This document shows, one piece after another, positions 1 through 64,000 of a stretch of 64,000 bases of DNA. The DNA is taken from NCBI GenBank assembly GCA_963726195.1, contig CAVSBO010000015.1, forward strand, positions 65,275 through 129,274, in the 5' to 3' direction. Under the pieces are notes generated by a model that did no database searches, was not told the DNA's origin, and saw only the letters and a list, made by a program, of their open reading frames with translations. The DNA comes from Candidatus Thorarchaeota archaeon (GTDB taxonomy: Archaea > Asgardarchaeota > Thorarchaeia > Thorarchaeales > Thorarchaeaceae). The stretch's first letter is position 1. Each line of letters starts with the position of its first letter. The position numbers were made by a program, and so were the translations under genes.

Positions 1-99
1 CGATGCGTTGATGCCGGCCATCCCTGCACCTATTACTAAGACATCTGTTATCTTGGGTGCTGCTTTAGGTGCTACCTTCTTGGTCGTCTTTGTGACCAT
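1..99 (-). CDS. FAD/NAD(P)-binding oxidoreductase, first 33 codons only (gene runs off the window start)
   Basis: Reverse-strand translation from the ATG at 99-97 reads MVTKTTKKVAPKAAPKITDVLVIGAGMAGINAS. DVLVIGAGMAG is a GxGxxG dinucleotide-binding start. The piece is too short to appear in the ORF track. Confidence 0.4.
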   Translation of the reverse strand, partial: MVTKTTKKVAPKAAPKITDVLVIGAGMAGINAS

Positions 100-309
100 C
101 AGTAAAGATCTCCGGGCTGCGGTTCTATCAAGGGCGACACCCTGAGAGTCGATATAATCTTTCTGTCAGAGGCCAAGCATTGAGGGCATCTCACCTCGTT
201 GCTTAATCCACATCCATCTGGCGAGATGGAAGCTCACGGGGGTTCTACGTTTGCGAACAGCCCGTCTAATGAGAGCCCAAGATGTATCTATGGGCAAAGC
301 ACATAGCGT

Positions 310-1695
310 CTACTCTCTGGAAGTTTCTCGTAGTCGCTCTGCCTTTTCCTTGTGCATCTTTTCCATTGCTTCTCTTACAGCATTTAGTCTCTCTCCATGA
401 AGAGGGTAGTACTTCAAGCAGGCTAGTGCTAATGCCATGGCTATGAGCGGGATTGTCGTCATGGCTAGTCTGAATATCAGACTGATTTCCGGGGTTGGAG
501 GCATACCGCCTTGGTATCCCGTCAGACCGAAAACCACTGCTGCCGTCAACCCACTCAGGACAAACCCAAACCTGCCAAGGAAGCCGTTCATTCCGAAGTA
601 GACTCCCTCTCTCCTGATTCCCGAGTAGACCTCATCTTCGTCAATGATCTCACTCACCATGACCTCGGGGAGCATCATGTATCCGGAGAGGCCAATGCCA
701 GCAAGTAACATCACGGGCAACACTTGGGTAAGACCCGAAACAAACAGAAATGGTTGGAGCGAAATAGCGAAGACAGTCATGGTCACGATGAAGCATTTTC
801 TGGTTCCATATTTCCTGTAAGCTCTAGCCCATACCGCAAGACAGGGCAGCGCGGAAACGAACATGCCCAGCAGGAGGATTGTCACGTCCCCTGGTGATAT
901 ACCCATGATGTTAGTTGCAAAGAACTGGAGCATGCTGTCCATCCATAGGAAGGCATACTGGATCATCAGGTTGGCCACAGCGAAAATGAGGAATGTTCTA
1001 TTCCTTAGCGTGGTCTTGAGGGTTTGGCCAAGTGATGGATTCGCTTCCAAGCTCACTCCTTTCTTTCTTTATTCCAGATTACAGAGATTATGAAAGGTAA
1101 GGACCCGACTGCACCCAAGAACAATCCAACCAGTCTATACGCATCATATACTGTCATTGCCTTCGAGAGATTTTCAATCATCATTGGCATGGAGAAAGCC
1201 AGTATGAGAACCTAATGCAGCGAACAGCTGTCGGGCAAGCTGAGCCTGCGATCTATCCTTAGGAGTTTCGTAGAGTTCCGGAAACATGGAAACGTAAGGA
1301 ACGCTGACCAGCGTGTAGAAGCCGTCGAAGGCGATTATGGTGAGAAGGAAATAGATGAAAATCGGGATATTGAATGGTTCCGATAACGGAAGATTCGTCG
1401 CCGGGGGAGTCCAGACCAATAGGTAAGTGACAAAGAGAAAGATTGCGCCAATGAGTATGTAAGGTCTTCTTCTTCCCCACCTAGAACGAGTTCGGTCCGA
1501 GAGAACGCCGAAAAGTGGATCATTGATTGCATTCCACACGCCGTAAATCGCTATGGCTATTCCGTAGAGGACTCCATCGAGTCCGATGTATTTCTTATCG
1601 ACATAGAAGGTCAAAGCGAACGTCGCGAAAGCATTGTAGAGCAAAGACGCTCCCAAGTTTCCCGAAGCATAGCTTATCTTCGCTCCCAAACCCAT
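310..1695 (-). pseudogene. GPH/MFS-type sugar:cation symporter, interrupted by two compensating frameshifts
   Basis: The N-terminal half (1174-1695: GNLGASLLYNAF...NDPLFGVLSDRTRSRWGRRRPYIL) is typical of MelB/GPH symporters. The C-terminal half (310-1056) continues with hydrophobic segments. The bridge 1057-1173 is open only in the third frame (FSMPMMIENLSKAMTVYDAYRLVGLFLGAVGSLPFIISVIW). The total span is a multiple of 3. Confidence 0.6.
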
Positions 1696-1923
1696 GTTCG
1701 CAGCTCCCTATCTGCCCGTTGACTGTCAGGTCTTGTTGCCTTCGTTCTGCACTACGGCTCACGGGCATTTATCCGGATTACTTTAACTTGCTCCTCATCT
1801 GGATTACGTCTGAAGTCGTCGGTCTGTGTAGCTGAATGAGCATCCTGACTAGAGGTTACATACTCGAGCTAATACACAGAAGATAAATCCACGATTGCAT
1901 TCCGTTCGGGTTAAGGTATTTGG

Positions 1924-2256
1924 ATGTCCCAAGAGAAGATACTGGCTCACCTCAAGGAAATTGCCAAGCGATTCGATGACCCAAAGATACAGAAGAGATT
2001 CGTGGGCTACAATAAGACGCTCCAGTTTGTGTTTCCCGACATCAAAGCGAGCATGTACCTGAAGATTGGCGACGGGAAAGTTCTTGCAGTCGGAGAAGGA
2101 GTAGTGCCAGCGGAACTGCAGGTGACAATGGACTCTACGGTCTTTCTTGGCATAATGGCAAAGACAGAAAGCCCGATGGCTGCGTATTCTGCAGGCAAGC
2201 TCAAGACAAAAGGCGAGGTCCCCGATCTGCTGAAGTTGCAGAAGCTCCTGCTGTAG
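1924..2256 (+). CDS. SCP2 (sterol carrier protein 2-like) domain protein
   Basis: The 110-aa product ends in AAYSAGKLKTKGEVPDLLKLQKLLL, matching the SCP2 C-terminal G-k-l-k-x-k-G motif. It is a paralogue of 7360-7707. Confidence 0.7.
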   Translation: MSQEKILAHLKEIAKRFDDPKIQKRFVGYNKTLQFVFPDIKASMYLKIGDGKVLAVGEGVVPAELQVTMDSTVFLGIMAKTESPMAAYSAGKLKTKGEVPDLLKLQKLLL

Positions 2257-2363
2257 GTTTAGACATCCACTTCTCAGGTTAGTATCGTTTCATCGGTCCT
2301 TGTTTATAGTATGTGAGCTGAGATTTGTTGCTTGTGACGGCATTCCTAACTTGACGAGATTGC

Positions 2364-3431
2364 ATGAATGTTTTAAAGGGGCGCTCATTCCGGTTCAACA
2401 CGCGAGCCCCGGTGATAGACTTGAGAGTACTCATAACTGCGCCATTTTCCGAATCAGGACTGAAGACAATCAGAGATGCCGGTGTGACGGTTGTGCACCA
2501 GAGCTGGCTCGAGACCGGCAAGCTCTACCTAGGCGACTCTTTCATCAAGCCGATTAAAGAAGCCGGTGCTGAAATCATCGTGGTGGAGGGCGATGAAGTC
2601 AAGGAAGAGGTGATTGCCGGCACTTCTCTCAGGCTAATAGGGTCTGCCAGGAATGATCCAAACAACATTTCCATCCCGGCTGCGACCGCAAAGAAGATTC
2701 CTGTAATCAGTGCGCCGGGCAGGAACACGAATGCGGTCGCGGAGCTTACAATAGGACTGATGTTGAGCGTTGCCCGCAAGATTGTATCATGTGAACGTTT
2801 TCTGAAGAGCGACTTCTTTGTGAACGATTTCAGCGATTTCGCACGTATGTACAAGACATTGACGGGCTTCGAGCTGAACGGGCGAACCGTGGGCATCATC
2901 GGTCTTGGTTCGATTGGGTTTGAGGTCGCGAAGCGGCTCCAAGCGTTTGGCGCCCGGCTTCTTGTCTTTGACCCGTATGTAGACAATGCAAGAGTTCGTC
3001 AAGTAGGAGCTGAGGTGGTGAAGCTTGATGAGCTTCTGAAACGCTCTGATATCGTAACGGTGCATTGTCCGCCAACGCCCGAAACAAAGGGAATGATTGG
3101 AGCTAAGCAGTTCGCACAGATGAAAAAGACAGCCATATTCATCAATACGGCAAGGGCGATAATCACCGATGAAGCGGCACTTCTTGATGCTCTTAAGTCC
3201 GGGACGATTGCCGGCGCAGGTCTTGATGTCTTTTCGATGGAGCCCATTGACTCCGACAATGTATTCCTGGGCCTTGACAACGTCGTTGTGACGCCACACA
3301 TGGGAGGCAACACAATCGACACTCTAGAACGTCAATCAGCAATGATTGCAGCCGACATTGTCGCCTTCGTCAAGGGCAAGAATCCGCAGCACGTACTGAA
3401 CCCTGAGGTGTTCGATAGGAGGGCCAAGTAG
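2364..3431 (+). CDS. D-isomer-specific 2-hydroxyacid dehydrogenase family (NAD-binding)
   Basis: GRTVGIIGLGSIGFEVAKRLQAFGARLLVFDPY is the NAD fold. The downstream INTARAIITDEAALLDALKSGTIAGAGLDVFSMEP...VVVTPHMGG catalytic region is also present. The true start may lie downstream of 2364. Confidence 0.85.
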   Translation: MNVLKGRSFRFNTRAPVIDLRVLITAPFSESGLKTIRDAGVTVVHQSWLETGKLYLGDSFIKPIKEAGAEIIVVEGDEVKEEVIAGTSLRLIGSARNDPNNISIPAATAKKIPVISAPGRNTNAVAELTIGLMLSVARKIVSCERFLKSDFFVNDFSDFARMYKTLTGFELNGRTVGIIGLGSIGFEVAKRLQAFGARLLVFDPYVDNARVRQVGAEVVKLDELLKRSDIVTVHCPPTPETKGMIGAKQFAQMKKTAIFINTARAIITDEAALLDALKSGTIAGAGLDVFSMEPIDSDNVFLGLDNVVVTPHMGGNTIDTLERQSAMIAADIVAFVKGKNPQHVLNPEVFDRRAK

Positions 3432-4940
3432 ATGGTAGTAGCAGCTATTGATGCCGGGACGACAGGTGTAAGATGCATGATCGTGAGTCGTCATGGCGAA
3501 GCCCTTGGAATAGGCCGAAGACCGTGGGGCTACACTACTCCTGCCAGTCTTGAAATAGCAAAGGAGTTCAGCCCCCAAGAGTTCTGGAAGCTTACATGCA
3601 CCGTTACTCGTGAGGCTCTGAAGGTCTCGGGCATCCCCAAATCGGAGATTGAGGCTGTCGCCACCACAAGCCAGCGCCATGGAGTCGTGATGCTTGACAA
3701 AGACGGACATGAGCTCTACGGAGGCCCGAATATGGATGCTCGTGGGGCCATGAGCCAGTATGTAATTGAGGACGCGCTCGGAGAAAAGTTCCATGAAATT
3801 TCGGGATGCTGGCCTCCAATGGTCTTTTCCCCTGCGCGGCTTGCTTGGTTCGAAGAAGAAGAGCCCGAGATTCGTCAAGCCGTTGCACATCTTCTTCCAA
3901 TTAACGACTGGATTACATACCGACTATCCGGTTCGTATGCGGCCGACCCTTCCTCTGCGAGTGGTACAGGCTTCCTAGATGTGAAGTCACGTGCTTGGAG
4001 TTCTGAGATAACGGATGCACTTGAAACCGACAAGTCAATCCTGCCAGAGATACACGAGGCGGGCACTGTCGTCGGGGAGGTCACCAAACAAGCAGAGAAG
4101 GATTGTGGGCTCCCAGCGGGTCTCAATGTTGTTCAAGGTGGGACTGACACTCACTGTGCCCTGCTCGCGACAGAGACGGGTGTCAACGAAGTCACTGCAA
4201 TAGCAGGCAGTACTGCGCCGTCGATGCTGGTTACAGACTGTGCGATATGTGTGCCTGATCAAAAGCTCTGGACAAGCTGCCATATGATTCCTGGCCAGTG
4301 GACTGTGGAGAGCAACTCCATGCTGACTGGTGCGCTCCTCGATTGGGTCGTGCACCTGCTTTGTGAACGTGCCGAAAACCCGGAGAAGTGCATCAGCCAA
4401 ATATACGGGAAGCTCTCGGAAATCATAGCCCCGGTTCCTCCGGGCAGCCATGAGACCTATGCTGGCCTAGGACCGAGCATCATGGACTGCAGAAAGATGA
4501 CAGAGGTTCCTCAAGCAAGGATCTTCTTCCCGCAGCCTGCTCTTCCAAGCGTTGTCTCTCTGGATACAGCGAGTTTGATTAATGCAGTTCTTGAGAATAT
4601 CACTTACTCAATACGTGGGAACTGCGACCAGCTGGCCGAGTTCGCGGAGGTAAAGGCATTGAAGGCGATAGGCGGCCTGACTCGTGCTCCTGCTTGGACA
4701 AAGATGCTTGCCAACGTAGTGAACAAACCAGTACATATCACGCTTCAATCCGAAGGTAGTCTCCTTGGCGCAGCAATCTGTGCGGCGCGTGGCGCTGGCT
4801 GGTATCCCAGCCTACAAGCTGCGGCTCATGCAATGGTACGGTGGAAACCAGTTGTCGAACCTGACGAGAGAGCGAATGCCTACAAGACGTGCTACTCTAA
4901 ATGGACAGAGATTTGGTGCGGTTTTCGAGGTGAACAGTAG
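3432..4940 (+). CDS. FGGY-family carbohydrate kinase (ketose/pentulose kinase type)
   Basis: The N-terminal AAIDAGTTGVRCMIV phosphate-1 motif and VVQGGTDTHCALLA are present. The length is 502 aa. It abuts the dehydrogenase stop and overlaps the aldolase start by 1 nt. Confidence 0.85.
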   Translation: MVVAAIDAGTTGVRCMIVSRHGEALGIGRRPWGYTTPASLEIAKEFSPQEFWKLTCTVTREALKVSGIPKSEIEAVATTSQRHGVVMLDKDGHELYGGPNMDARGAMSQYVIEDALGEKFHEISGCWPPMVFSPARLAWFEEEEPEIRQAVAHLLPINDWITYRLSGSYAADPSSASGTGFLDVKSRAWSSEITDALETDKSILPEIHEAGTVVGEVTKQAEKDCGLPAGLNVVQGGTDTHCALLATETGVNEVTAIAGSTAPSMLVTDCAICVPDQKLWTSCHMIPGQWTVESNSMLTGALLDWVVHLLCERAENPEKCISQIYGKLSEIIAPVPPGSHETYAGLGPSIMDCRKMTEVPQARIFFPQPALPSVVSLDTASLINAVLENITYSIRGNCDQLAEFAEVKALKAIGGLTRAPAWTKMLANVVNKPVHITLQSEGSLLGAAICAARGAGWYPSLQAAAHAMVRWKPVVEPDERANAYKTCYSKWTEIWCGFRGEQ

Positions 4941-5575
4941 TGTACGAGAAAGTGAAGAAAGAGATACAGGGTATCTGTAAGGAATTGCTGAAGGAAGGTC
5001 TTGTTGCCGGCACGGCGGGCAATGTGAGTGCAAGGGTCGATGATCATGTTGCGATAACATACAGTCAGAAGCATTACGACCAAATGCTCCCTGAGGATGT
5101 TATGATTCTGGACATGGAGGGGAATGTAGTCGAGGGTAAGATGAATCCCAGTTCGGAAACGCCAACGCACTTGGAGATTTACCATCAGAGAAAAGACGTC
5201 AATGCTGTGATACACACTCACAGCATGTATGCCACGGCGATGGCTATCTTGCACAAGCCTCTCCCGCCCGTCATTGACGAAGTGACGGCAAGGCTTGGCG
5301 GTGAGATACGAGTTTCCACTTACGCACAGCCCGGCTCAACCGCGCTAGGCAAAGCAGTGGTTGAAGGGCTTGAGATGAGAAGTGCTGTACTGATTGCCAA
5401 TCACGGAGCTCTGTGCTGCGACAGAACACTGAGGGATGCTTTCGACGACGCAGTCCTCCTTGAGAGAGCATGTAAGATATACATGCATGCGATTGCCCTC
5501 GGAGAACCGGTGCCTATCCCAGAAGATGTGCTTGAGAGCGAAGGGGACATTTGGAGAATAGTGAAGGGAGTATAG
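4940..5575 (+). CDS. Class II aldolase/adducin-family protein (FucA/AraD-like)
   Basis: AGNVSARV...NPSSETPTHLEIY...VNAVIHTHSMYATA...LIANHGALCCD are class II (zinc) aldolase motifs. The product is 211 aa. Confidence 0.8.
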   Translation: MYEKVKKEIQGICKELLKEGLVAGTAGNVSARVDDHVAITYSQKHYDQMLPEDVMILDMEGNVVEGKMNPSSETPTHLEIYHQRKDVNAVIHTHSMYATAMAILHKPLPPVIDEVTARLGGEIRVSTYAQPGSTALGKAVVEGLEMRSAVLIANHGALCCDRTLRDAFDDAVLLERACKIYMHAIALGEPVPIPEDVLESEGDIWRIVKGV

Positions 5576-5586
5576 GAGACCTGCAA

Positions 5587-7363
5587 GTGAAGGCCTATGC
5601 CGGCAAGATACTCGTCGCAGACCTAACAAAGGGAAAGACGAGTTCTATTGATACTGATTCTGCTCTCGCTGCCAAGTTCCTTGGTGGTGGCGGCTATGCC
5701 TGTGCGATGCTGTACGGCATAATGACCACTCCTCCTGATCCGCTTGGCCCAGAAAACTTTCTGCTATTCATGACAGGTCCACTGACTGGTACGACGGCTC
5801 CTTGCAGTGGTCGTCATGTTGTTTGTGCGAGGTCTCCTTTGACAGGATTCTGGGGCGAGTCAAACTCAGGTGGCCACTTCGGAGCCAATCTCAAGTTTTC
5901 GGGCTTCGATGGGATACTAATCAAGGGGCGAGCCAAGAAGCCCACCCTCCTTTTCATTGACGACGGTTCCCCGAGTCTGATTCCCGGGGAGCATGTCTGG
6001 GGTATGACTACCGACGCTGCTCAGGACAGAATCAAGCGCGACCTTGGAAGGGTGCAAGTCGCCTGCATCGGCCCTGCAGGAGAGAACAAGGTTCGATTTG
6101 CTAGCATAATGAACGACGAGAGATCAGCAGCTGAGATGCGGCCTTGGAGCAGTCATGGGTTCAAAGATGCTCAAGGCGATTGCAGTTCGAGGCAAGAATG
6201 AGGCCCCGCTAGCAGATCCCAGCGGTTTCAAGACGTTGGCTCAGAAAGCATTTCAGACTCTCGGTGAGCTTATGGCACCACTGAGAGAGTCGGGCACTGC
6301 AGTGTACGTAGACATAGGCATGGACTTCAATGATATGCCCATCAGGTATTTTCAGGAGACATCCTTCGACGTCTCATCACTCAATGCGAAGGCCATGGCA
6401 TCGATCCTGACAGGGAGGATTGCATGTCACTCATGTCCTATTGGTTGTGGTCGCAGGATTTCGATTCCTGAGATGGGTCTCGAGAACGTTGCTGGACCTG
6501 AATACCAGACAATCGCGGCTTTCGGAACGAACGTCATGAATGCCGACATAAAGCAAGTAGCCAGAATGAATAGGTTGTGCAATCAACTTGGCATGGACAC
6601 AGTATCATGCGGCAGTACTCTGGCTCTCGCAATGCACCTGCGCGAAACCGGTGCCCTCGACATAAATCTGGATTGGGGCGATACAGAAAAGATGGCGGAT
6701 ATGATTCAAGCCATCGCCACGCGCGAAGGGCAAGGGAATTTGCTTGCGGAAGGGTCCAAGAGACTTGGCGATTCTCTTGGTTCCAGTGACGAAGTCATAC
6801 ATGTGAAGGGAATGGAGGTTCCGAATCACGATCCTCGTGCATTCTCTGGGATGGCGACAATCTATGCCATAGCATCTCGCGGCGCCACACACCTTGAGGG
6901 AGATATGTACAGCGTTGACATGGGTGCTGACGTAAGGGAGCTCGGAATAAATAGTGGAGACCGGCTCGAGAATGAGGGCAAAGGAGTCATCGCCGCAAAG
7001 GCTCAGGACTATAGGGCCTTTTTCGATTCACTTGTGATGTGCCATTTTGCAATACTGCCGCTCCAAACGGTTGTTGACCTGGTCAGCTTGGCCACAGGGC
7101 GCACGATGAATATCACCGATATGCTGACCTTCGGCGCACGCAGTGTGACTATGAAACGATTGTACAATCTGAAGTGCGGTTTGACTCCGCAGGATGACAG
7201 ACTGCCTACCCAGCTTCTCAAGCCTTTGCCTGACAGTGCAACTGACGACTTTGCGCCGGATATCGGGCTCCAGCTGCGTGACTACTACAAATACCGAAGG
7301 TGGGATGAAAGAACGGGCAGGCCCAGCATCGAATCACTCAAGGAACTGGGACTGGAGTCTTAG
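5587..7363 (+). CDS. Aldehyde:ferredoxin oxidoreductase (tungsten AOR family), reading frame broken near 6125-6160
   Basis: The N-domain reads AYAGKILVADLTKGK...FMTGPLTGTTAPCSGRHVVCARSPLTGFWGESNSGGHFG. The continuation RCGLGAVMGSKMLKAIAVRG...GMEVPNHDPRAFSGMATIYAIASRGATHLEGD lies in another frame. The track shows two overlapping ORFs (5551-6201 and 6155-7363). The likely start is GTG 5587 (MKAYAGK), just after the aldolase stop. Confidence 0.8.
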
Positions 7364-7707
7364 GCACTCAGCAGACGCTGAAGCTTCAGCAAATCCCTGA
7401 CTGGCCCCTTTGGTTTAATCCGGCCCTCCATAGCTGCAATCGAGCCCGAGATTGTTCCATTAAGAACTCCCAGTATGGTCATACTGTCTGTCACTACTGT
7501 CATGTCCGGATTCTCCGGAGTCCCTTCTGTGGCGGACCCGTGTCCGTCTTGGAAGACCATCGTCACGTCGAGTCCTATGTCACTGAAGCTCATGAGCAGA
7601 GTTTTGTTGTACCCCTTGAAGTGCTTCATCATCTTGGGATCTTCTGTCTTGGCAGCCATCTTGCGCATTGCTTGCATAATATCTTCCTTAGTTGCCACAG
7701 TGTTCAC
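7360..7707 (-). CDS. SCP2 domain protein (paralogue of 1924-2256)
   Basis: KHFKGYNKTLLMSFSDI and AAMEGRIKPKGPVRDLLKLQRLLSA mirror KRFVGYNKTLQFVFPDI and GKLKTKGEVPDLLKLQKLLL in the first copy. It is convergent with AOR, with a 4-nt overlap. Confidence 0.7.
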   Translation of the reverse strand: MNTVATKEDIMQAMRKMAAKTEDPKMMKHFKGYNKTLLMSFSDIGLDVTMVFQDGHGSATEGTPENPDMTVVTDSMTILGVLNGTISGSIAAMEGRIKPKGPVRDLLKLQRLLSA

Positions 7708-7801
7708 GCCTCTGGTCTATGATGTTGGCATTTCCAGTTTGACCAATGCTTAGAATTGTAATGCCTATACAAAAGCTTGCCGAGCCATTTCTTGCTCGCG
7801 C

Positions 7802-8815
7802 GTGATGGCAATCGGACATGCGCAATGGCATGTCCGTATCAGACACCTTATTTCGTGTCCCAAGACGGCTTCAAAACGGCGTAACACCGTGCAGATAGCT
7901 CAGGATCTTCTACTCAGATTCGGTTTGTTCTATCTCCTGATACTAGTAGGATACTTGATGAGCAGGGTGTCACAGAAAGTATTCACATTCGGCAAGCTCC
8001 TCAACTCTCTTCTGATTAACTTGTTTCTACCTTTTCTCGTGCTCTATACGCTTCTGAATGCATCCGGTCAGGCCCTCGTGGAACTCTCTGCTATCATCGG
8101 GATAGCAGTATTTGTCCACGTTCTCGGCGCGGCCCTAATGCTCGTGAGACTCAGGAAGTCGAAACTCGAGCGAAGGGCACAAGGGGCTCTGCTGCTTTCT
8201 GCTGCGTACCCCAACAGCATCTTCTTGCCGATTCCACTTGTCCTGATTTTCATAGGACCGCAGGGTATTCCGATTGTAGCACTGTTTTCCGTTGTCCAAG
8301 TAACGCTTCTAGCTTTTCTGGGCCCGATTGTGGGCTCAGCGTATGGCGGCAAGAAGTCCGACTGGAAGTCTGCCGCCCGGAAAGTCCTCCTGTTTCCACC
8401 TCTGCTGGCAGTATTCCTTGCGCTTGCGCTGATGACCTTAGGTGTAGTTTTGCCAACCATCGTGACGTCGGGTCTCTCTCTGAGCGGCACACTGACGACG
8501 TATCTGGCACTACTTGAGGTAGGCATTAGCGTCGGACATCGCTTCACCTTGGTCGATGCAAGGACCGCGTTAGATGCGATAGTCGTTCGCCAGCTTGTTG
8601 TACCTGCGATTGTTTTCGTTCTTCTGCTATTCATGGGCCTATCCCAAGTCACTTCGAAGGTTCTTATCTTAGAAGCCATGATGCCAGCGGCGGTAACAAC
8701 AGTCGTCTACACGGCAGGTCTGAACCTAGACTCTGAGCTGACGGCGACGGTTGTTACGGTCGGTACGTTGTTGCTTCTCCCGACAATTCCTATTCTGTGG
8801 TTAATAATCGGGTAG
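7802..8815 (+). CDS. AEC (auxin efflux carrier) family transporter
   Basis: It is polytopic and hydrophobic throughout. LNSLLINLFLPFLVLYTLL and the two-halves organisation are typical of the AEC family. The start is probably internal to the listed ORF. Confidence 0.7.
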   Translation: MMAIGHAQWHVRIRHLISCPKTASKRRNTVQIAQDLLLRFGLFYLLILVGYLMSRVSQKVFTFGKLLNSLLINLFLPFLVLYTLLNASGQALVELSAIIGIAVFVHVLGAALMLVRLRKSKLERRAQGALLLSAAYPNSIFLPIPLVLIFIGPQGIPIVALFSVVQVTLLAFLGPIVGSAYGGKKSDWKSAARKVLLFPPLLAVFLALALMTLGVVLPTIVTSGLSLSGTLTTYLALLEVGISVGHRFTLVDARTALDAIVVRQLVVPAIVFVLLLFMGLSQVTSKVLILEAMMPAAVTTVVYTAGLNLDSELTATVVTVGTLLLLPTIPILWLIIG

Positions 8816-8910
8816 GCGGTCTTAGCGCCCGCTTGTGAAATACTTCATAGACTACTCCATCCGAACGCATATATGACGCAGTTCATAGTCACTTGCAAGC
8901 AGTGAGTTGA

Positions 8911-9234
8911 ATGAGCGGACGCGGTTCTGAAAAGGAGCGAGACCCCAGCAAGATCAAGAGGTCGCTCGATGATGCAGTGCACAAGCTTGACCAAGAGCCT
9001 AGTTCCAGCGAGAGCTGGGGTGAAACCCTGTCTCAGAATCGAGAGGAGTGGGAGGAACTCAAGAGGAAAATCAAGGAACGACAGAGAGCGCTGAAGGCTC
9101 TGGTGCGTGAGAAGAGGGCAGGCACGATCGGCACAGAGGAATTTGATAGGAACTACAAAGCCCTACAAGATGAACTCACGGAACTCGAGTTTGAAGTTTA
9201 CAACATGCGACTAGGAACAGACCTGCATGTTTGA
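8911..9234 (+). CDS. Hypothetical charged coiled-coil protein
   Basis: This is a 107-aa K/E-rich ORF with heptad-like stretches (EEWEELKRKIKERQRALKALVREKRAG). I recognised no family. Confidence 0.35.
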   Translation: MSGRGSEKERDPSKIKRSLDDAVHKLDQEPSSSESWGETLSQNREEWEELKRKIKERQRALKALVREKRAGTIGTEEFDRNYKALQDELTELEFEVYNMRLGTDLHV

Positions 9235-9258
9235 TTCTCCCATGCTAATCATCGTCGA

Positions 9259-10347
9259 CTATTCATGCTTCGCGCGCTGAATAAGTACTACAGTTTCGAT
9301 TATCGCCACAGTCGCCAACAAACCTGAAATCATAATCAGTACAAGGTTGATAACGTTGCTTGAGTCAGCGGAGGTCTTGTGCTCAAGGGCAGAGACCAAG
9401 ACCCCAAGGTTGTATGACATCATTGCCACGTAATCTGCGAGGCCTGAGAACGACACAGTATTCCACCAAAGCAGTGTGCCTCCATTGTCTTGGACAAGTT
9501 GTACTGCATACTCTCCGCCGGTCTCTAGCCGAGAGACATCAGATCCGAGGATTAGTTGGATGGAACCGTTCTTGAGTGCATCTCCGACTCTTTTGAGTTC
9601 ATCAGGGGAGATAAATACGTTCTCAACCTGTAGCACAGCGTCGCATTTGATCCAGAATGCTTCCGCTACGTAGGCCTCCTCTGCAGCGACCGCAATCGCT
9701 CTCATGCTATGGAAATGGTACTTCGCGTCCTGTATGGCGACAACGCTTTCGAAAGACTGAACGCTAGCTACGAATTGCCTGAAGTTTGCATCCCAGACAC
9801 TGGACATTGCAGAGTTGAGAATCCCGAGAGCTGCACGCGTTGCGTTCGCTATCGCAATTGCGTTTCGCGGCAATAGCCAGTATCCATGTGGGTTGGCGTT
9901 TTCTTCTTGGGTTGTTTGGTTGCCTATCCCTGCGCCGGGCATGGGCGACAGTAATGCCCCGTAGTCTTCGTATCGTCCCATCGCGCTGCTATCCTTCAAG
10001 CTCACGAATGGTTTGCCTGTCTCGTTGATTAACTCAGATTCCCACGCGAAGTGACCCGTAAGAACGAGCAGGTCCGCAGCGTTAGCAGTATTCACAACAT
10101 CCAAGGTTAGCTGAGATTCATGGGGATCTATTCCTTCAGGGAACAGGGTGGATGCATTAACATATCCTCCTCCAATCCGCTGCGCAATTCCCGTGAGAGG
10201 AGAAATGGCCCCTGCAATCTTCAGAACAGACGAACTAGTAACGGAAGGCAAAGCAGTTGCTGTCGCTGGACAAAGTGTCAGAAACAAAACGGAAACGACA
10301 ACAATCATGGCTCTATCCGCGGCCACTATTCCCATCTCGGACTTCAT
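9259..10347 (-). CDS. Metal ABC transporter substrate-binding protein (ZnuA/TroA cluster-9 family), membrane-anchored
   Basis: An N-terminal signal/TM segment is followed by FPEGIDPHESQLTLDVVNTANAADLLVLTGHFAWESEL and NPHGYWLLPRNAIAIANA, which match the dPH...ADl.v.nG and PH.Wl.p motifs. A C-terminal TM anchor is also present. Confidence 0.8.
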   Translation of the reverse strand: MKSEMGIVAADRAMIVVVSVLFLTLCPATATALPSVTSSSVLKIAGAISPLTGIAQRIGGGYVNASTLFPEGIDPHESQLTLDVVNTANAADLLVLTGHFAWESELINETGKPFVSLKDSSAMGRYEDYGALLSPMPGAGIGNQTTQEENANPHGYWLLPRNAIAIANATRAALGILNSAMSSVWDANFRQFVASVQSFESVVAIQDAKYHFHSMRAIAVAAEEAYVAEAFWIKCDAVLQVENVFISPDELKRVGDALKNGSIQLILGSDVSRLETGGEYAVQLVQDNGGTLLWWNTVSFSGLADYVAMMSYNLGVLVSALEHKTSADSSNVINLVLIMISGLLATVAIIETVVLIQRAKHE

Positions 10348-10445
10348 GTGATATTAACATTTCATGAAATGCTAATATTCTTAAGGATTCCGGCCAGTGA
10401 TGAAATACGCTCTCACGTTGCAGTGAATCGTTTCTGTCAAACATA

Positions 10446-10856
10446 ATGCTGGCTGTCAAGATGGCGATAGTAGCTGTGTCAATGTCTGATTCTGAATTGA
10501 ACGAGCTTGAGAACATGCAAACCGACGGTGGCTTTTCCAGTAGGTCAGAAGTCGTGAGACACGCACTTCAGTCTCTGATTGCAGAGCAGAGAACGCTTGA
10601 ACAGGCTTCAGGTGACATTACGGCTGTCCTCACGGTCGTGTATTCAGAAAAGGGAAAAAACGACCAGTGTGATCAGGTCCAACACGATTACAGTCAAATG
10701 ATAACCGCGGTCATGCATGCTCACGCGACCGATGGCGGTTGCGTCGAAGTGATGTTGGTCAAAGGTGGGGCAAGCGATGTGAGGGAGTTTCTGAAGAGGC
10801 TTAGAGCCCAAAAGCACGTGATTCGTGTTCAGGTTAACCTTGTTGGAGCGCAATGA
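10446..10856 (+). CDS. nikR: NikR-family metal-responsive transcriptional regulator (RHH + ACT-like metal-binding domain)
   Basis: The RHH N-terminus reads VSMSDSELNELENMQTDGGFSSRSEVVRHALQSLI. The C-domain reads AVLTVVYSEKGKNDQCDQVQHDYSQMITAVMHAHATDGGCVEVMLVKG, which matches the NikR layout. Confidence 0.75.
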   Translation: MLAVKMAIVAVSMSDSELNELENMQTDGGFSSRSEVVRHALQSLIAEQRTLEQASGDITAVLTVVYSEKGKNDQCDQVQHDYSQMITAVMHAHATDGGCVEVMLVKGGASDVREFLKRLRAQKHVIRVQVNLVGAQ

Positions 10857-10857
10857 C

Positions 10858-11660
10858 ATGGAACCGAAATACCTCTTTGATGCCGCGAATCTCTCAGTCA
10901 GATATCCGAATGGAGAGGTAGCATTACATGATGTCACTTTCAGAGTGAAAGCTCCATCGTTTACTGCTATCATCGGTCCGAATGGGTCAGGAAAGAGCAC
11001 ATTGCTCAAGACCGCACTAGGCATGCTCAAGCCTCTCACGGGATATGTAAAGGTCCTAGGTTATGATTCAGTCCGTGACAAGGTGAAGATTCGAAGACTC
11101 GTACGATACGTGCCGCAAAGAGACAGAATCGGGCTCACTGTGCCAATGAAGGTCAAGGACATTGTGCTCATGGGCCGATTGCTGAAAAAGCTCCCCCTAG
11201 GCTTGCTTCCAGTAATGACATCGAAGTTGCCAAGACTGCATTGAAACAGGTCGACATGCTCGACATGTGGAACCATCCTTTTCCAGAACTTTCCGGCGGT
11301 CAACGCCAAAGAGTTCTCGTTGCGAGGGCATTAGCCGGAAAGGGCGAAATACTCATGCTTGATGAACCTCTTACTGGCACCGACATAGAGAGCCAGGATT
11401 TGATTGTCAAGGCCCTAAGTGATTACCACCAGAACAACGACGTTAGCATTGTAATCGTCACTCACGACCTCAACCCAGTTCACACGCTAGTTGAGAATGT
11501 CGTCCTTCTCAAGGGAACCGTTGAAGGAATCGGTGAGCCATGCAGCATTATGGATCCTGAGATTGTTGCTCGCGTCTACGGGCCAACTGCTAGGATTGTG
11601 GAATACGGTGGACACAAGTACTGTGTGATGAAGGACCTGGGGTTTGATCATCATGATTGA
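10858..11660 (+). CDS. Metal ABC transporter ATP-binding protein (ZnuC/TroB-like), reading frame broken near 11190-11215
   Basis: Walker A (GPNGSGKSTLL) is in the first ORF. The signature LSGGQRQRVLVARAL and Walker B (ILMLDEP) are in the second. The second frame reads back as ASSNDIEVAKTALKQVDML, bridging the gap. The break lies beside the aaaaagctccccc homopolymer runs. Confidence 0.8.
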
Positions 11661-12591
11661 CATCATTCAACTCATCCTATCAACGCCGTTCTTGCAGCGC
11701 GCACTTGTTGGTGCAATACTCATTGCAATCGTGTCTTCTACCAGCGGTACATTTCTCGTGTTCCGAGGTCTCTCGTTCATGACGTCCGGTGTTGCCCATG
11801 CCGCCCTAGGGGGTGCAGCTCTCGGGTTGTTCTTGCAGTACTCGGGACTGGTCCCTTGGTTCGATCCAATACTCGGGGCACTTGTCTTCAGCGTCTTTGT
11901 GGCGCTGGTAACAGGGTACGCTGGTGAGTCAGGATTGACGGAGAAGATGGAGGTCGCAGTCGGCGTATCATTTGCGTTGTCGATGAGCATTGCGGTATTC
12001 CTGATGTACTACATTCCGCCAGCACAGGTTCCGCAAATATGGGGCTATCTCATAGGCGACATCCTACTGCTTAACACCTTCGATATTGTCATGCTTGCAG
12101 GAACAGCTTTGCTTCTTCTCCTTGTCACGATGATGTTCAACAAGGAGTTCGTCTATGTCAGCGTTGACATGGAGGGTTCTCTCGCGCACGGGTTGAACGC
12201 ACGTCTGTATCACTACTTGATGCTCGTGATGTCAGCACTTGCCATCGCTCTTGCCACCAAGGCGGTCGGAGCGATTCTTGTGTACGCCATTATGGTCGCC
12301 CCTGCCGCGGCATCCAATGAGGTTGTTCATTCCGTCCGAGGTGTTGTCATAGCGGTCTTCTGCATTGCAGTTTTTTCAGAGATGGTTGGGCTTGCAGCGT
12401 CATTTGCAGTCAGAGCGTCACCAAGCGCGATTGCGGGCATCATTGCAGCATTATCATATGTCGTAGCGATACAAATCAAGAGAACTCGTGAGAGAGTAAA
12501 GCACCTAGACGTGCCATCAAGCCCGGAGGATTCGAAGAAGGTCAATGTAGAGGAGGCATTTGTCCAGCCAGATGTCAATCATTCCCATTGA
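11644..12591 (+). CDS. Metal ABC transporter permease (ABC-3 / ZnuB-TroC family)
   Basis: It is polytopic. FLQRALVGAILIAIVSSTSGTFLVFRGLSFMTSGVAHAALGG is typical of ABC-3 permeases. It overlaps the end of the ATPase gene. Confidence 0.8.
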   Translation: MIIMIDIIQLILSTPFLQRALVGAILIAIVSSTSGTFLVFRGLSFMTSGVAHAALGGAALGLFLQYSGLVPWFDPILGALVFSVFVALVTGYAGESGLTEKMEVAVGVSFALSMSIAVFLMYYIPPAQVPQIWGYLIGDILLLNTFDIVMLAGTALLLLLVTMMFNKEFVYVSVDMEGSLAHGLNARLYHYLMLVMSALAIALATKAVGAILVYAIMVAPAAASNEVVHSVRGVVIAVFCIAVFSEMVGLAASFAVRASPSAIAGIIAALSYVVAIQIKRTRERVKHLDVPSSPEDSKKVNVEEAFVQPDVNHSH

Positions 12592-12686
12592 CAGGAGCAA
12601 GTGCCTGCACAATATCTCCGGTACACTATGCAGTTTCTTGGCGGTATGTTTAAGTAAGATACGGGGGCTCCCCGCCGGCAAGGTCG

Positions 12687-13091
12687 GTGAGAACGGCTGT
12701 GAGCGATGAGGTTCCAGAGCGCCGCGAGGTTGTACGATCCACCATAATCTCGGTGATGCTTGCTGTGGTTTTTCTTATTCTCGCCATTGCTTTCTGGGCT
12801 TGGTCAGCTCCCGGACTTGTAAGTCCGGTTTCTCTCCTGAATTCCGTCAATCCATACATAACCGTGGTCCTTGAGATTCTGGCGATGTTCGGTTTCTTTG
12901 TTTTCGTAACAGTAACCGTGGTGAATCTCCGGCTTGGTCTCACGGAGATACGTGCGGGATGGACTGAGATAATCGCGATGATTGTCTTGGTGACGGTAGT
13001 CTCCTGGGCGATGTTTGGTGCAAGTGTAAGCGGAGCTAGCATGATTCTCTCGCTGGCCTTTGTAGTCTATCTGTACTTGCTCCAAGATTGA
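12687..13091 (+). CDS. Hypothetical small membrane protein
   Basis: The 134-aa product has about four hydrophobic segments. I recognised no family. Confidence 0.35.
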   Translation: MRTAVSDEVPERREVVRSTIISVMLAVVFLILAIAFWAWSAPGLVSPVSLLNSVNPYITVVLEILAMFGFFVFVTVTVVNLRLGLTEIRAGWTEIIAMIVLVTVVSWAMFGASVSGASMILSLAFVVYLYLLQD

Positions 13092-13316
13092 GCGCAACAG
13101 CAGGCGGCGCGCGAACAGAAGCATGGCCTCTAACTTGGAAACACCATAAGGTTTATGTGGTAAGTCCAAGGTAAGCCCGATTAGTCCAGTGGCAGAACTC
13201 GAGAACGCTAGCCGCATTGAACGCGTCTGAACTGGCTGGCCTCATCGGCTGGCTCTAATGGTTCTGAGCTCGTGACCTCGCGATATTGTTGCGAGCACTA
13301 CTTGGAGGATATTGTC

Positions 13317-14050
13317 ATGTTTGGTATCAGCGGCGCAGGCTACGATATGAGCACTAGCATATTCAGCCCTGACGGCCGTATATTCGCCGCAGAATATGCA
13401 AAGAAGGCTGTGGAGCAAGGAGCGACATCGATAGGCATTCTCGTCAACGACGGAGTGGTTCTTCTGGCCGAGAAGAAGATGATGCCGCTGCAGGAATCAG
13501 AAAGTGTAGAGAAGATATCCAAGGTCGACGACCATGTGGGCGTTGCAACGTCCGGCTTCATGGCTGATGCTCGGAGACTGCTTGAGGAAGCGAGAATCAA
13601 GGCACAGTCTTACTGGGTCACGTATGATGAGCCTATTCCTGCCGAGGCACTAGCCGAACACATATGCGATATCAAATCACAGTTCACACTCGATGCCAGG
13701 GGTCGTCCATTTGGAGTAGCGATGATCATCGCATCAGTCGATCCGGATGGCCAACCTCATCTGTTCGTTACCGACCCAGTAGGGACCTACTTTGGCTTTC
13801 TCGCTGCAGTAATCGGCCGCGGGAGCACTCGAGCGGGAGAATACCTTGAGAAGCAGTACAAGCGTAAGTTGAAGCTGCCCAGGCAACTACTCTGGCAGTT
13901 GATGCTCTTCGCCAAGCCAGTGATACAGAACTAACTTCCGAGAATGTTGAGATAGCCAGAATAGCTGTTAGTGACGGCAAGTTCTATAGACTTACTCGGT
14001 CAGAGATTGACGGTCTCCTTACGCCCGCGAAACCAGAGAAGAAGTCCTAA
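13317..14050 (+). CDS. psmA: Proteasome subunit alpha, reading frame broken near 13865-13880
   Basis: YDMSTSIFSPDGRIFAAEYAKKAVEQGATSIGI...GVATSGFMADAR...GRPFGVAMIIASVD are classic alpha-subunit motifs. After YLEKQYKRK the homologous C-terminus (EAAQATTLAVDALRQASDTELTSENVEIARIAVSDGKFYRLTRSEIDGLL) continues in another frame to the stop at 14048-14050. Confidence 0.85.
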
Positions 14051-14065
14051 GGAGATGGCAGAAAG

Positions 14066-14791
14066 TTGATGGGTTCGGGCACCAAGGCGGGCGACAAGTG
14101 GGTAAAGCTTGATTCCGTAATCATAGGCTGGCAGAAGGGTCATCTTCGGTTTGAGATACTCGTGGATCCGGAATTGGCTTTCAGGTACAGACGGGGTGAA
14201 GACGTGCCCCTTGAGGACATCCTGAAGTCCTATGATATCTATGAGGATGCCAAGCGAGGGGGTCACGCTTCAATGGATCTCGTGAAAGACACATTCGGGA
14301 CGACCGAGATATTCGAAATCGCTCCCGAGATAATCAAGCACGGACAATTCAAACTCACGGCGGAGCAACGAACGCAGCTTGTGCAAGAGAAAACCGAAAC
14401 GATCATTGCTAGCATCGCGAAACGCGCTATTAACCCACAAACAGGGCACCCACATCCCCCAGAAAGGATTCGTCAAGCAATGCAGGAGGCCAAGGTCAGG
14501 GTTGACCCGTTCATCAAGGTTGATGAGCAAATCCCCAATGTTGTCAAGGCACTACTTGTAATCATTCCGATTTCCTTTGAGAGTGTCAAGATCAGGATTA
14601 CGATACCTGCGGCCTATACAGGAAAGGGGTACAGCATGGTGGCCAATGTCGGTGTGGTCAAGTCGGATGCCTGGGAGCGTGATGGCTCGTGGTCTGGACT
14701 TGTCGAGATACCCGCATCGGAGAGACAGACGCTCTACGATGAACTGAATAAGATGTCGAAGGGACAGATTCGGATTGAGGTGGAGAGGTAG
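14066..14791 (+). CDS. SBDS/SDO1-family ribosome maturation protein
   Basis: LRFEILVDPELAFRYRRGEDVPLEDILKSYDIYEDAKRG is the SBDS N-terminal (FYSH) domain. The position between psmA and rrp4 is canonical. Confidence 0.85.
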   Translation: MMGSGTKAGDKWVKLDSVIIGWQKGHLRFEILVDPELAFRYRRGEDVPLEDILKSYDIYEDAKRGGHASMDLVKDTFGTTEIFEIAPEIIKHGQFKLTAEQRTQLVQEKTETIIASIAKRAINPQTGHPHPPERIRQAMQEAKVRVDPFIKVDEQIPNVVKALLVIIPISFESVKIRITIPAAYTGKGYSMVANVGVVKSDAWERDGSWSGLVEIPASERQTLYDELNKMSKGQIRIEVER

Positions 14792-14858
14792 TTCTCAATC
14801 CCAACCAAGCAATCAAGATCATCTACATAAAAGTGAAGAATGAGGGAATAGGAATACA

Positions 14859-15611
14859 TTGGCAGGCATATTCTTTCAGAAAAGGGAGATAGTGGTCCCA
14901 GGCCAACTGTTGGCCGAAGGAAGATATCGCGCCACGACAGGGACTTACTCCGAAGCCGATGGTAAGATATACTCGGCATTGGTTGGCCTCGCAGAGCTCC
15001 GGGGAAACACGGTGAAAGTCGTTCCACTCGAGGGAGTCTACATTCCGCGAGAGGGAGACTTCGTCATTGGGACTATAACGCAAGTAGCAGGTAACAACTG
15101 GAAGCTTGACATTGGTGGTCCCTACGAGGCGTCGCTCCATGCCAACAATGCGCTTCGACGTCCATATGACGAGGACATTTCGCACTACATGGACATAGGC
15201 GACGTGATATCTGCAGAGGTCATAACATTCGACAGGAACAGCGGACCATTTCTCTCCATGAAGGGCAGGGGTTTCAGGAAGCTAACCGAAGGGATGATTC
15301 TTGAAGTTAGCCCTGCAAAGATACCTCGAATTATCGGAAGAAGAGGTTCAATGATAAACATGATAAAGGATTTGTTGCACATCCAGACTGCAGTTGGGCA
15401 GAACGGTCGGATATGGATTCGGGCTTCAGACATCCCGACCCTACGTCTCGCGGTGAAGGCCTTCAAGATGATTGAGGAACAGGCCCACACGTCGAAACTG
15501 ACTGACAGGATCAATATCATGCTTCAGGAAGAGACGGCCAAGCTGAAAGGAACTCAGGGTGCACAACTCGGAAATGAAACTGATGATAGTGAAAAGGAGG
15601 ATTCGAACTAA
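14859..15611 (+). CDS. rrp4: Exosome complex RNA-binding subunit Rrp4 (S1 + KH)
   Basis: The S1-like segment is GDFVIGTITQVAGNNWKLDIGGPYEASL. The KH segment is IPRIIGRRGSMINMIKDLLHIQTAVGQNGRIWI. Confidence 0.85.
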   Translation: MAGIFFQKREIVVPGQLLAEGRYRATTGTYSEADGKIYSALVGLAELRGNTVKVVPLEGVYIPREGDFVIGTITQVAGNNWKLDIGGPYEASLHANNALRRPYDEDISHYMDIGDVISAEVITFDRNSGPFLSMKGRGFRKLTEGMILEVSPAKIPRIIGRRGSMINMIKDLLHIQTAVGQNGRIWIRASDIPTLRLAVKAFKMIEEQAHTSKLTDRINIMLQEETAKLKGTQGAQLGNETDDSEKEDSN

Positions 15612-15613
15612 AG

Positions 15614-16450
15614 ATGAGTCCAGAAACAAGACCAGACTTTCTTATCACACCCGAAGGTCTGAGGTTAGATGGTCGTAGATTCGATGAGCTGAGGCCGATT
15701 GAGCTTCAGTGTGGTGTGCTGAAAACCGCAGACGGGTCTGCTTCGATACGACAGGGCAAGACATACATCTTGGCAGCTGTCTATGGTCCGCGAGAGCTCC
15801 ATCCTCGCCATCTCACCCTAGGTGACAGGGCATTCCTAAGATGCGTCTACAGGATGGCGACGTTTTCGGTACCTGACAGAAAGAAGGCTGCCCCCTCACG
15901 GCGAGAGCGTGAAATCTCTATGGTCGTGTCGAATGCACTGGAACCAGCCATATTCTTAGAGGAGTTTCCAAAGACGGTCATCGATGTCTTCTTGCAGGTA
16001 ATCCAAGCAGACGGGGGAACTCGATGTGCTTCAATCACTGCAGCTTCTCTCGCTTTGGCGGATGCAGGTATCCCAATGCGCAGCCTCGTTCCTGCAGTTG
16101 CCGTTGGCAAGGCCGATGGCAAGCTGATTGTAGACCTAGGCGATGAAGAGGACAAGTATGGTCAGGGTGATGTACCAATAGCGATTCTTCCACGTACTGA
16201 AGAGTTGACACTTCTTCAACAGGACGGCTACTTCACACGCGAGGAGTTCCTAGAGGCCATGCAAATGGGCATCACCGCATGCAAGTACATCCACGAACTC
16301 CAGAAGGACGCTCTTAAGCGAGCATATGCGAAAAGGGCACCTGAAGGGTCGGAAGAGGAAGAGGACGAAGATGAGGGCGGATCGGAATACGAGGACAACC
16401 TTGAGGCCGATATCGGCGACTCCGACTACGACGAGGAGGATGAGCGATAA
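15614..16450 (+). CDS. rrp41: Exosome complex exonuclease Rrp41 (RNase PH domain) with acidic C-terminal tail
   Basis: RLDGRRFDELRPIELQCGVLKTADGSASIRQGKTYILAAVYGPRE...VIQADGGTRCASITAASLALADAGIP is the RNase PH fold. The last ~38 aa are D/E-rich. Confidence 0.9.
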   Translation: MSPETRPDFLITPEGLRLDGRRFDELRPIELQCGVLKTADGSASIRQGKTYILAAVYGPRELHPRHLTLGDRAFLRCVYRMATFSVPDRKKAAPSRREREISMVVSNALEPAIFLEEFPKTVIDVFLQVIQADGGTRCASITAASLALADAGIPMRSLVPAVAVGKADGKLIVDLGDEEDKYGQGDVPIAILPRTEELTLLQQDGYFTREEFLEAMQMGITACKYIHELQKDALKRAYAKRAPEGSEEEEDEDEGGSEYEDNLEADIGDSDYDEEDER

Positions 16451-17314
16451 ATGGGAGACTTCAGTGCCGAAGTAATCAGCCATATTGACCGCAACTATAT
16501 CATGGAGCTTCTCAAGAAGGGTGAGAGAATTGACGGGAGAACCTTTGACCAGTACAGACCCATTGACATCCAAGTTGATGTAGTTCCTGCAAAGGCTGAC
16601 GGTTCAGCGATTGTAAAGCTTGGCGATACGAGTGTCATTGCCGGCGTTAAGGTACTAGTCGGCGAGCCATTCCCGGATACACCCGATGAGGGCGTAACCA
16701 TGATTTCTGCAGAGATGGCACCAATCGCATCTCCGCTCTTTGAGGTTGGGCCTCCGAAGGAGGATGCCATAGAGCTGGCCAGAGTGGTTGACCGTGGTGT
16801 CCGAGAGTCTGAGACAGTAGATGCCAAGGCGTTGTGCATTGAGTCTGGCAAGAAGGTCTACATGGTCTTTGTGGATATCTACCCGCTCGAGCACGATGGC
16901 AATCTAATCGATGCCTCATCCATTGCCTCCAACGTGGCGGTGATGACGACGAGGTTTCCAGAAATGAAGTTCGAAGACAAGGAGGTCGTACCAACAGGTA
17001 GGCTGATTCCGATTCCAATCAAGAACTTGGCAGTGGAGTGTACCATTGTCAAGATTGGTAAGAATCTGATAGTCGACCCCGTCCTGAAGGAAGAGTTTGT
17101 TCAGGACTGCAGGCTGACTATATCAGTAGATCAGAATGATAACCTGACGGCCATGCAGAAGGGCGGAGGCTCTGGCCCGATATCTCTGAAGGAAATTGAA
17201 TCGGCCATTGACATTGCACTTCGAAGATCGAAGGACATCAGGAAAATCACCGAGGAAGCAGTCAAGTCAAAGAAGCCACCAGAGGAACCAGCGAAGTCAA
17301 AGAAGTCGCGTTAA
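16451..17314 (+). CDS. rrp42: Exosome complex subunit Rrp42 (RNase PH-like)
   Basis: RIDGRTFDQYRPIDIQVDVVPAKADGSAIVKLGDTSVIAGVK is present. The gene starts 1 nt after the rrp41 stop. Confidence 0.9.
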   Translation: MGDFSAEVISHIDRNYIMELLKKGERIDGRTFDQYRPIDIQVDVVPAKADGSAIVKLGDTSVIAGVKVLVGEPFPDTPDEGVTMISAEMAPIASPLFEVGPPKEDAIELARVVDRGVRESETVDAKALCIESGKKVYMVFVDIYPLEHDGNLIDASSIASNVAVMTTRFPEMKFEDKEVVPTGRLIPIPIKNLAVECTIVKIGKNLIVDPVLKEEFVQDCRLTISVDQNDNLTAMQKGGGSGPISLKEIESAIDIALRRSKDIRKITEEAVKSKKPPEEPAKSKKSR

Positions 17315-17321
17315 GTGTTAT

Positions 17322-17351
17322 ATGAGTGCTTCTACGACCTGGAGCACTCAT
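17322..17351 (+). terminator. Perfect 9-bp inverted repeat (ATGAGTGCT / AGCACTCAT, 12-nt loop) 8 nt after the rrp42 stop
   Basis: Read directly from the sequence at 17322-17330 and 17343-17351. It is followed by a short T-containing tract. Its function as a terminator or processing hairpin is inferred only. Confidence 0.3.
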
Positions 17352-17473
17352 GTAATGCTTTGATAGATAGATATGCTAATAAGACGAACCAACCCGCGAG
17401 AGTCAAACCCTGCCTTCCCCGTATGGGGAATCGTTTCTGGGTAATGCTCGCATGCATCTAGGAGAGCAGTAAG

Positions 17474-17779
17474 ATGCCACGAACCAAGAAAGTGCATAGC
17501 ACAGGCAGATTCGGTGCAAGATACGGTGCTAAACTTCGTCGCAGAGTCCTCGACATCGATAACAAGCGACATGAACCACATCGTTGTCCATCGTGCGCGA
17601 CACGTGCTGCTCTGAAACGAGAGGCTGCCGGCCTGTGGAGATGCAGCAAGTGCGGTCTGCTTTTCGCCGGGGGCGCCTATGTTCCGTATACTGAAGCAGG
17701 GAAGGCTGCGCTTCGTGCAGTCTCACAGAGGGTATCAGGTGACTTTCTCGCTCTTCAAAGCGAAGAGAAGGCCGAGTAG
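17474..17779 (+). CDS. rpl37ae: 50S ribosomal protein L37Ae (eL43)
   Basis: TKKVHSTGRFGARYGAKLRRRV is followed by the CPSC...CSKC zinc ribbon. Confidence 0.9.
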   Translation: MPRTKKVHSTGRFGARYGAKLRRRVLDIDNKRHEPHRCPSCATRAALKREAAGLWRCSKCGLLFAGGAYVPYTEAGKAALRAVSQRVSGDFLALQSEEKAE

Positions 17780-17816
17780 TCATTCCGTGATGCCCAGTTA
17801 GCCCGGGGGGCTTCGA

Positions 17817-18389
17817 GTGCCCTCAGTACTCATAACAACGTCGCGGAGGACGTCAAATCGTGTGCGTTCCTTCACCCGCGATCTGATGTCAGTCTTTCCG
17901 AATAGTGAAAGGTTCAATCGTGGCGGTATGAGTCTTGAGGAACTTATCGCTAGGACCAAGCAATCCGGAGCAAAAGCTGTGCTCATAGTGTCGATTTCGA
18001 AAGGGAATCCTCACGAACTCAGCATCATCTCGGCTACAGGGGATACAATGCTCTCGGCTTTGATAGACAGCGTACAGTTGCGTAGAGAGATACATCCGTC
18101 ACAGGCTCCTCGCATCAATGACATTCTTGAAATCGAAGTTGGTGATTCGCCCAGCGCACAGGCTCGGCAGATTTCAGAGATGATGTCTTCCTTGATGGAA
18201 GTACCTTTGAAGGCGTCTGGAAGCGTGGCGCCGCTGGGAGAGCAGGGTGTCAATCTGGCAATCATGAGATTTGTAGACATTTCTCAGGGCAGACTTATTT
18301 GGACTTACCATCATGCGTATGATGGAATCGAGATTGGCCCACGAATTCGCGTCTTTTCTGTGAGGAGGATTACGCCCAATGAGTATTAG
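17817..18389 (+). CDS. Brix-domain (Imp4-like) ribosome biogenesis protein
   Basis: VLITTSRRTSNRVRSFTRDLMSVFPNSERFNRGGMSLEEL matches the N-termini of archaeal Brix proteins. The position after rpl37ae is conserved. Confidence 0.8.
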   Translation: MPSVLITTSRRTSNRVRSFTRDLMSVFPNSERFNRGGMSLEELIARTKQSGAKAVLIVSISKGNPHELSIISATGDTMLSALIDSVQLRREIHPSQAPRINDILEIEVGDSPSAQARQISEMMSSLMEVPLKASGSVAPLGEQGVNLAIMRFVDISQGRLIWTYHHAYDGIEIGPRIRVFSVRRITPNEY

Positions 18390-18648
18390 GATGCTCGGCG
18401 GTCATGCAGTTCTCGAAATCGATCTAGAATCGAGTCAGATGGCAGAGACCATCAGGTCGGCCCTAGAACCAGAGACTGACTCAGTCCCTTCTGAACGCTC
18501 AGCAACTCAGGTGCGTGCAGAGGGCACGAGGCTCATCATTGAAATCACTGCCGAGGATCTAACTGCTCTGCGGGCCGCGATGAATTCATACTTGGCATGG
18601 ATATCCGGTTCCAAGAGGGCGCTGGAATCTGTTGATCAGGAGTCCTGA
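18379..18648 (+). CDS. pcc1: KEOPS complex subunit Pcc1
   Basis: The 89-aa product reads HAVLEIDLESSQMAETIRSALEPETDSVPSERSATQVRAEGTRLIIEITAEDLTALRAAMNSYLAWI, matching the Pcc1/CTAG fold pattern. Confidence 0.65.
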   Translation: MSIRMLGGHAVLEIDLESSQMAETIRSALEPETDSVPSERSATQVRAEGTRLIIEITAEDLTALRAAMNSYLAWISGSKRALESVDQES

Positions 18649-18754
18649 TTGCTGCGAAAGAGGGCAGCGTGAAGCTCACAGGGGAAAACGCTTAAGTTCC
18701 GAGCCCAGCCTCGCATCGGAGATAGACTAGTATTTCTCATGGAGTGGTCATATT

Positions 18755-19118
18755 ATGGCACAGAGGGTTCCTCCGAATCTTGAGCCAAGACTGGGTGAAT
18801 ACAGAAAGATGCTGGATGAATACGAAAGTTACTCGGCAACAGCAACTTTGTGGGAGAATCAAGTTAGCGAGCTGAGGTAGGACACTGGAAGAGCTGGGCA
18901 AACAGCCTGATGATGTTGTCACTTACAAGGTAGTGGGCCAAGTAATGTTCAGGGTGGAAAAATCGAAGATTATGGAAGAAATGCAGGCCGAGAAAGAAGA
19001 GAAGGAAAGAAGTCTCGCCACTTTGAAGAGGAAGATTGAAACCAAAGCCACGAAGATCAAGGAGAAACACGATGAGCTGCAGGTGGAGCTGAGCAAACAG
19101 AATCTAAGGCTTCCGTGA
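18755..19118 (+). CDS. pfdB: Prefoldin subunit beta, reading frame broken near 18875-18885
   Basis: ATG 18755 gives MAQRVPPNLEPRLGEYRKMLDEYESYSATATLWENQVSEL, then a stop. A shifted frame continues TLEELGKQPDDVVTYKVVGQVMFRVEKSKIMEEMQAEKEEKERSLATLKRKIE..., which is the prefoldin-beta hairpin and second coiled coil. The span is 3n+1. Confidence 0.7.
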
Positions 19119-19432
19119 GAGAGATGAATCCGGTCGTTTCCATTGGACTGCCGAGTCTTACGGACTCGGATGTTGAGAAGCTGGCAGAAGAATGCGAGTC
19201 CGAGATTAGCAGGTTCATCCTCGGAAAAGCCCCAAGAAAAAGCATCTCCGACATGTCTGTCGTCTGCAGGATGGAGTTGTCTCCTGACCGAAGCCAGCTT
19301 GACACTGACATCCAAGTAGACATCTCGCAGAGTTATGACACGGGACAATCACTGGACCATCTGGTCGATGAGGCAACCAAGCGAGCCTACGCTTGGCTTG
19401 AGAGGCGATTGATGGAGATGAAGGGAGCTTGA
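19115..19432 (+). CDS. Hypothetical protein (small acidic protein downstream of pfdB)
   Basis: The 105-aa ORF overlaps the pfdB stop and the next gene's start by 4 nt each, so it is translationally coupled. From memory it resembles a small conserved archaeal family (DUF3194-like); this is unverified. Confidence 0.45.
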   Translation: MREMNPVVSIGLPSLTDSDVEKLAEECESEISRFILGKAPRKSISDMSVVCRMELSPDRSQLDTDIQVDISQSYDTGQSLDHLVDEATKRAYAWLERRLMEMKGA

Positions 19433-20436
19433 GCATAAGAGCACTTCTTGAGGAATCGTCAAGCCTGCTCATTCTTGGTCATCAAAACGCAGACCCTGAT
19501 GCTGTCTGTTCCATGGCCGCCATCGCTGAGATGTACAGGTTCGTCAACAAAGACGGGACAGTTAGTCTGGTTTGCGATGATGTCAGCCGTCTTGCTACAC
19601 AGGTGCTTCAGACCTTCGCGCCCGGGATAACAGTGTCGCGGGCTGTGGAGGGAGAGTATGAGCTTATCATAATTGTTGATGCAAACAACAGATTCCAGCT
19701 TGGTGAAGCCCTCAAGTCATTCAGGAATGACCCATCCAAGACTATTCTAATCGATCACCACGAACCAAGCTCTGAAGCTAACGAGATAGCAGAGCATCTG
19801 GTGGTCAAGAGCGACAAGTCATCTGCCTGTGAAATCATCATCGATCTATTCGATGACCTAGGCTTGTCCTTCACTGAGACCACAGCTAACCTCTTGCTTG
19901 CAGGGATTCTATTCGATACCAGGCGCTTCTTCTACACCACCGCCACCACATTGTCAACCGCAATCAGACTTGTCAAAGCCGGAGCGAACTACCAAGCATG
20001 CGTTAATGCTCTCGTGACGAAACCCGACCGGTCGGAGAAGATTGCAAGGCTGAAGGCCGCTGCGCGTTCGGAGACATACATTCTAGATGACTGGATAATT
20101 GTGACATCTAGAGTGAGCGCGTTTGAAGCAAGCGCCTGTCGTGCTCTGATTGAATTGGGCGCAGACGTAGCAATCGTAGGGGGAACTCCCTCAAAGGATA
20201 TAGTCAGGATAAGCTCTCGTAGCACGACCGAATTCTATCAACAAACACACATCAGCCTAGGGACGGATGTCATGGAACCTCTGGGTGAAATAATCGGCGG
20301 CGCGGGTGGCGGGCATCCAAATGCGGCAGGAGCCAACGGCAAGAGGAACTGTGACAGAGCGCTTGCTAGGTCCGTGGAGCTCATCAGGGAGGGAATGAAC
20401 AGAGGCAAGGTTCCCGTGAAGGAACCAGCGCCCTGA
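19429..20436 (+). CDS. DHH/DHHA1-family phosphoesterase (NrnA-like)
   Basis: The motifs are ILGHQNADPDAVCS, IIVDANN, LIDHH, GILFDTRRF and GGGHPNAAG. Confidence 0.8.
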   Translation: MSIRALLEESSSLLILGHQNADPDAVCSMAAIAEMYRFVNKDGTVSLVCDDVSRLATQVLQTFAPGITVSRAVEGEYELIIIVDANNRFQLGEALKSFRNDPSKTILIDHHEPSSEANEIAEHLVVKSDKSSACEIIIDLFDDLGLSFTETTANLLLAGILFDTRRFFYTTATTLSTAIRLVKAGANYQACVNALVTKPDRSEKIARLKAAARSETYILDDWIIVTSRVSAFEASACRALIELGADVAIVGGTPSKDIVRISSRSTTEFYQQTHISLGTDVMEPLGEIIGGAGGGHPNAAGANGKRNCDRALARSVELIREGMNRGKVPVKEPAP

Positions 20437-20445
20437 GGAGTCTGC

Positions 20446-21289
20446 ATGTCAATGGTTCTTTTGGAGTTTGTCGACTTCAGCTTCAAATACCTCGGGGCAG
20501 ACTCTTTGGCTCTGAAACATATCAATCTAAGAGTCGATCGGGGAGAATACGTAGTTGTAACTGGCCCGTCAGGCTGTGGAAAGACGACGCTATGCAGAGC
20601 GATTAACGGATTAGTTCCACACTTTCATCGCGGCTACATCGGCGGGCACGTGTTTGTTGATGCGAAAGACACGAGAGAGAATGAGGTCTCTCAGCTGGCA
20701 TCAGTGGCAGGTTCTCGTTTTCCAAGATCCAGTCAATCAGCTCGTCACCCTGAACGTTGAGAGAGAACTCGCCTTTGGGCCTGAGAATCTGGGCGTAGAA
20801 CCGGATGAAATCAGGCGGACAGTTGAAGAGCTGATATCTCGTCTACATCTTGAAGGTCTCCGTCAAAAGCACCCTCATGAGATGTCGGGGGGCGAGCAGC
20901 AGAGGGTGGCGTTGGCCGCAGTCCTTGCACTAAAGCCCAAGATTCTCGTGGCCGATGAGCCGACATCGAATCTGGATCCCAAGAGTGCTGAACTCATACT
21001 CGGTCTAATCGCTGAACTGAACAAGCAGGGAATGACTATCGTACTTGTAGAGCATAGACTAGACCTTGTGTCAAAGGATGCAACTCGGATTATCCTAATG
21101 GACAACGGGTCGATTGTCGCTGATGGCCCTCCTCGAGACGTTCTAATCACGGACCTCTGCCAGCAGATTGGTATCGGGATTCCGAAGGCTACTCAGGTGT
21201 ACAAGCGGCTGCTATCCCGAGGCATTCTGCTGCCTTGGGTCCCTCTGACAGGTGAAGAGCTCGCGACTGCCGTGGAGGAGGCCAGATAG
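20446..21289 (+). CDS. ecfA1: ECF transporter ATPase EcfA1 (CbiO-like), reading frame broken near 20690-20710
   Basis: Walker A (GPSGCGKTTL) is in ORF 20446-20760. LVFQDPVNQLV, MSGGEQQRVALA and ILVADEPTSNLD are in ORF 20654-21289. Confidence 0.8.
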
Positions 21290-21291
21290 CA

Positions 21292-22122
21292 GTGATAATG
21301 CTTGATGACGTTTACTTCAGCTACGAAGGAATCTACACTGCACTTAGAGGGGTCTCCCTGCAGATTGACGATGGAGAAAGAGTTGCAATCATGGGAGCAA
21401 ATGGCGCGGGCAAGACCACTCTAATGAAGCATTTGAACGGCTTGCTTCGCCCACAGAAAGGCCGCGTCTTTCTGGATGGCAGAGATACGAGCAAGCTTTC
21501 CGTAGCGGAGATGGCAAGAGTCGTAGGGCTTGTCTTTCAGTCACCAGATTATCAGCTCTTCTTGGATTCCGTTCACAGTGAGATAGCATTCGGCCTTAGG
21601 AACCTTCGCTTCACCGACGAGGAGGTCGAACAGCGTTGTTCGAAGACAATGGAGCGTCTTGGACTCACCGGACTGTCTGAACGCTCTCCATTTGATTTGT
21701 CCGGTGGCGAAAGGAAACGTGTAGCATTGGCGTCAGTCCTAGCGGTTGAGCCGCGGGTCCTTGCCCTTGATGAGCCAACAATAGGACAGGACGCGCGGCA
21801 GAAGGAACGACTAGCTGAGCTTCTCATGGACCTCAACAAAGCAGGACGTACTGTCATTGTTGTCACGCACGACATTGAGTTCATTGTTGAGTATTTTCCC
21901 AGAACAGTTGCGATGGCAAATGGCAAGATAGTTGCGGATGGTCCAACCAATTCAGTGCTGAGTAATGAAAGAGCAATCGAAATGTGCTCTCTCACGTACC
22001 CTCAAATGACGCAGGCTGCGCGGGCAATGAGACATGTCTTTCCTCGGGTGTCAGACCGTCTAACTTCATTGACAGAAGTGGAGGACACTATTGTGGGTCT
22101 ATTGGGAGGAGGGCGGCAATGA
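21292..22122 (+). CDS. ecfA2: ECF transporter ATPase EcfA2 (CbiO-like)
   Basis: The motifs are GANGAGKTTLMK, VFQSPDYQLF, LSGGERKRVALA and LALDEPTIGQD. Confidence 0.85.
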   Translation: MIMLDDVYFSYEGIYTALRGVSLQIDDGERVAIMGANGAGKTTLMKHLNGLLRPQKGRVFLDGRDTSKLSVAEMARVVGLVFQSPDYQLFLDSVHSEIAFGLRNLRFTDEEVEQRCSKTMERLGLTGLSERSPFDLSGGERKRVALASVLAVEPRVLALDEPTIGQDARQKERLAELLMDLNKAGRTVIVVTHDIEFIVEYFPRTVAMANGKIVADGPTNSVLSNERAIEMCSLTYPQMTQAARAMRHVFPRVSDRLTSLTEVEDTIVGLLGGGRQ

Positions 22123-22898
22123 GTCTGCTCGGTTTTCTAGAGGTCTTCGAATACACCCGCAGAGATTCCATGGTACACAGTCTTGACCCGAGGTCCAAGT
22201 TGTTTCTCTCGATTGTCTGTGCTTTGATTTCCGTCCTTTTCGCAGATATCCTGCCTCTCCTGATTGTTCTCTTCTGCCTGCTGCCTTTGATTGCATTGGC
22301 CAAGTCGATGAGGCGATGGGCAAGGAGCATGAAAGGTCTCTCAATACTTCTCGTCATGGTTATCGTCTTCAACACTCTGCTGTCTCCGGTGAGTAACCCC
22401 TTCTCACGTTCAATTGCATTGACAATTCGCTTGATGGCATTGATGACGTCAATATCGATCTTCTTCTTGACAGTACATCCCGATCAGCTCTCACAAGCAC
22501 TTATCCAGATGCATGTGAAATTCGAGTTTGCGTTCGCGATGAGCATGGCCATGAGATATGTCCCTACATTGGCTCAAGAAGCATATGCGATAATGGACTC
22601 ACAAAAGGCTCGTGGAGTGGAACTTGACAAAGGCAACCTCATCAAACGAATACGGAACATCATACCAATTATCGTTCCCATGATTATAGTCTCAATGCGG
22701 AGAGCATTGTCAATAGCGGAAAGCATGGAATCTAGAGGATTCGGTGCATCCAAGAAGCGCACATACATGGACAGACTCAGGTTCAGAAAGCGAGACTGGG
22801 CTGTAGTGCTGACATCTCTGTTGGCGCTCTTCTTGTTGATGTACGTGAAGCTGTACATTCCTCTGCCCGATTGGCTCCTATGGTCTCTCCCGTTCTAA
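22119..22898 (+). CDS. ecfT: ECF transporter transmembrane T component (EcfT/CbiQ)
   Basis: MSLLGFLEVFEYTRRDSMVHSLDPRSKLF is followed by polytopic segments and the SQKARGVELD (ARG) coupling motif. The ATGA overlaps the ecfA2 stop. The listed ORF start 21984 is an upstream extension. Confidence 0.8.
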   Translation: MSLLGFLEVFEYTRRDSMVHSLDPRSKLFLSIVCALISVLFADILPLLIVLFCLLPLIALAKSMRRWARSMKGLSILLVMVIVFNTLLSPVSNPFSRSIALTIRLMALMTSISIFFLTVHPDQLSQALIQMHVKFEFAFAMSMAMRYVPTLAQEAYAIMDSQKARGVELDKGNLIKRIRNIIPIIVPMIIVSMRRALSIAESMESRGFGASKKRTYMDRLRFRKRDWAVVLTSLLALFLLMYVKLYIPLPDWLLWSLPF

Positions 22899-22980
22899 TT
22901 GGCGATGATATCTCTGGTAGAGGAGCAACTCGTCCATGCTCAGAGAATTTATCTTGAGGTTGCGCCAGTAATCTTAGCTA

Positions 22981-23565
22981 ATGACAGGGGACAAGAAACT
23001 GAAACTGCCTTCGAGGGACAAGTATTCAGTAGGGGATTTGTTGGACGATTTGAAGTTAATCGAGCCCATTCCTTCAAGTCTGTACAAGATTGGTTCTGAG
23101 GTCGTTTACTACGAGTGGACATGCTGCAAGGACAAGCAAGGCGACGAGAGTTCAGTTACCAATGGACTCTCCCAGCTACTCAGTTTCATGCAAGGCGGAT
23201 ATGAGGAGAGACTGGTCAAGGGGGATTTATGGAGGACAACCGACACTCCAAAGGCTGCAATTCTCCAGTTTCAGAAGGATATACCAAACGAGCTCATGAA
23301 TTACACGCTTGAACGGCCAGCAGACTTTATCCAAGGCGTTCTACAATCGGCATACACGCAGCAGCTCCACGATTTGAAGGACTACGAACGGCTCGAAGAA
23401 GGTGTTCGCACAGAGATCAAGGCCTCCCCGGATGATGCTGATTTGTACAATAAGCTGAGGCTGCTACTCTGGGTCCTAGGTCGCTACAAGGAATCCAGCC
23501 AAGCATTCAGGGTAGCCAAGAAGCTTGGATGGAATCCGGAGACCAGCAAACTGGTCGGGCTGTGA
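22981..23565 (+). CDS. Hypothetical soluble protein (possible TPR-like C-terminus)
   Basis: The product is 194 aa. The C-terminal DDADLYNKLRLLLWVLGRYKESSQAFRVAKKLGWNP looks like one TPR unit. I recognised no family. Confidence 0.35.
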   Translation: MTGDKKLKLPSRDKYSVGDLLDDLKLIEPIPSSLYKIGSEVVYYEWTCCKDKQGDESSVTNGLSQLLSFMQGGYEERLVKGDLWRTTDTPKAAILQFQKDIPNELMNYTLERPADFIQGVLQSAYTQQLHDLKDYERLEEGVRTEIKASPDDADLYNKLRLLLWVLGRYKESSQAFRVAKKLGWNPETSKLVGL

Positions 23566-23669
23566 GCAATTCCGAACAGGATGTGCTATACTGTCCCACA
23601 CGAGAATCAACAAATCGCCTTCGCACTCACCAAGTAACGGCAGAAGCGAAACGGCCAAATGATACCTCG

Positions 23670-23927
23670 ATGTCGTACACTCTCATGATGAGTCTCTTCG
23701 GGCGATTCGTGATTATCGCAATCGTTGTTGTGACTATCGTGGACTTTGTCGGGTACTATGCGATAAACGACGACCCAACAAGACTGACAATACCGTTCAT
23801 TGTTAGTTGGACAAAGTTGGACACAGGAGCCTTCGCCCGCCCAAGAACGGCATTGGGCTCAAGCTCCTTGAGGCCGAGTTCGTGTCGTGCTAGCCTCGAT
23901 CGTGTCTCTCACCACTTGGGCTTATAA
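23670..23927 (+). CDS. Possible small membrane protein (weak)
   Basis: ATG 23670 gives MSYTLMMSLFGRFVIIAIVVVTIVDFVGYYAINDD, which is one clear TM segment. The remainder looks non-protein-like and may be frameshifted. Confidence 0.2.
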   Translation: MSYTLMMSLFGRFVIIAIVVVTIVDFVGYYAINDDPTRLTIPFIVSWTKLDTGAFARPRTALGSSSLRPSSCRASLDRVSHHLGL

Positions 23928-24217
23928 GCTCCCACAAATCAATGTCCAAGTTTGTCCAAGTTCTCGGCAGCTGCCGCATACCCTTCGTTATCATGATGAT
24001 TCTTGGAACGATAATTCCATTGGCAATCAACTTCTGGTATTGGCTGGTCTTCAAGCAAAAGAGCACGCAATGATGATTGATGCGAGGCGTGGAGTTCATC
24101 GACATCGCAGTTTCGATAAGAGACTAAGGTTTCAATCGGGAACCTGACCCAACGTGCCGCGGGGCAGTCCCGATGATATGGGTGTAGCTCACATCCAGAC
24201 AGCGATGATTCGATGTC

Positions 24218-24712
24218 TCAATGCTTGATTCCGTAGTACGTCATCATGTCAACCTGTTTGCCGGCCAACTTCAAGTACATCCATAGCTGCATCTTGTGCA
24301 TGGCCATGTGCGTGGTAAGCTCCTGCAAGTAATCGGCCCATCTCCTTGGTGGACCCTGTTCGTAGAATGGCTTCACCTTGGGATCAAGTATTTCCTTGTC
24401 CGTTAGTCGCTTGACATACTTGCTGACCGAGTCTACACCTTGGTCGAAGACCTTCAGGATGTCTGGAAGCGAATCACGATTCAGTTTCTTTTCCATGACT
24501 TGAGCTTGTTCGGGCTTGGTAATCTCCCCGGAGAGAATGGCCAAGTCCATTTGCGGAGTCTGTGCAAGGTGGTTCGAAAGCTGTACAAGTGTTCGCATTC
24601 CTTGCTTTGCCTGAAACTTCGGGTCAATGCCCTGTGTAGTTTCGATGACTACTCTTACCTGCTTGGCTTCGTGTGTGAAGCCGTCAAGCAGCACGCTAGC
24701 AATAGTAACCAT
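24218..24712 (-). CDS. DinB/YfiT-like four-helix-bundle family protein
   Basis: The likely start is ATG 24712 (MVTIASVLLDG...). The C-terminal TTHMAMHKMQLWMYLKLAGKQV resembles the DinB-family H-x-x-H-H-R-G-Q...YLR motif region. The N-terminal 58 codons of the listed ORF are probably 5' leader. Confidence 0.5.
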   Translation of the reverse strand: MVTIASVLLDGFTHEAKQVRVVIETTQGIDPKFQAKQGMRTLVQLSNHLAQTPQMDLAILSGEITKPEQAQVMEKKLNRDSLPDILKVFDQGVDSVSKYVKRLTDKEILDPKVKPFYEQGPPRRWADYLQELTTHMAMHKMQLWMYLKLAGKQVDMMTYYGIKH

Positions 24713-24828
24713 ATTCACGTCCTCAGTTCTAGGAATCTGGGCTTCCTTCGAGATAGAGGTTTCGACTCCTAGACGAGTGCAAGAATATGGTGAAAGAAGC
24801 AGAATTAGACTATTCGATGGTGGCTCTT

Positions 24829-25146
24829 TCAACGCTTTAGATCTGAGAGTTCTACTGCAGAACCCTGAGTACAGTAGTACTTCCAACGAAGGCTCATAGT
24901 TTTAGCTATTGAGCACTTCGAGCATAGGCATCCCTTCTGATTATGGATTCCTTCTGATTTTCCTAGTGTACAGTATACCGCATTGATTTCTCCAGTTTCA
25001 GTGTTTGTTGGACACTTGCTGCATTGGCAAAGATGAATCACATTCTGTGCACTTCTCTTCTGGTCTGCCTCAGACATATTGCCCATCATCATGCTGTACT
25101 TTTCTTCGAAGGAAGCCTTGGGCCATCTTTCATCTGGAGTTGCCAT
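24829..25146 (-). CDS. Cysteine-rich small protein (DUF2769-like)
   Basis: The 105-aa product contains CQCSKCPTNTETGEINAVYCTLGKS...GCLCSKCSIAKT...YYCTQGSA, which are duplicated CxCxxC modules. Confidence 0.5.
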   Translation of the reverse strand: MATPDERWPKASFEEKYSMMMGNMSEADQKRSAQNVIHLCQCSKCPTNTETGEINAVYCTLGKSEGIHNQKGCLCSKCSIAKTMSLRWKYYCTQGSAVELSDLKR

Positions 25147-25184
25147 TCACATCACCAGCATTTCACTCAGTGTATCGAGTTCGA

Positions 25185-25289
25185 GAGCTGTACGAGCGTT
25201 CGTATTCCTTGCTTTGCCTGAAACTTCGATTGATCCGCGTCCTCAGTTCAAGGAATCTGGGCTTCCTTCGAGATAGATAGACGTTTCGG
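25185..25289. repeat. Degenerate partial copy of the 5' region of gene 24218-24712
   Basis: 25185-25227 matches 24579-24621 (agctgtacRagYgttcgYattccttgctttgcctgaaacttcg). 25237-25289 matches 24718-24766 (cgtcctcagttcWaggaatctgggcttccttcgagataga...). The intervening ~95 nt of the source are missing in the copy. Confidence 0.8.
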
Positions 25290-25423
25290 CTAACGTGGAA
25301 TTCGAATCTCGTATTCACAGTGTGGCAGCCGGATGGTTTCTCATAAGTTGTGAAAGCTTAGCGCTTGGCTGCCACCATACTTCTTTATGTTGTCCTCGTG
25401 CATAAGGTACTCAGTGCGAGGAC

Positions 25424-27452
25424 GTGGTTTTCTTGCAAACTGATGTCTCGAAGGCAATGACGATCAAGCTGTCATCGGAACTTCCTCCCGACCCTGTCTT
25501 TGACCCGAAGCACAGGAGAGCTCCGGACAGGGGTTTCGATTTGGACCCTCAGGAGACCGTCATAGCTATCAAGAACGCACTGAGGTACGTGCCTCAGAAC
25601 CTGCATGCTAAGCTGGCACCCGAATTCCTGAACGAGCTGATTACTCGCGGAAGAGTCTATGCTTACCGCTATCGTCCGCCGGGCGCCATCAGAGCGAAGC
25701 CCGTCGATGAGTACAAGGGCGTTCTCGAGGCCAGAGCATTGCAGCTGATGATGGACAACAACGTCAGCTTCGAAGTTGCCCTCTACCCGTATGAACTGGT
25801 GACCTACGGCGAGAGCGGCCAAGTCTGTCAGAACTGGATGCAATTCCAATTAATCAAGAAGTACTTGGAAACAATGACTGAGGACCAGACCTTGGTCGTC
25901 AGCTCTGGACATCCCGTCGGCCTGTTTCCGTTCTCACAAGAATGCTCCTCGGGCCATCCTAACGAATGGTCTGATGGTGGGTATGTTCGACACTCCGGAA
26001 GGATTTCATCGGGCTGCGGTTCTTGGGGTTGCGAATTACGCGCAAATGACAGCAGGGGGCTGGATGTATATTGGCCCGCAGGGGATCGTCCACGGCACCT
26101 ACATCACGCTGCTGAACGCTGGCCGACTCTATCTCGGTATTCCACAGAATCAGGACATACGCGGTAGGGTCTACCTCTCTTCGGGTCTAGGCGGTATGAG
26201 TGGGGCTCAAGGAAAGGCAGTCGAGATTGCAGGTGGAATCGGTGTCATTGCTGAAGTTGACAAGAGCCGCATAGACACAAGAAAGGAGCAGGGCTGGCTG
26301 AGCAAGTGGTCTGCCGACTTGAAGGAAGTCTTCAACTGGGTTGACCAGTATCGCAAGAAGAAGGAGCCGATATCCATCGGTTACTATGGCAATGTCGTGG
26401 ATCTCTGGCAGTACGTAGTAGACCACAAGATCCCAATCGACTTGGCATCCGATCAGACCTCCTGCCACGATGCTTATGGTGGTGGATACACTCCACAAGG
26501 TGTTACTTTCGAAGAAGGCAGAGAGTTACTCAAGAGCGACCGTGAACGGTTCAAGCAGCTGGTCGACGCATCACTTCGCAAGCAATTCGAGTTCATTCTT
26601 ACGATGACAAAGCGGGGCACTCATTTCTGGGACTACGGTAACAGCTTCATGAAAGCAGTCTTTGATGCAGGTGTCATGGCGATTGCTAGGAACGGTAAGG
26701 ATACCATGGAGGGCTTCATCTTTCCGTCGTATGTAGAAGACATCATGGGTCCAATCTGTTTCGACTATGGTTATGGTCCGTTCCGTTGGGTCTGCTTGAG
26801 CGGGAAGCACGAGGATTTGATAGCAACCGACAAGGCAGCGATGAAGCGCATTGACCCGAATCGGCGCGGGCAGGACCGTGACAATCACACTTGGATTCGC
26901 GATGCGGAGAAGAACAACTTGGTCGTCGGCTCGCAGGCGAGGATTCTCTATTCAGACGCTGGCGGCAGAGTGAAGATAGCACTGGAGTTCAACAGGATGG
27001 TGCGAGAAGGCAAGATTGGACCTGTAATGCTTGGCCGCGATCACCACGATACTGGTGGAACAGATTCGCCATTCAGAGAGACGTCGAACATACGAGACGG
27101 AAGCAACGTCATGAGCGACATGGCTCATCAATGCTGGGCGGGAAACGCTGCACGCGGGATGACGCTGTGTGTTCTGTCAAATGGTGGAGGAGTAGGAACG
27201 GGAAAAGCCATCAACGGTGGCTTTGGACTGGTTCTCGACGGCACGCCAAGAGTGGATGAAATCATCAAGTCTGCAGTGGATTGGGACGTAATGGGCGGCG
27301 TTGCTCGCAGGGCTTGGGCACAGAATGATCATGCTATCGAGACTGCGGTTGCATGGAATGACAGTATGAAAGGCAGAGGCCATGTCACGCTCCCATTCAT
27401 GCCGCAAGAAGGCCTCGTAGAAAAGCTCGTGAAGAAAGCCCTCGAGAAATGA
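25424..27452 (+). CDS. hutU: Urocanate hydratase (long form), reading frame broken near 25935-25945
   Basis: LVVSSGHPVGLFPFSQ is in one frame. NAPRAILTNGLMVGMFDTPEGF...YAQMTAGGWMYIGPQGIVHGTYITLLNAGR...GLGGMSGAQ...SRDHHDTGGTDSPFRETSN follows in the next frame. The probable start is ATG 25457. Confidence 0.85.
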
Positions 27453-27468
27453 GAGAGCTTGGTGTCAG

Positions 27469-27930
27469 CTACAGTGGAGCTGCATTTTGCCTCCTACGCA
27501 TCCTGCCAACAACAGCTTTGGTTCCAGTCCAAACAAAGAGCGAAGGCCCAACCATCAGTATCATCAAGTAGAGCACGCCTCCCACAACCGAGTCGATGAT
27601 GGGTGCCGCGCACATGATTATTATCAATACCACAAGTGCGCCAAAGCAGTACTCAATGCCCCTCCACGTAATCATTCGGAAAGGCGAGGCGGGCTCCATG
27701 CCGGTTTCGTCTCTCGCGGGGTCTGTCAGGATTAGCATCACAACAAACGCATACAGACTTAAGGTCAGAAGGATCGTCGTCAGGCTTGGAATGGCTTCGG
27801 GCCGAAGAAGCGGGAATGTCACGACGTAGAAGAGCAAAACGTACAGAGTGACTATGGAGAATCCTGTTCTGCCAAGTCTTAGAGAGTGAATCGACATCTG
27901 CCCTCTATACCTATGCCTGATCAATCTCAC
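27469..27930 (-). CDS. Hypothetical membrane protein
   Basis: The 153-aa product has about four hydrophobic segments. I recognised no family. Confidence 0.35.
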   Translation of the reverse strand: MRLIRHRYRGQMSIHSLRLGRTGFSIVTLYVLLFYVVTFPLLRPEAIPSLTTILLTLSLYAFVVMLILTDPARDETGMEPASPFRMITWRGIEYCFGALVVLIIIMCAAPIIDSVVGGVLYLMILMVGPSLFVWTGTKAVVGRMRRRQNAAPL

Positions 27931-27952
27931 AAGAAGGACGATTATTATCAGA

Positions 27953-28552
27953 CTAACAAGCGCAGTCAGACCTGCCCGCTAGTACATTCAGGAGTGAGTT
28001 GGCCGAGAGAAAGGCTGCCCCACCTACGAAAACGATTCCAAACAGAATCGAAGTATGCTTGCTTCTCTTCAAGAACCCAATGTGGCTTGGAAGCACAATC
28101 CGCGTAACATCTCGTCCTTCGCCAATGGATACTGCAATAATCTGGAAGACGAGTACTGGTACAATGAATGACATGACTGGGTGCCAGAAGAAGACAATGA
28201 CAGGTACCTCCGCCACAGCGAACCCGAGCACAGTACCCCATGCTGGTGCCTGTCCGAAATAGCCCGCCCATACTACTTTCGTGATCCAAGACTCGTATAG
28301 GCCAAAGAGCACCCCTAGGAGGTACAGGTCAGAAATCGAGGTACGTCTGAGTCTGAATGCGATGTTGAGGAAAAACAGTGTGTGAGACCAGTAAAGAGGC
28401 AGCGTCACGAGCCAAGACCAAACACTAAGGAACCAAAGTACGGAGGAACCAGAAAACGCCTCTGCAAACACCATGGAAAGGATCCCCACGAGTACTAACG
28501 CAAGCGGCCTAGAGCCAGTGGCTACGTCTTTGTCAATCACGTGGTATGCCAA
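27953..28552 (-). CDS. Hypothetical membrane protein
   Basis: The 199-aa product has about six hydrophobic segments. I recognised no family. Confidence 0.35.
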   Translation of the reverse strand: MAYHVIDKDVATGSRPLALVLVGILSMVFAEAFSGSSVLWFLSVWSWLVTLPLYWSHTLFFLNIAFRLRRTSISDLYLLGVLFGLYESWITKVVWAGYFGQAPAWGTVLGFAVAEVPVIVFFWHPVMSFIVPVLVFQIIAVSIGEGRDVTRIVLPSHIGFLKRSKHTSILFGIVFVGGAAFLSANSLLNVLAGRSDCAC

Positions 28553-28753
28553 TGTGCAAGCTTCCGATATCTCTTCTTCTGACTACGTGGTGACAGCTTT
28601 GCGGTGTGGAGCAGATAATGAAGCTCAGGAGCAAATCGTGGGAAAGCACCGAGACCGGTGGTTCGGTTGATTGACTACGGTACGGGCGTGGCGCCTGTCT
28701 CACTGATTAAGTTAAGTACCGGGAATTATCATTCACGATGGAACTGAATCGAG

Positions 28754-30295
28754 GTGAAACCTGTGACTGTAATCGTCGATGGCACAAGTCTCACAATCGA
28801 TGATGTCATCCGTGTCGCAAGGCACACAGAGCAGACCAAGCTTGCGGATTCTGCCCGTGATGGGATTCTCAACAGCCGCGGCGTCGTTGATGCGGCCGTA
28901 AAGTCAGGTCGCACGGTATACGGCGTTAACACTGGTTTTGGTGATCTTGCCCAAGTAACCATACCGAAGAAAGACCTCTCCCGTTTGCAGCTGAACCTGA
29001 TAAGGAGTCACAGCGCAGGCGTAGGCCAACCCTTCTCCTCTGATGTAGTGCGGGCAATGATGCTTCTCAGAGCCAATGCATTGGCGAAAGGCTACTCCGG
29101 TGTACGCCCCGAAGTCATAGAGACCTTGCTTGAGATGGTCAACCGCGGAGTCACACCTGTGGTACCTCAACAGGGATCTGTTGGTTCGAGTGGTGACCTT
29201 GCGCCGCTTGCACACATGGTCCTAGTTCTGATAGGAGAGGGAGAGGCTTACTACGAAGCCGCGAAGCTCGATGGAGCGTCTGCGATGAGAAAAGCGAAAC
29301 TGAAGCCCATTGTTCTGGAGGAGAAGGAGGGAGTCTCTCTCATCAATGGCACTCAGCCCATGACTGCGGTAGGTGCCTTGACAGTTCACGATGCGATGGA
29401 CCTTGTTAGAGATGCCTCAATTGCTGCTGCATTGAGTCTGGAAGCTCTCAGAGGAACAAGAAAGGCCTTTGATGAACGGATACATTCGGTGCGACCTCAC
29501 AAAGGCCAGATTGCAGTTGCAGCGGCCATGAGAACAATTCTTAGCGACAGTGAAATCAACAGGTCCCATGCAAACTCTGGGAAGGTTCAAGATGCTTACT
29601 CGCTCAGGTGCATTCCTCAGGTTCTCGGTGCGTCACTGGACACGATCAGATATGTGAGTAACGTCATCCAAGTGGAGATTAACTCTGCAACCGACAACCC
29701 CCTCGTATTCTCTGATACGGGGGAAGTCATCTCAGGCGGCAATTTCCATGGAGAACCCATAGCACTGGCAATGGATTTCTTGGGTATAGCACTGTCCGAA
29801 ATCGCCAACATATCCGAAAGAAGGGTGAACCGGCTGGTCGACCCAAAGCTGAGCGGTCTCCCTCCATTCCTCACACGAGATAGCGGGATTCAATCAGGCA
29901 TGATGATCGCTCAATACACAGCAGCCGCACTTGTCTCCGAGAACAAGGTGTTGGCACATCCTGCAAGTGTGGACTCGATACCTACGAGTGCTGATCAGGA
30001 AGACCATGTGAGCATGGGGACAATAGCTGCCAGGAAGGCTTCCCTGATACTGGAGAATGTCCAGAATGTTATTGCGATAGAATACATGTGTGCTACCCAG
30101 GGCGTGGACTTGCTCTCACCGCTGAAACCCTCAGAGCCTCTTCAGAAGGCGACGGCAGTGATTAGGAATTCTGTAAGGACTCTCGAGGATGACAGATCAC
30201 TGCAACCCGACATAGCAAAGATAAGAGAACTGATGAAATCGGGAGCCATCGTGAATGAGGTGGAGAAGATTACCGGTCATCTCTATGAGGAATGA
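28754..30295 (+). CDS. hutH: Histidine ammonia-lyase
   Basis: VYGVNTGFGDLA, LQLNLIRSHSAG, GSVGSSGDLAPLAHM (the MIO-forming loop) and SATDNPLVF...GGNFHGEP are all present. The product is 513 aa. Confidence 0.9.
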   Translation: MKPVTVIVDGTSLTIDDVIRVARHTEQTKLADSARDGILNSRGVVDAAVKSGRTVYGVNTGFGDLAQVTIPKKDLSRLQLNLIRSHSAGVGQPFSSDVVRAMMLLRANALAKGYSGVRPEVIETLLEMVNRGVTPVVPQQGSVGSSGDLAPLAHMVLVLIGEGEAYYEAAKLDGASAMRKAKLKPIVLEEKEGVSLINGTQPMTAVGALTVHDAMDLVRDASIAAALSLEALRGTRKAFDERIHSVRPHKGQIAVAAAMRTILSDSEINRSHANSGKVQDAYSLRCIPQVLGASLDTIRYVSNVIQVEINSATDNPLVFSDTGEVISGGNFHGEPIALAMDFLGIALSEIANISERRVNRLVDPKLSGLPPFLTRDSGIQSGMMIAQYTAAALVSENKVLAHPASVDSIPTSADQEDHVSMGTIAARKASLILENVQNVIAIEYMCATQGVDLLSPLKPSEPLQKATAVIRNSVRTLEDDRSLQPDIAKIRELMKSGAIVNEVEKITGHLYEE

Positions 30296-30355
30296 GAATT
30301 CTCCACAAATGCGGTGCGAAGTGGTGTCCATAGGAACCGGGGGAATCTCCTTGTC

Positions 30356-31646
30356 CTAGGGTCCCAGTCTCGTGTGAATCACTTGACCATTTGCAATTAC
30401 AGTGTGAACGAGATTCACTCCGAACCTATACGCCAAGTACTCGGGATTTGGGCAATCAAGGATGATGATGTCTGCCCTCTTGCCCTCTTCGATGCTTCCG
30501 ATGCTGTGCCCGCGGCTCAATGCATGGGCGGCATTGATTGTCACCGCACTGATTGCTTCACGCGGATGCATCCTCATTTTGTGACAGGCCAGTGCAATCG
30601 TGAAGAAGAGCGATTCATTCGCACAGTTCGGATTGAAGTCGGTGGCTAACGCGATAGGGAGACCCATTTCAATCATCTTGCGTGCGTTCGCAAATTCGCT
30701 GTTCATGCTGAAGGAGGTCGCGGGCAGGAGTGTTGCGATCGTTCCAGCCTTGCGCATAGCTTCAAGTCCGTCATCAGATGCCATTAGCAGGTGGTCGGCT
30801 GAGATCGCACCTACCTCTCCCGCTAGGTCGGCTCCGCCCAGATGCATTATCTCATCGGCATGCACTTTGAGCTTCAGTCCTGCCTTCTTGGCTGCCAGAA
30901 GTATGCGCCGAGACTGCTCGATGTCAAAGGCTCCCTTTTCACAGAATACGTCGCAGAATTCAGCCAGCCTGCGCTTGGTTACTGCAGGTACCATTTTGTT
31001 GACAACTAAGTCGACATAGTCATTGGTCTTTCCCTCAAACTCAGGCGGAACAGCGTGTGCACCAAGAAAAGTGCTGACGAAGCCCGTCGGCAGGCGTCCT
31101 CGCAGAGCGTCTACCACCTCGAGTATCTTTGTTTCATCAGCCACGTTGAGGCCGTATCCGCTCTTCGCTTCTACGGTCGTTGTTCCTTCACCAAGCATAT
31201 TCGAAGCAAAGGAGTAAGCTCAGGTTCGACAGCTGATCCCGGCTGGCCGCACGAGTCGCTCGCACGGTATTCAGAATACCACCGCCAGTCCTGAGTATCT
31301 CCATGTACGTTCTTCCAGCGAGCTTCATTGTAAAGTCGTTCTCGCGGGAGCCGCCAAACACTAGGTGAGTGTGACTGTCTATGAATCCCGGCAGTCCTAG
31401 CATCCCCGGAAACTCAAGGCTAGGAAGAGTGGGGTCGTCGGTCACTTGGGCCAAGACATCCTTCGTGGTGCCCACGGCCGCGATTGCCCCGTCTTTGATA
31501 GCAACTGCGGCATCTTCCACTATGGAGAGTTCTTTCATGCCTTCTCCTGTTTTGGGCGCCTCACTGTTGCCCTCAAGGGTCGCTAGCTTGCCAATGTGAG
31601 TAAGCAAGACATCGGGTTTCAACGGATTCCACGCCAAGGGTCTCAA
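30356..31646 (-). CDS. hutI: Imidazolonepropionase, reading frame broken near 31215-31235
   Basis: The N-terminal part reads GLPGFIDSHTHLVFGGSRENDF...TVRATRAAS. The C-terminal part reads MLGEGTTTVEAKSGYGL...HADEI...ISADHL...ATDFNP. These are amidohydrolase metal ligands. The two ORFs overlap in different frames. Confidence 0.85.
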
Positions 31647-31704
31647 TGAATCGCCTGATTTGTATTGCGTTAGCCATCATCAGAGTCGCATTAATTAGGC
31701 GGCC

Positions 31705-32328
31705 ATGTCTGCCAAAGTCAAGGCTTTCTTGGTGGTTCCAAGAGCAGTGAAGTACATTATCCTGAGTTGGCAGGACGTCTACAACCTGACCTTACAGCTT
31801 TCTGAGCGTATCGTAGAGAGTGGCTTTAAGCCGCAGGTTATTGTTGGCATAGCGAGAGGCGGCTGGATTCCTGCAAGGATTCTTTCAGACGTGCTTTACA
31901 CAAGTGCGATGTTCAACGTACGAATCGAGTACTATAGCGAGCTGGGAATCAAGGGCCCAGAGCCGAAGGTGACGCAACCGCTCTCGGTTCCGATAGAAGG
32001 CAAGAAAGTACTACTCGTGGATGAGATAGCAGACACTGGCGAAAGCCTGACACACGCAATCAACTACATAAAGAAGCTCGGAGCTAGTGAAGTCCGCTCC
32101 GCAGTCCTACAGATCAAGCCGTCCTGTAAGATTGTTCCCGACTACTTCGTACAGAGAGTCGACGCTTGGACTGTTTATCCATGGGAACACCGGGAGTCGA
32201 TAATAGCCATAGTGAAGGCGTTTAAGGCAGAGGACCCATCTCTCGATATGAAACGCATACGCGAGAGGCTCGTGTTTGAGGTTGGCTTTGACCCGACTGT
32301 TACTGATTACTTCATTAAGCGTCTGTAG
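31705..32328 (+). CDS. Purine (hypoxanthine/guanine/xanthine-type) phosphoribosyltransferase
   Basis: The PRPP-binding loop KKVLLVDEIADTGESL is present, along with the archaeal-type layout (ISWQDVYNLTLQLSERI...GIARGGWIPARILSD). Confidence 0.75.
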   Translation: MSAKVKAFLVVPRAVKYIILSWQDVYNLTLQLSERIVESGFKPQVIVGIARGGWIPARILSDVLYTSAMFNVRIEYYSELGIKGPEPKVTQPLSVPIEGKKVLLVDEIADTGESLTHAINYIKKLGASEVRSAVLQIKPSCKIVPDYFVQRVDAWTVYPWEHRESIIAIVKAFKAEDPSLDMKRIRERLVFEVGFDPTVTDYFIKRL

Positions 32329-32355
32329 TTCCATGCGTGAATCGAGGTTCAGAAC

Positions 32356-33048
32356 GTGCTCTTTGAGAAGCTGAGGCAACAGGACTCTTTTCTAGCCATT
32401 GCCATTGGTCAGCTGAAGAATGACAAGCACTTGAAAAAAGATGATTTGGTTCACTTTTCTACTCAGAAGCGCAACAGGATCCTCGCAGTTCAGTTTTTGG
32501 ACCCCGCCCTCGTTGCCGGCGAACTTCATATTCTTTCAGCAGCGCAAAACGCAGTGAATGCATGGTTCGGAGGATATGCTGTTTCGAGGGGTCTAGATGT
32601 TGAGATTGCAGTATATGCTTCGGGCCAGCCGCAGATAGGGCTCGCGCTGGAATCGATGGGGTTGCGAGACAACATGGTTTCCCTTGCTCTTGTTGTGATT
32701 GGGGATGATGACTCGGCGGTCAAGGGCACATATGAGGAAACAGTCGCCTCAGTCGGCTCAGAGATTCGTCCCAGCTTTCCCATGAGTGCAGACAAGAAAC
32801 GAAAGATCATGGAGCATTTCGGGATTAATGACACTGAAATCAGGGCAATGAGCGATTCGGATGACCCCGGCCTAGTCCGCGAGGCACTTTGCAGATGCGT
32901 TGCGAGTAGGGTCTCAATGGTGGCCATCGAGAACGTAAGGCATCGAACACTCAAGTTTCTTGAACCTACAAAGCTCCAGGAATATCGCTTTCCAGTGTTC
33001 TTACAGACAGAATATCGTTCTCTGCCACTAGTACGGAGATTCCGCTGA
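32356..33048 (+). CDS. cgi121: KEOPS complex subunit Cgi121
   Basis: VQFLDPALVAGELHILSAAQNAV...VEIAVYASGQPQIGLALESMGL...SLALVVIGDDD parallels archaeal Cgi121 from memory (ILNADVVATKKHVLHA...MEILVRASGQRQIHEAIKIIGA). The last ~38 codons overlap the convergent THUMP gene and may not be real. Confidence 0.65.
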   Translation: MLFEKLRQQDSFLAIAIGQLKNDKHLKKDDLVHFSTQKRNRILAVQFLDPALVAGELHILSAAQNAVNAWFGGYAVSRGLDVEIAVYASGQPQIGLALESMGLRDNMVSLALVVIGDDDSAVKGTYEETVASVGSEIRPSFPMSADKKRKIMEHFGINDTEIRAMSDSDDPGLVREALCRCVASRVSMVAIENVRHRTLKFLEPTKLQEYRFPVFLQTEYRSLPLVRRFR

Positions 33049-33532
33049 GATCGCCGATAATCTCGACCCACACGGTCTTGTCAGGTCTTTCCAGGTCTAC
33101 TTTTCGCGAAATGACTTCCGCTACTCTATGAACAACGTCCATAGAAGCGAGATTGGATTGCCTTCTTCTCACCGTCACCCGAAACTTCTCATCATCCAGT
33201 ATCTTAGTTCTGAGTTCCACAACGGCACTCACAATTTCGTCGAGGGTCGAGGTCACGCATTTCTCGATTGGTGTGAATCGCAGAGCAAAACGGAACTGGT
33301 AGGGGTTTTCGACTGCGAACTCTCTGAGCTGGTGTATTGTTTGAAATGGGTCGAGATTGGTCCAACATGTGAGGATGCCGGAGCCGAGAGCGGTCGTGAT
33401 GAGAATGTCCGGATCATCAAGCAAATCCCCGATGAAATACTGGACCTCCGACTTTGCAGCACGTTCCCTCTCACGCGGACACCCAACAAGAAGATTGAAC
33501 CTTTGCAGCAGCAATCCCTCATCGGTCTGCAT
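32966..33532 (-). CDS. THUMP domain-containing protein
   Basis: The 188-aa product reads FNLLVGCPRERERAAKSEVQYFIGDLL...FRFALRFTPIE...KFRVTVRRRQSNLASMDVVHRVAEVI..., matching the ferredoxin-like plus THUMP layout. Confidence 0.6.
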   Translation of the reverse strand: MQTDEGLLLQRFNLLVGCPRERERAAKSEVQYFIGDLLDDPDILITTALGSGILTCWTNLDPFQTIHQLREFAVENPYQFRFALRFTPIEKCVTSTLDEIVSAVVELRTKILDDEKFRVTVRRRQSNLASMDVVHRVAEVISRKVDLERPDKTVWVEIIGDLSGISVLVAENDILSVRTLESDIPGAL

Positions 33533-34244
33533 AGACTATTCTCTTTGTCCAGAGACCCAGCGCCTTCGCATCGACCTTCAGGATTTCGCTCAGTCGTTCG
33601 ACTGTGAGTTCACCTTCACGATACACCTTGATGTTGCTCGGATCGCCGGGTTCAACCCCTATTATTGTGGAGTTAGCCGTAGACTTGGACGGCCCGCCGT
33701 CGACATAGAGGTCAACAGAATCCCCAAGTTGGTCTACTGCCATGCCAACCTCAAATGGACTTGGCCCACCACTGATGTTTGCACTTGTGCCAACGATTGG
33801 TCCTCCGACCTCCTTGGCAATGTTCCTCGGTACCTGATGGTTTGGAACCCTTACGGCGATGGAGTCCCTCTTCCCTGAGACCTTAGCAAGAACTGGGTGT
33901 TTCGCCGTGACAACAAGTGTGAGGGCACCGGGCCAGAACAGCTTGACGAGAACCTTCTCAAGGTCCCCGAAATCGTGATAGGTTTCACATTGGGCGAAAT
34001 CAGCGAACAGCAATGGGACTCCCATACCGGGGTCTCGTTTCTTTGCTGCTATCAGCTTGTCCATGGCTTCCTCTTGTGTCGAGTCGCACCCCAAACCATA
34101 GCTTGTATCGGTGGGATATACGACAAGCCCGCCGGACCTGATGACTGACACTGCCCTCTTGACAGCTTTCCTTAGATTCTTGGCTGATTCGATTGTGGGT
34201 TTCTTGGTCCGCATGTCGTCACTGAACCTGACCGGTACAAACAC
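33519..34244 (-). CDS. L-threonylcarbamoyladenylate synthase (TsaC/YrdC/Sua5 family, single domain)
   Basis: GGLVVYPTDTSYGLGCDS...PLLFADF...WPGALTLVV...IAVRVPNH...GGPIVGTSANISG are present. Confidence 0.8.
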   Translation of the reverse strand: MFVPVRFSDDMRTKKPTIESAKNLRKAVKRAVSVIRSGGLVVYPTDTSYGLGCDSTQEEAMDKLIAAKKRDPGMGVPLLFADFAQCETYHDFGDLEKVLVKLFWPGALTLVVTAKHPVLAKVSGKRDSIAVRVPNHQVPRNIAKEVGGPIVGTSANISGGPSPFEVGMAVDQLGDSVDLYVDGGPSKSTANSTIIGVEPGDPSNIKVYREGELTVERLSEILKVDAKALGLWTKRIVYADR

Positions 34245-34262
34245 ACATATGGCCGTTATGTT

Positions 34263-35321
34263 TTGCTGTCTTTGAAGGAGGAACCCCTCATCCGCGCGGT
34301 GATACTGGCAGCCGGCAGAGGAGAAAGGATGCGACCGCTAAGCGACCTCGTGCCGAAGCCGCTCTTGTTCTGTGCGGGCATGACGCTGATACAGCGACTC
34401 ATTCGTTCTTTTATGGAAGCAGGTGTAAGGAAATTCACGGTTGGCGTGGGCTGGAAAGACGACCAGGTGCGAAAGCATTTGACAGCTCTTCCCGAAAGTC
34501 GGCTCATTGACGTGGTAGATGTGCCCGAGTACAAGCGCGGTCCTCTTCAAACCCTCGTGACAGCTCTGTCGAATGTCGACGACAGAACCTTCCTCGTTTG
34601 CCCGGCTGACTACATTGTTGAGGGAGAAACGATCTCCGGACTAATATCCGAGCATGACCGCGGGACTGGCCCTAGAGTTATGACTATCCTCGTTGATTCA
34701 AACAAGAATGAGGGCACACCCGTGTTTGGTGATGCAAACGGACTTGTCGCTGGCATGGGCGATTCTGCAGTAACCTTCAACAACGTAGGTTGTAGTGCCA
34801 TGTTGCTGGTTGCTGAGCAGAGCTTCAAGGCTGACTGCGGGGCGGCTCTCAAAGAGGGCAGCACGCAGGTCGTGTCAGCGATCAACAGAATCGTCTCCGA
34901 GAACAAACCAGTACGATATGCGGTGGTCAAGCAGCAATGGTTTGACATTGATGATCTATCTGCTCTGATGCGCGTCAACCATCATTTGCTGGAGCATATG
35001 ACATCAAGCGCCACAGGCACACTGTTTGTACCTTCGGGGCAGGAGGTGGATTGGCGCACCAACTTGTCGTTATCGGTGAAGCTCGACCAGGGAGCCAAGG
35101 TGACCGGTCCCGCGCTGGTGTGCGAATCCTCTCTCATAGGAGGAGAAGTCATTGTCGGCCCGTTCGTAACGATAGGACGCAACAGTCATGTTGGAGCACG
35201 GACTACAGTTGTCGAGTCAGTTCTGTTCGAGGGAGTGAACCTACCCGCCGGCGCTAGAGTCGAGAATGCTGCTGTATATCGAAAGACAGTGTACAGGAGT
35301 GAGTCCAAAGATGTCCCCTAG
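34263..35321 (+). CDS. Sugar/alcohol-phosphate nucleotidyltransferase with C-terminal left-handed beta-helix
   Basis: AVILAAGRGERMRPLSDLVPKPLL is the NTP-transferase signature. The C-terminal third has hexapeptide-like repeats (IGGEVIVGPFVTIGRNSHVGARTTVVESVL). Confidence 0.75.
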   Translation: MLSLKEEPLIRAVILAAGRGERMRPLSDLVPKPLLFCAGMTLIQRLIRSFMEAGVRKFTVGVGWKDDQVRKHLTALPESRLIDVVDVPEYKRGPLQTLVTALSNVDDRTFLVCPADYIVEGETISGLISEHDRGTGPRVMTILVDSNKNEGTPVFGDANGLVAGMGDSAVTFNNVGCSAMLLVAEQSFKADCGAALKEGSTQVVSAINRIVSENKPVRYAVVKQQWFDIDDLSALMRVNHHLLEHMTSSATGTLFVPSGQEVDWRTNLSLSVKLDQGAKVTGPALVCESSLIGGEVIVGPFVTIGRNSHVGARTTVVESVLFEGVNLPAGARVENAAVYRKTVYRSESKDVP

Positions 35322-35925
35322 TAGGTTTCGACTCAGACGTGTCTTCAGAAGGCCCATTGGATTCATGGCTCGCCCATTTGTGAAGGCTGGAGTTCGCCCA
35401 GACACAATAACCTACTTCTCACTTCTTGTCGCGGTTATCGCGTGGCTCACCCTTCTGATTTTCGACTTGCCAGTAGAGTATGGCATCCTCGTTTTCATCG
35501 TGGGCATTCTTGATGGGTTGGATGGTGCAGTCGCAAGAGGAAGTGGTCGGGCTTCAAAAGGCGGTGCATTGACGGACTCGGTAGTTGACAAGGCTGCCGA
35601 GGTTGTGCTGCTTATTGCAATTGCGACAGCGTACCCCGAGGATACGATTCTAGGTCTCTCCGTCAACATTTGGGTTGCTCTTTGCATATCTGGCTGGTTG
35701 CTCACTAGCTACTCCCGGTCAAGAGCAGAAGCATTGGGAGTCACCGACCTAGACGTTGGTCTCGGTGGCCGCTCTGAACGCCTCCTAATTCTAGCAGCCT
35801 TCTGCTTCTTCAAGTTCCTGCTTTGGGGCTTGGTAGTATCAACGTTCTTGGGCTTGTTTACTGCCGGCTACCGTTTCAATCATTACAAGGCCGAACTTAG
35901 AAACGCAGAGCGAATCACATCATGA
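35311..35925 (+). CDS. CDP-alcohol phosphatidyltransferase family protein
   Basis: DGLDGAVARGSGRASKGGALTDSVVDKAAE fits D-G-x2-A-R-x8-G-x3-D-x3-D. The protein is polytopic. ATG 35311 overlaps the upstream gene by 11 nt. Confidence 0.8.
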   Translation: MSPSRFRLRRVFRRPIGFMARPFVKAGVRPDTITYFSLLVAVIAWLTLLIFDLPVEYGILVFIVGILDGLDGAVARGSGRASKGGALTDSVVDKAAEVVLLIAIATAYPEDTILGLSVNIWVALCISGWLLTSYSRSRAEALGVTDLDVGLGGRSERLLILAAFCFFKFLLWGLVVSTFLGLFTAGYRFNHYKAELRNAERITS

Positions 35926-35993
35926 CATGTGGACAGATTCATCGGCGCCTTTGGGACCACCATACTTAAGAGCCGCCTCAGGCCGGTCGCCTC

Positions 35994-36440
35994 TTGAGAA
36001 CACCAAGCGGGGGTCTCGCGACCATGGCCACATTTAGGGCGGATTACTACTTGACGGCGGAGTTCGAGAAGGCCGATCCCACTACTGACACAAAGAACGT
36101 TCTGGAAGCTCTGCAAGACATAAAGGAAATGAAGGATCTCGCGGTGGTCTCCAGAAAACTGGAGGGCAAGCAGTGGTCTGAGATTCTAGGGCGAGTTGAA
36201 ATTCCTGCTGGTTCAAGAGAATTCTTCGCAATGGTCAAGAAGGAAACAACTCCACGTGAGCCCTACCACCTTTTCATAAGAGTCGACATTAACGAAGAGG
36301 CTCCTGACATCGCAGCAGCACGCGCTGCAGCTAAGGGCTGGATTGAGAAAGAGTTTGTGCCGAGAATCAGGACGAAGGTATCTGTCAAATCCATAAGAAT
36401 CCTTCAGCCCGAGGAGCTGTACCGACCCAAGATTAGCTAG
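35994..36440 (+). CDS. Hypothetical soluble protein
   Basis: The product is 138-148 aa, with a probable start at ATG 36024 (MATFRADYY). I recognised no family. Confidence 0.3.
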   Translation: MRTPSGGLATMATFRADYYLTAEFEKADPTTDTKNVLEALQDIKEMKDLAVVSRKLEGKQWSEILGRVEIPAGSREFFAMVKKETTPREPYHLFIRVDINEEAPDIAAARAAAKGWIEKEFVPRIRTKVSVKSIRILQPEELYRPKIS

Positions 36441-36447
36441 CAAAACA

Positions 36448-37448
36448 TCACTGTTCTATTGTGATTAGGTTCAAGATGTTGCCGACAGCCTGCGCGATTT
36501 CTGCTTTGCCATCTCCATTGAGATCACCCATTGCCAACAGAGAATCGATAGGCTTTGTCGCAGTCTTTAACGAGGCGTCCTGAACTGACTTCTGCCCGTC
36601 GTAGGAGAGTAGAAGGACAGTTGAGTCTCTGAGGCCAATCAGGATGTGGTCTAGACGCGAGTCTTTCTCTAGGCGGCCGACATGTACCGAGCTACTTCCG
36701 ACGGGAGTTGTAAGACCGTTTTCGTTTCAAGCGTTCTTTGTCCCATAACGAGCAGACTCAGAGACCGGCCGTCCGATACCATTACGACATCATCATTCTT
36801 ATCCCCCGTTATGTTGCCCGTGGCCAGAAGATGTCCCTCGCCTCCTACGGGCAGCTTGGAGAGTTCCTGTAGCCTGTCGTCCGCATAGTGGTAGATGTAT
36901 AGAGATCCGGAATCATCACCGAATACGAGCCCGCTATAGGGCATGCCTTTGTTTCTCAAGGGTCGCACAGAAAAGGTCGGCCTATCCATTACTTTGTGGG
37001 CCAACTTGTCAAGGGCTGGCCCAAACCAGCCGTAGCATCTCAGCGCTCCATCATTGGTGGCTACTATCACTTCGGCCGCCTCGTTACCAACAACATTGGT
37101 TACGCAGAGAGCAGTAGGCAAGTTGCCTAGTTGGACTGTATCCATCACAACCAGCTTTCTTTCCACAGGCGATATTACTCGCACAGCATTGTCAAGCCCA
37201 CCAACGACAAGATCGGTACTACCTTTGTCCACGACATTTCCGGTGGAAAGAACAACCACGGGCGGTAGTCCAGTTGCCTTTGAGACCTGAACTAGCCTCG
37301 GCTTCCTAGCGGTTTCGATTCGCATAATCCTAACATCGCCATCAATTGTCGAGACTACGACGTTGCTGCGCTCCCGCCCAAAAGCCGCCACTTCTAGGGA
37401 GGTTATTGCTTCCTTAAATGAAAACTCAGCAATGACTCCCAGATTCAT
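36448..37448 (-). CDS. FG-GAP/VCBS-like beta-propeller repeat protein (no signal peptide), reading frame broken near 36670-36700
   Basis: Repeated blade-like units are visible (TGNVVDKGSTDLVVGGLDNAVRV; VVGNEAAEVIVATNDGALRCY; TGNITGDKNDDVVMVSDGRSL). A final unit, LAMGDLNGDGKAEIAQAVGNILNL, lies in another frame and ends at the stop 36448-36450. Confidence 0.55.
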
Positions 37449-37619
37449 CCGGTCGCGACCTCACGGTGGTTAGATTACCGCGAGGTCGTTGAGAGTCGGT
37501 GACTTGATTTAAGACTTGTTCCACTGGAACTATCGATGAAGGTACAGGCACAAGCTAAGGAGTGTGCATGTAGTGATGTGCTTAAGACATCCTGTGAGTA
37601 ACGCGAGTGCGAACTGCGC

Positions 37620-38165
37620 ATGGATGAACACGATGGCAGCATTACCCTGAACCCTGAGATATGGGCGGTATCGCCCGAGCGAGTAGCAGAAGAGCTGTGC
37701 TCCTTCATAAGGGACATGGGCTCCTTCACTCCGGAGTGGTTCGCGGAAGTGAAGTTTCATCTCCTTCGGCAGTCGGGGCTCACGAAGGAAAGCAGAGCGG
37801 AGCTGTGTCGGATTTCGATTCGAGAGGGTCATTGCATGAAATGCGAGGCGCTATACCAACCGAGAAACTGCGTCTTATGGTCGCGTCTATTCTCGATGGC
37901 GAAATCTGCCATGGACGACCGTTGTCCTCCGTGTATCAGGACAGCGCTCGCAAAGAACAGCGTCAAGACCGTAGCCAATTTCCTGACCAGCGCATACTTA
38001 ATTGATGCCCCATTCTACAAGGGACGCAAGGCCTCATCCTGCAAGACAATGACACAGTGGGGATATTGCCGGCCCGATGAGTATTGTCAGAAAATAAAGA
38101 GCGGAAGTCCTCTCGAATATATCTCGGCCAGGGAGAAAGTCAAGCTGAGCCGACCGATTCGTTAA
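37620..38165 (+). CDS. Hypothetical Cys-rich protein
   Basis: The 181-aa product has CMKC...CPPC pairs that suggest a zinc ribbon. I recognised no family. Confidence 0.3.
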   Translation: MDEHDGSITLNPEIWAVSPERVAEELCSFIRDMGSFTPEWFAEVKFHLLRQSGLTKESRAELCRISIREGHCMKCEALYQPRNCVLWSRLFSMAKSAMDDRCPPCIRTALAKNSVKTVANFLTSAYLIDAPFYKGRKASSCKTMTQWGYCRPDEYCQKIKSGSPLEYISAREKVKLSRPIR

Positions 38166-38181
38166 GCGATGCTCGCCGGGA

Positions 38182-39802
38182 GTGTGTAGCTCCTTAAGTA
38201 CACCTTGCCACATAATCCCCGCGAGGTCAAGTGCCTTGCCAAAGAAGCATACAGAGGCTGAATCATCGCCTTACGGCGATGTGGACCTAGGCATCGCAGA
38301 ACTCATTCGTCTGACCGGGATGCGAGAGTCAGCGCTGGTCGCCGCCCGCAAGAAGCAGGATGAATCTTGGAAGAAAATCAATGAAACAGTCTCGGAACAC
38401 AAGCGCATCGTTGCTATTGGTGGCCGGCACACACGCCAGAAGGCAATTCAAGATCCTGTCCATGGCGCAATCATCCTTGATCCCTGGGAACTAGACTTGG
38501 TATCAAGTTGGGAGATGCTGAGGCTTCGCTACATCAAGCAGCTCGGCCCTGCCTGTATAGTCTATCCCGGAGCGACCCACACGCGATTTGAACACTGCCT
38601 TGGCACAAACTTCCTAACGCAGAAGTGCATTAGAGTCGTCAATTACTGTGAAGACCTTGCCGATGCGTGCTTCAAGCCTCTTTCCGAATTGCTGGATGAC
38701 CATCAGCAGAAAATCTTCAGAGCTGCCGCTTTGCTACATGATGTCGGTCATCCACCGACATCGCACACGATTGAATTCCCGCTAAGAAGCTGGACCGGAC
38801 TCAGTCATGTTGACCTCGGTGAGATTCTCATCATGCGTAGCGGTCTCACTGACATTCTTGAGCAAAGCGGTATCGAGCCAAAAGCTGTCGTCGATGTTCT
38901 CATGCGTCGGTCGACGGACCCGGTGCTTAGCCTTCTTTCAGATTTCCTAGACTCGCCACTCGACCTCGACAAGACCGACTACCTGATTCGTGATGCGCAT
39001 TTCAGCGGTGTTCAGCTGGGCATCTTTCCTGCCGAACGGGTCATGCTCACCAACCGCGTAGTCCGTGACTCGGAAGGCAGGTACGTGCGGGCATTCATGT
39101 TGAAGGCGCTGCATTCACTTGAGGCACTGATTCTGAGTCGAAATTGGATGTTCTCAGATCTCTACCTGCACCATGCCGTGCGAGTCGCAGAAGCGCTTAC
39201 CTCCAAAGCCACATACTTCAGGATGAAGGAGGAGCAACTCTCCAAGAACGAGTGCATTGGAATGTTCACGAGAATGACTGATTCCGACCTTTACCAATGG
39301 CTCGGCGAGTCTGAGACCAACTTTGTTCGCGAATACGTAGCCAGAATCAGGTATCGGCGATTGTTCAAGGTGGCTGTGTCGAGAACCGATTGCCGCCCTT
39401 GAACCGGATGCCCGGAAGCGCGTACTGGACATGGCTTCTGACATTGATCGCCTGCTCCAAGCTGAGACCACGCTCGATGAGAATCCCGGAAAAGTAATCA
39501 TTGACGTGCTCAACCCTGAACTGGGGTTCCGGTTCCTATCGACCATTCCTCTCCTAATTGGGAAAGAGGACTCGAGCCTAGAGATAGTCAGTCTAAGAGA
39601 CACCTACGAAGGGAGACCTCTCGTGCAGGCACTGAGTCAGCAGAGATTTACCATTCCGTCAGTACGAGTCTATTGTGACCCTGAAATCGCTCCTGGCGTC
39701 CGACGGCGTTTCGATAGAGAGTTCCCGACCGCGCCACGGGCAAAAGACACAGAAGATGATTCTCAACGAACTCGCAAGCCCTACCATCATCACGAATCAT
39801 GA
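38182..39802 (+). CDS. HD-domain phosphohydrolase (SAMHD1/dGTPase-like), reading frame broken near 39370-39390
   Basis: IQDPVHGAIILDPWELDLVSSWEMLRLRYIKQLG...THTRFEHCLGT...LLHDVGHPPTSH...DKTDYLIRDAHFSGV are present. The C-terminal 123-aa ORF (39431-39802) reads back as REPIAALEPDARKRVLDMASD, joining the first ORF. Confidence 0.7.
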
Positions 39803-40507
39803 GTCATGCGTCGAGTTGTCATGCTCCTCAAGATGAAAGATGAGTCGCTTCACCTCATCCAAGCCCTGTTCAATGTACACGATTCCATAGACGGCCTCCA
39901 GAAGTGTGCCCTTTGTGTGGCTTATCTCGGACTTTGTGGGAGTTGGAGGATCGAAATGAATGCGATACTCGTAGAGCCCCCATTGATCACACAACCATGA
40001 TAGGTGTTCGTTGCTAACGAGCTCGGCTCGAGATTGGGTCAGCAGCCCTGCATCGGCAAGCCTCGGACGCCACAGATGATGAAGGACTGCCATTGAGATT
40101 GCCGCGTCTCCTACCAAGGCCAGAACTCTGGCCATATCACTCAACGATTTCAGGTTCACGAAAAGGCCCGAACTGAGAGGTCCGTCTTGGTTCGCGAAAT
40201 GCGTTTCAAGTTCAAGAAAGAGGCTCCTCGTGCTGGGCTGAAACATAGCTATTGAGAGAAGTTCAGTCTCTTCAAAGCGCAGTCCTAGAATGGATGAGAT
40301 CTTTGGCTCCAAGATGGTGTGAATCTGCGAGACCGCAGCAATGACGGTCTCAAGCTGCTGTCTCCAACGCTCAAGCTTGCCAAATAGCCGTGCGTTCAGG
40401 CGAGAAGTGTTGGCTTCGCCGGACTTCACGACTGCAAGTAGCGACTTCAGCTTGTCTTCAACGCCTACATGGTCCCAGTGCAGCTCCGTCCCGGTCACGG
40501 CTCTCAT
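39797..40507 (-). CDS. RNase III-domain protein without dsRBD, partly degenerate catalytic signature
   Basis: ILGLRFEETELLSIAMFQPS resembles the RNase III N-terminal LGYxFxxxxLLxxALTHxS. RVLALVGDAAISMAVLHHLW occupies the ERLEFLGD position. GTLLEAVYGIVYIEQG occupies the DxFEAxxGAIYLD position. Confidence 0.45.
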   Translation of the reverse strand: MRAVTGTELHWDHVGVEDKLKSLLAVVKSGEANTSRLNARLFGKLERWRQQLETVIAAVSQIHTILEPKISSILGLRFEETELLSIAMFQPSTRSLFLELETHFANQDGPLSSGLFVNLKSLSDMARVLALVGDAAISMAVLHHLWRPRLADAGLLTQSRAELVSNEHLSWLCDQWGLYEYRIHFDPPTPTKSEISHTKGTLLEAVYGIVYIEQGLDEVKRLIFHLEEHDNSTHDS

Positions 40508-41301
40508 ATCATGCCCTCTCCAGGGACTATGTGGGTTACCGCGGTTCTCTCTCCCTCATGACGCTGTATGTAGATGGCAGTAAGCGAGTACTGCATGGCG
40601 ATAAGGCACAATGCAAGCAGGATTACAGAAGGGCCCGTGGAAAGGTTCACTATGGGCTCAGACTCCGGCAATGCCTCGAGGACGACCTTCTCAATATGTG
40701 CGTAGGTCGCCATCAGATCTCCTCTTATTCGGGTTTCTTCGTAGCCCGCCACTTTTGTTGGCATCTCGTGCCAAATAGTTTGCCACTTCTTTGTGACTCC
40801 CTCAGGGACGTATCTATCGATGTTCTTGCTGACGCCTCTCGCGAACCGCTCCTGTTCGACAACGAGTCGGAGGAACTTGAAATTGAAGGTCATTTCCTTG
40901 GCAAACCACATCATTAGCGGTCGCGCCTCTTCAGGCTGACTAATAGACGTGATTAGAGTGCCCGGCCTCGAAATCCCGAGGGCCCTTCTGACAGACTGAA
41001 TTGCTCTAGGGTGCAGTTCGTATATTCTCTGTTGGGAATCTTTTCTGCTTACGATTATTCCAAGGTCCTCGAGATGCTTTGTGTTGAAGTAGAGCTTGGG
41101 ATCGGTCACCCTGAAATCATCGGGCTTTACGTTCTTCATGCCAGCTTGAACTGCCTCGGTCATCATGTTCTTCCTGATACTCTCTCGGAGCTCCGCTCCT
41201 GTCTTTGAGCCGCCTTCGAGCTGGTCCAGTATTATACGACGAACAGCAACGCTCTCCACTTCCGTCTTGACGAGCGTGTCGATGTGGTTTTGGAACATCA
41301 T
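40504..41301 (-). CDS. Winged-helix (ArsR-like) protein with C-terminal Rossmann-like, possibly CARF-like, domain
   Basis: The N-terminal wHTH reads RRIILDQLEGGSKTGAELRESI...HLEDLGIIVSRKDSQQRIYELHP. The C-terminal half has alternating strand/helix segments (PGTLITSISQPEEARPLMMWF...PIVNLSTGPSVILLALCLIA). A 4-nt ATGA overlap links it to the RNase III-like gene. Confidence 0.4.
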   Translation of the reverse strand: MMFQNHIDTLVKTEVESVAVRRIILDQLEGGSKTGAELRESIRKNMMTEAVQAGMKNVKPDDFRVTDPKLYFNTKHLEDLGIIVSRKDSQQRIYELHPRAIQSVRRALGISRPGTLITSISQPEEARPLMMWFAKEMTFNFKFLRLVVEQERFARGVSKNIDRYVPEGVTKKWQTIWHEMPTKVAGYEETRIRGDLMATYAHIEKVVLEALPESEPIVNLSTGPSVILLALCLIAMQYSLTAIYIQRHEGERTAVTHIVPGEGMI

Positions 41302-41623
41302 ATCTGTTCACGACTTAGATAACAGTTGATTGCTTAGCAGAACGGTTGCATATATGAATCATGTATAGTCCACCCTACGGCGAGGCGGCGCCATCTACGG
41401 CGCCTAGGGCATGTGATTTCGCAACCCCAAGAATCCAACAAGGCATATATGACCTATATGGGTCATGTTGTTCTATGCCCATTTCGCTGCTTTTGGGAGA
41501 TTCGTCCACGTTCGACTTATATTCCCCGGTCGGACTCTTCCTATCAATTAGGGTTCTAGTAGGATGCTTCATGCATTCTGAATCTTAACACTTGAAAACA
41601 GAAAACAAGAGGACCGACATAAA

Positions 41624-42763
41624 ATGGCTGAAGACGAATTCCTGGGCGCAAAGCCAGTTGTCATTGACAATGGCACTGGCCTTAGCAAGAACGGGTACGC
41701 AGGTGAGGACCAACCACGAAGTGTCTGGCCGACGCTGATTGGCTATCCACGATACGAGTCAATCATGACCGATGTAGATCACTACACTCGTGACTACTAC
41801 ATCGGTGAGGAGGCCATCAACCTACGAGGTGTCTTGCGTCTTGTGTATCCCATTACTCATGGAGTAATTGATGACTGGGACGCTATTGAGAAGATTTGGT
41901 CTTACACATTCTACAACGACCTCAAAGTTGACCCGAGCGAGAATCCTGTGCTTCTTACTGAAGCTCCATTCAATCCGCGAGAGAACAGAGAGCGAATGGC
42001 ATCAGTGATGTTCGAGAACTTTGGAGTCCCAGCCGTCTATGTAGCGACGCAAGCAGTGCTGTCACTGTACGCGTCCGGAAGAACAACGGGTCTAGTCATT
42101 GACTCGGGTGACGGTGTAACTCACATAGTCCCGATTTACGAGGGCTTCGCGATTACACACGCTATCCGAAGAATCGACTTGGCTGGACGTGACGTCACAG
42201 AGTATCTGCGTAGGCTGCTCAGACAGAGGGGTTACTCCTTCGTGAGCGGTGCTGAGAAAGAGATCGTTAGGGACATCAAGGAGAAGCTCTGCTATGTCGC
42301 CCTCGATCCTGAGAGGGAAAGAACAGTGGCTGACAAGGCAGGTGTCGACAAGCCCTACATGCTGCCAGACGGCGAGGTAATTACCGTTGGCGCTGAGAGG
42401 TTCCAGGCACCGGAGCTGTACTTCAACCCGAGCGCGATAGGCCTTGACACTTCACCTCTCGACGACCACATTGTCGAGTCAATCAAGGCATGTGATGTGG
42501 ACCTGAGACGTGACCTATACGCGAACATTGTCCTATCTGGTGGTTCAACCATGTTCCCAGGACTGAAGGAGAGACTCCACAAGGAGATCACCGAACTAGT
42601 CCCGGAGAACATTGAGGTCAGAATCATCGCTCCTCCTGAGAGACAGTACTCAGTCTGGATTGGTGGAAGCATCCTTGCTTCACTGAAGACCTTCCAGAAG
42701 ATGTGGGTCTCGAAGAAGGAGTTCGAGGAGTCAGGCCCCGAAGTCATTCACCGCTGTATCTAA
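41624..42763 (+). CDS. Actin, eukaryote-like (Asgard 'lokiactin'-type)
   Basis: The 379-aa product is collinear with eukaryotic actin: [132 protein letters not shown]. Confidence 0.95.
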
Positions 42764-42889
42764 ACGCGACAGTTTCCGAAGGAGTGGCTGCGATGCCCTC
42801 CTTCAGACTCATTTTTCTCATGCCCTGAATCCTGACTGGATGACATCCAACCACAAGCGACCTGCTGGTTCTTTCTGCAGGCAATTCCG

Positions 42890-44467
42890 GTGCTTTTACA
42901 GTATTTCTTATTAGAAGCACTTGGCGGATGTCAGAGTCCTGACTCTTGCGAAGCCCCTACGACGAATCTTCCCTTCTCGACGCTTCAGCGAGTCCGCGCA
43001 AAGGACAGGGACACTCAAGCAATGAACGAGATTTCAAGAAACCATCGCTTGGCTTTGACACTCTCTCCTCTCTGGAGGATTCTTGCGTCACGCTTGGCGG
43101 TCAAGTGTGAGAAATGCGGACAAGAGAGATTGCTGTCGGTTTTCCAGTTCTACTCGAAAGGTCAGCCTCCTCGCTGCCGGAGCTGCTTACTCGCCTCCGC
43201 GACTATGATGCCATTTATAGACCTGCTATTTCGGCGACTCGGAGTCCCCAAAAACACCACGAAGTCGTTGCTTGGGGATGCGATAACTCGCAAGTCCATG
43301 CTGAGTGTCGTGAAAGGCATTGCCAGCTTCGGAGTAAGATATCCACAGCCCGCCGGTGTGCCGATTGCCATTGTGTGGAACGTCACCAATAGATGCAACC
43401 TTCGCTGCATCCACTGCCATCAGGACTCATCGCCAACGTGTTCCGATTCGGAACTGACAACTGCGGAAGCATTCAAGGTCATAGACAACGTGAGCGATGC
43501 AGGGCTTGTAACACTGACGTTCTCAGGTGGAGAACCCCTAGTTCGGAAGGATTTGTATGACTTGATTGGGAGGGCTAATGACAGCGGCCTATTATGCACG
43601 ATAGCATCGAACGGCACTCTTCTGACCGCAGAGAAAGCCAGAGAACTTGCGAAGGCCGGAATCAAGCGAGTCGAAATAGGCCTAGATGGCTCGAGGCCTG
43701 AAACGCATGATTTTCTTAGAAACAAACAAGGGAGCTTCGAGGCCACCGTTGAGGCTATCCGTTGTTGCGCTGCTCAGGGCTTTGATGAGATAGCAGCGAC
43801 CATGACTCTGTACTCGAAGAATGCTGACGAATTACATGACACCATGGAGCTTGCTGAAAAGCTCGGTGCGACGAGATTCTATTTGAACAGACTCATCCCT
43901 GCAGGTCGGGGAGTGAGCGCATCCTATCTTGACGTAACTCCCAAACAGAAAGCTGACGCGCTGGAGACGTTGTATTCTAAGTTCCACAGGAGTGCAACCT
44001 GTGGTTCGGGCATACAATGCTACGCTAGAGGAATGACATACTACGCACGTCTAGGTTACGAGTGTTCGCGCGGCAGACTCTTCACGGTGAGTGAGTCTTT
44101 ATCGGGTCACGAAAGAATGTTCGAAGACAAGTTTGGCTCACAAGTCTCCAAGATTGTAAACAGGCTTGCAGAAGGCTTCGGCGGATGCTCCGCTGGATTG
44201 ACATATGCTGGGCTCACCGCCTCGGGCGATTTGACACCGTGCGTTCCGGCGTCAGAACCACTGGGTAACCTGCTCAATCAGAGCCTTGAGGACATATGGC
44301 TTCACAATCGAACTCTAAACCGCATAAGAGACCGCAAGGCATTGGGAGGTTCGTGTGGTACATGTAGTGACAATCGTATCTGTGGCGGCTGCAGATACAC
44401 TGCATACGTAGCAACGGGTGACTGGCTGGGATCTGATGTGTCTTGCCCGTGGGGACCAGCATGGTAA
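42890..44467 (+). CDS. Radical SAM / SPASM-domain protein with N-terminal zinc-ribbon extension
   Basis: VTNRCNLRCIHC is the CxxxCxxC motif. The C-terminal Cys cluster (GGCSAG...CVP...CGTCSDNRICGGCR) is SPASM-like. The N-terminus has CEKCG...CRSC. The start is more likely ATG 43022 (MNEISRNH). Confidence 0.75.
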   Translation: MLLQYFLLEALGGCQSPDSCEAPTTNLPFSTLQRVRAKDRDTQAMNEISRNHRLALTLSPLWRILASRLAVKCEKCGQERLLSVFQFYSKGQPPRCRSCLLASATMMPFIDLLFRRLGVPKNTTKSLLGDAITRKSMLSVVKGIASFGVRYPQPAGVPIAIVWNVTNRCNLRCIHCHQDSSPTCSDSELTTAEAFKVIDNVSDAGLVTLTFSGGEPLVRKDLYDLIGRANDSGLLCTIASNGTLLTAEKARELAKAGIKRVEIGLDGSRPETHDFLRNKQGSFEATVEAIRCCAAQGFDEIAATMTLYSKNADELHDTMELAEKLGATRFYLNRLIPAGRGVSASYLDVTPKQKADALETLYSKFHRSATCGSGIQCYARGMTYYARLGYECSRGRLFTVSESLSGHERMFEDKFGSQVSKIVNRLAEGFGGCSAGLTYAGLTASGDLTPCVPASEPLGNLLNQSLEDIWLHNRTLNRIRDRKALGGSCGTCSDNRICGGCRYTAYVATGDWLGSDVSCPWGPAW

Positions 44468-44525
44468 ACGTTGTTTTCGGATGCGACAACTTAGCGTAGG
44501 TACGCGTGCCGCTAATCGAATGTCC

Positions 44526-45473
44526 CTAGGACATCCGTTCAAGTCGTGCAGTGCTCTTACTCTGTCTTCTCTTGACACAGACAACTGCAACTGTCACAGA
44601 GGCTGCCGCCGCCAAGGCGAACGCCAAGACAGGTATGTCCGGAACTGGGTTGATCCGGGGTCCGACTGTCTGAATGGTATAACCAACTGGCAGTTCGTTG
44701 ACGACGTGAACTGTTACGCTGTCTGAGCTACTTGTCCATCCTGCAGAAACAGACAAAGCAAACACATGGTCTCCGAGCGAGAGGCCATCCACACTGATTG
44801 TCAACGACCCAGTCCATGACCAAGACTCGATGAGATAACCGTCTTCATAGAGCATATAATGGTTCGGACCTCCACGCCCGATTTCCCATGTAACAGTGTG
44901 GCCAGTGGTTCCTGTTAGGTACCACAGATCGGGTGTATCATAAAGCTCTATTGGCACGCCATCTTCGACGTAACCACCGAAGAGTATCTGGTAAGTACAG
45001 GTATCCGTGACTGCCCAGTCGTTTAGCAAATCCTTTGCAGCATATTTGACTTGGTATGTATATCCCTGAAAACCTGTGATGGGCGTCTCACTCAAATTGG
45101 CTGGAAAGAGAAGGAAGCATCTAAACCAGCTGGCGTTCGAAGTATCTTCAGTCATCGATAGGTTCTGCCAAGGGCCTTCCGCGTATGAATACATCATGAG
45201 TACCGTGTCGACTCCGTTCGGGTCCTGTACAAGCACCTGCAAAGAGAGATTGAATTCAAATTCCCAATAAACTTGGTAGTAGTACTTCCTAAGGTAGTAT
45301 CGCATGGAAGGGCCAGTGATATCTATTGACTTCGTCTGATTTTCGTTGTACATGATACTGGGTTTGGGCACGGCTACCGGAGAGGCTTGATTACCCAAGC
45401 AGAGAAGGTCTACACCCACGATCAGTATCAGCAAAGATACTACTAAACCCTGCCTCCAATCGATAATTTTCAA
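44526..45473 (-). CDS. Hypothetical surface protein (N-terminal signal/TM, C-terminal TM anchor, several N-x-S/T sequons)
   Basis: The N-terminus is MKIIDWRQGLVVSLLILIVGVDLLCLG. The C-terminal anchor is PVLAFALAAAASVTVAVVCVKRRQ. The body is beta-rich. I recognised no family. Confidence 0.45.
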   Translation of the reverse strand: MKIIDWRQGLVVSLLILIVGVDLLCLGNQASPVAVPKPSIMYNENQTKSIDITGPSMRYYLRKYYYQVYWEFEFNLSLQVLVQDPNGVDTVLMMYSYAEGPWQNLSMTEDTSNASWFRCFLLFPANLSETPITGFQGYTYQVKYAAKDLLNDWAVTDTCTYQILFGGYVEDGVPIELYDTPDLWYLTGTTGHTVTWEIGRGGPNHYMLYEDGYLIESWSWTGSLTISVDGLSLGDHVFALSVSAGWTSSSDSVTVHVVNELPVGYTIQTVGPRINPVPDIPVLAFALAAAASVTVAVVCVKRRQSKSTARLERMS

Positions 45474-45940
45474 TGCCTCGAGATGCCATATCAGCCGCCT
45501 GAGATAAACGCTTTCATGCCCCGAACTCTTTGGTCAGAGAAGTAACTCTTTTCTTGTGAACTGTAACTGTCAGACTTGCGTTAATGGTTTGCCTGAAGTG
45601 CCGTACAGACGCCATGACCAGACCTCTCTCTGACTACTCACATAGCAGTTGAAAGTGCGATCCGTGTGCGGCACGCAGACGACTCAACGAATCAATCAGC
45701 GTTTCCTCTTTGTCTCCAACAAGAAAGACCGATTGTATTTACAACCGTCTGTCTCTTGTTTGCACCCAGCCTCGAACAAACGACATAGGTTTGCGGCCTC
45801 CCCTCGGTACGACTCGCGAACGATGATATTCTGTAGGCGCAGTTCATGCAGCTCTTTGGCAAAACCACATTCTAGGCCTCCTCGATTAGTCAATAACACG
45901 ACATCGCTGCTATGTCTTTCTCCCGATTAAAGGGTCCTGC

Positions 45941-46711
45941 CTAGGTAGGGGACAACAGAAAAGGCAGTATCGAATATCCGCTGAACAAGACTGGAGCAAA
46001 GTCGAGTAAGAAATGAATACTGGCAATTGGCCACATGCTCTTGGTCTGTCTGTAGAGAAACACATAGCCGATGGGTATCATGAATTGAATCGGGAAGAAG
46101 ATTTCCGTCCAGAAGAAAGCGTATGTGCTTCCGAGCAAGAACTTGCCCCAGAAGAAGGCATGAACGAGACCAATCAAAGAAAGATACAACAGCGTCCCGA
46201 TGGCAATCATTGCTGTTCTCTTTCTGCCAGCATCGTAATAGTCTGCATATGAGTCGAATGTGTAAAGCCAGATTAGTTGTTCAGACATCGCATTCGCAGG
46301 CGCCCACAATAAGAGCGTGGCGAGCCATCCAAGTGTGTTCACTGAAGAGACTCGAATCACAGTCGCATATGATGCCATAACAAGCACAAGCTGTAGCGCG
46401 AGAACGACAAAGAAGAGAGGTGTTGCGGATCGTTTCACCTTGCGCCATATCGGTTCTCGCTCTATGCCGTAATCAAGGCGTCCCCTTCTCCATTTCACGA
46501 TCACCCAAGAAAAGATGACATAGTAAATGAACATCGGAACCAACGCCCCAATCAGACTGTAGGTGTAGCCAAGAAGCAGCGGCAGACCAAGTGCTGCGAA
46601 CAACGCAATGGCCAGATCTGCTCTCTTCGGTTGAAACGACGGTTGCCTCCCTTCTATACCGCTCAAAGTCTCACCACTGGCTGCGTCAGGTTGCTGCCTT
46701 ATAGATGTCAC
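45941..46711 (-). CDS. Polytopic membrane protein, possibly degenerate CPBP (CAAX protease)-like
   Basis: There are about 7 hydrophobic segments. SEQLIWLY, LVHAFFWG and SIHFLLDF sit roughly where the CPBP motifs EExxxR, FxxxH and HxxxD occur, but the first is not conserved. Confidence 0.35.
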   Translation of the reverse strand: MTSIRQQPDAASGETLSGIEGRQPSFQPKRADLAIALFAALGLPLLLGYTYSLIGALVPMFIYYVIFSWVIVKWRRGRLDYGIEREPIWRKVKRSATPLFFVVLALQLVLVMASYATVIRVSSVNTLGWLATLLLWAPANAMSEQLIWLYTFDSYADYYDAGRKRTAMIAIGTLLYLSLIGLVHAFFWGKFLLGSTYAFFWTEIFFPIQFMIPIGYVFLYRQTKSMWPIASIHFLLDFAPVLFSGYSILPFLLSPT

Positions 46712-47169
46712 CGTGCGGACTCGTCAGTGCACTTATATCGTGGCACCTCGCGCGAATTGCGCCAGGTGTAATCATTATGGACAGAAGCGGGTACCATCGA
46801 CTGTTGTTTGTAATTGCAGCAATCTGGAACTGGGTCTTAGCTGTGCTTTTCTTGGTGCTTCCGAGAATCAATATTGACTACTTCCTGTTGGGCGGCAGCC
46901 CAATTCCTCCAACATTACTTTGGTTCGATTGCTTCATGGGCGAAGTCTTAGCTTTCGGAATTGGTTTCTATCTCGTCAGCCTAAATCCGAAACAGAATCA
47001 CGGCCTTATTGAGATAGCCATCTTCGAGAAACTGTGGGTATTTGTCATGGGTCTCGGCTATTTTCTCATCGCACAAGCATCAGCTTTGCTACTTTCGATA
47101 GTCACTGGCGACCTTCTCTTCGGTCTACTCTTTGTTGAGGATCTCATACGAATTCGCAAGCTGCCCTGA
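46705..47169 (+). CDS. Hypothetical membrane protein
   Basis: There are four hydrophobic segments. The probable start is internal (MDRSGYHRLLFVIAAIWNW). Confidence 0.35.
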   Translation: MSPCGLVSALISWHLARIAPGVIIMDRSGYHRLLFVIAAIWNWVLAVLFLVLPRINIDYFLLGGSPIPPTLLWFDCFMGEVLAFGIGFYLVSLNPKQNHGLIEIAIFEKLWVFVMGLGYFLIAQASALLLSIVTGDLLFGLLFVEDLIRIRKLP

Positions 47170-47294
47170 TTAGTGACAAATCATTAGCCTATCACATTCG
47201 GAAAGGTTAATCATGTACGGCGGTCCCGGAACATGGTCCAAGCTCAGTTTGTGACGGGTCTCGGGCAAGACGGGACTAACTAGAGGCTTAGAAG

Positions 47295-48380
47295 ATGGCC
47301 ACGAATGCATACGAGCGGCTTGCCGCAGTGCTTGACAAGATACCAAACGGCTTCGTTCATACCGAGTCGGGTGCACATCTCAGATTGCTCAAGTGGATAT
47401 TCGCACCGGATGAGGCCGACTTGGCGAGTCGGATGAAGCTGAAGGGTGAGACGGCAAAGGAGATGGCCGTCCGTCTCAAACTGAATGAGAAGGATCTAAA
47501 GAGTCGCCTTGAGAAGATGGCCGAGAAGGGCTTGATACGTGCATGGACGTCTAGCACTGGTAGACGATATGCTCTGATGCCTTTCGCTGTGGGCGTGTAT
47601 GAAGAGCAGCTTGAACGAATGGACAAGACGTTGGCTCGGCTGGTAGAAGATTACTTTATGGATGCGAGAGGGTCTGGATTGTATGAAGCGGAACCCCCCA
47701 TCTTCAAAGTCATTCCTGTCAATAAGGCAGTGCACTCAGAGCTTGAGATTTACCCATACGAGGTTGCTGAAGAGCTGATCGAGACCTCTAAGGCTTGGGG
47801 CGTCAGGGAATGCATCTGCAAGAAACAACAGGGATTGCTTGGGAAGCCATGCAAGTACCCTTCCACTGTGTGCATCGTGCTATCCCCAAAGAAGGAGAAT
47901 GTGTTCGAAGAAGACCATCTAACGAAGGCCGTCACGAAGGAAGAGGCGCTAGTGATTCTGCACAAGGCGGAAGAGGCAGGACTTGTCCACTGCTCACAGA
48001 ACATGCAGAAGGGGCATTTCTACATCTGTAACTGCTGCACATGCTGTTGCGCCATTCTGAGAGCCGTTGCACACTGGGAGATGCCGTACGCACTGGTCAA
48101 GTCAGACTACGTGGCCACTGTTGATTCGGACATGTGCGCTGGCTGTGGTACCTGCGAGGATCGGTGTCAGTTCGGCGCGCTGAAAGTTGTTGATGATATT
48201 AGTCGTGTGGACGCCACACGTTGCATCGGGTGTGGCGTGTGCTCGATTACCTGCCCCCAAGGTGCTCTAACCCTTACGATGAGAGACCCTGCCAAACGCA
48301 AGGTCCCGCCTGAAACACTCATGGACTGGATGGTCGAGAAGGCCAAATCAAGAGGAGTCAACCCAGCTGATTTGCTATGA
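47295..48380 (+). CDS. 4Fe-4S cluster-binding protein (ferredoxin-type dicluster domain plus extra Cys motifs)
   Basis: CAGCGTCEDRC and CIGCGVCSITCP are classic CxxCxxCxxxCP motifs. CICKKQQ...CKYPSTVC and CNCCTCCC are upstream. Confidence 0.7.
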   Translation: MATNAYERLAAVLDKIPNGFVHTESGAHLRLLKWIFAPDEADLASRMKLKGETAKEMAVRLKLNEKDLKSRLEKMAEKGLIRAWTSSTGRRYALMPFAVGVYEEQLERMDKTLARLVEDYFMDARGSGLYEAEPPIFKVIPVNKAVHSELEIYPYEVAEELIETSKAWGVRECICKKQQGLLGKPCKYPSTVCIVLSPKKENVFEEDHLTKAVTKEEALVILHKAEEAGLVHCSQNMQKGHFYICNCCTCCCAILRAVAHWEMPYALVKSDYVATVDSDMCAGCGTCEDRCQFGALKVVDDISRVDATRCIGCGVCSITCPQGALTLTMRDPAKRKVPPETLMDWMVEKAKSRGVNPADLL

Positions 48381-48484
48381 GCCGGTCACACCTCCTCTCA
48401 TCACATTTCTCCATATGGTTTATGAGCCGTAACGACAAGTGCGCGTAATAGAAGACACCTGCAAAGGAGTTTCAAGAGTGGGCC

Positions 48485-49312
48485 ATGACGCGACAACGCG
48501 CGAGAAAGTATGTTCCGCATTTGGCAAGATTTAGTTTCAAGCCCACTTATGACTGGACAGTCGAAGAAGCAAGTGAGCTCTACGCAGCGACAAGGCCTCC
48601 TTCATCCAATACACAGCTCGACCATGTGTTCTTTGAGGACTGTGTGAGCGGCATGGCGCGACTTCCTGGCGAATGCATTGACCTAGTCGTTGCAGATCCT
48701 CCATTCGGAATCGATTTCGATGGGAAGAGCACCGCTTACAATCGAGATAGTGACTATGTTCTCGGGGGCTATGAAGAGATTCAAGGCTCATACGATGACT
48801 TCACTCGTAGGTGGATGCACGAACTGCCAAGGATTCTGAAACCCGACGGGTCTGCTTACATATTCAGTGGCTGGACCAACCTTGAGGATGTTCTCAGAAG
48901 CGGCCGAGAAGAGGGTCTTATACTTCTGAATCACATTGTCTGGCATTATCCCTTTGGTGTGTACACAAGAAAGCGGCTTGTGACAAGCCACTATCACATA
49001 CTGCTCTTCGTGAAAGACTCGCATGACTACTTTTTCAATAAGATAGAGCACTATCCTGAAGATGTCTGGCGAATCAAACGCCCGTATCGCATAGCACAAA
49101 CCAAGAATGGCATGCGTCTTCCTCTCAAGGTCGTAGGTAAGTGCATCGACTTCTCATCTATGCCTGGTGATGTCGTTCTCGATCCATTCATGGGAAACGG
49201 AACCACCGCCCTAGCGGCCAAAATGAACTGGAGGCACTTTATTGGCTTCGAAATCAATGAACAGCTAAAATCAATCATGGAGAAGGAGTCTCCAGGACGC
49301 GAAAGCGGGTGA
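48485..49312 (+). CDS. Beta-class DNA methyltransferase (N6-adenine or N4-cytosine)
   Basis: Motif IV (DLVVADPPFGIDF) precedes motif I (VVLDPFMGNGTTALAA) near the C-terminus. This is the beta-class permutation. Confidence 0.8.
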   Translation: MTRQRARKYVPHLARFSFKPTYDWTVEEASELYAATRPPSSNTQLDHVFFEDCVSGMARLPGECIDLVVADPPFGIDFDGKSTAYNRDSDYVLGGYEEIQGSYDDFTRRWMHELPRILKPDGSAYIFSGWTNLEDVLRSGREEGLILLNHIVWHYPFGVYTRKRLVTSHYHILLFVKDSHDYFFNKIEHYPEDVWRIKRPYRIAQTKNGMRLPLKVVGKCIDFSSMPGDVVLDPFMGNGTTALAAKMNWRHFIGFEINEQLKSIMEKESPGRESG

Positions 49313-49476
49313 GGAATATCGGCCGTACAGCGAGAGACTGCCTACGCCGGAGGAATTGGCCAAACTGTATCCCAATGCCCATAAGCAGTTCCTCAGGGAT
49401 TCCAATGGTGATGAGCAATCATCAACACGTTCCGTTGATTGACACCCTGGCAGGATTTCCTTTGCCCGTTTCCTAG

Positions 49477-50927
49477 GTGGCAACAAGCATGGACGAGTAC
49501 GAGCGATTGTTGCACGAAGGCACAGAGCAAGACCGGCTTATTGATTCAGTGGGCAATCGGGATGTGTTTGACAGGGAATCTGGGGCGGAACTGGCCAGTT
49601 GGGAGCTCCGGCTTCACAGGGAGTTTCGCGAGAGAATAGGCAGTAGGACATACAGATTCAGGGGGTTCGTCCATCATACTCGTGAACTCTCTCTCATCAT
49701 GCTCACACCGAGTCCTTGGCTACTAGGCGGCGTGTTCGTGCATCTCCACGAAGGGCAGGAGATGCCGCCCGAAGGAGCATTCGTTGAGGTTACCGGCCCC
49801 ACAATCGCGGCACCCACTCTTCTTCAGCGTTCCCAGACCCTTGTCAGGGCGATTGCGGCCGAGAGCCTGAGCGTCCTGTCTCCCGAGACGCCCCCCGGAG
49901 TCTCTCCTCCTCTCACTCTAAAGGACCTCTCCGAGATGCTGTTTGAGCATGTCGGAATAGCGGAGGCCAGCAAGGGAGCGTTTGCTCGACTGTTCGTCTC
50001 AAGTCCTCCGTACAAAGAAGCTGTGGGTGGTCTCACTATGGGGATTCTAGCTCTTGCTGCAGAATCTGAAGTGAAGAGGCTGCTCAATTTCGTCCGAAGG
50101 GTGCTTCCCCCAACGTTCAGGACTAGGTACAAGTCATATCGGTCCATAGACGGCATAGATGTCACATTGCCCAAGCTATGGCGGTTAGAAACTGGCCAGA
50201 CATCTGAGCCAAGAATGGAATCGATATGCGTGAAGCGAGTTGATCCTCTTGGCTACAGAGAATGTCCCTTGGAGCTCTGACGGATTCAAAGACTGCTGTT
50301 TTCCCTGATGTTCCTCTTGCAATTGCCTCAGGAGACTTCTGGGTGGAGGAGAAGGACGCTTCCCAATTGATGCTCCCGGTCCTCAAGGCCGCTATTACTT
50401 ATCAGCTCCTTACTCCAATTGTCAGTGAACGGTCCATCGACTCAGCAACAAAGCATATCGTTTCCCGTCTGGAGTCGCTGAGGGATAGCTACGACCTTGG
50501 TGATTCGGCTCTGGCCAGAGGAGGGCTTCTTGATGCTGACTCCATGGGCAGGCCACTCAGCACCCTCAGGCTCGCACAGTCTACTGCACGTGCAGAATGG
50601 AATGATACGGTCAATAGTGGCGAACTGAAGCACTCTTGGGATCAGATACTGGAACCGGCCCTCAGAGAGTTCATTGAGACCAGCGAGCTGAAAAGTGAGA
50701 GAGAACAAGAAGGGGGTCCCGGAACCAAACTGGGCAAGTTCGACACCAAGATTCTTAGAGTCTTGAAGGCGTTGGACGATGGTGTCCGTGGCTCTCTGGG
50801 ACCGACTCTTGAGCTGATTGCCGGAGAAGCGAGTCTGGAGCGACATATCGCTGCCGAAAGCCTGACGAAATTGAAAGATGCGGGGGTCATCTACGAGCCC
50901 CGTGCCGGCCACTACAGACTAGTGTGA
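49477..50927 (+). CDS. Hypothetical protein, possibly MCM-derived and ATPase-inactive, with C-terminal winged helix; two ORFs probably joined by a frameshift near 50262-50280
   Basis: The C-terminus LTKLKDAGVIYEPRAGHYRLV resembles the MCM winged helix. SMGRPLSTLRLAQSTARAEW resembles the MCM lid R-x-L-E-x-x-x-R-L-x-E-A-x-A. ILALAAESEVKRLLNFV sits where Walker A would be but lacks GxxGxGKS. These are by-eye resemblances only. Confidence 0.3.
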
Positions 50928-50957
50928 TGGCGTTCTGGCAACTCATTGTCACTATGT

Positions 50958-51575
50958 TCAACGCAGCAGTTTCTTGATGCTGTCTGGTTCCTCGCCCTCG
51001 TCGACGAGTATGATTCTCTGGGCTCCTACTCGTTCTGCATCGTACTTGCGTGCGATGATTGTTGCGTCGAACTTCTCACGTGCACTTGCCTTTTTGCCAC
51101 GCCAGATGTAGATGTTGTCCCAAGTGTCCAAGAGGAACACGTACTCGCTCTTGAGCGAATCACGCGCCCATGGCACTTCTGTAAAGAAAGTCTGTCCCTT
51201 GACATTAGATACTCGCCACATCTTGTATTCATGTTTCTGAAGCTGGACCTTTCTCAGAATACCGGCTGTGTCTTCGTCTGTAAGCTGGAAGCTCTTGAAA
51301 AGTGCTTTGAACGCTGGAGGCTCATCTCCACCGTCAATACGGACCAGCTGGGCTTGGCCCTTGCGTGCTGTGTCCCTGAAGACCGCCTCGGCAGCGGCTA
51401 GGAACTGCTCATCCGCTGTCGACTTGGGACCAATCCACATGTACACCGTGAGGCCCCCATCGACAAGGTAGCAGTCTCCCTGTCCGAATTTGCCGGGGTC
51501 CGGCACCTTGACAAGCTTGCCCTGCTGGATGTGATACACAGTGACTTCGGGCATGATGGTTAAAGATGCAAACAT
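50958..51575 (-). CDS. Two-domain gelsolin/cofilin-fold actin-binding protein (Asgard 2DGel-like)
   Basis: Domain 1 reads VYHIQQGKLVKVPDPGKFGQGDCYLVDGGLTVYMWIGPKSTADEQFLAAAEAVF...LVRIDGGDEPPAFKALFKS. Domain 2 reads MWRVSNVKGQTFFTEVPWARDSLKSEYVFLLDTWDNIYIWRGKKASAREKFDATIIA...RIILVDEGEEPDSIKKLL. Both follow the gelsolin-repeat pattern (VWRVE...GDAYVIL...HYWLG...ES..F...F). Confidence 0.85.
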   Translation of the reverse strand: MFASLTIMPEVTVYHIQQGKLVKVPDPGKFGQGDCYLVDGGLTVYMWIGPKSTADEQFLAAAEAVFRDTARKGQAQLVRIDGGDEPPAFKALFKSFQLTDEDTAGILRKVQLQKHEYKMWRVSNVKGQTFFTEVPWARDSLKSEYVFLLDTWDNIYIWRGKKASAREKFDATIIARKYDAERVGAQRIILVDEGEEPDSIKKLLR

Positions 51576-51646
51576 CGTAGTTAAGTCATGTTCCTATAGA
51601 CCACACTATTGCCCAAACGAATTGGGCTCTACATACGGTGACTCCT

Positions 51647-52453
51647 ATGCCCGAGCTGCCAGAGCTAGAGGTAATTGCGGAGAGATTGAGAGAGGTTCTT
51701 GCCGGTGAAGCAATCGACGACATCGCAGTCCATAATCATCTTGTAATTCACGGAGGTACTGCAGATCAATTCATAGCGAAAGCGAAGGGGAAGTCGTTTC
51801 TTGCTTTCGGCGCGGACGGGAAGTTTCTCATCATGAGCCTAAGCGACTCGCTTGAGATTGTGATTAATCCAATGCTGACAGGCCGGTTCAGGATTTCCGA
51901 GAAGGAGAGGTCGGCCTCAAAGTCCGATATCTTCTCAATTCGGACATGCAAGCGTATCCTGTGGTACGCTGATCAGAAATCGATGAGTCGAGTCTACATT
52001 GTAACAGCGAGAGAAGAAAGCAAAGTGGCCGGGTTCGAAGGCAGAGGTCCGTCCGCCCTTGATCCTGGCCTCACCCTAGAAATCTTTAGAACACGTGTTC
52101 CAAGATTCCAAGGTCAGATCAAGAATGTGTTGGAAAACCAGCGGTTCATCAAGGGAATTGGTAATGCATATGCTGACGAGATTCTGCTGTATGCGGGAAT
52201 ACTGCCTTTTCGAAAGCGGAGTTCCTTGGACAGCGAAGAGATTGAGCGGCTGTATAACGCCATGAGAGGTGTGCTTGGCCGCTACCGCGAAATGCTATCG
52301 CACCGCAGTCTTGAGGACTTGGGACCAGAGAAACGCGATTTCCTGATGATTCACAACAAAAAGGGAGGGATGTGCCCGCTCTGCGGCGGCCGCATATCCG
52401 AGGTAAGCGCGAACCGATTCAAGACCAACTACTGCCAGACATGCCAGAAGTGA
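51647..52453 (+). CDS. Formamidopyrimidine-DNA glycosylase / endonuclease VIII family (Fpg/Nei)
   Basis: MPELPELEVIAERL gives the catalytic N-terminal Pro after Met removal. The H2TH region is IKNVLENQRFIKGIGNAYADEIL. The C-terminal zinc finger is CPLCGGRI...CQTCQ. Confidence 0.8.
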   Translation: MPELPELEVIAERLREVLAGEAIDDIAVHNHLVIHGGTADQFIAKAKGKSFLAFGADGKFLIMSLSDSLEIVINPMLTGRFRISEKERSASKSDIFSIRTCKRILWYADQKSMSRVYIVTAREESKVAGFEGRGPSALDPGLTLEIFRTRVPRFQGQIKNVLENQRFIKGIGNAYADEILLYAGILPFRKRSSLDSEEIERLYNAMRGVLGRYREMLSHRSLEDLGPEKRDFLMIHNKKGGMCPLCGGRISEVSANRFKTNYCQTCQK

Positions 52454-52521
52454 GATTAAGGCGATACGCTAATGAATAGGCTATGCTGCCGTTGGTCAGC
52501 AGTTAGGAGATCTGTGATTCG

Positions 52522-53703
52522 ATGGACAAGTGGGAAGAGAGCTTCCTCAGAGAAATTGTCGAACTGGATACAAATAGCGAGCAGAAGAAGAACTATGTTG
52601 AGTGCGCCAAGGTCATAGCCAAGTACTGCGAAGAGGCAGGGCTCCGCGTAGAGGTGTTTGACGGAAAGCCGGGGGGCGTACCACAGCCGAACGTGGTTGC
52701 GTCTCTCAATGCAGGAGCTAAACAGACAATCCTTCTCTGTGTCCATTATGATGTAGTGCCTGCCGGAGACGTTGCCGCTTGGAAGAAACCTCCTTTCAAA
52801 CTGACTGTTGAAGGTGACAAGGTCTACGGCCGGGGCGCGACGGATAACAAGGGAAACATCGTGGCGGCGGTGAGTGCCGCAAGAGAACTCATCAAGAAGC
52901 GCAGCTCCAAAGTAAACTGGAAGATACTGATTTCTCCAAACGAGGAGATTGGTGGTGAGTGGGGAATCGAGTACTTGATGAATGGCCCGCCGAAGATTAG
53001 GGGCGACTTCGCGGTGGTTGTCGATTCTGGTCCCGCTTACGTTAGCATTGGAGCAAGCGGAATCGTCGCAGGCAAGATAACGGTTCACGGAACGCAAGGG
53101 CACGCTGGCTACCCCTTCGCCTTCAATAATGCAATCCACCTGTCTCTCCCACTCCTCAATGTCTTGCTCGACTACATCGATGTTCGCGGAAAGGTCGAGT
53201 CAAAGCTGCCCGCACCGCCGGGTAGCCCGCACACGAATCTCTGGGGGCGATTCTCTCTCACCGTTTACAATGCAGGCACGAAGACTAACATCATCCCCGG
53301 CAAGGCTGAGATATCTTTCGACTGCAGGCTAGTTCCCGAAGAGAAACCTGATGATGTTGCAAAGGACTTCGAGCGGTTCTTCGAGAGAGCAAAGGAAGAG
53401 ACCTGTGTTGACGCGTCCTTGGAGTTCATTACCAAGGCTAGTGGATGGGGCTCAGATCCCAACAACAAATACATGAAATCTTGGGCTGCCGCGGTGAGAG
53501 ATGCAATTGGTGAGGAGATTCCGATGGCAGCAGATCTAGGCGGGAATGATGGCCATTACTTCACTTCGGTTGGCATTCCGACGGCATGCTTTGGCACAAT
53601 CGCCGACGACACCCACTTTCATGGTATCGACGAGTTCATGCGTCTTGCGGATTACGAGAAGGTCAAGAAAGCACTGATCTGTTTCGCTGAGAAGTGGAAG
53701 TGA
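52522..53703 (+). CDS. M20-family metallopeptidase (ArgE/DapE/ACY1-type deacylase)
   Basis: LLCVHYDVVPAGDVAAWKKPPF...GDKVYGRGATDNKGNI...SPNEEIGG are present. Confidence 0.8.
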   Translation: MDKWEESFLREIVELDTNSEQKKNYVECAKVIAKYCEEAGLRVEVFDGKPGGVPQPNVVASLNAGAKQTILLCVHYDVVPAGDVAAWKKPPFKLTVEGDKVYGRGATDNKGNIVAAVSAARELIKKRSSKVNWKILISPNEEIGGEWGIEYLMNGPPKIRGDFAVVVDSGPAYVSIGASGIVAGKITVHGTQGHAGYPFAFNNAIHLSLPLLNVLLDYIDVRGKVESKLPAPPGSPHTNLWGRFSLTVYNAGTKTNIIPGKAEISFDCRLVPEEKPDDVAKDFERFFERAKEETCVDASLEFITKASGWGSDPNNKYMKSWAAAVRDAIGEEIPMAADLGGNDGHYFTSVGIPTACFGTIADDTHFHGIDEFMRLADYEKVKKALICFAEKWK

Positions 53704-54828
53704 ATGACTGACCTAAGCAATCTCCAGATTGGCACCCCAGGACCGTTTCTACCTCCGTGGGAAAACGCCGCAAAGAACGCTCGTCTGATAGACTCCCTGG
53801 GCTATGACAGCATGGCATTTCCAGATCACTTTGCAGGCTTCGTGCCTGAGAGCATCTGGACCCCTGACGTAACCCCGTTGGCCATGATTCAGCAGTCTCC
53901 TCATACGTACTTCGAAATGAGTACCATAATGGCTGCCTGCGCCGCTGTCACAGAAAGAGTGAAGCTCATTTCATCAGTCACTGAGCCGATAAGACGAAAC
54001 CCTGTACTAATAGCACAGACATTCCTCACGCTTGACCACGTGAGCAACGGCAGGGCCATCATGGGAATTGGTGCGGGAGAAATCGAGAATGTCGAGCCCT
54101 ATGGATTCAGCTACTCAGGCCAAGTGGGAAGACTCAGGGAGGCTCTTGAAATCATTCAGCGAATCTGGTCGACCCAGGAGCCATTTGATTACGATGGCCG
54201 ATTCTACAAGCTCAAGGGTGCCGTGATGTCTCTTCGTCCTGCGGTTCAGGACCACCCCCCTGAGATATGGGTAGCAGCTCATGGTCCAAAGATGCTCAGT
54301 CTTGCCGCTGAGTTTGGTGACGGTTGGATACCCACGGTTCTTCGCCCAATTGATTATGGTCAAAGTCTAAAGAAGATTCAAACCGAAAGAAAGAAGCTCG
54401 GCAAGACGGGTCCATTCACTCCTGCTCTGTGGAACTGGTGCATCCTCGATGACGATGAGTCTGAGTGCGAGCGACTGATGCATACTCCTCTTGCCAAGGC
54501 ATTCGCACTGCTCTATCCTGCAAGTGAGTGGAGAAGATTAGGGCATAGACACCCGTTTGGGAAGGACTTCTATTCACTTAGGGACTACATACCAATGCGC
54601 TACGAACGAGAGGAAACTCTGAAAGCAATCGAGGAAGTACCCGATGCTGTCCTTCATGAGTTCTACATGTGTGGGAGCTCTGACAGCATGATTGAGAAGC
54701 TAGAGGAATATGTCAGACAGGGACTTCAGCACATCATTATTTGGAATAGCACAGGTATGTTTGACCTTGACAAGACTCGGTCCTCATACAAGGTAATGAA
54801 AGAGGTTCTCGCCTACGTCAAGGGATAG
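53704..54828 (+). CDS. Luciferase-like (LLM-class) flavin/F420-dependent oxidoreductase
   Basis: The TIM-barrel LLM motifs are FPDHF...LDHVSNGRAIMGIGAGE...WVAAHGPKMLSLAAEFGDGWIP. Confidence 0.75.
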   Translation: MTDLSNLQIGTPGPFLPPWENAAKNARLIDSLGYDSMAFPDHFAGFVPESIWTPDVTPLAMIQQSPHTYFEMSTIMAACAAVTERVKLISSVTEPIRRNPVLIAQTFLTLDHVSNGRAIMGIGAGEIENVEPYGFSYSGQVGRLREALEIIQRIWSTQEPFDYDGRFYKLKGAVMSLRPAVQDHPPEIWVAAHGPKMLSLAAEFGDGWIPTVLRPIDYGQSLKKIQTERKKLGKTGPFTPALWNWCILDDDESECERLMHTPLAKAFALLYPASEWRRLGHRHPFGKDFYSLRDYIPMRYEREETLKAIEEVPDAVLHEFYMCGSSDSMIEKLEEYVRQGLQHIIIWNSTGMFDLDKTRSSYKVMKEVLAYVKG

Positions 54829-54829
54829 T

Positions 54830-55378
54830 ATCATCCTAGTCACGAGGAACCCGAACAAGCTGCTTGAGATACAGCCGCTCTTCGAGAAACGAGGAATCAG
54901 GATTGAGGCCTCCCCGGTTGACAAAACAGAGGTCAAGTCAGACGACGTCGTCGTGGTCGCACGCGAGGCTGCGAAGGAGGCCTATCGTGCCCTTAGGCGT
55001 CGCGTTGTTGTTGATGATACCGGTCTGTACATATCAGCATTGAACGGTTTTCCGGGGGCCTATGCGGCATTTGTGCAAAAAACAATCGGCAACTCGGGCA
55101 TTCTTAGGCTCATGGAGGGAATCACCGACAGGACTGCCAACTTCATAACAGCCGCGGCCTATGCAGATGGCAGAAACACCGAAGCGTTCGTAGGTGAAAT
55201 GCCTGGGCGTATCGCACTTGCTCCTTCAGGTGAGGAGGGTTTCGGGTATGATCCCATTTTCATTTGTGATGGCGAGACACGGACATATGCTGAGATGAAT
55301 ATCTCACAGAAGATTGCGGTGTCACACCGGACCAAAGCATTCACTTCATTCCTCGACTGGTATGAGCAGCTTCGCTAA
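54830..55378 (+). CDS. Non-canonical purine NTP pyrophosphatase (RdgB/HAM1/ITPase family); no canonical start codon before the conserved N-terminus
   Basis: The frame is open from just after the LLM stop and reads IILVTRNPNKLLEIQPLFEKRGIRIEA...VDDTGLYISALNGFPGAYAAF...GFGYDPIF...KIAVSHRTKAF. The track ORF starts only at GTG 54953, which would remove the conserved T-x-N-x-x-K motif. Confidence 0.7.
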   Translation: MILVTRNPNKLLEIQPLFEKRGIRIEASPVDKTEVKSDDVVVVAREAAKEAYRALRRRVVVDDTGLYISALNGFPGAYAAFVQKTIGNSGILRLMEGITDRTANFITAAAYADGRNTEAFVGEMPGRIALAPSGEEGFGYDPIFICDGETRTYAEMNISQKIAVSHRTKAFTSFLDWYEQLR

Positions 55379-55417
55379 CAATGCTTAAGACAGGGCTCAA
55401 TAGTAACGTCTCTTTCG

Positions 55418-56194
55418 GTGCACCTATTGTCTACTAGCGAGAAGACAGTGAGGGCTCTGAAAGACTTGGGTCTCACCGAGTATGAGACCGCTTCTTACTT
55501 GGTTCTCGTTGAAAAAGGTCCTATGTCAGCCTCAGAGATTAGCGCGAAGTCCCGTGTGCCTTACTCACGCATATACGATGTTCTGACCAGACTGGAGGAA
55601 AAGGGCTTTGTGCAGGTACGTCGAGCGCGTCCTACCGTTTATTTTGCAAAAGCACCCACCGAGGTAGTGCGTCTCGTTCGGCTGGCATGGGAAGACAAAA
55701 TTGACAAATCGAGCAAGGTAGTGGTCGGGGAACTTCAGCCGCGATTCGAGCGAGAGGTCCAAGCGACAACTAGGGATGTGTGGGTGATGCATGGCAAAGC
55801 GTCTATTCTGGCGAAGGCCATCGAGATGCTCACGTCTGCGAGGGAAGAGGTCAAGCTCTCAATCCCTAACCTTGATGCAGATCTTGGCGACATCGCTTCA
55901 CTCGCTGACAAAGTCCTTCAGGTCAAAGCGGAGAGAGTGTACATCTTGACTTCTCGAGTTTCGGACTCACTCAGAAACCTGATCCCAGACAACTTTGAGA
56001 TTCGAATCCGACACGTATTCGGGGCCGGTCTGGTTGTCGATGGGCGCGAGACTCTGATAATGCTTGCAGGTGCAACCGAGGAACTGGACTCTGAATTCGT
56101 TGGTGTATACTCGAGTCATGCTGTCTTCGCTGCTATGGGCGGGGCATACTTCGACAGTCTTTATGCTTCCTCTCAGCCGTTCAAGACACATTAG
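55418..56194 (+). CDS. TrmB-family transcriptional regulator
   Basis: LKDLGLTEYETASYLVLVEKGPMSASEISAKSRVPYSRIYDVLTRLEEKGFV is the TrmB wHTH. A C-terminal effector-like domain follows. Confidence 0.75.
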   Translation: MHLLSTSEKTVRALKDLGLTEYETASYLVLVEKGPMSASEISAKSRVPYSRIYDVLTRLEEKGFVQVRRARPTVYFAKAPTEVVRLVRLAWEDKIDKSSKVVVGELQPRFEREVQATTRDVWVMHGKASILAKAIEMLTSAREEVKLSIPNLDADLGDIASLADKVLQVKAERVYILTSRVSDSLRNLIPDNFEIRIRHVFGAGLVVDGRETLIMLAGATEELDSEFVGVYSSHAVFAAMGGAYFDSLYASSQPFKTH

Positions 56195-56268
56195 TCGTTT
56201 AAATCAAGGTCATAGCACTATGAATCGGTGCAAAGCGAGCGGCAGCGCGGGTTGCCAAGAGGGAATTA

Positions 56269-57033
56269 ATGATAGTGCCGGACAGCAAGATTCCTGAAGA
56301 CATTGAACGCATCCTCTCACCCTCTGCGAAAGCATTGCTTGAAGTTCTGATGCGCATGGAACTCAAAGAAGAGACCGCAGTCTTTCAAGAGAGCCCCGAC
56401 ACAAAGAAACTCAGCATGATGGTCGGCACATTTCGTGGCAGTTTGTCAGCTGCGCTCATTAGACGGTTATCCGGTCTTGCAGGCAAGGGCGGGGTTTCTA
56501 CAGTCACACAAAACGACCTCATTTCGTTGGCCGCCGAGCTATGGGCCGAGAATCTATCACGCTTCAGTGGCACAGAGGTCGCTGTGTTGAAGGCATACGC
56601 GGAGACGCCCGGGGTTAGTCTGAACGATCTAGCCACCAAGATTGGTCTGAGCTATCCACAGGCGAGGCGAGCTTACAAGAGACTGCACGATTCCGGCATT
56701 CTACAGATTAGAGGCCTCCTGAACATCGAATACTACGGCATCGAACGGATGTTGCTGGCTCTCAAATCGCCCAGTCTTGCAATAAGTGGGCCCTACATTG
56801 AGAAGTCGCTCTTTGTTGACGGCCCTTCGCCTTCAGCGTACCTAGTAGCAGCTCATCCTGCCGAGCGAAAGGAGGATTTCCTTCAACTAGTCAAGACACT
56901 GAGAACTGCGGGCAGAGAGTGTCTCACTCTGGCATCTTTCAAGGGGAAAGCTCGGCTTCTCGGATGTATACCTCGATTCTCGTACAGGGCAGTGGAAAGT
57001 AGATCTTCTTCATTTTCGCTTGGGATGCCGTAG
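56269..57033 (+). CDS. Putative wHTH transcriptional regulator
   Basis: LKAYAETPGVSLNDLATKIGLSYPQARRAYKRLHDSGIL resembles an Lrp/AsnC-type HTH. It may be one gene with 57020-57646. Confidence 0.4.
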   Translation: MIVPDSKIPEDIERILSPSAKALLEVLMRMELKEETAVFQESPDTKKLSMMVGTFRGSLSAALIRRLSGLAGKGGVSTVTQNDLISLAAELWAENLSRFSGTEVAVLKAYAETPGVSLNDLATKIGLSYPQARRAYKRLHDSGILQIRGLLNIEYYGIERMLLALKSPSLAISGPYIEKSLFVDGPSPSAYLVAAHPAERKEDFLQLVKTLRTAGRECLTLASFKGKARLLGCIPRFSYRAVESRSSSFSLGMP

Positions 57034-57646
57034 TGGTGGAGATTCAATCGTACTCGGTGAGTCTGGCACTTTGTCAGCAGGTGCGCCAAATCCCACGCCA
57101 GCAGAACTCCTGATAATAGACCAACTTCGCATCAACTATGAGTGCACCGCAGCTGAGGTCGTGGAGGCGACTGGGCTATCAGAAAGTACATCATTTAGGA
57201 AGTGCCGGGAGTTGAGAGACGGTGGGGTGGTTGGTCCGCGCACAGTAATCACCATCCCGAATCTTACGGAATATGTACTTGCTTTGGTGTCCCCCAATGC
57301 TGCCGTTGACTTGGTACGTGCTTGGCAAGCACTACCCGTCAGTTACGTTACGAAAATCTGGAACATCGAGAACCCTGCAGAGAACAGGGTCCTGCTTGTT
57401 GCTGCTCTTCCAAGAGGAACGAGCACAGATATCGTGAATGTTTTGAACTCCGAACTCAGCCGTGCAGATGACTTTCTAGCTCAAATCGTGTCCGCAGGAA
57501 CAGAGAGTTTCGTCTCCACAGCAGCAATGTTTGACCGCAAGAGCAGGTCTTGGAGGTGGAGCCAAGGCGACTTCTTCGATGTTCGGTCTTATGGTATTGT
57601 GCGAAAGGAAGCGGAAGCAGGCACAGTCCCAATTGACTTGGCCTGA
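57020..57646 (+). CDS. Putative wHTH transcriptional regulator
   Basis: LLIIDQLRINYECTAAEVVEATGLSESTSFRKCRELRDGGVV is HTH-like. It overlaps the previous ORF by 14 nt in a different frame. Confidence 0.4.
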   Translation: MGCRSGGDSIVLGESGTLSAGAPNPTPAELLIIDQLRINYECTAAEVVEATGLSESTSFRKCRELRDGGVVGPRTVITIPNLTEYVLALVSPNAAVDLVRAWQALPVSYVTKIWNIENPAENRVLLVAALPRGTSTDIVNVLNSELSRADDFLAQIVSAGTESFVSTAAMFDRKSRSWRWSQGDFFDVRSYGIVRKEAEAGTVPIDLA

Positions 57647-57706
57647 TGTGGCGCACATGCATAAGCAATATCTGCAGCAGCGTAGTCCACAGCTTGAGTC
57701 TTTGCA

Positions 57707-58687
57707 ATGCTGCGAATTGTCTTCCTAGGTACCGGCGGCTCGATGCCAACCGAGGGAAGGAACTTGCCCGCATTCGCAACAGAGTTCGATGGATGGGTCT
57801 TGCTATTCGATTGCGGAGAAGATATCCAGCGGCAGATAGGGCGTGCAGGCATCGGTCTCAACAAGCGTATGTCTGTGTTCATCACACATATGCATGCCGA
57901 TCACATTCTGGGTCTTCCCGGTCTTCTACTGCGGCTATCATTGCTTGGTCGCATAAGGCCTCTCAGCATTTTTGGTCCTGAAGGATTAATCGAATATGTG
58001 AAAGTGAATCAGGCGACCATCAACCTCGGAACAACATTCGAGGCGACGGTTCACAGAATCGAATCAGGTCCCGTGTTCTCGGCAGAGGCTCTTTTGGTCA
58101 GCGCTTTCGAAGTTGACCACCGTGGTACGGCATTTGGCTACAGAGTAACCTATCAACGTCCTACTGGCAAGTTCCTGCCTGAGAAGGCTCTGAATCTTGG
58201 TGTTCCCAGGGGTCCTCTCTGGAAGGCATTGGCCTCGGGAGAAACTGTGACACTTGATGACGAACGACAGGTGACACCTGAAGAGGTCACGAGTCCAAAG
58301 CCTCGCCCTCTGACTTTGGTTTACTCCGGAAACACAAGGCCCTGTCAGACTTTGAGAGAAGCCGCGGTTGGAGCGGACCTAATGATTTGCGAGGCCATGT
58401 ACACCTCTGATAAAGCTGGCCTAGCACACGAGAGGGGCCATATGACAGCCGCATCAGCCGCTCAGATTGCTCTTGAGGCGGATGTGCGTCTACTCGCATT
58501 AACTCACTTTAGCCCAAGATACGGAGAGGGTTCAGCTATTCTTGATGAAGCTTCGGTGGTCTTTCCTCGCACCATTTTGGCACGCGATTTGATGAGCATT
58601 GAACTTGGGAGCACCGGAGAACCCACTGTCATAGAACACAAAGGGAATATGCCCAGTGGCAGTCCCGATTCATCCCAAGCCCATTAG
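57707..58687 (+). CDS. rnz: Ribonuclease Z (tRNA 3' endonuclease, metallo-beta-lactamase fold)
   Basis: MLRIVFLGTGGSMPT...LFDCGEDIQRQ...VFITHMHADHILGLPGLL...LTHFSPRY are present. Confidence 0.85.
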   Translation: MLRIVFLGTGGSMPTEGRNLPAFATEFDGWVLLFDCGEDIQRQIGRAGIGLNKRMSVFITHMHADHILGLPGLLLRLSLLGRIRPLSIFGPEGLIEYVKVNQATINLGTTFEATVHRIESGPVFSAEALLVSAFEVDHRGTAFGYRVTYQRPTGKFLPEKALNLGVPRGPLWKALASGETVTLDDERQVTPEEVTSPKPRPLTLVYSGNTRPCQTLREAAVGADLMICEAMYTSDKAGLAHERGHMTAASAAQIALEADVRLLALTHFSPRYGEGSAILDEASVVFPRTILARDLMSIELGSTGEPTVIEHKGNMPSGSPDSSQAH

Positions 58688-59080
58688 GGCGCTTTGTAAC
58701 GGATGATGAATGAGCATTCGCTTGAGCATGGTGCTCTTGAGTTCCTGAGCCGACTTTGACCCTACCACGAATTCTGTGATGAGCTCGCGCATAACTTGAT
58801 CTTCTTCTGCAACCTCACATGCGATCTCAAGGCATCGCTTCGATTTCATCAACCTGCGAATGATGAACTCTGCAGATTCAAGTTCGGGTACCACCTTCTC
58901 CCTCATTCTTTCCGCAAAGGTGACCACTTCCTTTGGGTTCCTAGATTCTACTGTCTGTACTGCCACATCTGCTGCGATTGAGCCAGAAACAATGGCGTAG
59001 TAGATGCCCTCACCTGTCAGGAATGGCCGCAGTGCCAGATACTGTGAACCTAAGGCTGGCAGCCGCGGTTCCTCAATCAC
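58670..59080 (-). pseudogene. C-terminal fragment of a geranylgeranyl reductase-family flavoprotein
   Basis: LRPFLTGEGIYYAIVSGSIAADV matches the GGR-family P-x-T-G-E-G-I-y-y-A-m-x-S-G motif, which normally lies ~250 aa into the protein. Only 136 codons are present, and no FAD-binding N-terminus is upstream. The asparaginase gene starts 176 nt away. Confidence 0.5.
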
Positions 59081-59256
59081 AACTCAGCCTATCTGACATT
59101 GTTACGACACGCTGCAACAGTCCTCCACCTTGGATGTGTCCTCCACGTCCAAGATTGTCCAACTTCTACGCAGCTGTTGCATACCCCTGTTTCTAGTGGG
59201 ATATCTTAACACAACATCAATAAACCAATGTTCACTGAACATGAAGAGGGTGTGCT

Positions 59257-60310
59257 TTGGCGTTGACGAAGGATATGCCGCAGGTATGCCTGATGACCAC
59301 GGGCGGTACGATATCCAGTGTTTACGACCCGAGCATTCAGGCGCTGAGACCGGGTCTCTCGGTCGATGCGTTACTCGCGGGTCTTCCCAAGGGCATGGGA
59401 AATATCGAAGTCGTGAAGAGGGAGCTTTTCCAGCTGGACTCTGCGAACGCACAACCACATCATTGGCAAGAAATCGCCAGTGCAATAAGGGAAGTCTACG
59501 ATGAAATGCCTGACATAGACGGCATTGTCGTGACCCATGGGACTGATACGATGGTCTACTCGGCATCAGCGGTTTCTTTCATGGTGCAGGACTTCGGGAA
59601 GCCGATTGTTTTCACAGGCTCACAGATTCCCGCTTCGAGTCCATGGAGTGATGGACCGCGAAACCTGATTGACTCTCTCCGAGTGGCGGCATTCGGCGAT
59701 TTGGGAGAGACCTGCATAGTGTTCAATGGTGAGATTCACCGGCCCACAAGAGCCAAGAAGGTCAGAGTTATGTCCTACGACGCGTTCGATTCTGTTGATC
59801 CATCTCCGCTAGGCATGCTGGCGCGTGACATAATCCTCTATGAGGGCCGAAGAAAACGCCGCAACCTTGTTCCCCGATTCGATACTCGCTTGGACGATCG
59901 CGTGTTTCTTTTGAAGGTGTTTCCTGGTATGGCCCCGGGCATCCTTTCAAGAATAGTTGACATGGGGTATCACGGAATTGTAATCGAGGGCTTCGGGGCG
60001 GGCAACATACCGACTGAGGAGAATGCCCTGACAGGTGCAATCATGCAGGCTGTCTCTCGCGACTGCTTTGTGATAGTGAGCTCACAATGCGCATTTGGGC
60101 AGGCCGACCCGATGACCTACGAGGTTGGAAGAGTTGCACTTGACGTCGGAGCGATGAGTGCCTACGACATGACATCTGAGGCTGCACTTGTCAGAGCTCT
60201 CTTGGGTGCTGGGACACACACGAGACCCCGACCGTGTGCGTGAAATGATGCTAATAGACTACACAGGCGAGTTGTCTTTCAGAGAAATGACAGCTCCTCC
60301 GTCAGAATAG
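59257..60310 (+). CDS. L-asparaginase (type I family), reading frame broken near 60205-60220
   Basis: LMTTGGTISS, GIVVTHGTDTMVYSA and PIVFTGSQ are present. After MTSEAALVRALLGAG the conserved tail TRDPDRVREMMLIDYTGELSF continues in another frame to the stop 60308-60310. Confidence 0.8.
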
Positions 60311-60372
60311 GCACAAGATTGCTCACAACATCATCATGCTTAAATGGAACTCTCCATGCGTGCTCTAATAGT

Positions 60373-60492
60373 GCCCGGGTAGCCAAGCGGTTACGGCGGT
60401 AGCCTGGAGTCGTCCTCTGTCTTTTACTGGGACGAAGAGAAAGCTACTCTCCTAACAAGGAGGCACGAGTTCGAATCTCGCCCCGGGCGCCA
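60373..60492 (+). tRNA. tRNA-Ser (anticodon GGA) with a 32-nt intron at the canonical 37/38 position; CCA encoded
   Basis: The acceptor stem is GCCCGGG/CCCGGGC with discriminator G and CCA. The anticodon stem is GTAGC/GCTAC and the loop is CT-GGA-G[intron 60410-60441]A. The long variable arm is CTCC-TAACAA-GGAG. The T-arm has a TTCGAAT loop. Confidence 0.8.
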
Positions 60493-60612
60493 GCTTCATC
60501 ACTTGATTTTTCGAGATGAATCCGGAAAGGCAATCTCCCCGATGATAACCGTTATAAGCCGTTTTCAAGAAGCGAACAAAGCCTCAGGTTAGATGGGATG
60601 AGGTAGTTAGAA

Positions 60613-61065
60613 ATGTCCGAGCGAGAATACAGGCACATCATAAGAGTTGCCGGTACAGACATAGATGGACAGCAGAACCTACTCCAGGGTCTCACGAGGA
60701 TTCGGGGAGTGGGACTGAGGTTGTCAAAGACAGCTATAGCCAAGTTGAATCTGGATCCCACTTCTCGACTCGGCTATCTAACGGATTCAGAGGTTCACAG
60801 GATTGAGAAGCTCCTGAGTGATTTGTCCAATGCAGGATTCCCTATTTGGTACGTGAACCGACCAAAAGACCGCAGCAGCGGGAGGACGCTTCACCTCATA
60901 GGCCCGGACTTGGAATTTGCCCACCGTAGCGATATCGACCGTCTGAAGAGGATCAAGTCATGGCGCGGAATAAGGCATTCATTCAACCTCAAGTCTAGAG
61001 GACAGCATACGAGATCAACCGGGCGGCGCGGAGTGGCCGTGGGTGTCTCAAGAAAGAAGGAGTAG
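60613..61065 (+). CDS. rps13: 30S ribosomal protein S13 (uS13)
   Basis: IIRVAGTDIDGQQNLLQGLTRIRGVGLRLSKTA...WRGIRHSFNLKSRGQHTRSTGR is present. Confidence 0.9.
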   Translation: MSEREYRHIIRVAGTDIDGQQNLLQGLTRIRGVGLRLSKTAIAKLNLDPTSRLGYLTDSEVHRIEKLLSDLSNAGFPIWYVNRPKDRSSGRTLHLIGPDLEFAHRSDIDRLKRIKSWRGIRHSFNLKSRGQHTRSTGRRGVAVGVSRKKE

Positions 61066-61080
61066 TCGGAGGAATAGGGA

Positions 61081-61806
61081 ATGGGGGATCCACGTCGACC
61101 GAGAAAGCAATATGCGACGCCAAAGCGACCATATGAGACTGACAGACTTGAGCAGGAGCTCCAGTTGATTGGTTCTTACGGACTGAGAAATAAGCGGGAG
61201 CTCTGGAGACACAGAACCGCCCTTTCGAACTACAGACGGGCCGCGAGAAGCTTGCTTGCTCTTCCACCTACAGACCGTGCAAGTCTTGAGAAGGAGATCG
61301 TTGACAAGCTTGTTCGGCGAGGCATTCTGAAGAAGGAACCGACGCTCGACAGCGTTCTGGACCTGACCCTTCAAGATGTTCTGGAAAGAAGGCTTCAGAC
61401 CATTGTCTTTAGAAAGGGACTTGCCTCTTCGCCGTACCACGCTCGGCAGCTGGTGGTTCATGGTCACATCGCGCTTGACGGCGCGAGAGTCACGACTCCT
61501 GGACGGATTATCACAGTCACCGAAGAAGATAGGCTCGGATACACAGCCAATTCTCCCCTGATTGACGCATCTCACCCTGCAAGAGTTGCTGCGACAAAAG
61601 CGGCCCAAAGAGCCACAATGCCTCCTGAAGAGGCTGCAGGACGACGTGAGGAAGGACCTCGTCGAGGGCCTCGCGAGCGAGTCATCAAGGAAGTCATTAA
61701 GGAAGTCAAGGTCAAGGAAGTCAAGGTCAAGGAAGAAATCGTTGAGGACATTGCAGCCGTAGACGTAGATGAGGAAGAAGAGGGTGGAGGCGCAGAAGAT
61801 GAGTAG
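61081..61806 (+). CDS. rps4: 30S ribosomal protein S4 (uS4) with ~75-aa charged C-terminal extension
   Basis: [42 protein letters not shown]...[33 protein letters not shown] is the S4 domain. A tail follows, reading ...[44 protein letters not shown]. Confidence 0.9.
61687..61735 (+). repeat. In-frame tandem repeat (AAGGAAGTC / AAGGTC units) encoding [16 protein letters not shown] within the rps4 tail
   Basis: Read directly from the sequence: aaggaagtcattaaggaagtcaaggtcaaggaagtcaaggtcaaggaag. Confidence 0.85.
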
Positions 61807-62222
61807 CGAAGAAGAGCGTCCGAAAAGAAGAGACGAGCCTCTGAAGTGGGGCATCGCCCACATATTTGCATCTTACAATGACACCATCTGTCACATCACG
61901 GATATCACAGGAGCCGAGACAATCGCAAGGTCCACCGGAGGCATGATGGTGAAAGCTGACAGGAATGAGTCGTCTCCACATGCTGCGATGCAAGCTGCAT
62001 TTCAGGCTGCACGTGAGGCAAAGGACAAGGGCATCTACGGGATACACATCCGTGTCCGCGCACCGGGCGGCCATGGCCCGAAGACTCCTGGCCCAGGTGC
62101 ACAGGCTGCTATTCGTGCTCTGAGCCGAGCAGGTTCTCAAGATTGGAATTATCGACGAGGTTACGCCGCTTCCTCATGATGGGACAAGGAAGCCGGGCGG
62201 GCGTCGAGGTCGAAGAGTTTAG
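61799..62222 (+). CDS. rps11: 30S ribosomal protein S11 (uS11), reading frame broken near 62125-62135
   Basis: [67 protein letters not shown]...[15 protein letters not shown] is present. The canonical end [28 protein letters not shown] follows in a shifted frame, with the stop at 62220-62222. Confidence 0.85.
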
Positions 62223-62257
62223 TTGCCCAAGATTCGCCCCTGGCAAGCAGAGTCACT

Positions 62258-63577
62258 TCAGGGGAAATGCCATCGTTCTAATAGACTGGCTGGCACGCCA
62301 GAGTTTGTCCTGTTAATTCGTGCCATGGGTCTGGTCAGGTGTCTCTGGGCTCCTAGTGGTGGCAAGTAAAGACCTGCATCAAGAATCCTGTCGACTGGAA
62401 TCTCGTTTTTCTGTCCTTCCCGGATTCTGAACCCGCACGCATCACATTTGAAGCCCTTTCCGCTACCAGCACTCTTCATTCTCTTTCCGCAATTTGGGCA
62501 TATTGGGTTCATGACGGTGACTTGCTCGGACAGTTTAATCACTTCGAAACCCTCGACATTGAGAGTGAGACCGTGGTTGCTCGATGCAGGGCGCACGCCT
62601 GAATGAAGACGCACTTCATCGCCAATCGCAAGCAGGAGCGCCGTTTCCCTTAGATTGCGCGTGGGTTCGTAGACCGCGCAATCAATTGTGCCGAACCCAT
62701 CAGACATTGAGAACACGACATGTCCTCCCTCCATCATTGTGGGTGTTGATGCAACTTTGCCCTGAACGAGAGCGGCCATGTAGGGTCTGAGATCACAGAC
62801 TCGCACCCTGTGTGTGAGGTGTTCTCCAGTGCCCTGATTCGTTCTGAAGACGGTCCATCTCTCCTTGGCTTCAGTAGTGCGGACATAGCTCGCAGCCTCA
62901 ATTACGTACTCGGGCTTTTCACCCCGAATGCCGTAGATTACCGGGTCGGGTCCATGCGGCCCTATGAGTATCTCACCCGACGACGGGTCTATATTGGAAA
63001 ACACCCTATCTCCCATGACTCTATCCATCTCAATAACCGACTCAGAATCGACTCCTCTCGTTCGTGAGAGAGTAGTAATCGGTCGGTAAGCGAGATATTC
63101 GTAAGTATGGTCATTGGCAAGTCGATTTCCGATTGCTGACAATGCACCAATAAGTCCGCGTCCGTTGCCCATAGTGAAGTGTTTCAACGAAAGACTGTCG
63201 ACTGTTCTCTGAGCCACAGCTATGGGGAGAGCTCTCCACAGCGCCAGCTTTGCCAATTCCGTCACCTGTTCAGGTATGTCCTCAGTGACCATAACGAATC
63301 CCGGGTTTGTGTTCGGGTAACCTATCTCGGCATATCCTTCAATCAGTCTCTTTGCTTCTGACAGAAGCTCCGTGATTCTCTTCTCCTCGATACGAAATCG
63401 GAGGGCAACTGCCCCGTTACCGCGTGTTCGATAGGGAATGTTAGGATTCAAGCGAACTAAGTTTGGATAATCGAGCCACTCAACGTGCCATCTTTCCAGT
63501 CGCTCAACAAGAGTGCTGGCAAAATGCGTGGTGCAGCCTCCCCTTGGGCTGTCAATGTCATCCATTCCCAAGTGCAC
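62258..63577 (-). CDS. tiaS: tRNA(Ile2) 2-agmatinylcytidine synthetase TiaS
   Basis: MHLGMDDIDSPRGGCTTHFAS matches the TiaS N-terminus from memory (GIDDTDS..GMCTTY). An OB-like middle region and a C-terminal zinc ribbon (CPNCGKRM...CDACG) are present. The product is 439 aa. Confidence 0.8.
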   Translation of the reverse strand: MHLGMDDIDSPRGGCTTHFASTLVERLERWHVEWLDYPNLVRLNPNIPYRTRGNGAVALRFRIEEKRITELLSEAKRLIEGYAEIGYPNTNPGFVMVTEDIPEQVTELAKLALWRALPIAVAQRTVDSLSLKHFTMGNGRGLIGALSAIGNRLANDHTYEYLAYRPITTLSRTRGVDSESVIEMDRVMGDRVFSNIDPSSGEILIGPHGPDPVIYGIRGEKPEYVIEAASYVRTTEAKERWTVFRTNQGTGEHLTHRVRVCDLRPYMAALVQGKVASTPTMMEGGHVVFSMSDGFGTIDCAVYEPTRNLRETALLLAIGDEVRLHSGVRPASSNHGLTLNVEGFEVIKLSEQVTVMNPICPNCGKRMKSAGSGKGFKCDACGFRIREGQKNEIPVDRILDAGLYLPPLGAQRHLTRPMARINRTNSGVPASLLERWHFP

Positions 63578-63582
63578 AATCG

Positions 63583-63870
63583 TCAGACTTGCTCCTCTCC
63601 TGGTTTACAGTCATCACAATATGTAGCCTCTCCGAACCTAGTTCCATGATCCTCACAGACGAGTCTCCCGCAGACATTGCAGGCTCTTGATGAGAGGTTC
63701 TTCTTGCATATCTGACATCTAGCTTCAAGACACACAAGGCAAAGCTTCTCCTCCGCAGACATACACCTTGAGCAGACAGAAGCTCCGCACATCCGACATT
63801 TCTCTAGTCTGACGCGGTCTGAACCACATATCTCACATGATTCACCGGGCATAAAGAGCATGGAGAACAC
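63583..63870 (-). CDS. Small multi-zinc-ribbon protein (seven CxxC pairs)
   Basis: The 95-aa product contains CEIC, CRMC, CSRC, CLVC, CQIC, CNVC and CDDC. It starts 6 nt upstream of tiaS in the same orientation. Confidence 0.45.
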   Translation of the reverse strand: MFSMLFMPGESCEICGSDRVRLEKCRMCGASVCSRCMSAEEKLCLVCLEARCQICKKNLSSRACNVCGRLVCEDHGTRFGEATYCDDCKPGEEQV

Positions 63871-64000
63871 CGTCGGCTTTACCGAGCATGGGAACGTTGA
63901 AATCCCTTTCGAAGTGAATGTCTCTTGATGGTTTCCATTCAGGGTACAGGCTCACCCAAAGTGATAATATTCCACGCGGACCAGTGCGATCCAAAGAAGT

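Follow-up and report, generated by a model that had tools for sequence, protein, structure and literature searches.

An intact eukaryote-type actin of the conserved Asgard family in a Thorarchaeota genome, and its divergent wHTH-CARF neighbour

A gene that reads like eukaryotic actin and lies among archaeal housekeeping genes raises the question whether it is a genuine actin of the archaeon that carries it, and what its surroundings could tell about its control. The window analysed here, a 64-kb stretch of a Candidatus Thorarchaeota contig, contains such a gene (Table 1). The ORF is intact from ATG to stop, full length, collinear with its orthologues and without an intron. BLASTP against human beta-actin gave 221 identical (60%) and 297 similar (81%) positions out of 367 with 3 gap positions, and the earlier note was right in calling the product collinear with eukaryotic actin from end to end. 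The long identical blocks that it listed do exist, but not all of them are letter-perfect. A 32-residue block is present in the window, its dashed version having been written one residue short, and a 19-residue block differs from actin solely by K336Q. A 17-residue block is identical at 16 of 17 positions; eukaryotic letters (REIVRD...) had been given there in place of the window's own. The claim of identity fails for a 14-residue block, which matches actin LLTEAPLNPKANRE at only 11 of 14 positions.

Table 1. Positions of the features discussed, counted from the first letter of the window
Feature	Position	Strand	Remarks
Actin CDS	41624..42763	+	379 aa + stop; Thorarchaeota orthologue of conserved Asgard actin (lokiactin)
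wHTH-CARF gene (CARF_m5), candidate ligand-responsive regulator	40504..41301	-	265 aa; N-terminal winged-helix, C-terminal CARF
Intergenic region, wHTH-CARF/actin	41302..41623	.	322 bp, common to both divergent genes
TATA-like box, putative actin promoter	41515..41523	+	CTTATATT in window; Thorarchaeota consensus CTTAAATA; ~103 nt before ATG
Conserved GAGGACCGA	41609..41617	+	begins 15 nt, ends 7 nt before ATG
T5 run, candidate archaeal oligo-T terminator	42812..42816	+	49 nt past stop; read by eye
Two-domain gelsolin (2DGel type), predicted actin-filament regulator	50958..51575	-	8.2 kb downstream of actin, same syntenic block
Proteasome-alpha, SBDS, Rrp4, Rrp41, Rrp42 (exosome superoperon)	13.2-17.3 kb		
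L37Ae	17474..17779		
tRNA match	60373..60489		117 nt; whole 71-position model covered
TiaS	62258..63577	-	

Family profiles place the protein without ambiguity. Pfam Actin (PF00022) scored 447.2 bits against a cut-off of 27, residues 10-377 lying on profile positions 5-407 of 410. Crenactin, MreB and ParM have the actin/HSP70/sugar-kinase ATPase fold in common with the window actin, but Pfam MreB_Mbl gave 32 bits, formally above its cut-off of 27 and 415 bits under Actin. The NCBIfam models for crenactin (45 bits, cut-off 630), MreB (18.7 bits, cut-off 293) and MreBH (21 bits, cut-off 515) all stayed far under their thresholds. The best PDB match was 9wc4 ('HC1 actin', 630 bits), followed by eukaryotic actins of yeast and animals at ~540 bits. 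The ORF is a genuine eukaryote-type actin, closer to eukaryotic actin than to the other types as had been stated, and crenactin, MreB and ParM identities are excluded. A second actin-like gene was not found within the window. The exact protein has already been deposited with the annotation actin, in a cluster of 323 members at 90% identity; therefore the finding as first given is already known, and the family (lokiactin) is well described. It had been said from the start that the family is not new.

The residues that matter for nucleotide binding and catalysis are all kept (D11, G13, G15, K18, Q137, D154-G158, H161, K213, E214, G301-G302), with a P1 loop that reads DNGTGLK. H73, Q137 and DSGDGV..H are the same as in actin, R210 is retained along with K213, E214, G301 and G302, and the phosphate-binding loops and the catalytic Q137 and H161 are identical to those of eukaryotic actin (human ACTB, yeast Act1). 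The changes near the nucleotide site are conservative (S14T, M16L, T303S, Y306F), with Q in place of K336. In the cleft that binds gelsolin, profilin and WH2 targets, 12 of 13 positions are identical to eukaryotic actin. In contrast to eukaryotic actin, the window actin lacks the acidic N-terminal tail and K373 at the C-terminus, and its D-loop (4 of 15 positions identical, 2 extra residues) and hydrophobic plug (4 of 13) have diverged. These 2 residues are the sole insertion relative to actin. The D-loop sequence is near-invariant among Asgard conserved actins. Judged from the sequence, the D-loop, the plug, K336Q, Y306F and the missing K373 could alter filament contacts, nucleotide affinity and profilin binding. 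Structure prediction, which the earlier note had proposed as a check along with inspection of the cleft, nucleotide site and D-loop, also gave the actin fold. The AF2 model, built on an alignment of Asgard and eukaryotic sequences, shows the four subdomains (pLDDT 74, pTM 0.75), subdomain 2 (residues 18-74) being of low confidence. Its top 50 Foldseek matches in the PDB are all eukaryotic actins (TM 0.85-0.93; 0.87-0.89 to 1yag). A model from an Asgard-only alignment (54 sequences, 73-95% identity) reached pLDDT 43 and was discarded.

An identity of 60% to animal actin could also mean that contamination or chimeric assembly had fused a piece of eukaryotic actin to archaeal DNA, and it is in the 4-kb windows that begin at 42001 (0.83) and 44001 (0.80; mean 0.88) that tetranucleotide composition correlates least with that of the window as a whole. 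The closest proteins, however, come from Candidatus Thorarchaeota MAGs at 93-95% identity (93-100% with OWC5), against ~59-60% for eukaryotes. The upstream gene order (beta-propeller, hypothetical, HD, RNase III, wHTH-CARF, actin) is kept in dozens of independent MAGs, and the upstream block recurs in over 60 Thorarchaeota assemblies that are independent of one another. Downstream, synteny with Thorarchaeota picks up again at 48.5 kb, and the junction from actin to the radical-SAM/SPASM gene is found also in the closest relatives OWC5, OWC3 and L012. No terminal repeats or mobile-element signs of note flank the variable segment at 42.8-48.4 kb. The tetranucleotide profile is continuous, as are GC3 and codon usage; neither the GC3 of actin (0.59) nor its RSCU correlation (0.62) is outside what other genes of the window show, and the gene has no intron. 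The archaeal neighbours named in the earlier note (exosome superoperon, L37Ae, TiaS and an intron-containing tRNA) were all recovered. The tRNA was missed by ARAGORN, and its match is much longer than the fully covered model, which implies an insertion within the tRNA. The contig is Asgard-like, as had been proposed, both by its nearest proteins and by the tree described below. With both flanks syntenic with independent Thorarchaeota assemblies, contamination or a chimeric join is effectively refuted and its probability is negligible.

The same similarity could be read as a recent horizontal transfer from a eukaryote to this Thorarchaeote. In a neighbor-joining tree (Kimura distances, 100 bootstraps, unlabelled outgroups; topology is claimed for two nodes only) 26 Asgard sequences form one clade with a bootstrap of 99, and the window actin groups with Thorarchaeota sequences with a bootstrap of 100. 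The outgroups were matches from the 50%-cluster search and included no labelled Arp sequences. That search, which was exhaustive, returned no separate Asgard cluster at 50% identity, because Asgard actins share the 50% cluster of eukaryotic actin. Distances to eukaryotic actins are without exception ~0.58-0.63, whereas those to Asgard actins are 0.05-0.33. Together with native codon usage and a neighbourhood that is conserved throughout Thorarchaeota and in part in other Asgard classes, this leaves a recent transfer with hardly any probability. It is also very unlikely that the gene encodes an Arp-like paralogue with a non-filament role, although Asgard genomes carry several actin-family paralogues (PMC9834061) and the D-loop and plug are unlike those of eukaryotic actin. 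The window actin clusters with conserved actins from every Asgard class sampled (73-80% identity to Freya, Jord, Hod, Atabey, Njord, Hel and Prometh sequences), whereas divergent actin-family representatives stand at 44-55%. The near-invariance of the D-loop in Asgard conserved actins speaks against a paralogue too. Near-matches to both lokiactin-specific antibody peptides (PMC9834061), 15 residues each, are present in the protein. The window actin is a Thorarchaeota subclade member of the monophyletic conserved Asgard actins (lokiactins); the placement check put forward in the earlier note came out in this clade, and the profile scores keep it apart from crenactin and MreB. A last alternative is that the copy is decaying or non-functional, as seven of the window's genes are each broken into a pair of adjoining ORFs, with the frameshift verified in two of the seven. 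Frameshift positions include about 39385 and about 50255. The frameshifts do not lie at homopolymers, where long-read errors would be expected. Several frameshifted genes imply that the sequence quality of the genome or the integrity of its genes is imperfect, but the actin ORF itself is complete, lines up with its orthologues from end to end, has all catalytic residues intact and shows a dN/dS of ~0.03, its dN being 4-12 times lower than that of neighbouring genes. A JGI contig independently yielded the identical protein. In OWC5 the protein is essentially identical, with gene DNA 94% and flanking DNA 79% identical; these DNA differences show that the window is not part of the OWC5 contig. 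Purifying selection on the window actin is very strong, even extreme, and decay is extremely improbable.

It is thus with high confidence that the ORF is regarded as the single-copy housekeeping actin of this Thorarchaeote, an orthologue of lokiactin that would hydrolyse ATP, form filaments and be controlled by gelsolin and profilin. The protein would most likely bind and hydrolyse ATP in the cleft that separates its two lobes and polymerise head-to-tail into a twisted, double-stranded, F-actin-like filament, which would most likely serve as a scaffold for the cell body and for protrusions of the membrane. That it polymerises, how its filament is built, what it does in the cell and how gelsolin controls it are inferred here by analogy with studied relatives. 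Lokiactin of 'Ca. Lokiarchaeum ossiferum' forms F-actin-like filaments (PMC9834061), actin filaments have been described in strain HC1 (bioRxiv 10.1101/2025.02.26.640444), and protrusion growth and motility need polymerisation (bioRxiv 10.1101/2025.11.30.690169). Filament architecture and high expression are known for the L. ossiferum and HC1 orthologues only. Thorarchaeotes are uncultured, and no imaged or reconstituted Thorarchaeota actin filament was found in the literature examined.

Lokiactin belongs to the same orthogroup, with ~73-75% identity of the window actin to Loki/Hel-type members, and shares with it the D-loop and nucleotide-site residues as well as the nearly matching epitope peptides. 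The window actin differs from it in coming from the class-level sister lineage Thorarchaeia and in having Thor-specific substitutions, for example ...HRCI and not ...HRCF at the C-terminus. The alignment with HC1 actin (Hodarchaeales) spans residues 7-377 and is broken by just one gap of one residue, and both proteins have a D-loop region longer by 2 residues and a DNGTG P-loop. HC1 actin, however, is from another Asgard class, and its deposited chain has a longer N-terminus (402 aa). What the window adds is a clean and well-contextualised example which confirms that Asgard archaea, including Thorarchaeota, have an actin of eukaryote type that is very strongly constrained. Conceptually the gene offers nothing new, and its context could matter more.

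Part of this context is a predicted regulator of filaments. Asgard gelsolins and profilins would probably control filament assembly and disassembly, and the calcium-dependent 2DGel orthologue encoded downstream would be one such gelsolin. Pfam Gelsolin matches it with two repeats (89.7 bits), and PDB 7c2g_G (Thorarchaeota '2DGel3') over residues 7-198 with 290 bits. In L001-L005 a gelsolin orthologue lies 2.6-3.6 kb from actin. Thor 2DGel3 depends on Ca to sever and nucleate actin (PMC7444086); rabbit actin was used in the Thor gelsolin assays. No profilin turned up in the scanned ORFs, which included a part of the small ORFs.

Conserved elements were also seen around the gene. CTTAAAT/CTTAAATA occurs at a median of -103 in 50-53 of 55 non-redundant Thorarchaeota upstream regions, while in shuffled controls the most frequent k-mer was found in at most 9-17 regions. 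The window's own copy would act as the TATA box of the actin promoter, and transcription would probably start from it ~75 nt before the ATG. Nearer to the start codon, GAGGACCG/AGGACCGA at about -15 is near-invariant in the alignment and present in 50-51 of the 55 non-redundant loci. The corresponding GAGGACCGA of the window probably comprises a ribosome-binding site of the Shine-Dalgarno type together with conserved bases next to it, and translation would probably proceed via this GAGG-containing site. RNAalifold gave no consensus structure in the leader. Past the stop, the T5 run is possibly an archaeal oligo-T terminator, and DNA similarity to the closest relative, OWC5, stops at 42822.

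The divergent neighbour on the other side of this upstream region could be of wider interest. Most Asgard eukaryotic-signature genes lie outside conserved neighbourhoods (bioRxiv 10.1101/2020.10.19.343400), and work on lokiactin regulation has centred on gelsolins and profilins (bioRxiv 10.1101/2025.11.30.690169). All 64 informative Thorarchaeota loci have the wHTH-CARF gene next to actin in divergent orientation; the gap between the two, measured from the stop-to-stop ORF boundary, has a median of 268 bp. Loci of Atabey, Freya, LC30 and Hel type, and some of Jord type, also place the gene beside actin. Actin and wHTH-CARF form a stable gene pair in many Asgard lineages, always divergent in Thorarchaeota with a common promoter region of ~270-320 bp. 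Hod, Borr and some Jord lineages do not have the pair. A published report of this pairing was not found in the literature covered, from which the CARF classification paper is absent; the Haloferax volactin paper, checked for a similar regulator linkage, was not relevant. The PADLOC profile CARF_m5 (PDLC01987) matches residues 63-247 of the window protein on profile positions 29-189 of 195 (E=2.3e-19) and all 11 of 11 family members (best 4.4e-60). PadR and HTH_20 matches occur in 5 of the 11, and the top match of a PDB profile search is the CARF nuclease 8z4i.

The same two domain types make up Csa3, a CARF and winged-helix transcription factor of CRISPR loci, whose PADLOC models match 5 of 11 family members weakly. 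The domain order of the neighbour is reversed with respect to Csa3 (wHTH N-terminal, CARF C-terminal), it belongs to the separate family CARF_m5, and it adjoins actin, no CRISPR-Cas genes having been seen in the fetched loci. The ligand-site motif of CARF domains is reportedly [DN]-x-[ST]-x-x-x-[RK], according to Makarova et al. The window protein reads N-L-S-T-G-P-S at this place and lacks the basic residue, which most members from other lineages retain: D/N-x-[ST]-x-G-x-[RK] is kept in the Atabey, LC30, Freya, Hel and L079 members and not in L071. As the Thorarchaeota copies are without the basic residue of the motif, their ligand binding is uncertain. That the wHTH-CARF protein is a small-molecule-responsive, possibly nucleotide-responsive, transcription factor which sets actin expression is suggested by its domains and position, as a tentative reading that is rather doubtful at present. 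If true, signals would feed into the cytoskeleton of these archaeal relatives of eukaryotes. The conserved partner would be a concrete and testable handle on the control of actin expression, and could reveal whether a CARF sensor has been recruited beyond antiviral defence. AT-rich palindromes dominated the k-mer and inverted-repeat scan for palindromic operators in the intergenic region. In some Thorarchaeota loci a GAG..CTC-type inverted repeat, absent from the window and its closest relatives, is enriched close to where transcription is predicted to start.

The ORF that the earlier note had described as a eukaryote-type actin is an actin, collinear with its eukaryotic counterparts, as Pfam, PDB and BLASTP searches all agree. 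It matched PF00022 (Actin) at 447 bits over residues 10-377, MreB_Mbl being far lower at 32 bits. NCBIfam models for crenactin, MamK, BeeR and MreB gave 19-48 bits against cut-offs of 293-630, which upholds the statement that it is neither a crenactin nor an MreB. Among all PDB sequences the top match was 'HC1 actin' (9wc4, 630 bits), and many actins from yeasts, amoebae and animals came next at about 530-541 bits. In a BLASTP alignment with human beta-actin, 60% of 367 residues are identical and 81% similar, with 3 gap positions; the coherence of the alignment confirms the beta-actin sequence used. The protein blocks quoted earlier are present in the window, with small transcription slips in the letters. 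In a collection of 5.8 billion proteins the nearest clusters (93-95% identity) are Candidatus Thorarchaeota, followed by Freya/Jord (78-80%), Hod (76%) and Atabey, Njord, Hel and Prometh (73-75%), with eukaryotic actins at 59-60%; Asgard and eukaryotic actins share one common cluster at 50% clustering. A neighbour-joining tree on Kimura distances (100 bootstraps) grouped the window protein with Thorarchaeota actins (bootstrap 100) and placed all 26 named Asgard conserved actins together (bootstrap 99), eukaryotic actins lying on the opposite side. The identical 379-aa sequence is already deposited from a 129.8-kb contig, where it is labelled 'actin beta/gamma 1'; it sits in a 323-member cluster (90% identity) whose named members read 'actin, cytoplasmic 2 [Candidatus Thorarchaeota archaeon]'. 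A species-representative scan returned 394 actin-encoding stretches, the best in the Thorarchaeota MAG OWC5 with a 100% identical protein. OWC5 was rejected as the window's own organism, since despite this identity the DNA agrees at only 94% in the actin gene and 79% in the flanks; the start codon differs (TTG in OWC5, ATG in the window) and the other differences in the ORF are at third codon positions. The window actin is a Thorarchaeota orthologue of lokiactin, already deposited and annotated, and the finding as first given is correct and already known.

Nucleotide-site and catalytic residues D11, G13, G15, K18, H73, Q137, D154-G158, H161, R210, K213, E214 and G301-302 are kept, with conservative changes S14T, M16L, T303S and Y306F and also K336Q. 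Of the 13 positions in the hydrophobic target-binding cleft 12 match eukaryotic actin, but only 4/15 D-loop positions (the window has two additional residues) and 4/13 in the hydrophobic plug are shared; though divergent from eukaryotes, both regions are near-invariant among Asgard actins. An AF2 model (pLDDT 74, pTM 0.75, subdomain 2 poorly resolved) gave TM 0.85-0.93 against eukaryotic actin structures. Purifying selection on actin is very strong, with dN/dS of 0.03 against relatives whose neighbouring genes have saturated synonymous sites and a dN of neighbouring genes 4-12 times that of actin. In L. ossiferum, lokiactin assembles into twisted, double-stranded filaments resembling F-actin, which act as a scaffold of the cells (PMC9834061), actin filaments of strain HC1 extend into protrusions (bioRxiv 10.1101/2025.02.26.640444), and inhibitors of actin polymerisation halt protrusion growth and motility (bioRxiv 10.1101/2025.11.30.690169). 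Judged by these orthologues, the window protein would, with high confidence, be the filament-forming housekeeping actin of its host Thorarchaeote.

Features of the window and their coordinates
Feature	Position	Strand	Remark
MFS transporter	310..1695		split
Aldehyde:ferredoxin oxidoreductase	5551..7363		split
ABC ATPase	10825..11660		split
Proteasome-alpha, SBDS, Rrp4, Rrp41, Rrp42	13.2-17.3 kb		
L37Ae			follows Rrp42 block
Brix-domain	17817..18389		after L37Ae; weak sub-threshold match
KEOPS component Pcc1	18379..18648		follows Brix-like ORF
Urocanase	25424..27452		split
Imidazolonepropionase	30356..31646		split
KEOPS component Cgi121	32356..33048		
Sua5/YrdC-like	33519..34244	-	expected, by synteny with locus L001 only
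Three-gene block	34263..36440		upstream of actin
Beta-propeller/FG-GAP protein	36669..37448	-	259-aa ORF
HD-domain protein	38182..39802		split
wHTH-CARF	40504..41301	-	divergent, upstream neighbour of actin
Actin	41624..42763	+	ATG-initiated ORF, 379 residues
Lineage-specific segment	42823..48484		directly 3' of actin
Radical SAM/SPASM	42890..44467		first gene after actin
315-aa hypothetical	within 42823..48484	-	
256-aa membrane protein	within 42823..48484	-	
154-aa hypothetical	within 42823..48484		
361-aa 4Fe-4S ferredoxin-domain protein	within 42823..48484		
478-aa hypothetical	49477..50927		split
Two-repeat gelsolin, 2DGel	50958..51575	-	Pfam; same syntenic block as actin
tRNA	60373..60489	+	Rfam 38.8 bits, spans 117 nt; ~45-nt insertion, presumed intron
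TiaS and ribosomal protein S13	near 3' end		

The archaeal housekeeping setting reported for the actin gene was recovered, with exosome genes, L37Ae and TiaS found and a tRNA whose 117-nt length is consistent with an intron; ARAGORN found no tRNA at that place. In five independent contigs with 93-95% identical actins the genes leading up to actin (+) are, in order, beta-propeller (-), hypothetical (+), HD (+), RNase III (-) and hypothetical (-), and the window is collinear with them at the DNA level from about 31.7 to 55.7 kb. The order 3' of actin in relatives (MTase, 478-aa hypothetical, gelsolin (-), Fpg, M20 peptidase, luciferase-like, Ham1, TrmB) recurs in the window from 48.5 kb, as confirmed by Pfam or BLASTP for every gene but Ham1 (putatively ORF 54953..55378). 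GC is 0.48-0.54 throughout (2-kb profile), tetranucleotide profiles correlate with that of the whole window at a mean of 0.88 (sd 0.03) and at 0.80-0.83, the lowest values, in the variable segment, and GC3 and RSCU of actin fall inside the range of other window genes. Shared synteny on both sides, the recurring actin/radical SAM junction and continuous composition therefore exclude a chimeric join, and synteny, composition and native codon usage exclude contamination; the tetranucleotide continuity check proposed earlier saw no break.

The segment directly 3' of actin is missing from five relatives' loci (L001-L005) and partly common to the closest relatives OWC5, OWC3 and L012, all of which also have the radical SAM/SPASM gene directly after actin (77% aa identity in OWC5). 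Because this junction recurs and no repeat-like sequence flanks the segment, it is lineage-specific gene content and no mis-join. The same site holds TYW2 in L001-L004 and nothing in L005, and it seems to be a hotspot of gene-content change. Seven window genes are each broken into two adjacent ORFs, by either assembly error or pseudogenisation. Homologues of the HD gene and the 478-aa hypothetical align over two frames with breaks near 39385 and 50255, where there are no homopolymers, and the HD gene is intact in OWC5. Urocanase, an aromatic amino-acid (histidine) ammonia-lyase and imidazolonepropionase make up a histidine-utilisation cluster (25424..31646), and frameshifts affect two of these three genes.

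The gelsolin lies 8.2 kb from actin, against 2.6-3.6 kb in relatives, and it matches Thor '2DGel3' (7c2g chain G) at 290 bits. It is an orthologue of that biochemically characterised protein, which depends on Ca to sever, nucleate and bundle rabbit actin (PMC7444086). This exact gelsolin sequence was absent from the public protein collection searched.

The conserved wHTH-CARF neighbour is the sole element here that may be new, and it is directly testable. The window gene has no Pfam match at E<=1e-3, and BLASTP placed homologues directly upstream of actin in Atabeyarchaeia, Helarchaeota and Thorarchaeota. In a survey with an HMM from five seeds, counting loci with enough upstream sequence, the gene adjoins actin in 64/64 Thorarchaeota loci, always divergently (median gap 268 bp), and in 13 of 19 loci from other or unlabelled lineages (two from one Atabey genome). 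These 13 comprise Atabey, LC30, Freya, three Jord-type, three unclassified, one Thor-like labelled 'Hermod' and Hel, where the gene is co-oriented with actin; it is not beside actin in three Jord-like, two Borrarchaeum and one Hodarchaeota locus. The loci with the pairing are the window, L001-L005, L008-L018, L020-L060, L062-L073, L075, L077-L080, L082, L085, L086, L090 and L091. Reverse look-ups agree: for one Hel/Prometh-type member the actin follows 1.7 kb downstream, with one gene in between; another, which carries the label 'Lokiarchaeota' and has Thor-like surroundings, adjoins actin divergently; and a third contig stops short of the actin position. A large-database profile search gave 96 clusters without Pfam assignment, annotated as hypothetical, wHTH, ArsR or PadR. 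Those named by taxon are Asgard-labelled with one exception, 'Deferrimicrobium', whose longest contig equals in size that of one actin match; many of the clusters have such size-matched contigs.

The N-terminal domain matched PadR and HTH_20 in 5/11 members. For the C-terminal domain the PADLOC match to CARF_m5 is decisive, occurring in 11/11 members (best 4e-60), and at 2e-19 in the window copy, where it covers almost the full profile. Weaker PADLOC matches came from numerous further CARF, Csx1, Csa3 and Csm6 models, and Pfam, NCBIfam and PDB independently gave weak CARF matches. The motif D/N-x-[ST]-x-G-x-[RK], which we take to be the CARF ligand-site signature, is kept by most non-Thor members, and its basic residue is lost in Thor members including the window. 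Local transcription factors are classically arranged in this way, as a divergent wHTH-sensor gene that has its promoter region in common with a neighbour, and because of this layout the protein is proposed as a candidate regulator of actin expression, through an operator that is hypothetical. The actin/CARF pairing found no mention in the searchable literature and may have been described outside it. In the main comparative study of Asgard archaea the conserved ESP neighbourhoods named are those of ESCRT and LAMTOR/Rab/DENN, not actin (bioRxiv 10.1101/2020.10.19.343400).

In 55 non-redundant Thorarchaeota upstream regions compared with shuffled controls, CTTAAATA at about -103 (window 41515-41523, reading CTTATATT) and GAGGACCGA at about -15 (window 41609-41617) are conserved far above shuffles. 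They would be the putative TATA box and ribosome-binding region of the actin gene, and from their positions the mRNA leader would therefore be about 75 nt. Inverted repeats are enriched overall (z ~6 against shuffles). Among 21 loci with arms of at least 6 nt and a recognisable TATA box, 13 (L013, L014, L016-L018, L020, L021, L023, L026, L027, L036, L042, L070) have a GAG..CTC-type repeat that starts 32-36 nt past the TATA box, at about -77 to -46 from the actin ATG and near the predicted transcription start. Its arms are variable yet complementary (AGAGTTC/GAACTCT, CAGAGTC/GACTCTG, GGAGCTT/AAGCTCC and others), which would fit an operator or a hairpin in the 5' RNA. Neither the window nor OWC5 or OWC3 has this repeat.

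Further upstream, Thorarchaeota and Atabeyarchaeia have in common a three-gene block (L008 2122..4376) of an NTP-transferase, a CDP-alcohol phosphatidyltransferase and a small hypothetical (28% identity, E 9e-22). The phosphatidyltransferase is assigned to window ORF 35266..35925 only by position and synteny, the Pfam match being on the L001 and L008 orthologues. An inositol monophosphatase-family gene adjoins actin in L091; any connection with inositol-lipid metabolism and the regulation of profilin is purely speculative. The beta-propeller protein kept among the genes upstream of actin in Thorarchaeota (333 aa in relatives) has weak Pfam matches to the BBS7 and BBS2 (BBSome) propeller models. 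Roadblock/LC7-domain genes lie within 3-5 kb upstream of actin in Jord- and Hel-type loci (L007 902..1321, L009 2114..3205, L090 549..1604), and Hel-type loci have a histone-fold gene immediately 3' of actin.

Follow-up and report, generated by a model that had tools for sequence, protein, structure and literature searches.

The minus-strand open reading frame (ORF) at 50958..51575 of the 64,000-nucleotide stretch of Thorarchaeota DNA analysed here (the window) raises the question of whether this archaeon encodes its own gelsolin-type regulator of actin and, if so, how closely that protein follows the two-domain gelsolins (2DGels) already characterised from its phylum. The original prediction described a 'gelsolin/cofilin-fold' product of 205 residues with two tandem gelsolin-pattern repeats, orthologous to the Thorarchaeota 2DGels and encoded about 8 kb from an actin gene with which it is not co-transcribed.

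Family, domain architecture and fold

The reading frame is present as described, encoding 205 residues that include the motif pairs GDCYLVD/EYVFLLD, YMWIGPKS/YIWRGKKAS and DEPPAFKALF/EEPDSIKKLL, but the length of the protein requires revision, the start being probably Met8 and the product 198 residues. Local alignment of the two halves gave a score of 96, compared with 24 ± 4 (maximum 45) in 500 shuffles; since this far exceeds the shuffled maximum, the halves are homologous. A Pfam search matched Gelsolin (PF00626) twice in the product, with a score of 89.7 bits (cut-off 21; E = 1.1e-25) and the best stretch in domain 2 at residues 132–200, in agreement with the proposed tandem repeats. The composite fold label stands in its gelsolin part and falls in its cofilin part, because no ADF-H/Cofilin_ADF family was matched by the same search even at E ≤ 10. 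The Pfam family DUF7904 (PF25480) also overlaps the gelsolin repeat of domain 1, at residues 36–82 counted from Met8 (E = 2.3e-8, above cut-off), and its match is precomputed for nearly all homologues.

The top PDB sequence matches (phmmer) were the Thorarchaeota proteins 2DGel (7c2g_G, E = 6.9e-86) and 2DGel3 (7c2h_G, E = 5.7e-82), both crystallised with rabbit actin, to which the product aligns end to end without gaps over about 192 residues with 65% and 61% identity, respectively, and the predicted orthology is thereby upheld. Plasma gelsolin (about 2e-45), villin, CapG and adseverin came after these two, with the Heimdall 2DGel (1e-22) and the Loki 2DGel (2e-19) further down. Homologues form 89 clusters in the protein database, almost all of 196–199 residues, and those that are named are 'hypothetical proteins' of Thorarchaeota MAGs. 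The nearest cluster (P0001) is 98% identical; an exact-sequence look-up of the 205-residue product found none on record. In a species-representative set, orthologues occur in at least 80 species genomes of Thorarchaeota and Hermodarchaeota (80 loci), the nearest being that of Thorarchaeota MAG OWC5 (88% identical), with most of the others being Thorarchaeota at 61–74% and the Hermodarchaeota lying at 51–54%. A double match in Hermodarchaeota loci had suggested a tandem duplication or four-domain gelsolin, and was dismissed as the internal repeat aligning to itself.

The architecture is one of two gelsolin domains in 198 residues from Met8, with no C-terminal Tail, Link or Zn extension. The features of the locus are as follows (residues numbered from Met8 unless stated).

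50958..51554, minus strand: 2DGel gene, likely true extent (198 residues plus stop, from Met8), from homologue starts, P0001 differences and a TATA-like box
51279..51554, minus strand: gelsolin domain 1, about residues 1–92, with the GDCYLVD strand, W40-x-G42 and a long helix, from Pfam and from alignments to gelsolin G1 and 2DGel D1
51246..51257, minus strand: WH2-like inter-domain motif L100-R-K-V103, its Leu and Val invariant in 80 of 80 loci
50958..51245, minus strand: gelsolin domain 2, about residues 104–198, plus stop, with the EYVFLLD strand, W151-R-G153 and a long helix, from Pfam, alignments and the secondary structure of the model
51141..51143, minus strand: codon TAC for Tyr138 (Tyr145 in ORF numbering), at the domain-2 Type II Ca2+-ligand position, where all 80 loci have Asp
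51555..51575, minus strand: seven in-frame codons (MFASLTI), probably untranslated, unconserved in sequence and length among homologues
51580..51586, minus strand: TATA-like box ACTTAAC (predicted function), 32 nt before the ATG of Met8 (51554)
41624..42763, plus strand: actin gene (Pfam Actin, E = 5.8e-134), presumed physiological partner, not co-transcribed

Ca2+ ligands were assigned by alignment to gelsolin together with the text of PMC9433394 and PMC6628662. Domain 1 contains the complete Type II (G26, D27 and E49) and Type I (D61, G66 and A68) signatures, and these residues are kept in 76–80 of the 80 loci. Domain 2 contains the Type II Glu160 and a Type I signature (D172, G177 and Q179) that is invariant across all 80. 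The two W-x-G motifs, W40-I-G42 and W151-R-G153, belong to the gelsolin-type D...W-x-G motif and not to the WP motif of ADF-H/cofilin; both are conserved in 76–80 loci, as are E160 and L100-R-K-V103. The inter-domain motif has been defined as Leu, two basic residues and Val or Thr (PMC9433394; the motif is also described in PMC7444086), and the middle positions of L100-R-K-V103 are basic in most of the loci. All of the Type I, Type II and WH2-like signatures of a 2DGel are present in the product bar one residue, the domain-2 Type II Asp.

These signatures bear on whether the protein might instead be of cofilin/ADF-H or ProGel type, a filament-side binder free of calcium control. The gelsolin and cofilin folds are alike, the register in which Thor ProGel binds actin is cofilin-like (PMC7444086), and the single-domain chain 7c2f_B weakly matches the product (E = 0.009). 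Set against this are the two domains, the lack of any cofilin-type Pfam match, the 61–65% identity to 2DGel chains, and the D...W-x-G motif and Ca2+ signatures, which ProGel is without. The cofilin/ProGel reading is effectively refuted by the two domains, the Ca2+ signatures and the missing ADF-H profile, and we regard it as highly improbable.

The 2DGel reading is further supported by an AlphaFold2 model built on 36 homologues (mean pLDDT 82, pTM 0.55), in which the element order E-E-E-E-E-H-E-H occurs twice and each repeat is a gelsolin-type beta-sheet with a long helix. A Foldseek search of the PDB with this model returned 7c2g_G (Thor 2DGel/actin, 5.6e-29) and 7c2h_G (2DGel3/actin, 9.6e-29) first, and the best 50 matches were all gelsolin-family structures, such that the model shows two gelsolin-type repeats rather than some different fold. 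The whole-chain TM-score against the actin-bound crystal forms is about 0.48, which we take to reflect another inter-domain orientation in the free model, itself uncertain, and not another fold.

PF00626 also includes the gelsolin-like domain of Sec23/24, which is not known to bind actin (PMC7444086), and a gelsolin-like role unrelated to actin was therefore considered, along with the possibility that the gene is a eukaryotic contaminant. The Sec23 trunk, zinc-finger and helical domains are all missing from this protein of only 198 residues, and its best matches are the actin-bound 2DGel crystal structures. The flanking genes are 76–91% identical to, and collinear with, those of OWC5, which argues against contamination and assigns the window to a Thorarchaeon close to the OWC5 lineage. 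Domain content and synteny refute both proposals, and together they are even less probable than the cofilin/ProGel reading. We conclude that the product of 50958..51554 is an ordinary Thorarchaeota 2DGel orthologue, one more member of the characterised family, and place at about 0.93 the probability of the whole explanation, in which it is a small protein of the cytosol that regulates the eukaryote-like actin of the same organism, its activity assigned by homology.

Start codon and promoter

Homologues, whose modal length is 198 residues, start at a Met corresponding to residue 8 of the longest ORF, and the upstream extensions that gene callers have added in some cases vary in length and sequence. 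Three of the four differences between the product and P0001 fall within the seven residues before Met8 (Fisher p = 1e-4). The ATG at 51575 is only 4 nt past the end of the TATA-like box and, because of this proximity, would be expected to lie upstream of the transcription start given the usual archaeal spacing between the two elements. Of 73 orthologous loci, 39 have a box of the form [ACT][CT]TTAA starting at −33 to −31 relative to the conserved ATG, compared with 3 and 1 loci for two control windows of the same size. On the basis of the homologue starts, the P0001 differences and the box position, the gene is placed at 50958–51554, and its true start is almost certainly the Met8 ATG at 51554. 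For the 2DGel family, both the gene model and the predicted promoter are thereby corrected.

The TATA-like box sits in a 62-bp divergent intergenic region that is common to the 2DGel gene and a gene for an Fpg/Nei DNA glycosylase. We infer that 2DGel would be transcribed alone from this box, divergently from the Fpg/Nei gene, and that its mRNA is probably leaderless or nearly so. A scan for sigma-70 promoters and intrinsic terminators gave no match; such a scan is in any case ill-suited to an archaeon, its models being bacterial.

Two promoter architectures are found upstream of this one gene within one phylum (loci L018, L049, L059, L061, L062 and others). In the first, an ACTTAAG-type box lies at about −32 and a Shine-Dalgarno element is lacking, and the mRNA is probably leaderless. 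The second has a TTTATACATGAA box at about −45 and GGAGAGG at about −10, and its mRNA probably carries a leader. Loci of the SMTZ1-45/AB_25 group have a TTTATA box further upstream and the Shine-Dalgarno-like GGAGAGG element before the same ATG.

Gene neighbourhood and linkage to actin

The 2DGel gene resides in a block, strongly conserved across Thorarchaeota, which comprises, on its upstream side, genes for an RNase Z-like protein, two hypothetical proteins, TrmB, Ham1, a luciferase-like monooxygenase, an M20 peptidase and Fpg/Nei, and, on its convergent side, genes for hypothetical proteins of 221 and 267 residues, a DNA methylase and a 4Fe-4S protein. There are no cytoskeletal genes among these neighbours. 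The Fpg/Nei gene (51638–52453, plus strand; Pfam Fapy_DNA_glyco, H2TH and zf-FPG) is divergent from 2DGel across the 62-bp gap and adjoins it in 48 of the 80 loci. Its listed GTG start at 51638 puts three residues before 'MPELPELE', and because the catalytic residue of the family is the N-terminal Pro, the real start is probably the ATG at 51647. The overlapping genes for the 267- and 221-residue hypotheticals (49477–50280 and 50262–50927, both plus strand) run convergently towards the 2DGel gene, ending 30 bp from its stop codon, and are its most conserved neighbours, present in 55 and 61 of the 80 loci, respectively. Neither protein has a Pfam or NCBIfam match. The 221-residue protein weakly matches the C-terminal region of an MCM3 subunit in the PDB (8x7t_D, E = 0.014), a similarity that may reflect a winged-helix domain.

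The assignment of 41624–42763 as an actin gene is borne out by its Pfam match and by 60% identity to rabbit skeletal actin. Glu167 (in PIYEG) and Asp25 are both kept in the window actin; in the characterised complexes these residues contact 2DGel-bound Ca2+ and complete the interface Ca2+ sites (PMC9433394). The end of the actin gene is 8.2 kb from the 2DGel stop, and the two genes are on opposite strands with unrelated genes between them (for a radical SAM/SPASM enzyme, three hypotheticals, the 4Fe-4S protein, the DNA methylase and two further hypotheticals), which agrees with the earlier statement that they are not co-transcribed.

Across the 80 loci, an actin orthologue lies 0.5–9.5 kb downstream of 2DGel in nine; in L026 it is the immediate, convergent neighbour of 2DGel at 529 bp, and in L014 and L036 the distance is about 1.5 kb. 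In 35 of the 44 loci with full 10-kb flanks there is no actin within the flank. Linkage between actin and 2DGel is a loose and rearrangement-prone synteny. An operon of the two genes was rejected on the strength of their opposite strands here and of those 35 loci. At the level of the phylum, 2DGel sits within a fixed housekeeping gene block to which actin is loosely and variably linked, and for this reason the arrangement does not amount to a cytoskeletal operon.

The region 42890–47169, between the 4Fe-4S gene and actin, contains the radical-SAM/SPASM gene and genes for hypotheticals of 315, 256 and 154 residues, none of which has a counterpart among the 80 related loci; the region looks like a lineage-specific insertion pushing actin away from the 2DGel block. 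On the far side of actin, at 39797–41301 (minus strand), a divergent gene for a 265-residue hypothetical is followed by one for an RNase III-domain protein, with an HD-domain protein gene further on. These three travel with actin in five to six other Thorarchaeota loci (L004, L014, L015, L022, L026 and L036), and the 265-residue protein has no family match. Actin and these conserved partners are located beyond the 2DGel gene block.

No second gelsolin-domain gene (ProGel or 1DGelX) was found in the window when six-frame segments of at least 40 residues were scanned with D1 and D2 HMMs and filters off: only the 2DGel ORF was matched, everything else having E > 3. The report that the window holds no profilin candidate agrees with our searches at their sensitivity, in that no Pfam Profilin match was obtained at E ≤ 0.05 for 83 window ORFs of 95–190 residues in six frames, nor any PDB match to profilin for six unannotated ORFs including the pair at 49477–50927; very divergent Asgard profilins could escape Pfam searches over this size range and PDB searches alike. 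Ten hypothetical ORFs of the window, among them genes flanking 2DGel and actin, have no NCBIfam name.

Two observations concern other genes in the window. A 259-residue ORF at 36669–37448 (minus strand) has weak matches to the eukaryote-type beta-propeller families BBS7, RSE1/DDB1/CPSF1 and the BBS2 middle region (E = 1e-6 to 1e-4, near or below curated cut-offs). Two SCP2 sterol-carrier-like proteins of 110 and 115 residues are encoded about 5 kb apart at 1924–2256 (plus strand) and 7360–7707 (minus strand).

Calcium control and comparison with known gelsolins

Three Thor 2DGels have been purified and shown to sever, cap and sequester rabbit actin in a Ca2+-dependent manner, with 2DGel2 and 2DGel3 also nucleating it and some bundling and annealing observed; human cells expressing 2DGel or 2DGel2 lose F-actin when triggered by Ca2+ (Akil et al. 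2020; PMC7444086). In the structures, D1 is bound like gelsolin G1 and four to five Ca2+ ions are present (PMC7444086, PMC9433394). By homology, occupation of both Ca2+ sites of domain 1, Type I and Type II, would activate the window protein, the activated domain and the LRKV motif would bind the barbed-end cleft of actin, and domain 2 would add a second, weaker contact. The expected outcome would be Ca2+-dependent severing, capping and monomer sequestration, with nucleation or bundling depending on the orthologue, and the most likely function is accordingly to cap, sever and sequester the actin of the organism itself once activated by Ca2+. The exact activity profile is not transferable, because at 61–65% identity the window protein falls below the 76–89% that the three characterised proteins share, and these themselves differ in bundling, severing and nucleation.

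The one unusual feature of an otherwise routine gene is the tyrosine in EYVFLLD, a motif quoted in the original prediction without remark on the fact that an invariant Ca2+-ligand Asp is replaced there. The position of Tyr138 is Asp in every one of the 80 species-representative loci, and 34 of the 35 homologues in the alignment have Asp there too, P0001 being the sole exception. Since P0001 comes from an independent JGI contig and has Tyr too, a sequencing error is disfavoured. In a HMMER alignment Tyr138 pairs with the Asp of 'NNGDCFILD' in gelsolin G2, which we take to be D187 in the numbering of mature plasma gelsolin. The text of PMC6628662 is consistent with this, and reports that with D187N/Y, a change at the Type II site of G2, this domain can no longer bind Ca2+, while the mutant gelsolins still regulate actin, their Ca2+ activation being delayed. 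In the Thor 2DGel structure the Type II site alone is occupied in D2, the Type I signature of that domain being conserved nonetheless (PMC9433394).

Judged from the alignment, the domain-2 Type II site of the product is probably disabled; domain 2 would then probably bind Ca2+ poorly there, and the calcium response may be shifted. Tyr138 is a single-residue deviation which leaves family membership unaffected but may change calcium regulation, as loss of this Asp could. A stronger reading is that calcium control is materially changed, operating through domain 1 alone, more slowly or at another Ca2+ level, making the protein a natural counterpart of human D187Y. The replacement of an Asp invariant in 80 genomes, its occurrence otherwise in P0001 only, the effects of D187N/Y on G2 binding and activation, and the status of Type II as the sole occupied D2 site speak for it. 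Against it, the idea is a pure inference from the residue; Glu137, the conserved Glu160 or the D2 Type I residues D172 and G177 might compensate, the functional effect of human D187Y is only mild, and the change could be nearly neutral and specific to the lineage. We consider a material change possible but doubtful. The more specific proposal, that the lineage of the window organism and P0001 has fixed the equivalent of D187Y, abolishing the only D2 site seen occupied and leaving control to domain 1 alone, is somewhat less likely again. Were the D187Y-equivalent reading true, the lineage would represent a natural experiment on the share of the domain-2 calcium site in the regulation of a proposed ancestor-like gelsolin, and the natural Asp-to-Tyr variant is a cheap and well-defined test of the role of that site.

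Among known systems, the product of the 2DGel gene is closest to Thor 2DGel, 2DGel2 and 2DGel3 (Akil et al. 2020, PNAS; PDB 7c2g and 7c2h), with which it has in common a length of 198 residues, two gelsolin domains with no C-terminal extension, both Ca2+ signatures of D1 (Type I and Type II), the Type I signature and Type II Glu of D2, and an L-basic-basic-V motif (LRKV here, LRRV there). They also have the phylum and the locus in common, SMTZ1-45 (L059) and AB_25 (L061) showing the order Fpg, 2DGel, the 221- and 267-residue hypotheticals, methylase and Fer4. The window protein differs from these three in standing outside their range of mutual identity and in having Tyr where they have the D2 Type II Asp138, while the box at −32 and probably leaderless mRNA of its clade differ from the TTTATA box further upstream and GGAGAGG of the SMTZ1-45/AB_25 promoter.

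The two-domain core, the Type I and Type II signatures and the inter-domain WH2-like motif are also found in the Heimdallarchaeota and Lokiarchaeota 2DGels, which sever, cap and sequester actin under the control of Ca2+ (Akil et al. 2022, PMC9433394; PDB 7whf and 7whg). Those proteins, however, have C-terminal Tail or Link-plus-Zn extensions and extra Ca2+ sites, where the window protein has no extension; the Loki motif is LVDV and not basic, and identity is only about 30%. With the eukaryotic gelsolin superfamily (gelsolin, CapG, adseverin, villin, fragmin and severin) the protein shares the repeat fold, the positions of the Ca2+ sites and G1-type actin binding, matching gelsolin at E = 2e-45 in sequence and about 1e-15 in Foldseek, although the eukaryotic proteins have three to six repeats rather than two. 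In the Thor structure D2 is placed on actin differently from gelsolin G2 (PMC7444086). Finally, Tyr138 resembles the human D187Y/N gelsolins of familial amyloidosis, Finnish type, in that a Type II Ca2+-ligand Asp is replaced by Tyr at the homologous position of a gelsolin repeat. The human changes are pathogenic, acting via furin cleavage in G2 of a secreted six-domain protein, whereas the archaeal tyrosine is a fixed natural variant of a two-domain one.
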